Shown here: positions 1-64,000 of the stretch, one piece after another
Layout: the number at the start of each line of letters is the position of its first letter
How positions within the stretch are numbered: the stretch's first letter is position 1
Translations under genes and position numbers: made by a program
From: Yuukianura sp. NJ FZ-2021
Taxonomy: Eukaryota
Reading direction: 5' to 3'
Assembly: GCA_046563655.1 (NCBI GenBank)
Contig: CM102286.1
Coordinates: 496,001 to 560,000, forward strand
DNA: 64,000 nucleotides
The notes under the pieces: generated by a model
The model's database searches: none
What the model was told of the DNA's origin: nothing
What the model saw: only the letters and a program-made list of their open reading frames with translations

Positions 1-16
1 TTGCGATCACAACGAC

Positions 17-2096
17 ATGGATTCCATCCCAAATGAAGTAGGCTCAACTTACTTAATTTACAAATTCAATTTTCTTGATTTTCCCATAACCTTAATGCTA
101 ATTAAGTAAAGGTTTTTGATCAAAAATATTTAATGTTTATATATTGCGCCTGTTTCAAGGAAACATTATTTTTTCCATGTACATTACCACAGCTTGTTTC
201 AGATACTGCTTCCAATCATTGGTTCTTTGGGAGAGAAAGAAGTTCCCAAGATGCGTCTTGTTAGTAGCCGCTTCAACCTACTAGCAACGGAATGTGTACA
301 AAAATTGTACCGCGTCAAGTTCACAGAGGACTCTGACATTGCCAAATTTGTGACAATGTTTGAAAACAAAGCGGTTGTGCCGTTTGAACGGTTTGAGTTC
401 ACTGAAACTCTTTTGGTGTATGGCCAGCCTTTGGAGCAGTTTTGTCTCCAGTTTGGGAAAATTGTTAAATACTGGGAAGTTCTTGGGTACAATTGTCCTG
501 AATCGTTAGGAGGGAATTCCCTTTCAAAAAACACGCAAATTCTACTGGAAAACTGCGACAACGTAGAAGAAATCTCAATTAAGGCTTACAGAGATAAGGA
601 ACTTGGGAAATTTACTAACATTCCTGTATTCCGAAATTTGAAGACCATTACAGTCTCGTGGTTCGACATGGAGAACAAAGAATTCCTTCCTCTTCTTCAT
701 CAAATTGTTGAAAATGCTCCAAATCTGCAGTATGTTCCCATCGATCTTCTGTCAAACTGCATGGCCTCGTTTGACCTTGTCATTTTCCGAGACATTTTAA
801 ATCAACTGCACAAAATGAACGGAATAGTCCACATCAAAGAGTTAATGCTCTTCACTACTCTTGACCTTCTGCTAACAAATATTGGTGACCTCCAAAAGTT
901 GTTTACAATTTCAACAAAATTTAATATTGTTGAGTTGGACTTGCACATATTTGAAATGGGTCGCGACCCAGAACAATTACCTCAGCAAGTAGAACTTTTG
1001 TCAAGATGGATTCAACAGTTAACGACTGTTCGCACGTTTAATTTGACATACTCTGGCTCGCTGTATGACAATGCTCTTGACCTTCCTCAAGTGCCAATTG
1101 CTCTGCCAAACTATCTGCATGCCAATGTGGAATGTTTGTACCTAAAGGTTAAGAATTTAGCATTATACGTTCCTGTCCCAAGTCAACCAACGGAGTTTCC
1201 AGCTCTCACAGTGCTCGTCTGCAATCTACGCGTCACGAACAACTTCATTTTTTCTGGCTGCGTTTTTCCAAATGTAAAAATTGCACAAATCTATTTAAAT
1301 ACAGAAGAAGAGTGTGAGGAGTGGCCACGCATGTTGCCAAATGTAGAAGAATTGTTTGTGAGCTCTAAAACGCTGAAGGGGATTTTCCGATTTCCAAAGT
1401 TATGGAAACTGGACATCTCAATTGATTCTGGATCAAATCCTGATGATTATCGTCAGGTTCGTAAAGAACATTGGAAAAACCTTACGGGTAGAGCTATTTC
1501 AAACAGGAGAATTGGCTGTTTTCGTTTAAAATATCACGACATCTCGATGGAGACATTTCGGAATTTGCCGCGTGAGTGTCATAATGTTTTGTTATTGTTT
1601 TTTATTGATTTTATTATGTTTGTTATTAGTTTTGAATTTAATTTCGAGGATTTATTCGATAAACTTTGGTTTATTTTAGTACTGACGCATTTAAGGTTTA
1701 CCAACGAAACGGTTGAATGTTGGAAGGGAATTGTTTACGCAAGAAGAACTGGACAATTACGATGCCTTGAAAAACTTACTTTCAGTCAGGAGTTTATCAT
1801 TGTGAGTGTTGAATCACTTTTAATAAAATAGTTGCTAAACTATTACTAAAATATTAATCCTACCGTTGAAAGAATATTAAAATGTTGGAAATCAAATAAT
1901 AATTATGACGAATTGTGGTTAAAAACTGAATACATATTGAAATGTAAAGTTTCAATTTCAGGAGGAGCCATACCACACGGAATTGATGATGCTGCAACCC
2001 TTATGGTGCTTCCGCCCTTGCCCCTTAACAGAATTCGGTTTCAGAGAAATGTCGTTTTTTGAGTTTAGACCAGCCCCCTGGAAATGTCGCCCATAG
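17..2096 (+). CDS. F-box protein with LRR-like C-terminal region, copy 1 (exons 17-37, 203-1571, 1680-1801, 1962-2096)
   Basis: Spliced N-terminus MDSIPNE|ILLPIIGSL...MRLVSSRFNLLA matches the F-box pattern. GT-AG introns keep the frame, and the structure is shared with two paralogs. Confidence 0.75.
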
Positions 2097-2928
2097 CAAC
2101 CAACGCAATTTTTGCTTGTGACGTCACCCACTGAAAAAATACCGTAATCGTGAAATTGGAACCCGCTAGCATCTATGTAAACAAAATGTCTCCTACGGGT
2201 TTCTGTAGGACACCATCATTAATGCGCAGAATTCCTGTATTTTTCAGCGAGTGACGTCATTTTTTTTTCACATGGCAACCAAGCAAACTTTCCATTCGCA
2301 CTACCTAGTAGTATTCTATTTACCTTGAGTTTAGACTTAAATATTTATGAGAAGGCTATTTTTTCTAGGAAACTTTTTGAAGCAGATTCATGTCCATCAG
2401 TAGGACCTAGCGTTCAGTAGTATAACACAAAATGTAAAAATGTTGGGTACAACTCCACCTTAGGATTTTTAAAATCTTCGCCATTCTGCATTATTTTGTC
2501 AAATGACGTCGACGTCCTCCAGACCAATTCTAATAAGTCATTGGAATGATTTTTGATTTTTTTTTCACTTGATTTGTTGTTCAACGCATTTTTCCATTAA
2601 GTCACAAACTAAAAGTCAGCTCTTAAAAATTAGATAAAACTAGAAATCAGTGATTTGTACTTTGAACTGTGTCTACTACGCCAATCAGCACAACAGGTAC
2701 TCTCCTGTATCAATATTCACAGTACTTCCAGTCTAAAACTTCTATCAGTCAGTCCGAACTCTTGAAAACTTGAACAAAAGCTTTTTGCGGCATTACCTAA
2801 AACGCGCACTTAATTTCCCAGAAAGCGAACTTAACGATTAACGAACGACCAGAAATCATAACCATCACACAGAGTGTACTACAGAAGTTAATTCGTTGAA
2901 TTACGGACCTCCTTGTGATCACAACGAC

Positions 2929-5297
2929 ATGGATTCTATCCCAAATGAAGTAGGTTCAACTTTCTTAATTTACTTGAACGAAATTTACCAATTCAACAAT
3001 TCCTAGAGCAAATTATTTGTACTCGATGATGGCCTGACTTTGAAAATTAATGCTGATTTTAAGTGCCAATTTCCTGATTCGACGCAGTTCTTAGGTTAGG
3101 ATTGGTCTGGACATGCGCGTGAGGCTCTTAATTAAAAAAAGACTGGCGTTTGAAATTACTAAGGACTGTGCAAGATCAGCACATGCGCAGTCGCATAATC
3201 TGTAATTCCAGGGGCAAAGTTAGTAGTTTTCAAAGTGAGTTGATGGTGAGGGACTGACGGCCCAAAGAAGAAATATTTATTTATAGTTCCATCTCCCCGT
3301 AATGTTAGCGAAATCAATATCTTTGACTTTAGTATTACTAAATATTTTTTGATTTTCCCATACCCTTAATGTTAATTAAATAAATATTTTGAGGTTTTCG
3401 ATTAAAGATATTTAATATTTGAATATTTCGCTTGTTTTAATGAAATATTTTTTTCATGTATATGACCAAACCTTGTTTCAGATACTGCTTCCAATCATCG
3501 GTTCTTTGGGAAAGGAGGAAATTCCTAAAATGCGTCTCGTGAGTAAGCGTTTCAACCTACTGGCAACGGAATGTGTACAAAAATTGTGTCAAGTCAAGTT
3601 CACAGAGGACTCCGACATTGCCAAATTTATCACAATGTTTGAAAACAAAACGGTTGTTCCGTTTGAAAGATTTGAGTTTAGTAACGATCTATTGGATGGG
3701 AGCCAGCCTTTGGAGCAGTTTTGTCTCAAGTTTGGGAAAATTATTAAATACTGGGGTGTGTTTGGGTTCGAGCGCTGGGTCTATCTGGAGGAGGTTTCTA
3801 TTTCAGAAAACCTGCAAATTCTACTGGAAAACTGCGTCAACGTAGAAGAAATCGACTACTCAATTGTGCTTGAGAGATATGCAGAAATCGACAAACCTAA
3901 CATTAACATTCCTGTACTCCGAAATTTGAAAACCATAATAATCATGTGGTTCAACGTCGAGAACGAAAATTTGCTTCCTCTTCTTCATCAAATTGTTGAA
4001 ACTGCTCCAAATCTACGGAGAGTTTCAATTGAAAAAATAAAATACAGTTACTCGTCACCTGTGATTCTCTGTGATACTTTAAATCAACTGTACAACATGA
4101 ACGGAACAGTTTGCATAAAAGTCTTGGATATTTCTGTTGCGCTTCCGGCGGAAAATATTGGGGACGTGCAAAAGTTGTTTACAATTTCAACACAATTTAC
4201 TATTGTTGATTTGGCCCTGAAGATACGTCTAAATGACCGTGACCTAGAAGAAATACCTCAACAAGTAGAACTTTTATCAAAATGGATTCAACAGCTAACG
4301 TCTGTTCGCATGCTTTATTTGGCATACAACAATGACATGCCGAACCGCAATGCGAATGACCCGCCAGAAGTTCCAATTGCACTGCCGCTTCATCCGCACG
4401 CGAATATAAAATGCTTATACTTGGAAGGTTTGATGTTTGCATTATACGTTCCAGTTCCAAGTCAATCAACGGAGTTTCCATCACTCACATCGCTCACCTG
4501 CAATCACGGCAATACCCATAACTTCATTTTTTCTGGATGTGTTTTTCCAAATGTGAAAGTTGCAACAATCAGTTTAAAAACGGAAGAAGAGTGTGAGGAG
4601 TGGCCACTCATGTTGCCAAATGTTGAAGAATTGTTTGTCCGCTCTAAAACGCTGAAGGGGATTTTCCGATTTCCGAAGTTAAGGAAACTGGATATCTCAC
4701 TTCGTACTGATGATGATGATGATGATAATCCTGATGACTATCTTCAGGTTTGTGAACAACACTGGGACAACCTTACAGGTGGCGCTGAGTATATTTCAAA
4801 TAGTAGAATTAGCAGTTTTCCGGTAAAGAGTATTGGCACATCGGATTCGATGGAGACATTTCGGAATTTGCCTCGTGAGTGTCATGACGTTTTGTTTAAG
4901 TTTTGAATTTAATTTTGCAGGATTATGTGTTATTTGGTTCATTTTAGTACTGACGCATTTAAAATTTTCCGGCGAAACCGTTGGGTGCTGGAAAGGAATT
5001 GCTTACGCAAGTAAAACTAGACAATTACGATGCCTTGAAGAACTTGCGTTCAGTAAGGAGTATAGCATTGTGAGTGTTGAATTGCTTAATGCTACAGTAC
5101 GAATCGAACTGTTGAAAATAATTATCACGAATGTTTGTTAAAAACTGTTTATTAATTTGTGAAATGTAAATTTGGGGTTTCAGGAGGAGCCATACCGCAC
5201 AGAACTGATGACGGACCAACCCTCATTGCGAATCTTGCCTGATCCATTTCTCTTTTTTTCTGATTTTTGGGACTGGACTGACGATTTTGATATTTAG
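2929..5297 (+). CDS. F-box/LRR-like protein, copy 2
   Basis: Same 21-nt first exon at 2929, long exon (ORF 3419-4906), and last exon 5184-5297 homologous to copy 1. Confidence 0.75.
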
Positions 5298-6318
5298 AGA
5301 GTAATTGCAAACCGAAATATTAGAGCAAATTATAGAACATAAATATAGATTATATACACTAGACTAAGGTAAACCTCAAATTTCAATTTGAAAATGTCAC
5401 TTTTCAAAAAAGTGTTTTCAAAAAATGGTCTTGTTTTCAAAAATTTAGAGTGCGAGGTGTGAGCAGGGCTTGAGAGTGGCCGACGCGTCGATTATGCCGT
5501 TGGTTGGAGAGAAGAGGACTGACTTGATTCTTAGTGATCACATCAACAGTGACTACGAACACGCTGAGCTTTAAATTTCAAAAAAAATTGAAATTTAAAA
5601 AGTTTAATTTTAGGATTTTGAATATTTAGTAAGCAAAGTCAACAGCTATAAACAAAACGTTTTTAGAAACATTTAGAAACGTTTTCTTTGTAAAAGCAAA
5701 GTTGGTCTATCCTTCAACACACCAAAAATGAAAACCGTTAAAACTTGGTTTTATTTTAACACAAAATTGCCTCTTGACTTATTAATGGTTATTCAATGTT
5801 GAAAATTTAGTCAAATGATGTCCTTACCAATCCTAATTGTATGATCAGATTGATTTTTGATTTTCTTCACTAGATTTTTTGTCGAACACAATTTTTTCCA
5901 TCAAGTCATAAACTAAAAGTTAAGTTGTTAAAATTATATGAGTCAGAAGTCAGTGAGTTGTACTGCGTCAAGTACTAGCTACGACGCAAATGAGCAAGGC
6001 AGGTAATTTCCATTATCAATTTACATAGTTCATTGGGTGATAAGTTATAGCCGTTAGCGAATGAATGAATGGCTGACTCAACCACTCAACTATTGATACT
6101 TTTCAGTCAAATAAAACTTCTATCAGGCAGTCTTGTCAGTCCAAGCTCTTCAAAAATTGAAAAAACGTTTTTTTGTGGCAGAACCTGAAACTTCGCACTT
6201 AATTTTCCAGAAAGCGAACTCGACGATTAATGAAGGACCAGAAATCACAACCATCACACAGAGTGTACTACAGAAGTGAATTCGTTGAATTAAGGAACAC
6301 ATTTCTGATCACAACGAC

Positions 6319-8499
6319 ATGGATTCCATTCCAAATGAAGTAGGTTCAACTTAACATAATTTACTTAAACTTAATTGACACACTCACCAATGCCTAAAAC
6401 AAATTAATTCATATTTGATGATGGCCTGACTTTGAAAATTAATTACCGATTTTTAAATTCGTAGTAAATAAGCCACTGCGCATGTTCTGATCCGTTGCAG
6501 TTTTTGCTAGGATTCATCTGCACATGCGCGTGACACTTTAAATAAAAAAAACATTTTACTATAAATTTTTTGATTTTCCCATTTTCTTAATATTAATTAA
6601 GTAATTATTTTATGATATCTGAAGGTTTTTGATCAAAAATATGTAACATTTAAATCTTTCGCCTGTGTTAAGGAAATATTTTTTCATGTACATGAGTATG
6701 ACCAAATCTTGTATTTCAGATACTCCTTCTAATTCTTGCTTCTTTGGAAACGAAAGTCATTTCGAAGATGCGTCTCGTCAGTAAGCGCTTCAACCTACTG
6801 GCAACGGAACGTGTACAAAAATTGTGTCAAGTCAAGTTCACAGAGGACTCTGACATTGCCAAATTTATGACAATGTTTGAGAACAAAGCGGTTGTTCCGT
6901 ATGAAAGGTTTGAGTTCACTGAAACTCTTTTGGTGTATGGCCAGGCTTTGGAGCAGTTTTGTCTCCAGTTTGGGAAAATTGTCAAATACTGGGAAGTCTT
7001 TGGGTGGAATCCGGCGGAATCGTTAGCAGAGAATTCTCTTTCAAGAAACATGGGAATTCTACTGAAAAACTGCGACAACGTACAAGAAATCTCAATTATG
7101 GCTGAGAGAAATAAGGACATCGGGAAACTTACTAACATTCCTGTACTCCGAAATTTGAAGACCATTACAATCCCGTTGTTCGAAAGCGAGAACCAAAATT
7201 TGCTTCCTCTTCTTCATCAAATTGTTGAAAATGCTCCAAATCTGCAGGATGTTGCCATTTATGATCTGGTAAACGGCAAGGCGTCGTCGCTTGTCATTCT
7301 CACAGACATTTTAAATCAACTGTACAACATGGACGAAATAGTAGTCTACATACTACGGTTGAGTACTTGGCTTGACCTTCTGCTAACAAATATTGGTGAC
7401 CTGGAAAAGTTGTTCACAATTTCAACAGAATTTAGTATTGATGAGTTGCAGTTGTGCATACGTGTAATAGATCGTGACCCGGTACGAGTACCTCAACAAG
7501 TAGAACTTTTGTCAAGATGGATTCAACAGATTCGCAAGGTTTCGTTGACATACTATGACATGCCGAATGACAATGCTCTTGACCTGCCTCAAGTTCCAAT
7601 TGCTCTGCCGCTCTATCCGCATGCGAATTTGAAACACTTGGACCTGCGGGTTGACAATTTAGTATTATACGTTCCTGTTCCAAGTCAACCAACGGAGTTT
7701 CCAGCTCTCACAAAACTCATCTGCAATCTACGCAACACCAAAAACTTCATTTTTTCTGGCTGTGTTTTCCCAAATGTGAAATTTGCTCAAATCTATTTAA
7801 AGACAGAAGCAGAGTGTGAGGAGTGGCCACGCATGTTGCCAAATGTTGAAAAATTGTTTGTCAGTTCCAAAACGCTGAAGGGGATTTTCCGATTTCCAAA
7901 GTTATGGAAACTGGACATCTCCGTTGACCGTGGCGATGATTTGTGTGGTTATCATCGGGTTCGTAAACAAAACTGGGACAACCTTACGGGTCACGATGAC
8001 ACCTCGATGGAGACATTTCGGAATTTGCCGCGTGAGTGTCAATGTGTTGTTGTCATTTTTTTATTAATTTTATTATGTTTGTTATTAGTTTTGAATTTAA
8101 TTTGGCAGGATTTATGTGATAACCTTTGGTTTATTTTAGTACTGACGCATTTAAGGTTTACCAACGAAACGGTTGAGTGCTGGACGGGAATTGTTTACGC
8201 AAGTAGAGCTGGACAATTACGATGCCTTGAAAAACTTACTTTCAGTCAGAAGTTTATTAGCATTATTGTGAGTGTTGATTTAGTTTTAATAATTACTAAA
8301 TACTACCGTTGAAAGAGTTTAAAAATGTTGGAAAAAAATAATTATGACGAATTGTGATTAAAAACTGTTTATAAATACATACTGAAATGTAAATTTTCAA
8401 TTTCAGGGGGGGCCATGCCGCACGGAATTGATGAAGTTGCAACCCTCATGGCGCATCCGCCCTTGTTCCTTAACAGAATTCGGTTTCAGAGACAAGTAA
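6319..8499 (+). CDS. F-box/LRR-like protein, copy 3
   Basis: First exon at 6319, long exon from 6720, last exon 8407-8499. Highly similar to copy 1. Confidence 0.75.
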
Positions 8500-8774
8500 G
8501 TACAAAGTTCAATGGCTTTCATGTACTTTGTTTCTTTAAATAAGTAAACAAAAGTAAATTTAAGTAAATAAAATAAATCAAATAATTTAAATAGGAAAAC
8601 CACAAAAACAATTGACAATATGTTTTGGTAATCTCATTCCGATTGTGTTTTGTGTTTGTGCCTAACCAAAATATTTACGAATATGACTCACAATTATCAG
8701 CAATTTTGAGAGAAAAAAGGAATTTGTAGCACTTTCCACTTTTATTATCTGAAAAACCGTTCATTTCACTCGTG

Positions 8775-10187
8775 TCATTTGAGATTGCTGCCATCTAATT
8801 TGAATTTGGATTGCTTAGCGGCGATTTGATACAAATTTCGAATTCCCCCGCCTCCAAACAGGTATGCAATATCCTGAAATAGTGTGGATTCAACTGCAAA
8901 TGGCGGCAGTTTGTTCAGGATTTCCTTAGGAATGTATTGGCGGAGAGGCCAAATAAATTGTAAGCCGAATTCCAAAAGGTTGTTCTGCGCACACTTCAAT
9001 GCGTCTGTGCCAAAGTAAGTCACGTGATCAACAAAGCCTAGAAAAGTGTTGAAAATGGAGTAAAGTCGACCGCGGGACAGTCCGCAGTCTGGATCTTCAT
9101 ACACTGCGGTTGAGCAGTAGTGGGCAGTAGTTCGATTCCCACTGGGGTCAAAGTTCAAAAAAAGTTCGTTGTGCTGGTGGTAGTAACCGGCGGGGAAAAT
9201 ACGGGCTGGAGCGTCATCTCGGTTGACCACTCGTACCGAAATGATGTCTAGACTGTTGATGTAGTCGACGAATGCCTTGTTGCCAGTTCGTGGTTGACCG
9301 TAAGTGTACAACTCAATGGTTGTACGCGGGAAAATGTTGTTGTACTTTAAATAAAATGTGGCGATGAGTGCCAATGCCCCTGCGAGACTATAACCTGAAA
9401 TTCAAGGTCAAAATTGAAATGTGCGAAAAGTTGAAAATTTGGACTTATTTACATTGGCGCTGTTGCCAAACGTAAATTGGATTAAATGCGTTAATGATGT
9501 TATAGCTTTACCTGTGACGATGAGTTTGTAAGTTGGGTACAAGCCGACCGTTTGCCTTATGTTTTTCAAAATGTGACCCCAATCGGCATTCACCATTTCC
9601 AGAAACCCGCTGTGAATTCTAATTTTCGTTCCGTTGACTTTGTTTAGTCTCAAGTCAAAATTCTGAATAGTATTGGCAACATTGTAGGCTTGTCGAAATG
9701 TGAGCACGATTTCTTGTCTGCGGGGATCAACTGTTACCATCCACTTCGTGTGATGTTTTAAGTTGTTGTGAATTTTAAAAATTTGAATGTGACCACCAAG
9801 AACTTTGCAATATGGACAATCCCATCTCTCTAAACTCAATTCACATGTAACTACAAGTGTGTAGTTATAGTAGTACATGACGGATTCCAGTGATGGTCTT
9901 CTGACATTGACTTGACCTGTGACGTGACCCAGATTTGACCTTTCATCTCCATTTTTCAGTTTCCAGTATCCCGATGATCTTAGTATGCTGTTTGTAGATC
10001 TCCTGAAATCTTCTACTGGATCATACTCTATTCTGGAATTTCCAGAAGGAAACAGAGACGGAAACGCACTTTTCAAAAAATGGTTAAAGAAAGTTGTACC
10101 AAAAGAAAAATTCTCCTGCCCAAACACAGGGTTGACAAAAACTAAAACAGTCAAAACTAAAATTTGAAAATGCAGAGAGAGACGCAT
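8775..10187 (-). CDS. Secreted class-3 lipase, copy 1 (intron 9395-9511)
   Basis: Signal peptide, HSGF, nucleophile motif G|YSLAG split by a phase-1 intron, YTYGQPRTGN, NRDD (Asp), DHVTYFG (His). Confidence 0.9.
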
Positions 10188-10802
10188 GGTTTCAAATGTG
10201 CGTATGCTACTCTTTACACAACAAAAAGTAAAATAAGAATAAAGTTTTGAATTTTAGTTAATTAGCTCAACGTTTTTTCCCGACTTTTACTTAAGCTTGA
10301 CCTTTGATGTTTTACGAGACAAACTTTTGGCCCAATGAACATGTTAAAGTACCGTGATCCAATTCACATCATTGTAATTTTCTTGCTATTGAATTAGCAG
10401 TTAAATTTTAACTAATTACATAATGAAAATATGAGTTACAATAAAGTAAGTTACATAAATGAAAAAAAAAACCAACAAGAGTTTGTACAATGTGAGCAAA
10501 ACTGTGAAAACAATTTTCTTATCAATAAATCTAATTCACAACACGAAAAAAACTTTTAAAAATCCCATTCATGATAAAAGAAAACGTAGAGAAAATGGCA
10601 GAAATTCTATGTATTCTTGAGACTTTTAGGTGCATTGCAAACCGGTGCTTGTCTTAAACAAAAAATTGTACAACCTGATTTTTTCAGAAAAAAATCTTCT
10701 TCCCTTCAACCGTTAAAAATAAAACTCTCAGTTTTTTTGAAATAGTTTCTACTTCTAATCACACACCAAAATTGGCATAAAAAATCGCTGATTTCGCTTT
10801 GT

Positions 10803-12499
10803 TCACTTGAGATTATAGTTCTCTAATTTTGATTTGGATTGTTGCGAAGCGATTGTATACAAATTTCGAATTCCCCCGCCCTCAAACAGGTAGGCAAGAT
10901 CCAGAAGCAAAGTAGTCTCAACTGCAAATGGCGGCAGTCTGGCCAGAAGTTCCTGAGGAATGTGCTGGCGTAGTGGCCAAATCGCTTGTAAACCAAATTC
11001 CAGAAAGTTGTTCTGCGCACACTTGATTACATCTGTGTCAAAGTAGGTCAAATGGTCAACCACGGCCAGAAGAAGGCTGAATAAGGAGTAGATTGGACCA
11101 CGGGATTGTCCGCAGTCTGGGTCTTCATATACTGCGGTTGAGCAGTAGTGGGCAGTTCGATTCCCACTGGGGTCAAAGTTCAAAAAAAGTTCGTTGTGCT
11201 GATGGTAGTAACCGAGGAAGGCTGGAGTAAACCGAGATCCAAAGTCACCTCGATTGACGACGCGGACTGAGATGATGTCTAGACTGTTGATGTAGTCGAC
11301 GAATGCCTTGTTGCCAGTTCGTGGTTGACCGTAAGTGTACAACTCAATGGCCGTACGTGGGAAAATGTTGTTGTACTTTAAGTAAAATGTGACGATGAGT
11401 GACATTGACCCGCCGAGACTATGACCTAAAATTCAAGGTCAAAAGTCAAAATTGAACTGTAACGAGGTGCGGTGTTGCCGAATTTAGAATTGAGTTAGGT
11501 GCCTTATATGAAGCAAAACGGAGATGCAATTTTTTGGGATTAAAATACTTTTTACATCAAGTTTTGGACGTAAATTTCGAATCTGAAATTTGTTCTAGCG
11601 GGCACTCGCTGTTGCCATTTTAAATCTAGATTTTGGTTACCAATTTTAAAGATCACGTTGAAAGGTCAAAGTCAGCGATGTTGAAAAAGTTAAGTTTGAT
11701 TGAAACTAAAGATTTTAAAAGTCAAGAATAGCATGAGCGTAATCGTCAAAATCAAAAGTTTTTGGTTTGTTTTATAAATATGTTTTCGCTGTTGCCAAAC
11801 TTCACTTTTGGTTGGGTTTTTACCTGTAATGATGAGTTTGTAAGTTGGGTACAAACTGATCATTTGCCTTAGGCTTTTCAAAATTTCCGCCCAATCTGCG
11901 TTGACCATTTGCAGAAACCCGTTGTGAAGAGCAAATTTCGTTCCATTGAGTTTGACCAGGCCCATGTCAAAAACCTGGAGGAAAACGCCGACATTGTAAC
12001 CAGGTCTAAATGTCAACACGATTTCTTGTCTCCGGGGATCCACAGTGACCATCCACTTCGTGTGATGTTTTAAGTTGTTGTGAATTTTAAAAATTTGAAT
12101 TTGACTACCAAGAACTTTGCAATATGGACAATCCCATCTCTCCAGACTAGATTCACACATGATCACAAGTGTGTAGTTAAAATAGTACATGACAGACTCT
12201 AGTGATGGTCTTCTGACATTGACTTGACCTGTGACGTGACCCAGATTTGACTTTTCATCTCCATTTTTCAGTTTCCAGAATCCCGATGATCTTAGTATGC
12301 TGTTTTTGGAGTTCCTGAAATCTAGTACTGGATCATACTCTGTCATGGAATTTCCAGAAGGAAAAAGAGATGGAAAAGCACTTTTCAAAAAATGGTTAAA
12401 CAGAGTTCTACCAAAAGAAAAATTTTGCTGTCCAAACCCGGTTTTTCCAAAAACTAAAACACTGAAAACTAAAATTTTCAAATTAAGAGACAGACGCAT
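10803..12499 (-). CDS. Secreted class-3 lipase, copy 2
   Basis: Two exons with spliced GHSLGG, YGQPRTGN, NRGD, DHLTYF. Confidence 0.9.
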
Positions 12500-13677
12500 G
12501 GCTTCCAAACTCCCTTTGCTAGTCGTTGCACAATGAAAATTAAAATGAAACTAAAAGTGTTTACTTTTACTTTTTTTCAGACTTTTAAACGTCTTTAAGC
12601 CTTTGATATGCTTCTTGAGGCAAGATTTGGTTTTGGCCCAATGAAGATGTTGGTAAAAGCAACCGTAATCCAATTCACATGCATTACACCCCAACTTTCT
12701 TGTGGTTCAATTAACATCTTAACTAATTAAGAGACTCACATAAACACCAAAAAACAATAATGATAAAATTAGTACAAAACAAGGAAAAATTGGGCAATTT
12801 GCCATAAAATCATTTTGTAGCAGGAAATCTAATTCACAACAACAACAAAATGTACCAAAAATCCCAGCAGTAAATGATTACCAAACTACTAAACCTAGCA
12901 ATGATAAAAACAAATTGATAAAAAAAACCTTACAATTAGAGAATTCAAAGCAAAGATCCGGGAAGCGGAATTGGATGAAGTTCACGGCCAGGGTTGTTTA
13001 AACCAAAAGAATGTTTCTTTTTTCTTAATAGGTTATGCCATATAAACTCCTCTTCTTTAAAAAATTGTTTGTTTGGAATTTTTTGCGCCATTTGTCGAGC
13101 TCGAGCCTTGTAAAGTAAATAGGATTGGCCCAAAAAGCTGTTTTTTCTTGTGTTTTTAAAAACTAGGCTTTTCATTTGCCTCACGGCAAATGAAAAGCCT
13201 AGGTTGTAGCGTAACGTAACCGAATAGATAGACTAAATTCAAAACGAAAACATCCGAGTAAAAATTAGCAAGGATACTACTGATGCAACTCCGGTTTAAC
13301 GCATCCCATTCCTTGCGTTTTCTATTTTTTGCTCCAGTGAGAGATAAGAGAAGGCTGTACCTGAACAGTACACACAGTAGCAAAGGGAAGGGGAAAGCAG
13401 GGAGCTCCCCTTGACTTTTTGTATTGGAAAGAGTGTGAGGACACAGTGACTGAGTGACGCACACCCGTTTGCTTCATTTACTTATGTTGATGATTAGAGT
13501 CAATGAAATGCAATAACCTGTGACGGAATTTCTACACGTGGCCGTTAAAGCAATTTTGGTGACGGCTAATTAATTAAATCTGCCTAGGCTCTCCAATTCA
13601 TTTGAAAAATTTTATGATTTTGAAATTTAAAAATGTTGATGTGGAATATTTAGTACACAAGAGTCATGACTCATGAG

Positions 13678-13873
13678 CAGACCTGCCAAAAATATGTAGT
13701 TCCCTTGCCTGTAATGCTAACAAAATCAATGTTTCGGATCTTTTTCTTACTAAATATTTATTTATTTTCCATTTCCTTAATGTAAAGGTCGTAAATATTC
13801 CGAACTTTTCCAGTTAATATTGCATTTATTTAAATATTTTGCTTGTTTTTAGTAAATATTTTTGGCAGAGCTG
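13678..13873. mobile_element. hAT-type MITE
   Basis: TIRs cagacctgccaaaaatat / atatttttggcagagctg. 8-bp TSD ctcatgag at 13670-13677 and 13874-13881. Confidence 0.8.
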
Positions 13874-14043
13874 CTCATGAGTCAAACAAAACGGCGTTTT
13901 TCTTGAAGAACAAATTGTAATAACAATTGATTTTTAGAACAAGTATTCTCCGTCTCTCCAACAGAAAATAAAACTCAGTTCTTAAATATTTTTATTTGAA
14001 AACTCTAAAAATTTGGCGCCAAAAATCACTGCCGTTGCTCATG

Positions 14044-15806
14044 TCATTTGAGATTATTGTTTCCTAATTTTGATTTAGCTGCGATTTGATACAAATTTCG
14101 AATTCCCCCGCCTCCAAACAGGTACGCAATATCCTGAACCAGTGTGGTTTCAACAGCCAATGGCGGCAGTCTATCCAGGATTTCCTTGGGAATGTACTGG
14201 CGCAGTGGCCACACTGCTTGCAATGCCAATTCCAAAATGTTGCTCTGCGGACACTTTAATGAGTTTGTGCCAAAGTAGGTCAAATGGTCAACAACGCCTA
14301 AAAAGAAGTTGAAGATGGAGTAGATTGGACCACGGGATTGGCCACAGTCTGGATCTTCATAGACAGCTGTTGAGCAGTAGACGGCAGTTCGATTCCCACT
14401 GGGGTCAAAGTTCAAAAAAAGTTCGTTGTGTTGGTGGTAGTAGCCGAGGAAGGCGGGAATAAAACGGGATGGAGTGTCATCTCGGTTGACCACGCGGACA
14501 GAGACAATGTCTAGACTGTTGATGTAGTCGACGAATGCCTTGTTGCCAGTACGTGGTTGGCCGTAAGTGTACAACTCAATGGTCGTATGCGGGAAAATGT
14601 TGTAGTACTTTAAATAAAATGTGGTGATGACTGATAATGACCCGCCGAGACTATAACCTGAAATTCAAGGTCAAAAGTCAAAATCAAAAACAACGACACT
14701 GTTGCCAAGCTTAGCCTGGAGTGAGATAAAAGGTTTCAACGTAACACTTAGCGCTGTTGAGAAACTTAAGTTAGTGTCGGATTAACTGCTTTTAACAGTG
14801 TTGATGGATATCCACTTTTTTAGCATTTCGTCCAGGATATATCCACTGGATAAATGGATAAATCCGGATGAAATCCAGTTTCTGATGAACGGAATTGAGT
14901 TTCGTCCGGAAGAAACCAAAAAAATCCGGATATATCCAATACTTTGGAGGGGAGTGGAAGAAATATTTTATCCATCCACCAACACTTGCTTTTAAATAGC
15001 AATTCAACCGTGAAGATTAGCGACGTTGCCACTTTTAACCTTGATTTATGTTTATGCTTTTAAAAGGTCATGTTGAAAAGCTAGCTCGAATGTTAAGGAG
15101 TTCGCTGTTGCCATACTTCACCTTTGGTTGTTATAGCTTTACCTGTGATGATGAGTTTGTAAGTTGGGTACAACCCGACCGTTTGCCTTAGGCTTTTCAC
15201 TATTTCTTCCCAGTCTGCGTCGATCATTGCCAGAAACCCGCTGTGACTTGCACATTCCGTTCCATTGAGTTTAGTCAGCTTGAAGTCCAAAAGCTGCAGG
15301 TAATTGGCAACATTCAAGCTAGGTCGAAAGGTCAACACAATTTCTTGTTTGCGGGGATCAACTGTGACTATCCACTTCGTGTGATATTTAAAGTTGTAGT
15401 GAATTTTAAGTAGCTGGATGTGACCACCAAGGACTTTGCAATGTGGACAGTCCCATCTCTCCAGACTGGATTCACATGTTAGTAAAAGTGAGTAGTTCCA
15501 GTAGTACATGACAGACTCCAGAGATGCTCGTCTGACTTTCACTTGACCTGTGACATGACCCAGATTTGACCTTTCATCTCCATTGCCCAGTTTCCAGTAT
15601 CCCGATGATCTCAGTATACTGTTTGTGGATTTCCTGAAATCTTCTAATGGATCGTACTCTGTTCCGGAATTTCCAGAAGAAAACAGAGACGGAAACGCAC
15701 TTTTCAAAAAATGGTTAAACAGAGTTCTACCAAAAGAGTCCCGCCCAAATCCGGGTTTGGCCAAAACTAAAACAGCCAAAACTAAAAAACACAAATTCGG
15801 ACGCAT
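14044..15806 (-). CDS. Secreted class-3 lipase, copy 3
   Basis: Two exons with spliced GYSLGG, NRDD, DHLTYFG. Confidence 0.9.
14796..14987. mobile_element. hAT-type MITE (CAGTGTTGRTGGATA family) in lipase 3 intron
   Basis: TIRs cagtgttgatggat / atccaccaacactt. Perfect 8-bp TSD gcttttaa. Internal tggata/tatcca motifs. Confidence 0.8.
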
Positions 15807-16490
15807 GGTTTCAAAAGTGCTACTCGCCGAACAATCGAAGCTAAAATAAAAATAAAACTTTTGACTTTAAATTAATTTTTAGTTTAAATTTCCTTCACAC
15901 TTTTAGTTCAGTTTAACCTTTGATATTTTTTGAGACAAAATTTTGGCCCAATTCACATAAATTGCAATCTAATTTTCTTGTGACTGAATTAACAGTTATC
16001 TTTTAACTAATTAAGAGAGTCACAAAAAAAAAAACAAAGACAAAAAAATAGTAAATTGTGTACAATGCGAGCAGAAAGTGGTCAAAGTGCCAAAATTTCA
16101 TTTCAGCATTCTTGCTGGGGCTTCGCCCCACACATCCGTTCATCCGTCCTAATCACAATTTACACTTTTTACCACTTGTTAAGATCAAAGCCACAACCCC
16201 ACCTTTCACCACAACCTATGCAAAAACCGATTTTTTTTGTGTAAATCGAAGTACATGAAGTTAACGGAAGTAGGAAGTGTTCTTTAAAACTTTTTAAACG
16301 TTTAAAACTATTGACATAACGAAATGGAGTTGGAAGTTATGAAAAATTTGTTCAATTCAGATTTTTTTTGATGAATACACAATAAATATGGCAGATTGAG
16401 AAAGGATATTTGAAAAATATATTCTATGGAAAATAGTTATTCGCACTTAAAAAAGATTGGCGCTAAAACTCACTCATTTCTCTCATGTCA

Positions 16491-18350
16491 TCAGAGATTG
16501 TTGTTAGCTAAATTCGATTTGGATTGTTTAGCCGCGATTTGATACAAATTTCGAATTCCCCCGCCCCCAAAAAGGTACGGAACATCCAGAAACAATGTGG
16601 TTTCAACTGCAAATGGCGGGAGTCTGTCCAACATTTCCTTAGGAATGTACTGGCGTAGTGGCCAAACTGCTTGTAACGCAAATTCTAGAATGTTGCTCTG
16701 CGCACATTTGAATGCATCTATTCCAAAGTAAGTTACGTGGTCAATAAGGGCCAGAAAAAAGTCCATAATGGAGTAGATTGGGCCACGGGATTGTCCGCAG
16801 TTTGGATCTTCGTAAACTGCGGTTGAGCAGTAGACGGCAGTTCGATTCCCACTGGGGTCAAAGTTCAAAAAAAGTTCGTTGTGATGGTGATAGTAACCGA
16901 GGAAGGCGGGAGAAAACCGAGATCCAATATCATCTCGGTTGACGACTCGGACTGAGACAATGTCTAGACTGTTGATGTAGTCGACGAATGCCTTGTTGCC
17001 AGTTCGTGGTTGACCGAAGGTGTACAACTCAATGGTCGTATTTGGAAAAATGTTGTTGTATTTTAAATAAAATGTGACGATGAGTGACATGGACCCGCCG
17101 AGACTCAGACCTGAAGGTAAATGACAAAAGAACTTTCAGATGTCAAACTTAGCCTTGTTGCCAAATTTAACTTTAACAAGTTCAACAGCTTTCAAGGTCA
17201 AATTTGAACGGGGAGGTGCTGTTGCCAAATTTAAACTATAGCAGGGTTGCCAATTTTCAAAATCAAATGACAGTTAATTTATAAGTGACTTGCGCTGTTG
17301 CCAAACTTCACTACGCTTAAGTTAACTTTACTATCTGGCAACATAAGCTGAGAAAAAAACATTCCAGTTTTTTTTAGTGAGTCATCAGCAAGAATGCAAA
17401 CATTTTTGCAAAATCTCAAGTTACCCCAACTAAAAATCATTCAAAAAAAAGTTAAGAATGTTTTTCAAAGATAAAAATTCAAAACTGTGATCGTAGTTTA
17501 CTTGTCCGCTTTTGTAAACGTCATTTATTTTAAATATTTTATAATTATTATTATTCCAACAGTTTGGAATGCAGTTGGGGTTATTTGAGATTTTTGAAAA
17601 AAGTTTCGTTTTTCGTGGATCCCTCAGTAGAAGAACTCCAATGTTTTGTTTTTTTTTGGTTTGTTGATTAGTACCTGTGAGGATTAGCTTGTAAGTTGGG
17701 TACAACCCGATCGTTTGCCTTAGGCTTTTTAAAATTTGAGCCCAATCTGCATTGACGACCTGCAGATACCCACTGTGAAGTGCAAATTTCGTTCCGCTCA
17801 GTTTGATAAGTTTCACATCAAAATCCTGAAGAAAAGTGGCAACATTGTAGCTAGGTCGAAACGTCAACACAATTTCTTGTCTCCGGTGGTCAACTGCGAC
17901 CATCCACTTCGTGTGATGTTTTAAGTTGTTGTGAATTTTAAAAATCTGAATGTGACCACCAAGAACCTTGCAGTATGGACAGTCCCATCTCTCCAGACTT
18001 GATTCGCACATGAGCACAAGTGTGTAGTTCCAGTAGTACATGACAGATTCTAGTGATGGTCGTCTAACATTGACTTGACCTGTGACCTGACCCAGATTTG
18101 ACCTTTCATCTCCACTGCCCAGTCTCCAGTATCCCGATGATCTAAGTATACTGTTTGTGGATTTCCTGAAATCTTCTACAGGATCGTACTCTGTTCCGGA
18201 ATTCCAAGAAGGAAAGAGAGACGGAAACGCACTTTTCAAAAAATGGTTTAAGAAAGTCCTACCAAAAGAAAAACTTTGCTGTCCAAACCCGGGTTTGCCA
18301 AAAACTAAAACACTGATAACTGAAATTTGAAATTTCAGAGAGGGACGCAT
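16491..18350 (-). CDS. Secreted class-3 lipase, copy 4
   Basis: Two exons with spliced GLSLGG, NRDD, DHVTYFG. Confidence 0.9.
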
Positions 18351-18995
18351 GGTTTCCAAAGTGCGTATGCTACTCAATCACAATCAAAAGTAAAATAAGA
18401 ATAAAAGTTTTGACTGTTACTTAATTAGTTTTTTTTATCAGAGTTTTTACTACAGTTTAACCTTTGAAGTTTTTTTTTGGCAAAAATTTTTGGCCCAATT
18501 ATGAACAAGTAATTAAAAATAACCGTGATCCAATTCACATAAGTTTCACTCTAATTTTTTGTAATTGAATTAGCAGTTACATTTTAACTAATTATGGGAG
18601 TAAAATTTTCTGAAAACATCAACACAAAAAAAAAGGAAATTTATACAATGCGAGGAAAAATTGGTAAAAATCGTAGCAATGACAAAAGAACAGTAAGTAA
18701 CAATGATAAGAAAGTAACTAAAAAACACAAAAATACGACAAAGTACTAAAAAAAAGTTGTAAACAAAGTTCCAAAAAGCGATTTTTGTAATTTAAAATTT
18801 GAGTTTAAAGGTTTGTATTTTTACTACACAAAGTCAAACAAAACAATTTCTTGAACAGGGAACTGTAAAACTCGATTTTTCATAAAAAAAAGACTTCTTC
18901 CCTTCAACTGACAACTGAAACTCAGTTCTTAAAAAAAGTTTTGATTTGAACACTAACCAAATTTGGCGCCAAAATTATACGTTTTGACGAAATTT

Positions 18996-20431
18996 TCACT
19001 TGAGATTGTTTTTACCTAGTTTCGATGTGGATTGCTGAGATGCGATTTTATACAAATTTCGAATTCCGCCGCCCTCGAACAGATACGCAAGATCCAGAAT
19101 CGCTGTGGTCTCAACTGCCAATGGCGGCAGTTTGTTCAGAATCTCCTTAGGAATGTACTGACGTAGAGGCCAAATCGCTTGTAAACCGAATTCCAGAATG
19201 TTGTTCTGCGCACACTTAGATATGTCTATGTCAAAGTAAGTTCCATGGTCAACAGCGCCTACAAAGAAGTTGAATAAGGATAGTGGACCACGGGATTGTC
19301 CGCAGTCTGGATCTTCATATACTGCAGTTGAGCAGTAGTGGGCAGTTCGATTCCCACTGGGGTCAAAGTTCAAAAAAAGTTCGTTGTGATGGTGGTAGTA
19401 ACCGAGGAAGGCGGGAAAAAACCGGGCTGCAAAGTCACCTCGGTTGACAACTCGGACTGAGATGATGTCTAGACTGTTGATGTAGTCGACGAATGCCTTG
19501 TTGCCACTTCGTGGTTGACCGTAAGTGTACAACTCAATGGTTGTACGCGGGAAAATGTTGTTGTACTTTAAATAAAATGTGGCGATGACTGACATTGCCC
19601 CGCCGAGACTATGACCTGAAAGTCAAGGTCAAAAGTCAACACTGAACTGTAAAGAGGTGCGGTGTGAAAGGTCAAAGTCATGGATGTTGCCAAATTTAAA
19701 TTTGATATAGAATAAGAATTTTAAATATGAACTTCACGTTTGGTTGGGTTTTCACCTGTAATGATCAGTTTGTAAGTTGGGTACAACCTGACCGTTTGCC
19801 TTAGACTTTTTACAATCTCCGTCCAATCTGCGTTGACCATTGTTCGAAACCCGCTGTGAAGTGCAAAATTCGTTCCATTGAGTTTAACCAGCCCTAAGTC
19901 CAAGTCCTGAAGAAAAGTGCCAACATTCCAGCTTGTTCGATAAGTCAGCACAATTTCTTGTCTGCGAGGATCCACTGTGACCATCCACTTTGTGTGATGT
20001 TTTAAATTGTAGTGAATTTTAAAAATCTGAATGTGACTACCAAGAACTTTGCAATATGGACAATCCCACCTCTCCAGACTAGATTCGCACGTGAGCACAA
20101 GTGAGTAGTTGTAGTAGTACATGACAGATTCTAGTGATGGTCGTCTGACATTGACTTGACCTGTGACGTGACCAACATTTGACTTTTCATCTCCATTTTT
20201 CAGTTTCCAGAGTCCCGATGATCTTAGTATGCTGTTTTTGGAGTTCCTGAAATCTAGTACTGGATCGTACTCTGTCATGGAATTTCCAGAAGGAAAAAGC
20301 GACGGAAACGCACTTTTCAAAAAATGGTTAAACAGAGTTCTACCAAAAGAAAAATTTTGCTGTCCAAACCCGGTTTTCACAAAAACTAACACACTGAAAA
20401 CTAAAATTTGAAAATTCAGAGACAGACGCAT
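18996..20431 (-). CDS. Secreted class-3 lipase, copy 5
   Basis: Two exons with spliced GHSLGG, NRGD, DHGTYF. Confidence 0.9.
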
Positions 20432-20970
20432 GGTTGCAACACTTCCGATGCAACTAGTTGCACAATTAGAAGTGAAATGAAAATAAAAGTTGCGACTTTT
20501 ACTTAATTGCCTTCCTTTTTTTTCGTACTTTTACTTTTCATGTTTTTGTGAGAGAAAATGTTGGCCCAAGTTACAAATTTGTTGTTAAAAGTGATCCAAT
20601 TCATATAAATTTCACTCTTAATTTTTGTGGTTGAATTAGCAGTTACATTTTAACTAATTGTGTGCGTAACAAATTAAAAAAAACAACACAAAAACTGAAA
20701 TTTAATACAATGAAAAATTGGTCAAGGTTCAAAAAAGATTTCGCATCAAAAAATGTTATTCACAACAATAAGCAAAACTACTCTAAATCATTGCAGTAAT
20801 GACTAAAATAGTACTGAAAATCATAACAAGTAATTAAAAAAAAAACACAAAAAGCGATCAAGTAACAAAAGTTTAAAACGAAAGTTACTAAAAAGTTGTT
20901 ATTTTTCTTAGATTTTTTGTTTAATAGGTTTGACATTAAATAGAAATTTAACAATTTTTTTAAAAATTTT

Positions 20971-22273
20971 TTAGCTTCTTTGCATGGCGGCTCCAAATAT
21001 TTTGCTAGCTCCACGTCCAGCTACTAGATAGTTAATGTCTGCTAAAACTGTTGACCGCATGCCGAATGCTGGAAGATGCTGGAGCAGTATTTTTGGAAGA
21101 TACTTGCGGAGTGGAAAGAGTGCTTGCATGAAATATTCAACATAGTTTTCCTGTAAACATTTAGTGGCGTCTACTCCAAAGTAGGTCGTGTGTTCCACAA
21201 AACCAATAGCAAACTGGGTAGGAATCACAGATAAAATGGGGCCTCGTGATTGGCCGCATTCCGGAGCTTCGTACCGGTCGGTAGAGCAGTACCGGCCAAA
21301 AATCGTTCCGGTTTCGTCGGTATCGAGAAACAGTTCATTGTGTTGATGGTAATAGCCTAAGGCTACTGGCAGTAACCGGGTCACAAAATCGTCTCGGTTG
21401 ACGATTCTTGCAGAGGGAATGTTTAAATTGTTCATAAATTCGGCAAATGCGCGGTTGCCAGCTCGTGGTTGTCCGCTGCTGTAAAGTTCCATGCGCATGT
21501 CAGGCAAAACGTTCCGAAATTTAAACAGAAACACAGTGACTGTTGCAAGTGAACCACCGAGACTGTGACCTTGAAACACAAAAAAGGTCAAAAGTCAAAA
21601 GATCAAATTTTTTGGAAATTCAAGTGACCTTGAAAATAAATTTCTTACCTACAAAATTCACTTTGAAGTTGGGGTAAACTGAGAAAAGTTGTGAAAGAAC
21701 TTTGGCGATTTTTGGAAAATCGTCATGTGCCGCCTTCAGCGTTCCTTTGTGAATCTGAATATCCGAGTTTTCATCGACTTTTTCCATGTTAAATAAAAGA
21801 TTGGTTAAAACGTTTGCTAAATTTTGAGTTTGGCGAAAAGTAACAACTATTTCGCTCCTGAGGTCATCCAAAGTGACCATCCACTTTGTATGAAAAGTCG
21901 GGTTGACATGAAGCGCGATGATTCGAATGTGCCCACCAAGCAATTTGCACTCATCGCAGTCCCATCTCTCCAAACTCGATTCGCAACTAACTGCAACTGA
22001 GTAGTTAAAGTAGTACTGTGCAGAACTCAACGACGCGCGTAAGGCGCGTACTGGAGTTTTCACTAGGGCAAGTGCAGTTGTCTGATCACCGTTAATAAAT
22101 TTGTTAAGTCCAAGAGCAGTTAAAAAGTCAAATTTCGTTTTTCTGTAAACTTCAACCGGGTCGTAGCGACTGAAATCCGAAAAAGTTTGTGATGATTTTA
22201 AATGTTCCGTGATCCAACTTTTTGAATTTGGAATTAAAATACAACTGAAAGTTAAAAGTTGAAAGAGACGCAT
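20971..22273 (-). CDS. Secreted class-3 lipase, copy 6 (most divergent)
   Basis: GHSLGG, SGQPRAGN, NRDD, EHTTYFG, with the same intron position as the other copies. Confidence 0.9.
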
Positions 22274-22911
22274 GTTGTTAGTTGGACATGCGCCGAAGAA
22301 GTGTCAACTATGTAGAAGAGGCATCAATTTTTTTTCTGCACTACAGCCAGTTTTAATTGTTTTGTGCAAAGCTGTGAGAGAGTTGCATTACATTTTCATT
22401 TTTTGAGTAACAAAATCTTGATCTTCAAAGTTACTTAATTGGTAACAGCACTAAAATTTTAATATTTTTGAAAGTTAAAACTACGCGTACCGTGACAGTG
22501 ATAAAAAATCTCTGAGATTTACACCCACAAAAAAAAACTAAACACATTCGAATTTTGAAAGTAAAAACATTTCAACTGTGAAAGATACACCGTTGTAAAA
22601 AATTTTGTTCAACAAAAAAAGTATAAAATTCAACAAAGTTTTAAAAACTCACTTCAAATTCGAAACGTGTAGATTTTTTTCGTTCTTGCGTAACACATTC
22701 GTTACATTTTTGCTCTCAACACGCTTACGAAAATGTGACGTTTGACCTTGCAGATAATTTTTTTTACACAATGCACTTTAAAACAGCACATCAATTTGTC
22801 GACAAAAAAGTTAAGTGAGTATACTTTTAGTTTCGCACGCAAGGATTTTGCTTCTCTTGTGAAAAAAAAATTGTTTCTGAAATCAGTTTTTTTTAAATTT
22901 TGTTTTTCATA

Positions 22912-25900
22912 ATGGCGGAAAAGTTGAAAATTTTGTTTGTGCCGATCGATGCTGTTGGACACATTAACTGTGTGATAGGCGTGGGTCAAGTTTTGGTTCA
23001 ACGCGGACATTCTGTTACTGTGGCCATAACAAGTTCGTCGAAAGGGAAGCTTCGACCATTTGGCTTCGACGAAATGGTTTACTATGAACAAGTGGAGGAA
23101 ATCAAAGGACAGCAGTATCAAAACAAAATCATGTCGAAAATGGAACATGCAATGGCCTTGACCCCAATTGAAAAATGTGGACAATTGAATCCACAATTGT
23201 ACAGTGGATTAATCGAGCAATTGAAAGCGGGAAATTCAAAAATTGCACAAATAATTGCACAAGTTCAACCGGATTTGATTTTGGCCGATGGCATTTGTTT
23301 CCCGGCAGTTGTGGCACAAAAAGGCAAGTAAATTTAAAATGTGTCATTTTTGAAACAAACAATTTTTTTTTGAAATTTCGAAATTTGTAGAAATTCCATG
23401 GATGGGTTTCATTTCCTTGAATCCGCTGGGTTTTACTGTTGGTGATGTTCCGCCAGCATACAGTGCTTACCCCACCGAACCAAAAGACGCCGACCTCTGG
23501 ACACAATTTATTGAAAAAACGAAGCCCGCGATGTTGCCGATCTTTGAAGATTTCAAATCCTGGGTTTTGAAAAATGGCGGGCCAGAGTTGACCTATACCG
23601 GCTCTCCGTTTTGGACACAACATTCTTCCTGGGGTACTCTCTACATGTTCCCTCAGGAATTGGACTACGTTCGAAAACTCCCGCCGAATTTCCATCGTTT
23701 TGATACTTTCATGCGCCAAGAGAGCGGGGAATTTGAAATTCCTGAAAAGTTGGTCAACCTACCCGGGAAATTGGTTTATCTTTCGATGGGAACCATTGGC
23801 TGCTCGAATCTCGGCTTGATGCGGAACCTCATTCGGATTTGTTCAAAAGCTCCACATCGCTTCATCGTTTCAACAGGTAAAATTTTTAAATTCGGTAACT
23901 TTTCCCACTTTTTAATACCCTACTGTGTTTGTAGGCAAAGTAGTCGCGTAAATTGGTTTCCAAAAAGTATATTTCACAAAATAGGAGTACAAAATTAGCA
24001 TAAATGAAAACTACCTTATTTCTCGTACACTCGTGTTAGTTGAGTCGAGTCCTTTTGACGGACGGTGTATCAGTCGTTACGGCGTGCACGGCATTTGTGC
24101 CTGAATAGTCTTTTTGCAGTCTCGGTGAAGGTGGCTCGTCCACCTTCTTGGCCCATTCTCGTTGCTTCGTAATGAATGGCAGTGGAGCACTCTTTTTTCT
24201 GAAAATATGAAAATTATGGTGCTCAAAACGACATGAGTTATAAAAAGTGTCTCCCGGTCATACCGTTCTGATTCGTCGTCTATCATGTACTTAAAGATTG
24301 CGACGTGATCCTCTGGACTGAGTAGCTGCAGTGGAACAACAAGCTTAGAAAAGTCTGACACATCCATCACTGGGTACCGGATCCACTCAACCAAATCTTG
24401 CAGGACATCCCGAAGAGTTGGTCCAGTCGATTCAAGGCCCCTGCGCTTGCACATTTCTTTTGCCCAACTGTTTTATAAATGAAATGTATTAGTTCTTATA
24501 AATAATAGAGCCTAAACGTTAGGTTTATAAAGCTTACCGGATGACGGCATTAAACACTTGAGTTTCGTTTTTTGCAGCCAATGAATCTGCTGCCAGTAGT
24601 ATGCACAAATTCCCATACGAGAGTTTCAGAACATCATTGGAATCCAAGATAGTTGCCGCGTTCCTAAAAACGGATTTACTAAGATTGTATTGTAATCTAG
24701 TATATACTAAAAAGTGAATTAATTTGTACTTTGTCAGTATTTGAAACTAACTTCAAAATGAAAGTCCGTGCTTTACCGCGCAAAGGTTCATTTTCATACT
24801 CTCCTGCCAATTCGTAAGCGGTAACTGCCGTTTGTTCAGTCATTTGGCCCAGAGTTTTCCAGCACCATTGTTCCAAATCCCGTACTTTGAACGCGATAGC
24901 ATATTTGAGCACGTTGGCTGCGTGCGCTAATTCCGAGTTTTGCCCGGTGTAGACAAACTGAAAGTTTAAAATTGTGAAACTAAAGATCAACCTTGATGTT
25001 TGAACCACTTAAACTAATCTACCATTTTGTATAAAGTTACCTCCAGAAACTGTTCAAATTCCTGTTTGCTTCCCTCTCCAACGCGAAAAATCATAGGTTT
25101 CGGCGGGTTCGGCTCTTTTCGGTTTTTGAACATTTGTTGAAAAACTTTGGAATGGATACTGAGCTGGAACTGATGACCTTTGACCTCCTCCGCGTTTGGT
25201 CCAACGAGAAAGGTCACATCAAAGGGATTAACAAGTCCATTTCTGAGCAGATCAATCTGTCGACTCCTGTGGTTTGTTTCCCGCCAATCCGCCATCTTTT
25301 CCCGCCCTTCCCAACAACTTGTAGTTTACGCAAAAATATCTTTCGTGTGTCCTTTCCTTGCTACAGCTGATTCCCGGACTAACAATAAATACTGTGCAAC
25401 CGGGGGCCTGACTAAAAGTCTGAAGTGCAATCTGATGTGACTCAACTTTGTCAGGAAACTACAATAGACAATTCCCCCGTGACTCCCGTCACCTTTTTGT
25501 TCATTTTTACCACTGGAAAATGCTGGAAAGTCACTGAAAAAAAACTACCTTTTATTCCACACTACTATTCCACAGAATCGTCAGAAGTGCCAATAGTTAT
25601 GGCTAAATGCTGGGAAATTATAAAAATAACTAAAACCAATTATAAAAACATAATTTTTTATAAATAATAGAAAAGAAATTATAAAAATCCAAGGTCAATG
25701 TGTATTACAGGTAAAATGCCTTTGACGACTTACACCGTCAAATGCGCAAAGAAAATTTAATTGCGTGAGACGATAAATAAATATGGTTGTGGAGAAGACA
25801 AATTTTGCTACTATATTTGTCTCAACTCTACTCCGCGCAATTTTAAACGTTAGATGGTTTGACAGGGGCTTATCCAAAAAACTAAAACCAGTTTTAATTC

Positions 25901-26298
25901 TTTATGCAGGACCACTGGGTGATCAGTTGGAAGTTGGCGATAACATGTGGGGGGCCAAGTGTCTACCACAAACAAAAGTCATCCCATTGGTGGATCTAGT
26001 AATTTCACATGGCGGCAACAACACCGTCACGGAAACGTTTTACTTTGGAAAACGACTCTTGATTCTCCAACTATTTTGTGACCAACTTGACAATGGACAG
26101 AGAGTGGCAGAAACTGGGTTGGGCTTGACCTTTGATCCCTGCAAGGTCACGGACGAGGAATTGCTGAATGCCATTGACCAACTACTTGGAGATGAACTTT
26201 TAGAAAAAAGAATGAAAACGATTTCCATTCGAATGAAGGCTTCAAACAGTACAGAAAGAGCTGCAGATTTAATCGAAAACGTTGCACGTTCAAAATGA
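22912..26298 (+). CDS. GT1-family UDP-glycosyltransferase, bacterial/mite type (exons 22912-23323, 23391-23876, 25910-26298)
   Basis: N-terminal KILFVPIDAVGHIN, VYLSMGT, and the UGT signature LPQTKVIPLVDLVISHGGNNTVTETFYFGK...DQLDN. No signal peptide or C-terminal TM. Confidence 0.9.
24036..25295 (-). CDS. BTB/BACK-domain protein nested antisense in UGT intron 2
   Basis: DVTFLVGPNAEEVKGHQFQLSIHSKVFQQMF (BTB) and LQDLVEWIRYPVM (BACK). Multi-exon with GT-AG junctions; stop at 24036-24038. Confidence 0.8.
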
Positions 26299-26789
26299 CA
26301 TTTACAAAACTAAAAATACGGAATCTGTAATAAAAGAAACGTTATTTACAAGCCAGGGTTGACCTACCCCGGCTTTCCAACACATTTTGGATACACTCCA
26401 TTCCATTACCCATGGAGCAGTGATAAGAAATCGGCCTGCCGGGGCAGGTAGATAGGCCAAACCCATGTACCCCCGCGTAATGCGTTTTTATAAGTAGGTT
26501 TAGATATGGAACCAATCAGGTTGTCAGAATCGGCCTCAACAGCCAATCGAAGCGTCAGAATCGGCCTTCATATATCACCATATATCCGGTGATGGCGGGA
26601 AGACAAATCTCTCCACATTACACCTAAGCTATATCAGTGATCACCCCATATTCCAAAATCCCACTCCACTCGGTGAAACTCGTGAGGCCGAGTAATCATC
26701 GGAGAAGGGGGGGAGCTGAGGGGAAGAGAAAGTTTTCATTAACACCTTTCTCCACCCTTTGGCGGTTCAATGAGGATGCTTTCTTCAAT

Positions 26790-26985
26790 GCCCATGGAGT
26801 AACCTTCATATGTTCGAAAACTGCCGCCGAATTTTCATTGTGTTGATTCATCAACACATGCGGGGAACAACAACAAAGCGGGGAATTCCAAATTCCTGAA
26901 TTTATTCAAAAGCTCCACCCACACAGCTCATAATTTCAACCGGCAAAATTTAAAAATCAACAACTTTTCCCGCTTTTTACTGACG
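26790..26985 (+). pseudogene. Decayed duplicate of the UGT exon-2 3' part and intron start
   Basis: Blocks gttcgaaaactgccgccgaatttt, agcggggaattccaaattcctgaa and ttcaaaagctccac match 23668-23880 with indels. Confidence 0.75.
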
Positions 26986-27077
26986 AAATGTACTCTGCAA
27001 GGAAGGCAGTATGTAAACTAGTTTTCAAAAAGTGTTGTTCGCAAAATTAGAACAAAAACTACATTGTTTCTCACAGG

Positions 27078-28844
27078 CTAGTTAACTCGAGGCTTTTTGT
27101 CCCATGACTCCTCTGCATCAACTACTGCCGTTGCTTGCTCAATCAAGTGATAGAGTGGATCATAGTAATCTAAACCGTGTGGGTTTGGAGCAGCTGGATG
27201 TTTCGGATTCTGGCGTTTTGGTTTCCGTTTTAGTGGTTCCACCTTGGACCCGCGTCGTTTCTTCGTATTGAATGGCCATACGTAAATTTTGTTTCTAAAA
27301 AATGTGAAAATTCAAAATTGTGATGGTGAAAATAACATTAGCGCAGTGTTAACAGATGGATAAAATATTTCTGCCACCTAAATCAAATTAGATTGAAGTA
27401 TCAATTTTATCCAGCCATTTCTATCGGGTATTACCGGATGACACATTTTATCCACTGGTCAAAACTTCAATAAACTGGACATGCAGCAATAATGCATGAA
27501 CGAACGTGTAATTAAAATGTGGGCTTTGCCAAGGTTCATAAACAAGAAAATAGATTTTTCTTCAACAGGTTAGGCAATAACTCTAACTTTTTAAATTTTG
27601 TAAAAAAAAAAATTAGCAAAACTTGGTTCGCCATTCTGTCCTATGGCATATACAATGATGATTTGTATGTAATCAAATGGGATTGGCGGAAAAGTGTTGG
27701 CAGCGAAATTTTTAGAAAAACGTACTTATTGCCGCACCTGTTAAAGACGAAACTATTTCGTTGCAATAGGAACCTTGGCTTTACCGTTCGGATGTGGTAG
27801 TGGCGTTCAAGTAAGAAAGGAGAGAAGTCTTCTGGTCCTTAGTGAGGAGGAGTACTTTCGGTGGAGCCACGAGAGCCTTGAAGTCGTTCCGATTCATCGT
27901 TGGAAACCGAATCAATGGGACCAAATCTCTCAGAACCATCTTCAGAGCTTCGTTGGGATCGGGCGGTCGAACGCTCATGCGTTTGCACTGGTCGTTCCCC
28001 CAACTATTTTTTTGTTATATACAAAGTCACATGACAGAATTACGTCAAAAAAGCATACCGTTTTCATTGAAACTTTCTTACCGCAGAAGGGCTTTGAACA
28101 CTTGAGTTTCGTCTGTCGCAGTCAGTTCATCTGATTCCAACAATTCCATGAGGTTGCGAGACGTGAGCTTCAAAAATTCAGCTGAATCCAAGATGGTTCT
28201 TGCTTTCCTACGACAAACAAATACACAAAACGAAAGTGATTTGTAGTTTTTTTTTTTTTAGTTTTGCTTTGGAAGGAAACCTCAAAATGAAACGACGTGC
28301 GTCATATCGCAGTATGTCTTTTCTATACTTCGCTGCCAGTTCGTAAGTGGTAACCGCCGATTGTTCAGTAATTTTTTCAAGACTTTCCCAGCACCATTTT
28401 TCCAACTCCGCCACATTGAACTGGACCGCATAGTCGAGCAAGGTGGATGCTTGTGCTGGTTCTGGGAATACGCCGGTGTATACAAACTAAAAGTTTAAAA
28501 GAGTGAATCAAACGTGAGAATACTGAAGGATGGTCACTCTCGAGGTTTAAGTGAACCACTAAAAATGTCTACCGTTTTTAAGACGTTACCTCCAGAAATT
28601 GTTCAAAGTCGTGTTTGGTTCCGTCATGAATCCTCTCGCGGGGATGGAGATGTTTTTGGTCTTTGAACTTTTGTTCAAAGACTGCAGAGTGGATACTGAG
28701 GATGGACTGATGTGCTTTGACCTCTTCTCTCTTTGGCCCCACCAAGAATGTCACATCGTATTGATATCCACGCTCATTTTTGAGCAGCTCAGTCATTCGA
28801 CGACTGTGGCTTGTTCCTGATTTCTTACGCCAATCTAGTGCCAT
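27078..28844 (-). CDS. BTB/BACK-domain protein, paralog of the nested gene
   Basis: YDVTFLVGPKREEVKAHQSILSIHSAVF, LEKWCWESLEKITEQSAVTTYELA, LRDLVPLIRFPTM. Exon layout parallels 24036-25295. Confidence 0.8.
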
Positions 28845-29301
28845 CTTCTTCAGCCTTCTCCAAGATCTTGTAGTTTCTGAAACAATCGTTGTCGTGAGTC
28901 CTCTGCTGGGTGAAGCTGATGCTGACCACTTTTGTACAACTACTGCGCAATTTTAGTGCAATATCTGGTTGGAGTCCACAAAACAAGCGGCGTGTAGAAT
29001 TTTTAAGTTTTACACTGTCCTCTTTGGGTCCGCAGCCCACGCTGGTGACTCACCAATGGATAACACTAATCTAATCTAATTTCAGATTGAGTATTTTGCT
29101 AATTTTATGGATTTCAAACTACGGTGAGATGAAAGATAGAAATAGAATGGAAACTAGTACTTGGGAATGAACGATCAGAAAAAAGATTAAAAACGATTCA
29201 AACGAAGTCATAAAAGATTACGGAAAGCGGTGCAGGTTTAATTCAAAACGTGGCACGTAAAAGTAACTGCGTTTATTTTCCAAAAACATAAACTTCAAAA
29301 T

Positions 29302-30183
29302 TTAGTTTTGTGTTACATAAAAACAAGCCAAAACTTTGAACATGGCGGGAATCAAATACGAATGTTCGAAAGTCCGAAACGAAACGGCTTTGCCTCTGAC
29401 CCTGGGAACAGTTCGAATAAAAACGTTTTTGGTACCGGAAGAATCGAGTTGAGCTAAATTTGAATTATTCAAAGCGTTTGAGTAGTTTGGCACGAAATTT
29501 GAATTTGAAACGTTTGTTGGAAATTCCCGCCGAATCGTCGTACTTTTCGTGGTTGTCCCTTCTGCCGGTGTCGCTGCTGTTCTGGATGGAAACAAAGTTG
29601 TCGCAGTTGGATTTTGAGTTGTCGTAGATCCAACAGTCGGTGATAGGCATTGCTTCGTTTGTGTTAAATTTTTCCAGCGACAAAGCAGACCAAGAGAGCA
29701 GTCGACGTCGTCGTAGCAGTTCGCACCGAGCGACAGTTTTTGGAGTTTGCGCGGATTGCGACATCGACTGCCAATGCAAAGCAAACCCAATGAACAGTAC
29801 ACTTCAATCCCATTGGCTTCACCGCAAGGTCCAAATTCTGAGACAGCACAAGTTTTCGTGTGAAGGTCAAAGGTCAATGACCCTTGCCAATGACCGTGAG
29901 CTTGACGTGACCTTGATGAATTTTGCTCATGAACAGTACTGCAGTGACACTTTAGACCGATGCACTCAAACTCAATTTCGTTTTTTGTTAATAGATGATC
30001 AAGACGAAACATGCAGTCGTCCGCAGCAGAACAAATTTTGCCCAAAGTTGACCTTTGACCTTGCGTTGTATTTGCTAAGTCACTGCTGACCTGAGCTGCT
30101 ACCGAGGTCAACTTGACGAAAAGTACAAAACATGTCAAAATTCTTGAAAATTTCACAGCAGTTTCTAGTCTCAGCAAAAACAT
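29302..30183 (-). CDS. Secreted Cys-rich protein with Thr-rich stalk, possibly GPI-anchored
   Basis: 293-aa single ORF with hydrophobic N-terminus, Cys-rich modules (C..DDVDCSLGLLC), S/T-rich region and hydrophobic C-terminus. Confidence 0.7.
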   Translation of the reverse strand: MFLLRLETAVKFSRILTCFVLFVKLTSVAAQVSSDLANTTQGQRSTLGKICSAADDCMFRLDHLLTKNEIEFECIGLKCHCSTVHEQNSSRSRQAHGHWQGSLTFDLHTKTCAVSEFGPCGEANGIEVYCSLGLLCIGSRCRNPRKLQKLSLGANCYDDVDCSLGLLCRWKNLTQTKQCLSPTVGSTTTQNPTATTLFPSRTAATPAEGTTTKSTTIRREFPTNVSNSNFVPNYSNALNNSNLAQLDSSGTKNVFIRTVPRVRGKAVSFRTFEHSYLIPAMFKVLACFYVTQN

Positions 30184-30842
30184 TTTGTGCTGATTTGGAA
30201 CTTATCACTTTTTCAAAAAAAAACTGAATTAGCTGCTGCTTGACCGATTTTTCATCCAAAACTGAATTTTTTTGAAAAGTTCAAACAAAAGACGACTGAC
30301 AGAGTTTCTTGCATCACCTTATGTCATTTCCTGTTCTAAAAAACTCCCCCGTTCTATTTGAACAAAAACCAAAACAAGTGAGAGTATACAAAAAATCTGT
30401 TTCCAGTTTCCAAAAATATCCACTGAGTAATGAGAAATCGTGTGGGAGATTCCAAGCGGCAGTTATTCACAGAGCTCCATTTTCCAAAACAAACACAACG
30501 TTTTTACAAAAAATGAAAAAGGAGAATTTTTCCTGTAAACCATTCAGTTAAGCTTTGTTTCACTTGTTTTATACCGAAAAAAATATTTGTGTATTGCCTG
30601 AAACCTTTTTGCTTTGGAAAAATGTTGAAAATTGGAAAAATGCCTGAAGCCATTTAAAAAAAATCTTGTTTTTGCCATGTTTGGAATTTCGGAGTCAAAA
30701 ATCCCCGAGGCTTCTTTTTTGGATTGTTGTGATTGAATTCTTCAAAACATCGGAAAAAGTCGGTCCATTATGAAGAAAATGTGATTTGGTTCACTTTTCA
30801 AAAAAGAAATTTCAATTTCAACATAAAGTATAAATTTTGAAA

Positions 30843-32744
30843 ATGGGAAGTCGAAATTTTAGTTCAGAAAAAGGAGTTCCGCGGTTGCTAAGCGACTTGG
30901 AAGCGCTTTTAAATGATTCTCAGAGTGCCGATGTCACATTTTGCATCGGACCAAACGAAGTACAAATTCCGTGCCACTCTTTTCTTCTTAGACACCGGTA
31001 AACTAAAAATTATAACTTTACTAACAATTTTTGAAAAAGTCAATATTTGAAAATGTTAAATTTTTGAAGTTGCAAAATCTACAATTTTGACGAATTTCGT
31101 GGAACGATTACAACAAAGTATCCAGAGTTGAATCCCGACCTGTTCCGAGTATTTCTGTTCTACTTGTATACTGGAAAGGTAAAACTTAATTTTTGGTTTT
31201 TCCAGAATTCTATTTTTGAAACTTTTCTAAAATTTTGATTTTTGAAAACAGTTATCTGTAGATGAAACGAGCGTCTTTGACCTCCTTTGCATTGCCTGCC
31301 AATTCGGAATGGAAGATTTGGAGAAAAGTTGTGAAGATCTTCTATTTTGTGGTCACTTGGATCCTACTTCAGCCTGTTCGCTTCTGGACGCTGCGTTAGC
31401 AGCGAAGCGAAATCAGCGTCTTCTGGGCCAAGGAATTCAGCGTGTCATCAATCGCTGCGTGTCCTTCATCGGAGAAAATCCAGCCGATTGCATTCAAACT
31501 TCCCGCTGCCTTAATTTTCCAATGGAAACGCTCGTGGAAATCATTTCATCGGACCAAGTGAGTCTGCGTAACAAAATAAAGTAGAATTAGAGAATAAGGT
31601 ACCCAATACCGATACTGGTACCGAATACCGTATCTGATACCGAGTACCGTTTCATTTAGCTCTGTTTAGAAGAAGAAGAAGTGTGGCGGTTCGTGTTACG
31701 TTGGGCTCAGTTTCAGGCCAAAGTGGATACGCATGTGTCAAGATGGACGGAAGAAGAACAGAGCCGTGTTGCCACTTTTCTGTCTCCAGTCATTTCACAC
31801 GTCCGTTTACTCCTAATAGGTAAATCACAAACTACAAACTAAAAACTCATTTTTTTTTTGAAAAACTTCAAAATTTTGAAATTAGATTCCAGAATTTTTG
31901 CGGAAGAGGTTGAACCTACCGGTTGCGTTCCGATGACGATGTTGTTAGAACGGTACCGATTTGCTGCTCTTCCAAACCAATTGGGTGAGATGGATCCTCG
32001 GCTAAATCCGCGCAATACTCCAAGACTTTTTCAGTCTTCCACGATAATTCAAAATGACCGGGTCGCTCTTGGACGGAAACTGAACGACTGGTACGGCGGT
32101 GGCAGCAGACAGGCGTGGCGGTGCGTTTTTCGGGCCAGTGTGCACGGATTCTCAGCTGATGCGTTTCATTCCCGATGTGATGGAATTGCACCAACTTATG
32201 TCGTTGCACTAATTCAAAATGTAAAAAAATCAACATTTTTTGAAAATAATTTTGAAGTTTTGAACTTTTTTAAAAACTTTTCGTTTTAGACAAAGTGGGT
32301 ATGTGGAGGGTACTCGGATATTCCGTGGACCAAATCCAAGGTACCGCGATACGCAACGTCGAACCGGGCATTTCTGTTCTCCTATGATCCAAATAATTCA
32401 AATTCCTCTCGCCCACAACCCGCCAGATTCAATATCGTGAGGAAACATTTTGCAATTTGTCATGATTCCAAGTAAGCCGTTCAAAAAACTGTGTTTTACC
32501 AAAGTTTCGCTAAGAATAGTTTTTTAAAATTTTGAAAAGTTGTGGCCCAATTTTCGGAGCTGGATCGGATTTGGCTATTTCCGCTAACTGCAACACAAAT
32601 AGCGATTCTTACTCTAACCTACCTCACTCGTACGAAGCAGAAGATGGCGGTACTGGAGAAGTTCAAATGCTCACCCCTACGTACAATTTTACAATAGCAG
32701 ACTACGAAGTTTACACTCCAATTGACACAGATACATCGCAATAA
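30843..32744 (+). CDS. BTB-BACK-TLDc domain protein
   Basis: ADVTFCIGPNEVQIPCHSFLL (BTB), VWRFVLRWA (BACK), FRASVHGFSADAFHSRCDG...GPIFGAGSDLAIS...DYEVY (TLDc). Confidence 0.85.
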
Positions 32745-33096
32745 ACACGTTATAATTGCATGGACATACAGACAGAGAGACAGACAAACAGACAGAAGGA
32801 CAGGCAGACGGATAGACAGAAAGAGTTACAGACAGACATGATTCCTATTATAAAATAGCTCTCGCTACTTAAGAATTCTCACTGTCAGCTGATGTTTGAA
32901 TGGAAATGAGTCCCAGCAGTTATTGAATTTTAATAAATACACAATCGGTTTAGTTTAACAATCAACAAGTGTGAGACCACTTTAAATACAAAGTAGACTT
33001 GAGGCTTATCAGCGATAATTGGAGGCTAAGCTAACGATTGATCTTGATCCATCTTCTTCGCAGCGTAAAGGAATTCGTCGTCAAGTGAGTTTTTTG

Positions 33097-33992
<896 letters not shown>

Positions 33993-36319
33993 AATTTAAC
34001 GTTCCAGTGATTAATTAGTTAATTGACGTGTTGATTAATTCCTTCTCTCAGTGAACAAAGTAAATACAGCTGAGAGCAGGACGGATTGATTCTTTTTTGC
34101 TTTGATGACTAATGACAGGAAATTACAAAATCACAAAGTTGATAAGAACTTTTGATGTAAACAAACGAGTTGCTGTAAAAATTCTACTCTCTGCTCTTCT
34201 CCATGGCTACGCAGACAGAGGTGGGCAGAAAAATTATCTAAATTGCGTATTCATTTAAACTAAAACTACTGATTTGGTTTGTAAAGTTTTATAAGATTTT
34301 ATAATTAATAAGTGTAATTTATATACAATTATAAATGCACACAACATTTAATTATTTAATTATTTTTTCACAAAGATGTGTTTGCCCATCTCTGATGAAA
34401 GAGGTTCTTGTAGTGAGCTAGGTATAGCTGCTACAAAAGTTCAAAATTTTTAATTTTCGCGCCGTTCAGTGTATTTAATAAAATCAACTTCAAATGAATT
34501 CTCAGTTAGATTAAAAATAAAAATGTTAAACTCCCGCTAAAGTTCAAATTTACTTTGGATTCAAACAGAATAACTTCCGTTTCTTTGTTGTCGCTTGTTG
34601 CAGATTTTGCTCGAGCTTTGTTCCTTTTTTGTTTTCTTGTACAAGCTGACTACATTGCTAAATGAATTAGTGGAAGAGAGCCGAAAGCGTCATCGCCAGC
34701 CAGACGACGGAGGAGGACGAAATGGTAATAAGGCAAAATTCAATGTGAAATGCAATGGGAAAGAGGCGGAGGAGTCTGGAAAGTACAAGGATGGTCGAGT
34801 ACAGTACACTCTCCCCTTCTGTATCCCTAGCAAGTGTCATCGAACAGATGGAAAAATCGATCTCAACGTTGAATCAAGGATTTCGTAAGTGCATGTATTC
34901 AAGGCATCAATTTTTAACAACTTTTCATACTAAACTGCACTTTCTACAGTCTTTTTACCCTCGCTTTTCTAACGTTGTTAAAACGTTATGATTTTAGACA
35001 GTATAGCGCGGTACGACGCATAACAGACCTGGCTAACGAAAGATCGGCGCCTCAAACCAACGTTTTTTTTCACCTGAGGCGCTAAAAGTGTTTTATACGA
35101 GTTTGGTAGTACCCTGATGCCTGATTTCGTTTTTATTTATGCTAACTGAATATAGGGATTGGTTACTACACTCCTGCCTGAAATAAGCGAATTCAACGAA
35201 CGAACTCCTCACTATTAGTAATTTCGACGCTGAATGTGTGTTCGACTGTTTAATTTTGTACTTTGTATGTGTATAATTTGTTGATTTGCTGTATATAATA
35301 TTTCACATGCCGAGGAAATAGCGAGCCACGGCTAATGTTCTGATGGATTTTGTGTGTTTGTTTAGGTACTGACTGAACAGAAGGAAGACAAGACTGTATG
35401 AAAGAAACGAATTGAGTGATACATAACAGAACCACTTCCGTACTGCAACGTTCCGACGTAAGCACCGCCTCCATTTGGATATATCGTTGTATCTGGACTC
35501 CACTGGCTCTCTTTATACGGACTCTCTGCGACTGTTCACGGTACGGCGTCTGTGGAGGAACTTTGGAAAGGAGAGAGGTCACCAGAAGTCATGACGCAAT
35601 CGGTTTTGCGAGGGACGATACTGGGAGTCACTCGGATTTGAGTTCGGACGGGGTGGTAGTTGCCAGGCCATTTACATCTCTTTTTTTACGCACATGAAAA
35701 GAGTGCAACCAAAGAAGAGTTGTCTGGCTGGGGAGACTGAGAGCATAGCCATGGAGTGGCTATGCAGTTGAGGTTCAGGTCTCATCATCACCTTGCCTGT
35801 CTCATCATCTTCCATTTGGGAGCCACTCGGTTGTGTTGTGTTGTTCTTCCTTAGGTCAACAATACGGCCACAAATTAATTGTGTTTTGTTGGTGTAGGTG
35901 GTGGTGCAGCAATTGGAACACAATTAAAGAACCAGTACAAGGAGACTGGAGGCCTTCCAGGTCTACTGTTCCAACTTATCCTCATCATGAATATACGACT
36001 GTGTTTGTGAATCTACAGTTCCCGCTCTACTCAACAAGGCTGATCTACCAAGTATATCGAGATATCGAAGTCGAAGTTATCTAGTATCGAAGTATCCCGG
36101 GATCAGACGGAGGTCAAAGTTCAAATCAAGTGCAGTAGTAGTAGTGGATGTGGTGATCGTGTTGTTGGCCTTTGAGCACCGTAACACTTCCCAAGTTACC
36201 CAAAACTAAACAACGCAGTATTAAGATCTAACTGGACTCATCTTTGGCTAAACTTTAGCTGCTAAAGTGTCAAGTGCCCCCTGACAATGACATGATAATG
36301 GTGATTCCAATTCCAGTTG

Positions 36320-46108
<9,789 letters not shown>

Positions 46109-49100
46109 CTAAGACTTGGTTCTAGATGCTCAATGATTAGATTCTAACTTAATCAGGACTTAGATTTGTAGTTAAGTCGAATTTAATTAATTGTGGTTAA
46201 ATTTAATCAGAGTTTTGACGAGTGCACACTCACACAGTTCTATCTCTTGTAAGTCTTTTATGAAAGGCTAAGCATTATACGTAATACGTAACTGTAATTG
46301 CAGACTAATTAATGAAGATGGATTAATTGGGCCAATGTGAGAATATGGTGTGAAATGACAGAAAGTTTGTGTTTTTTTCACGGTGTTTTTTTTTTCAGTT
46401 TTTACTGAAAACTTTTCAGTTTGAAAAACACTGATTTTCCGGAGGTGCAAAAAACACTAATGAAATCTTTAAGTGACTGAAATTTAACAGGGATTTTTTT
46501 TGATGAATTGTAAAACAACCACTGATGACAAAGATTTTTTTGTTGTTGTTCTAAATGCGGGTTTTTATTTAGACAGGAAGATTGATTTTTTTAGAATCAA
46601 TTTTAAGAACTTAAAGTTTAGAGTGTATAATTTAAAAAAAGTGCAGATTTTAGTTTAAGCTCTGGCAATTCAGGGTAATTAATTACATGTTTTTATTGGA
46701 AAAATTGGAATGTTCAAAATTTTGATGTTTTGAAGGATTCGTTTTTTCGAGAACTGAAAGTTGAATTTTGTGTAACAAGTAATTAGAGTGGAAAATTTAT
46801 GTTAATTAGACCTTTAATTTATTTAAAAACCTGGTTCATTGTTCCTACACTTTTGTTTTTGAGTTTTTTCTGAAAAACGTAAAACACTCTAAACAAACGC
46901 TGACTTTTTCTGATTTCCAAAAAAACAAAGTTCCATATTTTTTCTTTTTACCGTCTAACTATTTAAAAATTTCAATTGGGTTTTGGTTTTTGAAAAAAAG
47001 TGTTTCGGTTTTACGATAAGGAAGAATTTTCAATGTATACTAAAACTCCTCCTCCCAAAAAAGATTTCTGATAATCAAAAAATTCATTTCTGAAGACTGA
47101 AAATTTAAAAATTTTGGACTAAAAATTTTAACACGACTTGAGTTTAACGAAAAACGGAGTTAAAAGTCTGTTTGTTGATGTGTTAACAACGTGTTATACG
47201 TTCACCTATTCAATCCTTCAATTCGTTTTGTGTTCTTGCAACAACCTGCTGAAATTTTTTTTTGATTTTTTGAAAAAAATTTCGAAAAAGTTTAAATTTT
47301 AGCGCTGAATGGCTTTAACCAATGAAGTACCTTTGAATTAAGGGATGCTCCTTGAATTTATAAGTTTAGAAAAAAAGAGTTAAGCTTTTAAAAGGCTAAA
47401 TTGTAATTTCCCCCACACATGATTTAATTGTGGTGTATTTGATGAAAATGATGATGATGAAATGTGTGTTTAGGGAAAAAAGCTAAATGGGAGTGATTTT
47501 TATACATTGGAAATTATAGTTAAAATTGTAATTAAAATTTAATTAGTTGGGTTAATTAATTAAGTCACGTAAAACTAATAAGAGAGTGTCAGATTTTTGT
47601 TAACTTAAGGTATGGACACGAGGGAGTGTTTAGCAATAACGTTTTCTGCTACTTCTCTTATGATCTGCGCATTCGTTTCGGCGCCAAAATACTTTCTAAA
47701 AGTTTTCCCCTCTGCAGAAGTGTCTAAATCCAAACATGTCTCACACACAGTCTCTCCTTCGGTTTACAGAAGATCCTCTCATTTAGCAACTTTTTTTTTC
47801 TCAAAATACCGTAAAACCTATATTTTTGGAGAGCGCTTAACTTTCGATGGTCAAAAGCCGCGATGCGATACTTTGAAGGTTTACGGTAGGACAACTCAAA
47901 CCAACCAGTCAGGAGACACCGCTCGACGAGCCAACCAATCAGAGCGAGTTGCTAAAAGAGGAGTTTTTCTGTAATGTTAATTTAGCTACACATTACATTT
48001 CATACACACTCTAAAACCGATACAGATATTTTCAATTTTACTAAATACCGAAACCTATTGTATTCTCTCTGAAATGGACTGGGTTAATTTCTTCTTCCAA
48101 AAATTTAATTAATTACCTCAACAGAATTACAAAAACTTAAAAAAACAGAAAACTAAAGTCTTTTTGAAATCAGGTTTAAACGAAACTGGATTTAAACTTT
48201 GCCGCTCAACTGTGGAATCATGAAACAGTAAAACTGCCATATTAAGATAAAGTTTAAAGTTAAAACAGGATTTAAAACAACAGCAGAAAAATAGGTTAAC
48301 AGATTTTTTGAAAAACAGAAATTTAGAAAAACTTTTTTTTATATTATATTTTTCTCTGGTTCCGCTCTGATGCTAAACTTACTCAACTATTTTTTAGTTT
48401 AAAGAAATAAAATGAGATTGATCAAAAATAGTTTTCAGGAAAATCAGATTTAACAGATTATATTGCGCAGACGGATAAACAGTATAAACATATTTTACAT
48501 AATCCTTGGTAGCCGTTTAACTTAACATTACACAATTAAGTAACTTTAACTAACTGTAATGCTCCACTTTCAAAATTTTGAAAAAATTTAACAGTGTCGA
48601 AAAACATACAGAGCGAAAAAGTTAACGGAAGGACGACGGAATTTTTTGGGCGAAGAAAAAAACGTGGGTGTCTTTTAGTCGGAAAAGACAGATATTTTTT
48701 TCTGGAATTGAAAAAAATTCTTGTCTTTTAAAATATTGATCTCGTAAACAATTGATGGGCGTTTTTAGTAAAACTTTCTGAAATGCCCAAAAAAAAGTCA
48801 AAAAACGACGAAAAATGTTCTTCCGCTTTTACCTTCCGTGCTCTTCCTCTGTCAGATTTAAAATATACAATGTAACTAAGGTATTTAAAAAGAAAGCAGA
48901 ATTTTGAAGTATTGCTCCACAATTAACTGAAAAATGCTGAAGGTTGAGTTGGTTTTTTTATAACTTGAAAAAGATTTGACTAAAACACAGATCACTGGAG
49001 AAATCTGACAATTTTTTCCTTCAAAAATTTACCAAATGCGACACTCCTTCGTGTGTCTGATGAAAGACATAAAATTGTGTTGAATTTAAAATTTAATTGT

Positions 49101-49884
49101 AATTGGCTGTAGGAAATACTTGCTTTGTTTAACTTCTTAAAAATATGTGAATTAAAACTTATTCGTAGTATTTAATTGGGGGAAAGAGTGTGAAGTTTGG
49201 TGTTTTAGGAAATCAAAAATTTAAACTTAAAAAATATGTTTAAGTAAAAAAGGGGAGGGGAGGAGAAATCAAAAAGTTGCAATTTTGAGAAAAATTGAAA
49301 ATCTAGAAGGAATTCGAAAACTTGAAAATTTAAGAACTAAAATGCAAGTTGTTTTTGGAAAGTTGGATGCTGAATTTGAATTTTATTTTCGGCGTTTTTG
49401 ATAGCATTCGTGAAAAAAATGTGAGGGTTAAATTGTAGTAAAAGTAAATTTAAAAAAAAGAGTAGTTGAAAAAACGGGGGAAAAAGTTAAGTGATTTGCG
49501 AAAGTGTGTCTCATGTTTTAGTTTGCAAATTTTAGAAAAAAAATTCCAAAATTTTGTGTTTTGTGTGTATTAGCGTCCACATTATGCGCACTTATTGATT
49601 AAACTAAAAATTATTGTCAACTGAAACTCCGACTGTAAAACTGTGAAACCTAAAAATTTAGACTCAAAAACAAAACTGTTGACTGTCCTTCAAAAAAACT
49701 TGGTTTTATGAAATCATTTACCAACAGATATTAAATTTTGTGTTAAGCCACCACCACACCCGATCACCAAAAGTTTAATTGTCCTCCAGAAATAGTGGAC
49801 AAAAACCAAATAAAATTGACTTTTCAGCAAAAAAGTGAAATTTTGAGTTTTTTTAAATTAAGGGAAGTATCGAAACTTTTTACT

Positions 49885-51015
49885 TTATACTTCGAGTTGT
49901 TCGTAAATCCAGTCGTCTTCAGACCTGTATCTCCGACATGGTCGTTTTCCCGCCTTTTTCTTTTTTAAATCTGTTCGTTTTTTGAATTTGACTCTGTCTC
50001 CGATGGAATTGGGATCGTTTTGGTAGAATTCCATCGTTTGTGGTCGGATAATGTAACCACCCCAGTCTTCTGGAAATGGAACTTTGAATCCTGGGCACTG
50101 CGCAAGTGCAAGGAGTTTCTGCGTTTCGAACAAAATTTCTTGTTTTCTCGTTCCACCGATACACTTTGATTGGTGTTGCACAAAGGCGCGAACTTGTTCA
50201 TCAACAGGCCGGGATTCAAAATAGTCCATGTTCTCTTTTCGACTCAGTTTTGAACTTTGACCTTCGACACGCACTTGACGCTGACCTGTGGCGTTGACCT
50301 CACCTTTGGGCACAAAAGACCACAGAAAAACAAGGGCAGTCCAGTCGTTGTCAGCCTTTTTAAAACAAAAATTCAAAAATTTGAATTCCGCGCCATCGGC
50401 GCGTACGATAATGTTAAATGATTCACCAGTTCATGGGCTTTGGGTGACGTGTAATCTGTGTAGATTTTGAATCCACTGGCATTGTAGTCTCTTAGTAGAA
50501 GCGTACGAGCTGCAGGACGTCCATTCCTAAATTTTGAAGGAAAATTTTTAACGAAAGTGAAAATTTTTTAAATTTGAAGAAATATGACTTTTACTTTTGT
50601 ACTGTTGACATTGACATGCTTTCAGGAAAAATGTTTTCAGCCCGACTTTTTGCTTCCAAGTACCAAGATTCCCAGAGTTTCATTGGCCCTCTTCCGTTCA
50701 CTTCGATTTCCGTGTACTCAATCTAAAAAGTTTAACATTTCGAAACTACAAACATGTGAAACAGCAAAAAAGATTAAGAATCTAAGTTTTACCTGTTTTC
50801 CAGTTCCTAAACACAAAAAATATGGAGAATTACAAATGAAGAAAATTCTAAAATTGTGAAATTTTCTTACCTCCGCATTTTCTTCTCTCCACTCCTCTGC
50901 ATCCTAAAAGCCAACAATTTTAATTAATCAATACAAATTAAATTGGCGAAAGCGTCGAAATACCTTTTGCTAATACCAAAAAGCACAACAGCGGAAATAA
51001 GTGATTGCAATGCAT
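49885..51015 (-). CDS. Divergent pyridoxamine 5'-phosphate oxidase-like protein with signal peptide, 265 aa (exons 51015-50964, 50903-50871, 50806-50793, 50722-50595, 50526-50427, 50355-49885)
   Basis: GRPAARTLLLR, RQVRVEG, YFESRP, HQS and WGGYIIRPQTMEFYQ motifs. All exon phases fit. Confidence 0.8.
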
Positions 51016-51669
51016 TTAGAAAATGAAAACTGCAACTGATGCTTTATAAAATTTTGTGTCAATTTCAAATTCGATAGCAAAAGTACTGATTTTTGTAACC
51101 TCGTTCCAAATAGTAGACAAGAACAAAAGCAGGGATCAAAATTCTCTAAAAATTTTCCTCTTTTTGTATTGTGAAGTTTGAATTTGACATTACATTGTAG
51201 CTGTCAAGTATGTGCTTGTGCATATTTTTTCAACAAAAACATGTTTTCTTTTTTGAAAAGCACAATTTTGTAAGCATATCAAACAGTAATCAATATTTCA
51301 AAATTTCAGTTAATAGTGGAGCGTGTCAATGTGAGTGGTTGTGGTCAGCGCTTTAACATAACATGTTTTTGTGTGCGGTTTTGTTGAAGAGGCCTCACCT
51401 CAAAAACTTAATTAAAATTAAACAAGAACAATTAAATTAACGCAAGAAGATGCCTGTAATTAAACTCTAAAATATGCAATCTAACAAGAAAATTAAAGTT
51501 TTACCGCAGACTTAAGTGCTCGCAAGTTCGGTATTTGACCAAAACTGATAAATTTTTAAAATTTACGAACTTATAAATATGGTTCTGTGTCAATTATTAA
51601 TCACAAACCTCACACTATCAAACTTGAGCGTTTCTTAAATTTAAAATTTAAAAAACATCACATACAACT

Positions 51670-54600
51670 ATGGTCTACCCAACTTATTCCGTAAAAAACG
51701 TTTACCATTTGAATTCATGTTTTTTGTTTGTTTTCCAAAATAAAGGAAGTTTTACAGTGGCGGCCAAAATTATTGGGACACCCAGTGTAAAAATTTTTAA
51801 ACAACGATAACTTTTTAACGAAGTGTCATAATTAATAACTCGATACGTCATTTTATTCAGAAAATAGTTCTTTCCAATCTCCCAAGTTTTTAGAACTTGA
51901 AGTCAAACGGTTTATTTTATGGAATTTTTTAAACTCAAAACGTCAAAATTCTCGCGGTCAAAATTATTGGGACAGCTGGGGTTTTGGAACGAAATCAACA
52001 GTTATTGGCATTAGTCTTCCATCGGTAAGTCACCTAACTTAATTTTTAGTACTTACTAACACTTGTAGTTAATTGTTGATTAGTTTTTCAGAGATGGTTG
52101 GCAATATCAAGGAAGTTCCAGGACCGATACGCGACCTAATCATTCAAGGTTGGGTTGGTGACGAAAATGGTACAAAATCAGTTCGTCAGCTGTCCGAATT
52201 GTACCACGTACCCAAGTCAACAGTACATAGCATCATACAAAGGTACCTCAAGACCGGTCATGTCGAAAACAAAGTCGGAAGGGGCCGTAAACCAATTCTT
52301 ACTGAGAGGGAAGTTCGCCTGATCACCAAGAAAGTGAAGCTGGACAATCGAGTAAGCGCCGTAGAACTGTCCAAAACACTCAAAAATGACCTTGACACGA
52401 AGTGAGCCGAATTTATCCATAATTCCGTTAATAAATTCCAAGGTTCCAGCCCCGTTTGTAGCCATGCAGCCCCAAACCATGACACTGCCTCCTCCGTGTT
52501 TCACAGTCACATTGAGGTTCTTTGGTTTTAAGGCTTCACCAATACCTCTTCGGACATATTTTCGTCCATCTGACCCCAAAACGTTGACCTTTGACTCGTC
52601 CGACAATAAAATTCTTTCCCAAAACGATACCGGCTTCATAAAGTGTTCTTTTGCAAACTTCAATCTCTTGGCTGCATTCTTCTTTGACACAAACGGTTTT
52701 CGCAACGGCTTGAAAGCTCTCAAATTCTGATTGCAAAGTACTCTTTGAACAGTACGGGGGCTGACTTCGGTGTCAAGGTCACTTTTGAGTGTTTTGGACA
52801 GTTCTACGGCGCTTACTCGATTGTCCAGCTTCACTTTCTTGGTGATCAGGCGAACTTCCCTCTCAGTAAGAATTGGTTTACGGCCCCTTCCGACTTTGTT
52901 TTCGACATGACCGGTCTTGAGGTACCTTTGTATGATGCTATGTACTGTTGACTTGGGTACGTGGTACAATTCGGACAGCTGACGAACTGATTTTGTACCA
53001 TTTTCGTCACCAACCCAACCTTGAATGATTAGGTCGCGTATCGGTCCTGGAACTTCCTTGATATTGCCAACCATCTCTGAAAAACTAATCAACAATTAAC
53101 TACAAGTGTTAGTAAGTACTAAAAATTAAGTTAGGTGACTTACCGATGGAAGACTAATGCCAATAACTGTTGATTTCGTTCCAAAACCCCAGCTGTCCCA
53201 ATAATTTTGACCGCGAGAATTTTGACGTTTTGAGTTTAAAAAATTCCATAAAATAAACCGCTTGACTTTAAGTTCTAAAAACTTGGGAGATTGAAAAGAA
53301 CTATTTTCTGAATAAAATGACGTATCGAGTTATTAATTATGACACTTCGTTAAAAAGTTATCGTTGTTTAAAAATTTTTACACTGGGTGTCCCAATAATT
53401 TTGGCCGCCACTGTAAATCTTGAATTTCCTATTTTTTGTTTTTGGATTTTAGTATGGCGATCCAGAACTCGAGGCCAAAACGAACTTGCGCAGCCGGTAC
53501 GGACAGGCTCAAGACTACAACACGATCTTGAGCCAGGGTGGCGTTTTTGAAGATCCGGAATTCCCGCATGAGCAGAGCAGTGTTGGCGACATTGATGAAC
53601 TACTGGACACTGCAAATCCAAGTGGGGCCGCCATGGTGGCGAAGTGGAGATATCAGGGGTGGGATGGGACTGCGAAGTGGCTCCGGGTCAAGGTAAGACC
53701 ATGCTGGCTGACCTATGGAAATGACCCACAGGTCAAAGACCTTTCCAAGTGGCGAAGAGGTTAATGACCTTTATGATTGTTGGCAACATTCCCATTGCTT
53801 ATCGTCAAGGACGAGGTTGCATGGAAGTGCTGAGCTGAGATATCCGCTCCATCCTAAGATAGTGTTGGAAGGAGCCGATAGCTCTTTCCGTTAGAGCAGT
53901 TCCCGGATTGAAGAGATATGGGTGCGAATCCCACTCGGTTCTGATATTTTTCCACACTATTTCCACTCCGTCCTCACCTCATGCCATATGAGCCCCCTTA
54001 AACTCCGAACATTTTTTTTCAGGATTTGTGTAGAATCAAGTATGGCGAATGGTACGGTTACGAGGCAGTGTTTACGCGGGAGAAGATTGGTGAGGAGTCC
54101 GGTCGCATGGACATTAAGCAAGGGCGAACGGGGGATTGCTGGTTTCTTTGCGCAGTTTCAGCGGTTTGTAGCGTCAAGAGCGTCATTGAGCAGGTCGTAT
54201 CGGATGATAACCATGACAACGACGTAGGAGTTTACCACTTCAGGTGCAACTGCTTACGATTTGTCAACCTAAATACCTTATCTAGCATATATAACTATAG
54301 TTATTTAATACCATAATATTTATATTATATTTATTTGTATATTTATGTATTATAATTCAAAATTTATTTGTGGATTAGGTTTTGGCATCTGGGGTGCTGG
54401 GTGGACATTGTCGTAGATGACTATGTCCCGGTATACGTCGTTGGCAGTCAGCACACCACTGCTGGTTCAGACTTCAACATAAACGGTCGGTCAGCCGAGT
54501 TCTGGCCGATGCTTCTGGAGAAAGCATACGCAAAGTAAGTGTAAGCTAGATTAATTAATTAATTAATTAATTAATACTTTATGTTAAATTAAATATGAAA

Positions 54601-55916
54601 CTGATTTAAATTAAAACAGGCTTCACGGATCCTACTCTACCATTAGTGGCGGGAAGCCTACGTTGGCGTTGCAAGCTCTGACGGGTGGATTCGGCGAGTA
54701 CTCCATCTTCCAACTAGGCGTGCCCGACAAATTTTTTGAACAGATCAAGGACATATTGAACCGAAACACGTTCATATGTGCCGGCACATCCGCCAATCAT
54801 CCCGTAAGCCACACAATTTTAACCCCAGAGTTCAGGTAAATCCGTTACCGTTCGCAGCTGCTATACATTACCCGATCCCGATCCTAATTAGAATGATCGG
54901 GACGAGCACGCCGATCGGGAACCCCAGAACTCCCAGAACACACCACCCCATTGGTTTTAATACTTATTACTTACAATGTATTTGGATATAGTTAGGGATC
55001 GTGGGAGGTCATGCTTACTCAATCAACAAAGCGGCGACTTTGGACGTGGTTGACTACTACGGACGGCAGTCCCAGGTCAACTTGCTTCGCATTCGAAATC
55101 CCTGGGGGTCAAGTGAGTGGAAGGGAGATTGGGGGGACAGGTCAGCGTTGTGGGACCTCGTGAGTCAGGAGCAGAAGGATGCCATTGGGTTTTCACAAAT
55201 GGAAGATGGCGAGTTCTGGATGTCTTTTGAGGATGTACTCAGTTGCTTCAGTGACCTCGGGGCATGTACATATGCAGATGAGCCGAGGATTGACGAACAG
55301 CTGCAACTTTGTCAATGCACGTTTGTTCAAGAAATTGGTGAATGGAGTGTTGCAGGGAATACTGCTGGTGGGGCGAGTAAGGAAATTAATTTATTTAACT
55401 TCAAATACTTCTTACAGTAAAACCTCACTTATAACAACTCGTTGCGATACCGTAAACTCTCGATTAAAAATGGATTCCACTATTTTTAGATGCTCCACAG
55501 GATAATCCACAGTACACCATTGACATTTCAACGCCAACCGTACCGAATCGTGTTTCGGGGATGTTAGTGTCATTGAACTTGGTCCAGAACATCAACGACC
55601 GGTCAATTGGAACTACTGGGGGAGGCATTTTGTTTCGAGTTTTTGAGGTAAAGTTTGAATAAAAGTTGACACCTTGTGTACAGAATAAAAAGATTTGATG
55701 TTGTAGGCGACCGGATCAGAGTCTCCCTACGACAAAAACTTCTTCTACTACCACAAGGAGCACATGCCTCACGACTACCCTGAGCATGTCGCACTCCCCT
55801 TCATCACCAATACCATGGCTTACCTACTTCCAGCCGGACGTTACGTGATCATTCCGTGCACGCAAAATGCTGGATATGAGTCCAAGTTCCATATCCGCAT
55901 TTGGGCCACGAAATAA
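51670..55916 (+). CDS. Atypical calpain, CysPc plus domain III, no EF-hand domain (exons 51670-51690?, 53453-53692, 54023-54243, 54379-54534, 54620-54803, 54992-55376, 55490-55647, 55707-55916)
   Basis: FEDPEFP; triad QGRTGDCWFL, GHAYSI, RNPWG; LLEKAYAKLHGSY; NPQY; PAGRYVIIPCT. The first micro-exon is inferred. Confidence 0.9.
51755..53413. mobile_element. Tc1-family transposon derivative with two left ends (foldback) in calpain intron 1
   Basis: TA TSD; terminus cagtggcggccaaaattattgggaca at both ends; inner direct repeat at about 51954 (IR/DR). Arms 51755-52408 and about 52759-53413 are near-perfect reverse complements. Confidence 0.95.
52409..53074 (-). pseudogene. 3'-truncated Tc1 transposase (about 222 aa)
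   Basis: HTH region, GRGRKP, LSDESK (first catalytic D), TVKHGGGSVMVWGC. Breaks at GIMDKF before the remaining D and E. Confidence 0.9.
53871..53942 (+). other. tRNA-like element in calpain intron, same family as 44344-44416
   Basis: Shared ccggattgaagaga.atgggt.cgaatcccac core; stem ggagccga/tcggttct. Confidence 0.6.
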
Positions 55917-56596
55917 CAACACCAGCGAAGCTGAAATTGCAAAGGAAATTTGTTTTTTTCTTGAGCAGTTTGAATAAATTGTATCTGCGGGTGCGAGATA
56001 ATGGCATGCTAATTTATAAATCATTAAAATTATTTAGAGTAATTGGGTTAAGTTCGTTCGTGAATTAACTTTAGTTGGGTACATGTATGAAGGCAGCCTC
56101 ATGTCAACCTTCCCGAGTGTCTTTTAGTACGACCAACTTAATTTGAATTTTAAGTTTATGCGGATTTGTGCTGATTTTGAATTTGACCAATAGGAAGACC
56201 ACACGATTATTTCGCGTGTAATTTTTGCTGTTCAAAATTATTTTATCATCAACTGTAAGCAACGTGTGAAAGCAACTGTCATTTTGCCGACGGGAGTTGA
56301 ATTTCCAACTTAGGACAGCTTCTTAGGTGAGTCGATTAATTAAGAAGAGGTAATTGATTAGTGTCTTTTAGTTGTGGTCCGCCGGTCATTGGGGTTAGGT
56401 AGCATAAGTTATCCAGTTTCAGTGTTTAGTTCGCGGACGACACGGATTGTTGTGCGAATATTCTGTTTGGTAAATCATATGTTTCTGGGTTCCGTACAGG
56501 CTGACTTAATTAGTTTTGTTTAGGACAATTACTTAGTTGTTGCCTACCTACTAAACTAATTTGTTGTTTTATGGTACAGGCTGCTGGGATTAAATC

Positions 56597-59500
56597 ATGG
56601 CGTCGAAGTTAAGGATTCTACCAATGCTAACAACAGTTATCCTCTTAGTAATTTTTGGATTTTCGTCTCAAGTAACAGGGATCTCCGTTATGAGTGTTGA
56701 CTTGGGATCGGAGTGGATGAAAATAGGAATAGTTTCGGTAAGTTGAACTGAATTTTAGTATCAATTAAAAGTGCGGATTAGTCTTAATACGTTTTACTAT
56801 ATAGCCTGGAGTGCCCATGGAAATCGTTTTGAATAAAGAGTCAAAGCGGAAGACACCGGTTGCAGTATCGTTCCGTGACAATGAGCGGCTCATTGGAGAA
56901 GATGCACTGAACGTAGCAGTGCGTTTCCCATCTAATGCTTACCTTTACTTCTTGGATCTCTTGGGAAAGAAGATTGATAATCCAATTGTAGAGCTTTATC
57001 AAAAGAGATTCCCTTACTACAAGTTAGTTCCTGATCCTGAGCGTGGGACAGTTCTTTTTCAACATGACAGGTAGACTTAACTAAGTTCATAACAGCTGAT
57101 TGATGATTAATTGTTAATTACTGTTTCATCTGTTTGCAGTGAAACTTTTTATTCACCTGAGGAACTCCTTGGAATGATTCTAAGCCAGGCTCGTGACTAT
57201 GCTCAGGAATTTGCCAGTCAACCAGTTAAGGAAGCAGTCATCACCGTTCCACCTTATTTCAACCAGGCCGAAAGACGAGCAGTTCTGCACGCAGCCGAAT
57301 TGGCTGATATCAAGGTTCTCCAGCTCATGAACGCAAACACAGCCAGTAATCTTTGACTACATTTTTGGATTTTGATAATGTTAGTCGTCGGAGTGTCGTT
57401 TTTAATACACTTGAATCTTGTTAGGTGCTTTGAACTATGGTATTTTTCGCCGAAAAGACTTCAACGAGACACCTCAGCACCTTCTATTGTATGATATGGG
57501 AGCATCTAGTACAGTGGCCACGGTAATCAGTTACCAGATGACCAAAACTAAGGAGAAGGGCGTTGTTGAAACTAATCCACAGTTGACCATTCTTGGTGTT
57601 GGGTAAGTCTAGAGTTTGAAATTACTCTGCGATCATCATGTTTTGAGAAATAAGTTGATCAGCTGATTTATTTCGTTTCAGGTACGATCGTACACTCGGT
57701 GGTCTGGAAATGCAACTTCGGCTGAGAGATTTTCTGGGCAAGGCTTTCAACGCCCTGAAGAAGACGAAAACTGATGTTTTTACTAACCACCGTGCACTGG
57801 CCAAACTGTTCAAGGAAGCCGGCAGACTCAAAAACGTTTTGAGTGCTAACGCTGATCACTACGCTCAGGTTGGCTAAGATTTTTTTTTCTATTTGCAGTA
57901 TTTTCTAACCTCAAGTTTTTCGTTACTCGTTGTTCGATTCAAACTGCAAAAGTAAAAAAAAAAAAAAAAAACATTGGGTTTCAGTTCATTTTCGATGCAG
58001 GCTGAAGTCACCGTTTGGATTCAACCTTGAAAATATGAAAACAGTTAAAAAAAAATCTCATTTTTGAAAAAGATGTTTGAAATGTATGGATGTTTTTTTT
58101 TATTACAGGTTGAAGGTCTGCTGGACGAACAAGATTTCAAAACTTCCGTTTCCCGTGCCGAGTTTGAGAATTTATGTGAAGATCTCTTCGAGCGTGTCAA
58201 CTATCCAGTTGAACAAGCGTTGAAAGCCGCAGGAATTACAATGGACCTCATTGACCAAGTCATTTTAGTTGGTGCAGGAACACGGATTCCAAAAGTCCAA
58301 GAGAAACTGACAGAAGTTTTGAAACGAGAATTGGGAAAGAGTCTGAACACGGACGAGGCAGCAGCGATGGGCGCCGTTTACAAAGCAGCGGATCTCAGCT
58401 CTGGATTCAAAGTCAAAAAGTTTTTGACCAAAGATGCTGTTCTCTTTCCCATTTTGGTAACTTTTTAAAACAAATCGCTGAAAGTTTAACACAAATCGCT
58501 GAAATTAGTCATGAACTGTTTCTTTTGCAGGTCGATTTTGAGCGGGAACTGGAAGGAGAAGACGGAGCCGCCCGACCAGTAAAGATTGTTCGTCGAACTC
58601 TCTTTTCCTACATGAATCCTTATCCGCAGAAGAAAATCTTAACATTCAACAAACATGTTGACGACTTTAGCTTCTACGTCAGCTACGGCGAGTTACAAGT
58701 TCCAGCACACGAAGCCAAGTAAGATTCTCTTTTGAACTTTTAACTTCAGCATCAGCTGATTTTCATTTTTGTTGTTTTTAGTGCCATCGGAAGTCCTAAC
58801 ATTACCAAAGTAAATCTGAAAGGAGTTGGAGCAGCACTTCAGAAGAATATTGGCGATGGTATTGAAGTGAAAGGCGTCAAAGCACATTTCAATTTGGACG
58901 AAAACGGAATCATCAGTCTCACTCTAGTCGAATCTGTATTTGAGAAGAACGCAACCGTGGAAACAGTTGCTACTGCAGAAGAGGATACACTTTCTAAATT
59001 GGGATCAGCTTTTAGCAAGTTATTTTCCGGTTAGTTTCGAAATGAGCTGGAAAATTAAGGATTTGACTTAGATTTTGATTGAAACTGTTCATTTTTCAGG
59101 AAGTGGAGATGAAATTCCGGCACAAACTGAGCCTAAAGACGGAGAGAGCAGCGAACAGTCTGAGAATGCTAGAAGTGAGGAAAGTAAAAAAGAGGAAGGA
59201 AGCAAAGACAATGACACTGAAACCGATTCGAAAGCTAAAACTGGAGAAGACAAAGTAGATGGAGCTAAGAACGAGTCAAAAGCGCCCGAGAAGGACAAGG
59301 TCACTGAAAAGAAATCCAAGTTGGTCGTGATCAAGGAAGCGATTGACGTCGAGACGTCCATGCTCGATGTACTGCCACTCCAAGGAGAGAAGTTTCAAAC
59401 CTCGGCACAAAAGTACTTTCAATTTTCAAAAATGTACTGAAATTCGACAATTTTAGTGATGCACTTTTTTGAAATAGGTTGAAGAATTTGGATGAAATTG

Positions 59501-60438
59501 ACAAGGCTAAAGCGCTGAGAGAAAAAGCAAGAAATTCACTGGAGAGCTTCGTTTCGGACATGCAGGACAAAACGACTTCTCCCGACTTTGAAATGTTTTT
59601 GACTGAACAAGAGAAAGAGAAAATTGCCGCTTTTTGCTCAGAGGTAATTTTGGATTTAAAAATTTCAAAAAAAAATTGTTTCAAAATTTTGTGTTTTCAG
59701 ACTTCTGACTGGCTTTATGAAGATGGATTTGAAGCTGAAAAGTCCGTTTTTGAAGACAAGTTGAAGCAGTTGAAGTTTTTGACCAAAGACTTTATGGATC
59801 GAGTGAGAGAACACAAGGAGAGGCCGGATGCTTTAGAAGCTTTGGAGCAAATGCTGAATCTGAGCACCACTTTCCTGGACAGCTCTAAAAAGTTACCAGA
59901 AGATCTCCAGTATTTTACAGAAGTTGAATTATCCACTCTGTCCAAAGTTGTGAAGGAAACGCAGGAATGGAAGGCCAAAATGTTCAAAGAACAAGCAGAA
60001 GTTCCTCTTTCTCAACCGCCAGTTCTCACTATCCGAAGCATTGCAGAAAAAATCGACTCGCTGGATCGTGAGGTAAGTTTTCAAAATTCTTGGAAAACAA
60101 ATAATTTTGAACTTTTTCAATTTTCAATTTTTTGAATTTTTTCTTAGGTGAAGTACATGATGAACAAAGCCCGCGTAGAGCGATTGAAGAAGCAGCGAGA
60201 GGAAGCAGCTAAAGCAAAGGAAGAAGAAGAAAAGAAGAGCAAAGAAGCAGAGAAAAAGGCCAAGAAGAAATCAGAGGAGACTTTACCGGAAGAACCGACG
60301 ATACTAGAAACAGAATTACCGGTACTTGACGAACCAATCGACGGCACCGAAGAACCGGGTTCGTCTTTACCGGACGACACCGAAGAGAAACCGGAACCAA
60401 CTAAAACTAAAGAAGACGGCCAACACACAGAACTATAA
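56597..60438 (+). CDS. HYOU1: Hypoxia up-regulated protein 1 (GRP170/ORP150, ER Hsp70 family)
   Basis: Signal peptide, [49 protein letters not shown], acidic insertion, C-terminal HTEL. Confidence 0.96.
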
Positions 60439-61004
60439 ACAAGGCATTCCTATGATTCTCAATTTATTTACACACGTTTTTCCATGAAAAATTATGTTCC
60501 CATCCACCTAAGTTTTACTTTATGGACATCCTGAACATGTTGCAAAGTAATGTCAATTAGGTTTTAGATTAAAGTTATTGTTAGTTTTTCTGCACCACAC
60601 ACTTAAACTTGTTCCCCGTTAAGGCCGTCACACTCTTGACTTGTGTAACAAGGGTTTGATATAGGTTTCTTGTGATATCCGTAATTTATTTATATGTAAT
60701 TGAAATTTTGGCGGTCAATTTTGAAATGGATGAGTAATTGAGTCCCTTAACCTTTACTACCGTCGACACTGAAGTATGCCGATTAAATTATAAAGTAGTT
60801 GAGATTTCGGCATGTCAAAAAGCGGTGATGCGAACAATGTAATTTGTGTGAACTATTTAATAAAAATGGTGTAGGAGTTGATTCAAATTTTGGTTGGCTT
60901 AAGGTTTTCCGATCGTTATTTAAACCGCAGTGTAGCCATGCGGTCATCTTGTTTGGCTACAGCTGAGTGGCAACATTTGCAGCCACTCTAACTTAAAAAA
61001 AAAC

Positions 61005-64000
61005 CTACCCTAAAGTGGCAACAATGGCGTAAACCTTGGTCGATTGCGGATCTAGAAATTGTTTAAAGTGAGCCACTGCTCGTAGCCACTTTTTTGAGGT
61101 TTGCCACGTCGATTCAAACGTCTGGACTGTCAGTGTAAGTGCAATTCCAAAGGCGTAAATGTAAAATATAGTTTGAATGCTGTCGTGTAGGCTAATTGGT
61201 TTTACCGCCATGACGGTGCTGTTGAGTTGCTCCTTGAGCGTGAACTGCGTGCGATTTGGTCCATGTACAAGAAATATCGTGGTCAACCACTGGTAAATTC
61301 CGGTTTCAACCAGTGTCCGAAAATAGTACGGTACTTTGGAACCTCCATAATTTGAAAACTGCCAAACCCTGAAGTTATCCAAGATTCGGCTCTTTCCAAG
61401 TCTAAAATGAATTCCTTTATAATAACGTTGTAAGTACTCTAGCTCTTGTAGTACGCGCCTCGCCGTTTCGACGTAGGCTGTACGTCCACACTGCACAATA
61501 ATCCTCTCCACGGCGCTATCATATGGAATCGGACTTGTCAATTGTTCGTTCTTGCCTAGATGTGTCCAAGGAGGCGGATGTCGGCACTTGAAAGGATGCA
61601 GCAAGTTCCAAAACAGTTTGTCATCCGGGTATGGCGGTTGGAGTGTTGCATTTGAACTCCAGTCAGTTCTGCGCATGAACATTCTCTCTTCATTCCTCAA
61701 CAGCATTTGATTGAACCTTGTGTACTGAACTATACCATCCGTACCATCATGAGTTTCATCTGGATCTTGACCGTACAACCGAAACTCAGTTGCATTGGGT
61801 TCAGTAATTTGTCTCGCATAAAATGTTTCCCAATAGAAGTGTAGCGAAACGTTGTACGATGAATGTGTTTCGTCATAGAAATCTGTGAAATTTGTGACAG
61901 ATTTCCTAGGCAACGGAGCTGTAATTGACGTAACGGCTATTCCTTTATATCCATTCGTGAACAGAATTCCAGCAAGAAGCCATCCGCATAGACCAATACG
62001 AAAAAAGTTGTGTCTTTCCAGTGTTAGTGGAATTTTAGCCGATTGTTCCAATATACTTGATAACATAAAGAGGTATGACGAAAAGTGAGTTGCTGCAATT
62101 CCAACAGTGTTGGTGGATATACACTTTTTCAACATATCGTCCACGGCTGGATATCCAGTGGAAGAAATGGATGAAACCAAAGGGACGGAGGCTTGCCGGC
62201 GGAGTTTAAGTAAATTGAATTAAAAACACCGGAAAAACTCAAATAACTTTAAATAAATTTCAAAAAGAAAGGCAGTATTATTTTTTCAGTTTTTTTTATA
62301 ACAAAACGATGCAAAGTGCGTTTTGAAAACATTTTGTAATTTCAAATTTGAATGTTTTCAATTTCTCACAAAATTTTTAATTTCTTCCGTCTGCTGAAAG
62401 TTTCGTCGAGTAGGGACAGGGACACATTTGTTCCTTCCCGTGGATATCGACTGGCATGTTTAAGTATCCACCAACACTGTATTCGCATTAGCCGAGTGGT
62501 AATGTCTCCAAGAATCGCCAAGCCACAAATTTGAATAGAAATTGCAGTCCAAAGTTTAGGTTGAAATGGTGTAATGTAGTATTCAAAGGACAGGAAAGGT
62601 TTTGAATAGCATGTTAAGAATATGTACTCATCTTGTTCTACTGGGACAACCGTTGTATCCGGAGTGATGTGAAATATGCAGGGATGAGTTGCAGAGAAAG
62701 TAGGGTAAATTCCAGCTGGATTTTCAGTGAAAAGATTCAGTTCTGCGACATACGTTGGGTTGAACCTTGCTTCCTTGAGGATGACTCCGTAGTGTTTAAA
62801 CGAAACAGGTTTTGTAGTTGCATTCCCTTTGGCTAGCAGCAGGTTCAAGATGAAGTGTTGGAATACCTGGTGACCCCACGCCCACATTTTGGCTGGATTA
62901 GCAGTTTTTTGCACTATGTTGGCATTCCATTGGTATTCAACTTCTTTCACCTCTTGATGCCTCGTTCGCATCCATACCTTTCCGGAATTCTCAACAGAGA
63001 ATAGGCTCTGAAAGCTGAAGTCATTGAAAAGCGCTGAAGGCTCAACCTGTAAACGAACAATTAGTATGTACCTCGCAATTATTTTTCTCTTTTGATACCA
63101 TTATTGTCCTCCTATGTCCATCGTAGCTGTCCATCGTCCATCTAACCGCTCTCATTTTACAAACTCACCAAAAATTCTGAAAGGCGGATTTGGAATCAAA
63201 TTACATCACCAAAGGTATCGGCAAGGTAAATAGAATAGTATATTTTCAAACACCATCACATCGTCTAACGTTCTACAGGAGGAATTTGGAAAAAGTGACG
63301 ATTATAGGCTGAGAAATTCACTAAAGTGTAACTTCCTTATTTATGACAAATTCAAATTTTCCAAAATATTGTTTTTCTCAAATACCACCATACCATCTAA
63401 CTTTCTACAGGAGGCATTTGGAAAAAGTCACGATTAGGCTGAGAAATTCACTAAAGTGTAACTTCCTTATTTATGACAAATTGAAATTTTCCAAAATATT
63501 GTTTTTCTCAAATACCACCATACCATCTAACTTTCTACAGGAGGCATTTGGAAAAAGTCACGATTAGGCTGAGAAATTCACTGAGGTGTAACTTCCTTAT
63601 TTATGACAAATTGAAATTTTCCAAAATATTGTTTTTCTCAAATACCACCATACCATCTAACTTTCTACAGGAGGCATTTGGAAAAAGTCACGATTAGGCT
63701 GAGAAATTCACTAAAGTGTAACTTCCTTATTCACGACAAATTCAAATTTTCCAAAATATTTAAAAAAAAAAATAATAATAAATCAAAATCAAAAAAATTA
63801 AATCAAATAAATCGAAAAATTAATCAACAATAAGGAAAACGTTATTAATTCAGGGTTCAAGAGGTTAAGTAACCCAATGCTCTCTTACCTGCCACATCGA
63901 AGGAGGTTCGCATTTCGGGCAAGCTGCAAATCCTGTGGATTTTCTTTCCAAATCTCTGATGTTATTTTTGACATGGAGGTTCCAGTTTTCACTGAATATT
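61005..64000 (-). CDS. Divergent ionotropic-receptor-like membrane protein, 5' end outside the window, interrupted by a MITE (possible pseudogene)
   Basis: Open exon 64000-63889 splices in frame to 63046. Motifs FLTCY...YITPFQPKLW + TM, WLLAGILFTNGYKG, LVETGIY, then a final TM resemble divergent IR/iGluR topology. Confidence 0.6.
62105..62479. mobile_element. hAT-type MITE inserted in the IR-like coding exon
   Basis: Perfect 15-bp TIR cagtgttggtggata / tatccaccaacactg. Decayed 8-bp TSD aattccaa / tattcgca. Same termini as 14796-14987. Confidence 0.85.
63255..63760. repeat. 130-bp tandem repeat (about 3.9 copies) in the IR-like intron
   Basis: gaggcatttg recurs at 63411, 63541 and 63671, with a divergent first copy near 63280. 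Confidence 0.95.

Follow-up and report, generated by a model that had tools for sequence, protein, structure and literature searches.

The window analysed here, 64,000 nucleotides of the genome of Yuukianura sp. NJ FZ-2021, contains an array of six intact two-exon genes of the Lipase_3 family (PF01764), g1 to g6, all on the minus strand and, in the gene models drawn from the window, without internal stop. The array occupies positions 8775..22273, as proposed in the initial annotation, with the last stop at 8775 and the first ATG at 22273. Exon 1 of g1 (9512..10187) codes for a signal-like N-terminus, a pro-region and the first half of the lipase domain; it is followed by an intron of 117 nt (9395..9511) and by exon 2 (8775..9394), which carries the triad Ser, Asp and His, the C-terminal tail and the stop. 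The remaining genes consist of exon 1, intron and exon 2 at 11824..12499, 11426..11823 (398 nt) and 10803..11425 in g2; 15143..15806, 14658..15142 (485 nt) and 14044..14657 in g3; 17675..18350, 17111..17674 (564 nt) and 16491..17110 in g4; 19756..20431, 19616..19755 (140 nt) and 18996..19615 in g5; and 21649..22273, 21570..21648 (79 nt) and 20971..21569 in g6. The models agree with the earlier description of six intact genes sharing a phase-1 intron in the Gly codon of GxSxG: every intron is of the GT..AG type and splits the first Gly codon of G-x-S-L-[GA]-G behind its first base, and all six genes have an AG|GT site there. The spliced products of g1-g6 are 431, 432, 425, 431, 431 and 407 amino acids long.

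All four scanned exons, those of g1 and g6, scored 26-60 bits against the Pfam Lipase_3 cut-off of 22 (E 9e-06 and 4e-14 for exons 1 and 2 of g1, 3e-06 and 3.5e-16 for those of g6), and exon 2 of all six genes exceeded the cut-off in a profile search of the genome. The array falls into two tiers, with g1-g5 mutually 76-86% identical and the divergent copy g6 at 43-45% identity to them. Alignment of the upstream regions revealed a non-coding block 140-250 nt 5' of the ATG (in g1 at approximately 10325..10420, minus strand), which is common to g1-g5 and absent from g6; we regard it as a candidate promoter that may have been carried along in tandem duplications. A tblastn search of the window found no seventh copy or remnant.

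The best PDB sequence matches are Rhizomucor miehei lipase (1tgl/4tgl; E 9e-14 for exon 2 of g2) and Rhizopus lipases (1lgy/6a0w). The triad and the motifs W.C..C, GQPRxGN, C..ED..C and DH..YF of these enzymes are in register with the array, and six cysteines (YC, W.C..C, C..ED..C and a terminal C) are invariant in all copies, in register with 1tgl. The initial annotation had listed four motifs as a fungal signature. Their exact forms are only partly present (WDCPYC and CSTAVYEDPDC in four of six copies each, YGQPRTGN and DHxTYFG in three each), whereas the looser WDC..C, GQPR.GN and [DE]H.TYF occur in all six. As a signature, two motif types are non-diagnostic, since nematode rows carry them ([YF]G[QE]PR.G[ND] in 15/16, DH..YF in 12/16); only W.C..C is found in none of these 16 rows. 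Motif sharing was rejected as proof of fungal origin. A pro-region of about 75 residues is present in the array proteins, but it is not alignable to the Rhizomucor type: that of g2 has no match, and its exon 1 aligns to the pro-lipase entries 6qpp and 6qpr from residue 101 only. The animal host and the intron in the elbow codon are further differences. By a hydropathy heuristic, the N-terminus peaks at 2.1-3.5 in all six proteins, with no strong transmembrane stretch, and the proteins are presumably secreted via this hydrophobic N-terminus.

The genome as a whole harbors 13 intron-bearing, two-exon copies (six in the array, five on contig C3 and two singletons) and three intronless ones, spread over five contigs (C1, C3, C4, C7 and C8). 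The array had been described as the expansion; the family is indeed expanded, but the array is only one of several clusters. Three features which escaped the initial annotation are common to all 13 intron-bearing copies: loss of the glycine preceding the oxyanion residue, replacement of His207 by Arg (Rhizomucor numbering, here and below) and a long C-terminal tail. The glycine (RG[ST]) is retained in 29/29 other rows of the same clade and in 247/252 outside homologues. In its place, at position 81, Pro is found in nine copies; the oxyanion motif, FRGS in the Rhizomucor type, reads FRQA, FRPG, FRPS, FRPS, YRTS and FRQT in g1-g6. Further, His143 is replaced in 8/13 copies, Ser/Thr82 is lost in 4/13 (g1 and g2 lack the hydroxyl at the oxyanion residue), and the lid Trp of the Rhizomucor type is absent from the array. 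The tail extends about 80 residues past the catalytic His, compared with 12 in Rhizomucor-type lipases. The Ser-Asp-His triad and the GxSxG elbow are nevertheless intact in 13/13. Differences among the copies are concentrated in active-site loops, namely the oxyanion loop, the lid, the Asp loop and the His loop. L002, the only intronless paralogue modelled, has a predicted fold whose best match is again Rhizomucor lipase (4tgl; TM 0.89, rmsd 2.2). Another paralogue, L003, lacks the catalytic Ser.

The contig of the array also carries kinase, calpain, Hsp70-family, BTB and cuticle-protein genes. Because the genome contains 41 cuticle-protein matches, several of them on this contig, we consider the host to be an arthropod, and the copy numbers together with the animal neighbours bear out the proposed amplification in an arthropod beside bona fide animal genes. 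GC3 of the array genes is 0.41-0.49, that of seven neighbouring ORFs 0.39-0.55. The dN/dS ratio is 0.26-0.40 in all 15 pairs of array genes, and pN/pS in the lipase core is 0.14-0.18. A broad alignment proved too variable for a locus scan, and an exon-2 alignment was used instead. It yielded 11 loci. Five of them were inspected for the intron; of the others, L026 is continuous, L028 fragmentary and L029-L032 distant. The same gene structure was found in five metagenome loci of another organism. Membership among the animal diacylglycerol lipases (DAGL, PF01764) was considered and rejected, as these have N-terminal TM helices and many exons, whereas the array genes have two exons and no membrane segments. 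One locus, L017, which by its motif we take to be DAGL-like, has no tblastn match to the array.

Four free trees were computed: a FastTree of 250 rows, from which 22 rows with less than 70% domain coverage had been dropped; a quick IQ-TREE C20 tree of 84 of 294 rows; a careful tree of 48 of those 84; and an LG+G4 tree. The 84- and 48-row subsets were hand-picked to keep all groups. In all four, the array lipases join those of Folsomia candida (XP_021961427, XP_021966037) and of the fungus gnat Pseudolycoriella hygida (KAJ6632650, KAJ6635787), with Entomophthoromycotina as sister or parent group of this host clade. Support for the host clade and for its union with Entomophthoromycotina is 97 and 95 in FastTree, 99 and 95 in the quick tree (Fungi 95), and 99/97 and 95/90 in the careful tree (position within Fungi 98/94); supports in the LG+G4 tree are 91/88 and 96/95. 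The Folsomia and Pseudolycoriella records sit on other branches than the array, are about 29-33% identical to g1-g6 and keep RG[ST]. Of ten rows looked up from the host clade or its vicinity, three belong to Folsomia candida and two to Pseudolycoriella hygida; organism names are available for only 5/22 rows of the clade from outside this genome, so that it may also hold non-arthropods. In the neighbouring clades, eight of ten rows looked up belong to Neoconidiobolus, Entomophthora or Massospora. Entomophthora muscae, Massospora cicadina and Neoconidiobolus thromboides likewise provide the nearest named non-animal sequences, at 131-149 bits; even the best fungal match is no more than 31-35% identical, and the alignment has about 253 columns. 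Nematodes (Caenorhabditis, Nippostrongylus, Steinernema), the only other animals among the labelled rows, have secreted Lipase_3 proteins of the same Pfam family, but these score only 67-91 bits and form a separate clade near protists in 4/4 trees, outside the host and fungal grouping. Grouping with animal Lipase_3, which the initial annotation had named as the refuting result, thus appears in no free tree. The index h, calculated for g1-g6 against the best labelled nematode, is 46.5-70.0; among labelled rows all six genes pass the published rule of h at least 30 and at least 100 bits (PMC4987106).

We consider it likely that the array descends from a fungal gene acquired by an arthropod. It is not proven, because only three of six AU tests reject the alternatives at 0.05 (p 0.012 under LG+G4, 0.022 and 0.014; for the last two, the site profiles came from the free tree, which gives that tree an advantage). 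If instead an ancestral opisthokont secreted Lipase_3 had survived in springtails, sciarids and nematodes and disappeared from most other animals, the affinity to Entomophthoromycotina would be a tree artefact. Branches are long throughout the trees, nematode proteins share two of the motifs, and under the site-mixture model animals as one clade were not rejected (p 0.086 with 48 rows, 0.349 with 84), nor were fungi as one clade (p 0.107). On the other hand, the fully vertical tree, with animals and fungi as one clade each, is 25.3 log-likelihood units worse (p-AU 0.014), W.C..C, which the array shares with fungi, is missing from all 16 nematode rows, and very many losses would be required, given that the named homologue hits include no further insect, crustacean or chelicerate. 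Vertical descent therefore appears improbable to us. The profile search also returned no further named arthropod, its rows being mostly protist, nematode or without organism label. Feature neighbours in the ESM Atlas confirm the family and do not discriminate donors, as nematode clusters score about as high as Zoopagomycota.

Similarly small is the chance that an unsampled fungal or protist lineage fed both groups, or that the gene passed from arthropods to Entomophthoromycotina. Most tree neighbours carry no organism label, the node joining the three groups is without resolution in the careful tree, and the huge expansion of Lipase_3 in Entomophthorales raises the chance of a near hit. Yet in the FastTree, C20 quick and LG+G4 trees Entomophthoromycotina are divided between two branches around the arthropod clade, with other fungi next, which fits the direction from fungus to animal; and their tails, 11-24 residues in 13/13 sequences, resemble those of other fungi, against a median of 55-82 in the host clade. 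Fungal DNA contaminating the assembly, for which nothing speaks beyond the fungal-like sequence itself, is effectively excluded: the copies reside on five contigs, the array is contiguous with animal genes, GC is host-like, the gene structure recurs in the metagenome loci, and named relatives are known from Folsomia and from a Pseudolycoriella contig of 64 Mb. When longer proteins were searched with exon 2 of g2, not one of 1800 candidates scored, which is weak evidence, and ten pattern matches of query P0107 in viral contigs yielded none that was confirmed.

Fungal origin, intron gain and amplification, as envisaged in the initial annotation, thus form the best-supported reading, with mixed topology tests. 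The comparison drawn there was with Rhizomucor/Rhizopus lipases; since the clade groups with Entomophthoromycotina inside Fungi, the likely donor is a different one. Mucorales, which we reject as nearest donor, provided the best solved structures only, and no row in the trees is labelled Mucorales. As the lipases group with those of Folsomia and a sciarid fly, the transfer is old: it predates Yuukianura sp. NJ FZ-2021 and is common to these arthropods. Judging from the trees, we propose that an ancestor of at least some springtails took a secreted class-3 lipase gene from Entomophthoromycotina or a nearby fungus, and that an arthropod family characterised by a C-terminal tail arose from it. 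One of its branches would then have gained a spliceosomal intron at the AG|GT site observed in the nucleophile-elbow codon; the amplification of this branch by tandem duplication is seen in the copies themselves. The intron may have arisen earlier or on two occasions, because two predicted proteins on other branches (P0178; Folsomia P0139/P0249) are disturbed at the same codon. The sciarid members probably represent a second transfer within soil fauna. The whole scenario, from fungal transfer to secreted, diversifying esterases, seems to us rather probable.

The products would be secreted serine esterases, in which Ser attacks the lipid ester and Asp-His act as charge relay; the residues are observed, the activity is presumed from the family. 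Remodelling of the active-site loops listed above has probably generated a set of enzymes with differing substrate preferences. We read the array as lipid esterases, probably digestive, that diversify in substrate, and if the rest holds, digestion of fungal and litter lipids in the gut is by a small margin the favoured role. Whatever their origin, the proteins might instead be acyltransferases, wax or sterol esterases or lipid-binding pseudo-enzymes, acting in cuticle, moulting fluid or antifungal defence, a possibility we regard as doubtful. It is favoured by the changes at positions 81, 82, 143 and 207, by the Ser-less L003 and by the GX class, for which a strictly conserved Gly before the oxyanion residue is described (PMC1647292). 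Absence of this Gly, and in g1 and g2 also of the Ser/Thr hydroxyl, might leave the enzymes with little or no lipase activity. The oxyanion hole, however, is described as consisting of the backbone NH of residues 82 and 145 (PMC5536023), which such changes need not remove; the complete triad in 13/13 copies and the low pN/pS of the core also speak for retained catalysis. No RNA run was listed for g2 among sequencing runs, so that these are uninformative on expression.

Foreign genes common to springtails, mites and sciarid flies have been described (terpene synthases, PMC11665903; HGT-chimera cluster 3, PMC13389597), and of the HGT genes reported from springtails, 30-33% are fungal (PMC4987106, PMC5490193). 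The present family has the same patchy distribution over springtails and a fungus gnat, although it is a different gene family and its candidate donor is a pathogen lineage. The parts of the springtail HGT literature searched name no lipase of this family, and our literature search did not bring up any account of this transfer. As a class, fungal genes are already known from springtails, most reported cases being carbohydrate enzymes. If our reading is true, the case adds lipid digestion to them and one more family to the short list shared with fungus gnats; it also points to a specific donor, an arthropod pathogen, with a direct route to germ-line contact. Sminthuridae and Sciaridae are among the hosts of entomophthoralean fungi (PMC10820730). 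In E. muscae no enriched family is larger than Lipase_3, with its 348 domains (PMC11105155), and Entomophthoromycotina lipases, which keep RG[ST] and short tails in contrast to the array, are described as pathogen secretome enzymes (PMC11105155). A more speculative and rather unlikely extension is that springtails captured a host-attacking lipase of fungi pathogenic to arthropods, that it was later passed to sciarids, and that one springtail lineage turned it into a multigene family with a non-GX oxyanion loop and active-site loops specific to each copy. This would be a new catalytic variant among class-3 lipases, with new substrates (waxes, sterol esters or fungal lipids), serving digestion or antifungal defence.

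Within a single genome, the family thus offers a compact series that begins with intronless copies resembling the fungal genes and leads to an amplified branch with the intron. Rhizomucor-type lipases are widely used in industry, and because of this relevance the 13 variants that keep the triad without the near-invariant oxyanion Gly offer a ready test of the role of this residue. The Folsomia and Pseudolycoriella members are already present in databases, plainly named "lipase" or "Lipase".

Gene models were built from the sequence at 8,000-23,500 of the window together with a list of its ORFs, and minus-strand frame pairs were joined at canonical splice sites. Six pairs joined in this way give stop-free proteins of 407-432 aa, the genes g1-g6 (8775..22273, minus strand). 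Each gene carries one GT-AG intron of 79-564 nt, located after base 1 of the first Gly codon in GxSxG; all six models agree with the initial annotation, which had described intact two-exon genes sharing this intron position. Six intact frames with a single common intron position lie far beyond chance. Both exons of g1 and of g6 match Pfam Lipase_3 above cut-off, and no further lipase copy was found in the window. Pairwise identity is 76-86% among g1-g5, which have a non-coding block upstream of the genes in common, and 43-45% between these and the divergent g6. With dN/dS of 0.26-0.40 in all 15 pairs, the array is, by its sequence, real and functional-looking. In g1-g5, synonymous divergence drops to a pS of 0.17 in the pro-region of exon 1 and to 0.18 close to the intron, against values of 0.35-0.45 for several other segments, which hints at gene conversion among the copies.

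The genome (98.7 Mb, 22 contigs) gave 21 matches in a Lipase_3 profile search. They resolve to 13 two-exon genes, three intronless ones (L001-L003) and one DAGL-like locus. Six two-exon genes lie in the window, five in an array on contig C3, one on C8 and one elsewhere on C4, and the intron interrupts the identical codon in all 13. Eleven related loci were found in metagenomes, with the intron at the same codon in five of five examined; as they reach at most 51-61% identity to the C3 copy L012, they derive from another organism. The splice site reads AG|GT, the classical proto-splice site, in all six window genes, and the sequence differs in the three intronless copies. In the careful IQ-TREE run described below, the intron-bearing copies form a single derived branch (100/99), and the relatives surrounding it include the intronless paralogues. 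The simplest reading is that the intron was gained on the branch leading to the 13 two-exon copies. Alternatively, since the database protein P0178 and the Folsomia models P0139 and P0249 also show a disturbance at this codon, the intron might be older or repeatedly gained, or the intronless genes might be retro-copies.

Several members of the family deserve separate mention. The C3 array (L012-L016, C3:0.915-0.934 Mb) is a second tandem array; the His before the catalytic Ser is kept in none of its five copies, and in two of them the oxyanion-motif Arg is gone as well. In intronless L003 (L003:1027-2178, C3:7.70 Mb), Gly stands at the catalytic Ser position and Asn precedes the catalytic His, yet the frame is open, which makes this copy a candidate pseudo-enzyme. 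A histone H2B-like gene sits some 0.5 kb away from the most fungus-like copy, the tail-less L001 (noted at L001:2604-3056). L008 adjoins a DUF3472 gene, possibly another foreign gene (noted at L008:2624-3205).

Concerning origin, a search with the intronless L002 as query had its best named matches in Massospora, Entomophthora and Neoconidiobolus, the highest-scoring nematode reaching 88 bits. A phmmer search of 1.84 billion representatives supplied its 150 top rows. Organism look-up of 30 rows returned three Folsomia candida, two Pseudolycoriella hygida (one on a 64-Mb contig), eight Entomophthoromycotina and 17 without organism name. The Folsomia and Pseudolycoriella members stand in NCBI as plain "lipase". 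Trees were computed with FastTree (250 rows, 22 dropped for coverage) and IQ-TREE (quick LG+C20 run, 84 of 294 rows; careful run, 48 of those 84; LG+G4, the same 48). All four agree in outline, and the comparison with animal Lipase_3 that the initial annotation had proposed places the arthropod copies inside Fungi, away from nematodes. In the careful tree, the Yuukianura copies form one clade with Folsomia and the sciarid (99/97). This clade groups with Entomophthoromycotina (95/90) inside Fungi (98/94), and the nematode rows group with protists. Sciarid rows group with a Folsomia row (95/93). In the database proteins P0105 and P0251, sciarid and Folsomia gene models, two or three lipase units are fused, so the family probably forms tandem arrays in those genomes too.

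The topology tests are less uniform. Animals as one clade received split AU results (p 0.086, 0.349, 0.012 under LG+G4, and 0.022) and fungi as one clade p 0.107; both constraints together gave p 0.014, and the tests yielding 0.022 and 0.014 used site profiles from the free tree, towards which they lean. Also on the side against, 17 of the 22 non-own rows in the host clade are without organism name, and nematodes are the sole other animals among labelled rows. In the ESM Atlas, feature neighbours fail to distinguish Zoopagomycota from nematode clusters. The motifs that had been read as fungal carry the case in part: their exact forms occur in three or four of the six copies and looser forms in all six, two types are common in nematodes (15/16 and 12/16), and W.C..C is found in 0/16 nematodes. 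Although the AU tests are split, the position inside Fungi and an h index of 46.5-70.0 make the proposed fungal acquisition probable. Entomophthoromycotina are the favoured donor, with somewhat less confidence.

We number residues as in Rhizomucor lipase, by alignment. Ser144, Asp203 and His257, the catalytic triad, are intact in all 13 intron-bearing copies, and the AlphaFold model of L002 (pLDDT 82.7) superimposes on Rhizomucor lipase with TM 0.89 and 2.2 A. The array lipases are members of Lipase_3 and are predicted to act like a Rhizomucor-type lipase. In contrast to the canonical, Rhizomucor-type fungal subfamily, the array lipases miss both the GX glycine and the propeptide features. Gly81 is replaced in 13/13 intron-bearing copies and retained in 29/29 other rows of the clade and 247/252 outside rows; according to PMC1647292, this glycine before the oxyanion residue is strictly conserved throughout the GX class. 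His207 is changed to Arg in all 13, His143 is replaced in eight and Ser/Thr82 is lost in four, g1 and g2 included; for a related fungal lipase, Ser144, Ser82 and Leu145 are named in PMC5536023. Since the metagenome copy L022 retains RGS and four other such relatives vary, the oxyanion loop was loosened within the intron-bearing branch. The tail after the catalytic His has a median of 82 residues in this branch versus 14 outside the clade, and in the L002 model it is predicted helical with low confidence (pLDDT 44-67).

Variation among g1-g5 is concentrated in active-site loops: of the 65 columns that make up the oxyanion/lid, Asp-loop and His-loop, 41 vary, versus 56 of 201 in the rest of the domain (Fisher p 6e-7), and pN/pS is 0.53-0.87 there versus 0.14-0.18 in three core segments, the loop segments having been drawn post hoc from the alignment and loops being variable in any case. 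Because of this, and with every ratio at or below 1, we read relaxed or diversifying change; the data do not demonstrate positive selection. Hydrophobic N-termini suggest secretion. Most likely, these lipases would be secreted serine esterases whose pockets differ from copy to copy and which serve to digest fungal and litter lipids. Altered chemistry or lipid binding is the rival reading.

[quoted passage not shown] Expansion of Lipase_3 in Entomophthorales is described in PMC11105155, and PMC10820730 lists Sminthuridae and Sciaridae among hosts of entomophthoralean fungi. The literature searched, which takes in few subscription papers, holds no report of a class-3 lipase having passed from fungi to springtails or sciarids; the available parts of PMC12105342 and PMC11301091 contain nothing of relevance, and PMC9113151 gives 12 HGT genes in mites, including UGT, with no lipase among the table rows available. 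"Lipase" has no match in the searched part of the PMC5490193 supplements. In that of PMC4987106, two IPR002921 rows are both DAGL, and 32 of 164 "lipase" matches, those inspected, are all pancreatic-type. As these two HGT tables were covered in part, the lipases may already be listed there. A pathogen lineage as candidate donor, sharing with a fungus gnat and a remodelled oxyanion loop appear undescribed in this literature.

The arthropod nature of the host, assumed in the initial annotation, follows from 41 cuticle-protein matches, several on the array's contig; the nearest named relatives (Folsomia) suggest a springtail. Among the array's neighbours are a UGT, BTB proteins, a protein kinase, calpain, an Hsp70-family gene and a Tc1-type element. 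At 0.41-0.49, lipase GC3 falls inside the range of seven neighbouring ORFs (0.39-0.55), so recent foreign composition leaves no trace. At 134-8312 (+), three long ORFs, each 496-565 aa when counted from stop to stop, follow one another in tandem; they start F-box-like, their body is leucine-rich, and none has a Pfam match. Two long frames at 61005-63100 (-), likewise without Pfam match, give the impression of a divergent ionotropic-receptor-type gene. The gene next to the array, at 22897-26298 (+), is a UGT with no obvious signal peptide. Its top PDB matches are the spider-mite enzymes UGT203A2 and UGT202A2, followed by bacterial YjiC. BTB-domain frames lie between its exons on the opposite strand (about 24077-25325). 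PMC9113151 reports UGTs of this type in mites and Folsomia as horizontally acquired from bacteria. Finally, a Tc1-like element at 51747-53421 has inverted arms of 652 nt, 99% complementary, that duplicate the transposase 5' end on both strands; its transposase frame (52217-53095, minus strand) continues into the other arm and seems to be truncated.

Follow-up and report, generated by a model that had tools for sequence, protein, structure and literature searches.

PNPO is usually a single housekeeping gene. Characterised PNP/PMP oxidases carry the mark EFWxxxxxRxHxR, and PhzG, an oxidase that has the PNPO fold and binds FMN, binds no PNP and oxidises a non-B6 substrate (both points from PMC4556617). 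An E. coli variant without the equivalents of K100, Y157, R161 and H227 keeps FMN and barely binds PNP, according to PMC8215295. Of another kind is CREG1, an animal split-barrel glycoprotein with a signal peptide and a fold related to that of PNPO; for CREG, PMC6212480 describes a blocked FMN cleft, no activity and no bound FMN.

The gene dealt with here lies in a window of 64,000 nucleotides (the whole stretch of DNA that was analysed, positions 496,001 to 560,000 of contig CM102286.1 of Yuukianura sp. NJ FZ-2021) and belongs to a family of PNPO paralogues, apparently undescribed, in which the pocket is rewired and the cofactor site intact. No description of such a paralogue was found in the literature searched, in which subscription papers were thinly covered and from which supplements fell outside. 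Its parts are as follows.

51015-49885, minus strand: the whole PNPO-like gene, six exons, 265 aa in a 265-codon open frame.
50964..51015, minus strand: predicted exon 1 (52 nt), with the start codon and a hydrophobic leader, residues 1-17.
50871..50903, minus strand: predicted exon 2, a basic micro-exon of 33 nt, phase 1 to 1, GC 0.52.
50793..50806, minus strand: predicted exon 3, a micro-exon of 14 nt, phase 1 to 0.
50595..50722, minus strand: exon 4, in which the conserved core begins and E77 is replaced by Phe.
50427..50526, minus strand: exon 5, with the equivalents of R95 and K117 kept, the changes K100R, N112D and R116P, and sequon N91.
49885..50355, minus strand: exon 6 including the stop codon, with RQVRVEG, EFYQ, SIGDR and sequon N130.

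The gene is genuine. An in-frame stop stands immediately 5′ of the exon 1 ATG, and the five introns, of 60, 64, 70, 68 and 71 nt, are all GT-AG. The PNPO-like reading frame of the first-pass annotation, with the start residues quoted there, was reproduced in the 265-aa frame, its 33-nt and 14-nt micro-exons are present in the predicted spliced model, and the motifs it cited (LLR, TD..SPK, EFYQ, SIGDR, QLEV and RQVRVEG) are all there as quoted. Identity to human PNPO is 35% over 232 columns, with exon 6 matching at E 4e-21 and exon 5 at E 0.001-0.002. On exon 6, PF10590 scores 41 bits (cut-off 27) and PF01243 a partial 21.6 bits, partial because that domain is split across exons; in full-length relatives both domains, PNPOx_N and PNP_phzG_C, are present. 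Also in exon 6 are a clade-specific insertion of 7-9 aa ahead of RQVRVEG, where sequon N130 is situated, and two new residues, Glu162 and Arg165, at the positions of human S165 and G168, together with the cysteines C174, C196 and C249.

Elsewhere in the window the minus strand carries, at 8775-22303, six class-3 lipase genes in tandem whose leaders look signal-like, and the plus strand, at 134-8312, three long genes in tandem, each a single frame of about 500-565 aa, that by eye have an F-box/LRR look (the one scanned gave no Pfam match). By eye also, a plus-strand UDP-glycosyltransferase-like gene seems to extend across BTB-like genes of the opposite strand (22897-26298 and 24077-28952), possibly an arrangement of nested genes; its first exon gave no more than a weak, unrelated Pfam match. 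Further genes are a DYRK-like kinase (38211-46108), a calpain (53900-55500), an Hsp70-family member (HYOU1-like, 58049-60438) and an ionotropic-receptor-like gene (61005-63100), the kinase, calpain and Hsp70 domains being backed by Pfam, and the finer names and the receptor label being given by eye.

In the genome searched, a 98.7-Mb assembly of 22 contigs for which paralogue counts are lower bounds, there are at least three PNPO genes: this one, a second divergent paralogue (L003) on contig C4 and a copy on C6, with a weak extra match on C1 (E 0.36). The C6 copy is canonical, having 8 of 8 substrate residues and 10 of 11 mapped FMN residues (roles as given in PMC10969823), and the gene in the window is not the sole PNPO, a possibility that the first-pass annotation had raised. 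The second divergent copy is placed as follows.

L003:282-1893, C4 at about 14.021-14.023 Mb: second divergent paralogue, 13.5 Mb from the gene in the window.

L003 has 47% identity to this gene and the same type of changes, together with three sequons and a lost D228 (lost likewise in its relative P0006). Two intron positions are common to all three genome copies and a third to L003 and the canonical copy; shared positions of this kind point to duplication within the animal lineage. That this gene is a PNPO paralogue standing beside a canonical PNPO is supported. Horizontal transfer from bacteria was considered and is not supported, the intron positions being shared with the canonical copy.

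The HMMER search gave 1589 proteins at E 0.001 or better, of which 150 were listed and 22, plus two, were taken, and further members are possible. In the tree of paralogues whose construction the first-pass annotation had suggested (33 rows, midpoint root, the long row P0054 dropped), 13 rows form one clade with a long stem and 100/100 support. It comprises this gene, L003, four named springtail proteins (Orchesella cincta ODN05762.1, O. dallaii CAL8101064.1, and Allacma fusca CAG7831228.1 and CAG7724221.1) and seven metagenome proteins, L012 and P0006 being among the clade rows, and it diverged faster than the canonical copies. The closest named relatives among the matches listed are all springtails. 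This gene is joined to L012 (100/98) and L003 to P0006 (100/96), and the two pairs form one group (100/99), which places the split of the two copies earlier than the divergence of this species from the one that has L012 and P0006. In comparison with the orthologue L012, 115 of 187 residues are identical and 34 of 48 four-fold sites differ, which argues for strong purifying selection. L012 was the single orthologous locus from 546 pattern matches in the metagenome scan; of the 1865 candidates from an exon-alignment search, the three that reached E 1e-25 were all among the known relatives, and the ESM Atlas gave PNPO-type clusters only. Three relatives, each an unbroken frame on a contig of 1.0-1.3 kb, are probably spliced transcripts. 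Judged from sequence, this is an old PNPO duplicate in the springtail lineage whose pocket remodelling is likewise old and clade-wide; what the first-pass annotation missed is a whole family with fixed and specific replacements.

Departures from ordinary PNPO were also seen in other lineages. A 438-aa model from Ceutorhynchus assimilis (P0008, CAG9761058.1) has two tandem PNPO domains, the second with partly altered motifs, and reflects either a separate duplication or the fusion of two gene models. A rotifer PNPO from Adineta vaga (P0020, UJR14984.1) with EFYQ and RLSDR (W219Y, H227S) falls outside the springtail clade. Many bacterial proteins of about 400 aa among the matches listed, with Massilia and Telluria named, fuse PNPO to PF01814, which we take to be hemerythrin.

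For the active site, residue roles are those of PMC10969823, in human numbering mapped through macaque PNPO. On the substrate side R225 and H227 are each kept in 0 of 13 clade members, as against 19 of 20 other rows; E77 is kept in 0 of 9 and S165 in 2 of 13, K100 has become Arg in 11 of 11, and Y157 is retained by all 13. R161, present in 20 of 20 other rows, is Glu in 12 of 13 clade members, the sole exception being this gene, so that the YF.SRP which the first-pass annotation took to be kept does persist here but not clade-wide. This gene has Glu at S165 instead, and an acid is therefore still in the pocket. New residues recur across the clade: Arg at human G168 (12 of 13), Asp at N112 (10 of 11), Tyr at W219 (12 of 13) and Glu before the last residue (13 of 13). 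Among the phosphate and ring ligands this gene keeps three of six (Y157, R161 and W206; the others read E77F, K100R and S165E), and with K100R being conservative, part of the phosphate site survives. The mark EFWxxxxxRxHxR is broken at three positions, the W, the first R and the H all being replaced. The pdxH equivalog TIGR00558 (cut-off 180) is passed by none of five full-length relatives (121-155 bits) and by both controls, a scan in which the window protein was represented by exon 6 alone. Four of the five pass the cut-off of the broad subfamily NF004231, which, with none passing the equivalog, explains their database names. Loss of the substrate clamp is supported, and since the replacements are fixed and specific, they suggest a new ligand rather than decay. 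By its residues, the gene falls outside the true PNP/PMP oxidases.

The cofactor side gives a different picture from the substrate side of the same pocket. Clade members keep the FMN ligands R95 and K117 (11 of 11 each), Q139 and R141 (12 of 12 each) and Q174, S175 and R229 (13 of 13 each), with E217 in 11 of 13 and Asp there in two. Less constant are T111 (5 of 11), R116 (3 of 11, and Pro in this gene) and W219, kept in 0 of 13 (Tyr in 12, Phe in one) as against 19 of 20 other rows. This gene has nine of the eleven (R95, K117, Q139, R141, Q174, S175, E217, R229 and T111), the exceptions being R116P and W219Y, and the dimer ion-pair residues E143, R181 and D228 are kept, as in canonical PNPO. 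Retention of the FMN site is supported at the level of these residues, though FMN may be bound less well as a result of R116P, W219Y and the missing terminal Pro; in the human enzyme R116Q increases the Kd for FMN 20-fold, according to PMC10969823. With the relative P0174 as stand-in, the predicted structure (pLDDT 92) has human PNPO as its best match (E 3e-23; TM 0.77/0.88 to 1NRG), and the model is confidently of the PNPO fold.

No homologue of exons 1-3 was found. Their chance occurrence was gauged by shuffling the 450 nt upstream of exon 4 under strict and relaxed rules, the criteria for the chain having been fixed after it was seen, so that the figures flatter the leader. Under the strict rules (1500 shuffles) a three-intron chain turned up twice when any frame was allowed, and never when it had to run in frame from an ATG or to be signal-like as well; under the relaxed rules (400 shuffles) the corresponding figures were 27, 2 and 0. 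Just one of 277 acceptor-like sites in the window has a signal-like chain, namely that of this gene. All three leader donors read AG|GTA, GC in exons 1, 2 and 3 is 0.37, 0.52 and 0.43 as against 0.28, 0.22 and 0.26 in the introns, and the leader introns are of the same size as those within the conserved core. Chance is an unlikely explanation of the leader exons, and the exon model is probably right, with the leader translated. Two features further upstream are pertinent.

51706..51708, minus strand: candidate alternative start, an ATG followed directly by a phase-0 donor, which may be chance.
51033..51039, minus strand: ATCAGTT, which we take to be initiator-like by its consensus, about 20 nt upstream of the ATG; a weak sign, such words being common.

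The ATG|GT at 51708-51706 could splice in frame to exon 4 to give a leaderless form, and the same layout is found in L003 and in P0006. About 40 nt from this alternative ATG, and about 730 nt upstream of the PNPO-like gene, is a Tc1/mariner-type element (window 51747-53421) with 652-nt inverted arms of 99% identity, both of which include the 5′ part of the transposase gene; its frame at 52217-53095 has HTH domains and no DDE domain match, and the element looks like a recent insertion. An origin of the leader by copying from a neighbouring lipase gene was rejected, the 7-residue match being put down to compositional chance. No DNA match of the leader to the window extends beyond 13 bases, and no second copy of the leader region was found in the genome.

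The reading that we tentatively prefer is of a PNPO duplicate that became an FMN oxidase of another substrate and later acquired a three-exon leader, most likely directing it to the secretory pathway. The protein would very probably be a homodimer of PNPO type with FMN at the interface, and the balance tips slightly towards a reaction in which a substrate stacked against the flavin gives up a hydride that is passed on to O2, yielding H2O2, as in PNPO and PhzG. Because R225 and H227 are lost and an acid is now in the phosphate pocket, the substrate would be one without a 5′-phosphate, probably with an amine or other cation, the first candidates being unphosphorylated pyridoxamine or pyridoxine, a small amine or an N-heterocycle. 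Relatives that have no leader show the remodelled pocket too; most likely, then, neofunctionalisation preceded the leader, which this copy would have gained once the pocket had changed. A fuller version, in which a secreted, FMN-holding oxidase acts extracellularly on B6 vitamers that carry no phosphate, or else on some other small amine or N-heterocycle (a dietary, microbial or defensive compound), and makes an aldehyde and H2O2, is speculative and in its entirety unlikely.

On the leader's sequence features, a cleaved signal peptide, and with it secretion, has about an even chance. The 9-residue hydropathy is 2.88 (2.96-3.6 in five lipase leaders of the window), and the small-residue rule for cleavage fits two sites, after A16 and after G18. 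Alternatively, the altered FMN oxidase may act in the cytosol, either through an uncleaved anchor in the ER or outer mitochondrial membrane or with a main transcript that is leaderless, which is conceivable if somewhat unlikely. The charge is 0 before the hydrophobic stretch and +5 after it, and no charge before with positive charge after makes for an N-out, C-in anchor with a cytosolic domain, the compartment in which FMN is available. Starts are leaderless in seven of seven full-length relatives (highest 9-residue hydropathy 1.38), a count to be read with the caveat that gene callers can miss micro-exons or pick later starts. The start is polar in both Orchesella models, P0006, sister to L003, has Met directly before the core, and the L012 contig begins in the intron before exon 5, its 5′ end lying outside. 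In favour of export, L003 has a candidate leader of its own, an ATG|GT exon followed by a hydrophobic, in-frame candidate cassette exon of 96 nt (L003 686-781, GC 0.40), candidates of which type occur in 16 of 2000 shuffles; yet at membrane-span length (19-residue hydropathy 2.14) it also suits an anchor, and by eye it is unrelated to the candidate leader of this gene and of different intron phase. ATG|GT sites lie upstream of both paralogues, in keeping with the cytosolic alternative. In the fuller, unlikely version above, the pair may alternate between a cytosolic and an exported form, depending on whether leader exons are included or skipped. Against the cytosolic alternative, the hydrophobic stretch in this gene, about 11 residues with a 19-residue hydropathy of 1.27, has less than the length expected of an anchor and a value covered by the lipase leaders (1.15-1.94), the cleavage rule fits at the two sites, and three new cysteines (C174, C196 and C249) are shared with the orthologue L012 and absent in the other 11 clade members. 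Sequons were rejected as evidence of secretion: their position is not conserved, L012 being without N91 and N130 and having one elsewhere, and leaderless relatives carry 0-3 (the NAS sequon reported earlier is present, but the sequons number two). Of the neofunctionalised extracellular protein put forward by the first-pass annotation, paralogy, the kept FMN site, the lost clamp, purifying selection and a leader unlikely to be chance are supported, but the extracellular location is not established, given the leaderless relatives, the unconserved sequons and a charge pattern that fits an anchor.

Other alternatives concern catalysis itself. One is a pseudo-enzyme, whether secreted or not, that would carry or store FMN or a B6 vitamer without catalysis; it is rather unlikely, even with the hydride-transfer clamp R225/H227 lost throughout the clade, the precedent of CREG for the evolution of a secreted, non-catalytic split barrel, and partial retention in this gene of the allosteric PLP site (F48Y, with E50 kept). 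Of that site, H248 is kept in 2 of 13 clade members and R258 in 5 of 13, neither being kept in this gene, and the substrate side has fixed new residues and not free drift. Continued PNP/PMP oxidation, slow or of shifted preference, would have Arg165 and K100R stand in for the lost phosphate ligands; the universal Y157, the conservative K100R, the Arg added at G168, the R161 kept here and the relatives that pass NF004231 all lend it something, but the broken signature, the scores below the equivalog cut-off that both controls exceed, and the canonical copy in the genome make it improbable. Decay of a functionless duplicate can appeal to divergence faster than in canonical copies and is barely credible in the face of an intact frame and splice sites, the strong purifying signal against L012, clade members in at least three named species and three relatives whose uninterrupted frames are probably spliced transcripts.

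If the preferred reading extends to a secreted oxidase, the protein would be, to our knowledge, an extracellular FMN enzyme unprecedented in animals, and would stand for a new branch of B6 or secondary metabolism in springtails. We know of no extracellular FMN enzyme in animals, and export, if true, poses the problem of how FMN gets into a secreted animal protein and would take extracellular chemistry in soil hexapods beyond what is known; a cytosolic protein would still be a new enzyme candidate. A long-kept paralogue family has been labelled ordinary PNPO in databases, and the protein is an easy target, small, likely soluble and with a clear assay, that offers a natural test of the role of R225 and H227 in specificity.

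The four named springtail proteins, annotated as PNPO, are in the same clade and have the same pocket changes, with 34-37% identity to this gene and models without a hydrophobic leader, and their database names (PNPO/PLP synthase) are probably wrong. With PNPO this gene has in common the FMN ligands, the dimer ion pairs E143/R181/D228 and, with the canonical copy of its own genome, two intron positions; it differs in the lost clamp, a new pocket Arg and Glu, the insertion of 7-9 aa, the LE-x end and the hydrophobic leader. No CREG family or structure was among the matches listed in the domain, sequence and fold searches, and in contrast to CREG this protein descends from PNPO and, as read from its residues, keeps the FMN ligands. 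As a working model by analogy there is PhzG, the bacterial FMN-dependent phenazine oxidase (NF038138), to which the P0174 model has a fold match at E 5e-15 with 21-22% identity, and whose family profile scores 69-105 bits in five of five relatives, below its cut-off of 270.

Follow-up and report, generated by a model that had tools for sequence, protein, structure and literature searches.

The window, the 64-kb stretch of DNA analysed here, contains a 1659-bp Tc1-like element of the IR/DR type at 51755-53413, with TA on both sides (Table 1). Its left 654 bp, read on the plus strand, repeat its right 655 bp in inverted orientation, with 99.08% identity over 655 columns of a blastn alignment that holds one 1-base gap. 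A gap-free repeat search gave arms at 51747-52398 and 52770-53421, 652 nt each, 99% complementary and with 371 nt between them; allowing the 1-base gap widened the match to 51755-52408 against 53413-52759, and the loop then measured 350 bp. Within the element the arms differ by four substitutions (51874/53294, 51899/53269, 51907/53261 and 52386/52782), and moreover by a 1-base indel and one mismatch within the final 10 bp before the junction. The element ends read TA plus CAGTG at 51753-51759 and CACTG plus TA at 53409-53415, and each arm carries two 21-nt direct repeats (DRs), which are 194 bp apart and 95% alike. Repeat search and blastn thus agree with the original prediction, which had described an element with two 5′ ends, arms of ~654 bp and a 350-bp loop; its statements that the arms differ at only a few bases and that TA and IR/DR structures are retained at both ends (TA at 51753-4 and 53414-5, DRs in both arms) are correct as well. 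Chance cannot account for an inverted repeat as long and as nearly identical as this. No second copy of the element was found in the 64-kb window by blastn, and no Rfam family matched on the element. The left arm is composed of the IR with its two DRs, the 5′ leader and transposase codons 1-101, after which come 2 divergent codons and then a stop. Splice-like and polyA-like signals can also be read in the element, namely GGTAAGT (52024), a possible TTTTTCAG acceptor (ending at 52091) and AATAAA (52430).

Table 1. Features of the palindromic element and the neighbouring calpain exons, in window coordinates
Feature	Position	Strand	Basis
Candidate first coding exon of calpain gene, ATG and 6 codons, then GTAAAA	51670-51690	+	inferred
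Left TA target-site duplication	51753-51754		sequence; empty-site contigs with single TA
Left arm, element positions 1-654	51755-52408	+	blastn, 99.08% to inverted right arm; repeat search
Outer direct repeat of left IR, putative transposase binding site	51760-51780	+	repeat search
Inner direct repeat of left IR	51954-51974	+	repeat search; read contigs
103-aa ORF, N-terminal paired-like HTH fragment of transposase	52094-52405	+	ORF list; Pfam profiles
285-aa ORF, residues 1-222 (53074-52409) transposase	52217-53074	-	ORF list; Pfam; alignment
Rearrangement junction, left-arm end joined to minus-strand element position 1005	52408-52409		blastn; contigs X2 record 10, X4 record 29
350-bp loop, element positions 656-1005, transposase codons ~106-222 including first catalytic D	52409-52758	-	blastn; alignment
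Right arm, element positions 1-655	52759-53413	-	repeat search; blastn
Inner direct repeat of right IR	53194-53214	-	repeat search
Outer direct repeat of right IR	53388-53408	-	repeat search
Right TA target-site duplication	53414-53415		sequence; read contigs
Calpain exon after acceptor ...TTTTAG (53447-53452), 3′ end approximate	53453-53640	+	open frame; tblastn

The coding content of the element is what the original prediction had claimed, truncated products only: the ORF list holds the 103-aa ORF on the plus strand and the 222-residue transposase part on the minus strand. Both ORFs are intact and each starts at the transposase ATG. The 103-aa ORF matched the Pfam profiles HTH_SB (E 8.4e-06) and HTH_32 (E 2.9e-05), both under the curated cut-offs, and an AATAAA lies 25 nt 3′ of its stop codon on the plus strand. 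The 285-aa ORF matched HTH_Tnp_Tc3_2 with E 3.6e-17 and 62.8 bits (cut-off 31.5); with 34.9 bits of the transposase against HTH_32 (cut-off 33.7), a bipartite paired-like HTH is present. No Pfam match to DDE_3 was found in the 285-aa ORF, the final 63 aa of which come from the frame running on into the inverted left arm.

The minus-strand fragment corresponds to residues 1-222 of a DD34E transposase of roughly 346 aa. In alignment A1 it showed 46-53% identity to Tc1-like transposases of 337-347 aa (P0003 is truncated at its C-terminus), and the alignment with full-length homologues stops at about residue 222 in all six. The closest match in the protein database was P0005, which is 54% identical. 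According to alignment A1, D159 is the only catalytic residue kept and the fragment ends ahead of the second D and the E; beyond this end point the homologues carry FQQDNDPKH and NPIEHLW, with a spacing of 34 residues from the second D to the E. The claimed loss of the last two catalytic residues is thereby borne out, D159 being retained and the ORF leaving the frame after residue 222. Judged from its sequence, the element is a non-autonomous derivative with an incomplete catalytic triad.

The insertion is located 37 bp 5′ of a splice acceptor of a calpain gene on the plus strand. The exon behind this acceptor carries the conserved FEDPEFP region, and its reading frame stays open from 53453 on and has no Met ahead of the motif. 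In tblastn, P0227 matched 53471-53584 with E 0.006 and downstream exons with up to E 8e-24. Because this exon is without a start codon, we propose the candidate exon at 51670-51690 (Table 1). The element probably interrupts the calpain gene's first intron, which would have been ~101 nt long before the insertion; the host would be an arthropod, probably an insect. The earlier claim that the element is inside a host intron is probable from the logic of the sequence.

Evidence on other copies was taken from contigs of the public sequencing runs X1-X4, which come from two studies with two organism labels. X1-X3 may be the sample behind the window assembly, and X4 is the sole independent run. Contig depths are rough and do not equal copy numbers, and they vary widely among runs of the same sample. 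Palindromic joins are an artefact class known from long-read libraries, and the element could be an assembly artefact, that is a fold-back chimera or two neighbouring copies collapsed into one; in line with this, no listed contig covers the whole stretch. However, the junction was present in k-mer contigs of both studies with 1-2 differences. X4 record 29 (431 nt, 52369-52799, 2 differences) crosses it at a depth of 130.2, compared with 3.5-5.5 for flank contigs, and X2 record 10 (52369-52489) crosses it at 155.6, compared with 9.45-36.6. In addition, both flank-to-element junctions of the filled site are backed by X2 record 9 (51410-51780) and X2 record 15 (53388-53900). The artefact reading is hence largely refuted, and we give it next to no credence. 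Contig support is piecewise at its longest, and the internal structure at this locus is that of the assembly together with the family-wide junction.

Further copies with the same junction, to which the original prediction had pointed as a check, thus exist in two studies at depths far over those of the flanks. Depths of element bins were in the hundreds to thousands in all four runs, and those of flank bins were about 1-264 overall. Among the 14 loose ends listed, eight lie at element termini, each with different flanking letters. Empty sites were also recovered: in X4 a contig passes from 51744 to 53414, and the 10 letters between restore the flank and one TA; in X1 another passes from 51752 to 53414 at a depth of 66.1; and a divergent empty haplotype (51709 to 53441) occurs in X1 and X3. 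By contig depth, the filled allele looks like the minority allele. Of the four mismatches between the arms, at least three are private to the window copy (51907, 53269, 53294), the majority contigs having the base that restores pairing.

These data strongly support a recent and polymorphic insertion, and a long-inverted-repeat, non-autonomous family that is mobilised in trans. Since the junction is shared, insertions are dispersed, filled and empty alleles coexist and two catalytic residues are lost, the family must have been moved by transposase supplied in trans; the multi-copy junction, the many different flanks and the single-TA empty alleles agree with the earlier suggestion that the element is mobilisable in this way. 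The family is of an already known kind, long-TIR/foldback derivatives of Tc1/mariner elements, and so this is not a one-off rearrangement. Two independent head-to-head insertions were considered as a source of the palindrome and rejected, as the internal join lies away from the element ends and is common to many copies. A horizontal transfer that linked organisms A and B was considered for X4, in which identity was 99.5% in the loop and ~94% in the flank, but we do not claim it: haplotypes within sample S1 likewise differ by ~5%.

We consider it likely that the window element represents one recent insertion from a non-autonomous Tc1-like family of IR/DR, DD34E type, the founder of which was rebuilt once. 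The rebuilt founder would consist of element positions 1-1005 followed by an inverted copy of positions 1-654, and this rebuilding would lengthen the inverted repeats from ~220 bp to ~654 bp and remove the transposase gene's 3′ third. Hints at the parental IR length come from the DR layout and from other forms branching exactly at 53194, rather than from a parent itself; in read contigs, these other family forms diverge at the inner edge of the inner DR (51974; mirror 53194). The founder may have originated when gap repair after excision was aborted: the strand under synthesis on one IR would switch to the identical other IR, and copying would run on into the 5′ region before end joining at 52408/52409. 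In a published origin model, outlined in PMC3814204, the template likewise changes from one TIR to the other while the gap is being repaired, with end joining afterwards. The model fits the junction observed here, right beside which lie a 1-base indel and a mismatch. Fold-back priming at a break was set aside as a candidate, for no inverted microhomology was seen at 52408/52409 in the sequence of this copy, read by itself rather than against a parent. Moreover, a joint of 52409 with 53194 occurs at roughly single-copy depth and has the 52409 breakpoint in common with the palindromic form, and hence the origin may have had two steps, through a 1225-bp deletion derivative; the joint may instead belong to the 3′ half of the parent.

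Full-length parents, the search for which the original prediction had proposed, did not emerge from the protein database, the metagenome contigs or the viral contigs. The protein database held no relative over 54% identity, and the DR pattern had 0 matches in metagenome contigs and 0 in viral contigs. A 16-mer searched in genome contigs hit at least 120 bacterial loci, which are chance matches (best blastn extension 53 columns at 81%); tblastn found nothing, and the 16-mer was poorly chosen as a query. When long-IR or foldback DNA transposons arise from ordinary elements, readable parental coding sequence is rarely caught. Hardly any decay is seen here at the junction, in the duplicated 5′ region or in the truncated ORFs, and the family remains polymorphic, which makes it a clean natural case for template-switch gap repair.

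The predicted fold of the element had a minimum free energy of -1274.9 kcal/mol for the plus strand and -1301.5 kcal/mol for the minus strand, compared with -376 to -397 kcal/mol for five shuffles, and 641-643 pairs fell on the palindrome diagonal as a stem of ~640 bp. According to this model, any transcript through the element, host pre-mRNA or its own, would fold into this stem, which could enter the siRNA pathway and target the 5′ third of transposase mRNA. The autonomous parent could likewise be held back by the DNA-binding fragments of 103 and 222 aa and by the eight putative binding sites in each copy. We suggest that both are plausible as side effects rather than demonstrated functions, and silencing of the family by the modelled hairpin RNA is a conjecture. 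Because the family has spread, the hairpin architecture was no bar to its own transposition.

The original prediction drew an analogy to maize Mu killer (Muk). In its strict sense, the element would be a unique, locus-specific rearrangement, and a hairpin made by calpain read-through would yield siRNAs that heritably silence the Tc1 family. Its inverted duplication spans the 5′ leader and about 105 transposase codons, the element is probably within a transcribed intron on the calpain sense strand, the predicted stem is very stable, and Mu killer has a comparable partial inverted transposase duplication with a read-through hairpin, as described in PMC3440606. However, the junction is multi-copy in two studies and hence not locus-specific, the polymorphic insertion, apparently a minority allele by contig depth, is no fixed controlling locus, and the hairpin family itself went on transposing. 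A silencer of this kind is thus very unlikely. What stands of the analogy is the partial inverted transposase duplication with two terminal repeats; what weakens it is that we deal with a dispersed family instead of a single locus. For annotation, caution is needed, as hairpin elements seem to be unique 'killer' loci when one window alone is viewed.

Self-limiting feedback may alternatively act family-wide, each copy being a hairpin-RNA gene with siRNAs that target the autonomous parent. The hairpin would then be transcribed by host read-through or from the 5′ region of the element itself, which is present in two convergent copies. A complete 5′ region precedes the ATG in both arms, and the ~640-bp predicted stem is repeated in many dispersed copies. 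What is described for C. elegans, where Tc1 gives rise to siRNAs and is under RNAi control, and for the Sleeping Beauty IR, which has promoter activity (PMC3878927), points in the same direction, as do long-hairpin endo-siRNAs of Drosophila as cited in PMC12076837. Yet the many copies and the recent insertion mean that any feedback is incomplete at best, and in Aedes the siRNA pathway has a limited effect on TE expression according to the account in PMC12076837. Hence we regard family-wide feedback as unlikely, with some chance of being right. That the family is an animal's counterpart of Mu killer, mobile and present in many copies, with each copy a self-contained hairpin-RNA gene against the autonomous parent, is a rather improbable prospect. 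If true, the element would spread by a transposase that it then silences, and this intrinsic negative feedback would cap a family that is still segregating. In any case, the family lends itself well to the question whether, in arthropods, non-autonomous elements that form hairpins feed RNAi directed at the autonomous parents.

Damping may also act through proteins and titration, for which KP-type repressors are a precedent: the 103-aa and 222-aa fragments would be dominant-negative, KP-like repressors, and the eight sites per copy would soak up transposase. This agrees with the intact ORFs and their detected HTH domains, the AATAAA behind the shorter ORF and the overproduction inhibition of Tc1/mariner transposases (PMC3878927), but the 103-aa fragment scores under the Pfam cut-offs and the youth of the copy alone can explain intact ORFs. 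We find damping of this type quite doubtful, and the rebuilt founder with trans-mobilised copies remains our preferred explanation.

Compared with the Tc1-like (DD34E) IR/DR group, the element matches in TA target, paired-like HTH and IR/DR, and lacks a complete DDE triad. Sleeping Beauty, Minos, S, Paris and Bari are autonomous IR/DR elements with complete transposase and IRs of ~230-260 bp. They share with our element the TA target, ~220-bp ends bounded by two DRs and a paired-like HTH N-terminus (HTH_SB, HTH_Tnp_Tc3_2). Unlike the autonomous elements, it has 654-bp repeats and the first catalytic D only. Bari with long IRs is placed among IR/DR-type Tc1-like elements in PMC4877112, where MITEs are described as usually under about 600-800 bp. 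At 1659 bp and with ORFs of 103 and 285 aa, our element is not a MITE. Drosophila Foldback (FB) elements have long inverted repeats made of tandem subrepeats; TRF found no tandem array in 51755-53413, the arms are unique transposon sequence, and an FB-type element was therefore rejected.

SOS splicing cuts DNA transposons out of mRNAs and is set off when their inverted terminal repeats pair (Zhao et al., Nature 2025, PMC12779559). Base-paired transposon repeats in a host transcript are the recognised feature, and such repeats are predicted for our element too. SOS splicing is described there in C. elegans and human cells, and a copy within an intron would be taken out by the ordinary spliceosome anyway. 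Mu killer is an inverted partial duplication of MuDR (PMC3440606), and our element is likewise a partial transposase inverted duplication. In both, a long hairpin RNA is expected on read-through from a neighbouring gene. Muk itself occupies one locus and does not move, and both its siRNAs and the heritable silencing have been demonstrated. In contrast, our element belongs to a dispersed, recently mobile family of a different superfamily in an animal, with a hairpin that is predicted.

C. elegans Tc7, 'a Tc1-hitch hiking transposon', is reportedly a long-TIR non-autonomous derivative. Goblin of Aedes aegypti is a long-TIR non-autonomous derivative of Ozma, as given in PMC3814204. Like these, our element kept the termini and TA target of its parent with no working transposase, and has one subterminal region twice in inverted orientation, leading to IRs far longer than expected for the parent. 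The Tc7/Goblin type is multi-copy and moved in trans, and so is our element, as seen from rough contig depths rather than from retrieved copies. Unlike that type, it is much larger, having at 1659 bp the length of a full element instead of a miniature, and its duplication takes in the 5′ leader of the transposase as well as codons of the DNA-binding domain. Because of this content, the element retains two truncated ORFs, and its hairpin shares homology with transposase mRNA.

The repeat search found one dominant inverted repeat, with arms of 652 nt at 51747-52398 and 52770-53421 that are 99% complementary. By blastn, 51755-52408 matches 53413-52759 over 655 columns at 99.08% with one 1-base gap. 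The arms differ by four substitutions, a 1-base indel and one mismatch, and the indel and mismatch sit in the final 10 bp before the join at 52408/52409, where the left arm is fused to the loop. The repeat search also showed an IR/DR layout, with 21-nt direct repeats present twice in each arm at a spacing of 194 bp. No tandem subrepeats and no Rfam families were found within the element, and blastn found no second copy elsewhere in the 64-kb window. The arms, loop, ends, TA and ORFs of the original prediction are all present in the sequence. Both in how it works and by its features, the element belongs with the long-TIR, non-autonomous derivatives of Tc1-like transposons. Identity as a MITE is ruled out by the 1659 bp size and the ORFs, and identity as an FB element was rejected for 51755-53413.

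Features of the palindromic element
Feature	Position	Strand	Length	Remark
Element	51755-53413		1659 bp	5' CAGTG, 3' CACTG, TA each side
Loop	52409-52758		350 bp	remainder between blastn-extended arms
ORF	52094-52405	+	103 aa	opens at transposase ATG
ORF	53074-52217	-	285 aa	opens at transposase ATG

The minus-strand product matches HTH_Tnp_Tc3_2 (E 3.6e-17) and HTH_32, both beyond Pfam's cut-offs, and has no DDE_3 match in Pfam. Aligned with seven Tc1-like relatives (337-347 aa, 46-53% identical), it corresponds to residues 1-222, retains D159 and stops short of the FQQDNDPKH and NPIEHLW blocks, which hold the second D and the E, spaced 34 residues apart in the relatives. Moreover, tblastn matches with full-length relatives cease at about residue 222 in 6/6 cases; hence the minus strand represents element positions 1-1005 and the plus strand 1-654. 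Judged by these alignments, the 3' third of the transposase gene is lost from the element.

Logan contigs from four public runs were compared with 51300-53900. Runs X1-X3 come from one sample (organism A, study P1), possibly the source of the assembly, and X4 carries the label of organism B (study P2). A 431-nt X4 contig (52369-52799, 2 differences) covers the join and the entire loop at a depth of 130.2, with single-copy flank contigs at 3.5-5.5, and an X2 contig (52369-52489, 1 difference) crosses the join at 155.6 versus 9.45-36.6 for flank contigs; among the records listed, X1 and X3 have no contig across it. Element bins reach depths of hundreds to thousands in 4/4 runs and flank bins about 1-264 overall, although contig depths are not copy numbers, vary among runs of the same sample and are taken only as 'many copies'. 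Loose ends abutting the element (51746-51752 or 53416-53420) make up 8 of the 14 listed, and their neighbouring letters all differ, which indicates at least four further insertion sites. The site also occurs empty: X4 joins 51744 to 53414 through 10 letters restoring the flank with a single TA, in X1 51752 runs straight on into 53414 at a depth of 66.1, the TA being common to both sides, and a divergent haplotype in X1 and X3, which differs by about 5%, likewise has no insertion. Filled-site junctions are backed by X2 contigs 51410-51780 and 53388-53900. Because of this junction, insertion-site, empty-allele and filled-allele evidence, an assembly artefact is very unlikely to explain the element. 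Contigs with the same junction occur in both X2 and X4, and the proposal that the element is mobilisable in trans is strongly supported by the multi-copy join, the other insertion sites and the single-TA empty alleles.

At least three of the four arm substitutions (51907, 53269, 53294) are specific to the present copy, and majority contigs hold the pairing-restoring base at these positions, so the family arms are essentially perfect complements. At 51958 and 53210, in the inner direct repeat, both arms here have T and majority contigs of all runs covering the site have A, which suggests a subfamily or homogenisation between arms. Over 51300-51710 and 53441-53900, contigs of one sample fall into haplotypes that differ by about 5% and by indels (one of 15 nt follows 51439, for example), and the filled allele looks a minority by depth; these features suggest that the sample was pooled or highly heterozygous.

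Yang et al. 2013 (PMC3814204) catalogue Tc1/mariner derivatives whose TIRs are longer than expected or whose entire sequence forms a hairpin, including Milord, Cele1/2, CeleTc1/Tc7, Tc6 and others. In the model proposed there for Goblin, excision leaves a gap, and while this is being repaired the strand newly made on one TIR jumps across to the second TIR; the adjoining subterminal region is then copied inverted and finished by end joining. Our element fits this model. With two identical IRs, each about 220 bp long, such a switch would have been possible, 434 more bases of the 5' region would then have been copied, and end joining at 52408/52409 would have left small errors beside the join. 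The indel and mismatch there appear common to the junction contigs, as no listed row touches 52399-52408 (for the X4 contig, one of its two differences is listed), and this would be consistent with one founding event.

Full-length autonomous parents were sought and not found: the closest protein relatives, in Logan and ENA contigs and a Folsomia 'Tcb1' entry, are 51-54% identical, the direct-repeat pattern is absent from the metagenome and viral contigs searched, and a 16-mer scan of prokaryote genomes gave chance matches only. An X3 contig has at least 255 unrelated letters before 53194, the inner edge of the inner direct repeat. Branching at this edge implies that other family forms share only the outer ~220 bp with the arm, and a putative parent with ~220 bp IRs would fit. 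One contig each in X1 (depth 68.7) and X2 (53.9), about single-copy, connects 52409 on one strand with 53194 on the other. This joint may be a 1225-bp deletion derivative using the same breakpoint, or may be the 3' half of the full-length parent if the table omits intervening letters. Downstream of the Hsp70-family gene, 60614-60754 (-) weakly matches the last 48 residues of Tc1-like transposases (tblastn, E 0.006, 29% identity), and may be what is left of a further, degraded Tc1-like element.

The probable host gene is a divergent plus-strand calpain gene whose exons lie between 53453 and about 55910 (tblastn E down to 8e-24; best database identity 54%). Upstream lie a DYRK1A/minibrain-like kinase gene and a minus-strand pyridoxamine-phosphate-oxidase-like ORF identified by eye; the Hsp70-family gene lies downstream. 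The kinase exon shares 94-97% identity with its 120 best protein matches, and those with names all come from insects, which marks the source organism as an arthropod and probably an insect. The 53453 exon begins immediately past an in-frame stop and a ...TTTTAG acceptor, 37 bp from the element end, and has a conserved FEDPEFP region without a preceding Met, which requires an upstream coding exon. The strongest candidate for this exon runs from ATG 51670 through six more codons up to a GTAAAA, and the putative host intron would then be 1762 nt, about 101 nt before insertion. Within a calpain intron, 53872-53942 (+) barely passes as a tRNA in Rfam (30 bits, with a gathering score of 29) and is not called as one by ARAGORN; a similar tRNA-like translation motif occurs at about 44330-44420, and both stretches are probably tRNA-derived SINE copies. 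At 53883 an X4 contig diverges from the window, and the copy at 53.9 kb may therefore be polymorphic. Away from the element, repeated translated units in the ORF listing at 39858-40200 and 63234-63833 imply tandem repeats with periods of ~62 nt and ~130-160 nt.

The predicted fold of the element RNA is -1275 (+) and -1302 (-) kcal/mol, where shuffled versions give about -390, with 641-643 pairs along the palindrome diagonal, the same as for the entire putative intron. Such a modelled stem is a plausible Dicer-2 substrate in an arthropod. The arms correspond to the transposase mRNA leader and first ~105 codons, and both contain the whole region 5' of the ATG, making convergent self-transcription conceivable. 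In addition, truncated DNA-binding proteins could inhibit, and eight putative binding sites per copy could titrate, the parent transposase. The spread of the family and the young insertion indicate that damping, if any, did not stop transposition, and for this reason we regard silencing as a possible side effect and unlikely to explain the feature. Just 5' of the transposase ATG, at 52024-52091 (+) and mirrored at ~53077-53144 (-), 66 nt of the leader separate a consensus donor, GGTAAGT, from the acceptor TTTTTCAG; these signals may delimit a transposon 5'-UTR intron and, on the plus strand, could be used cryptically when calpain pre-mRNA is spliced. AATAAA at 52430-52435 (+), 25 nt past the stop of the 103-aa ORF, could end a short DNA-binding-fragment mRNA or cause premature polyadenylation within the calpain intron.

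SOS splicing is described in PMC12779559 as recognising paired transposon repeats in mRNAs, and is reported there as inactive on intronic Tc1. The element is an unusually fresh, coding-sequence-bearing long-TIR example, well suited for testing the origin model and hairpin-RNA feedback. The original prediction compared it with Mu killer, and both have a partial inverted duplication of a transposase gene (PMC3440606); however, the Yuukianura element is mobile and multi-copy, and the Mu-killer reading is unproven and weakened.
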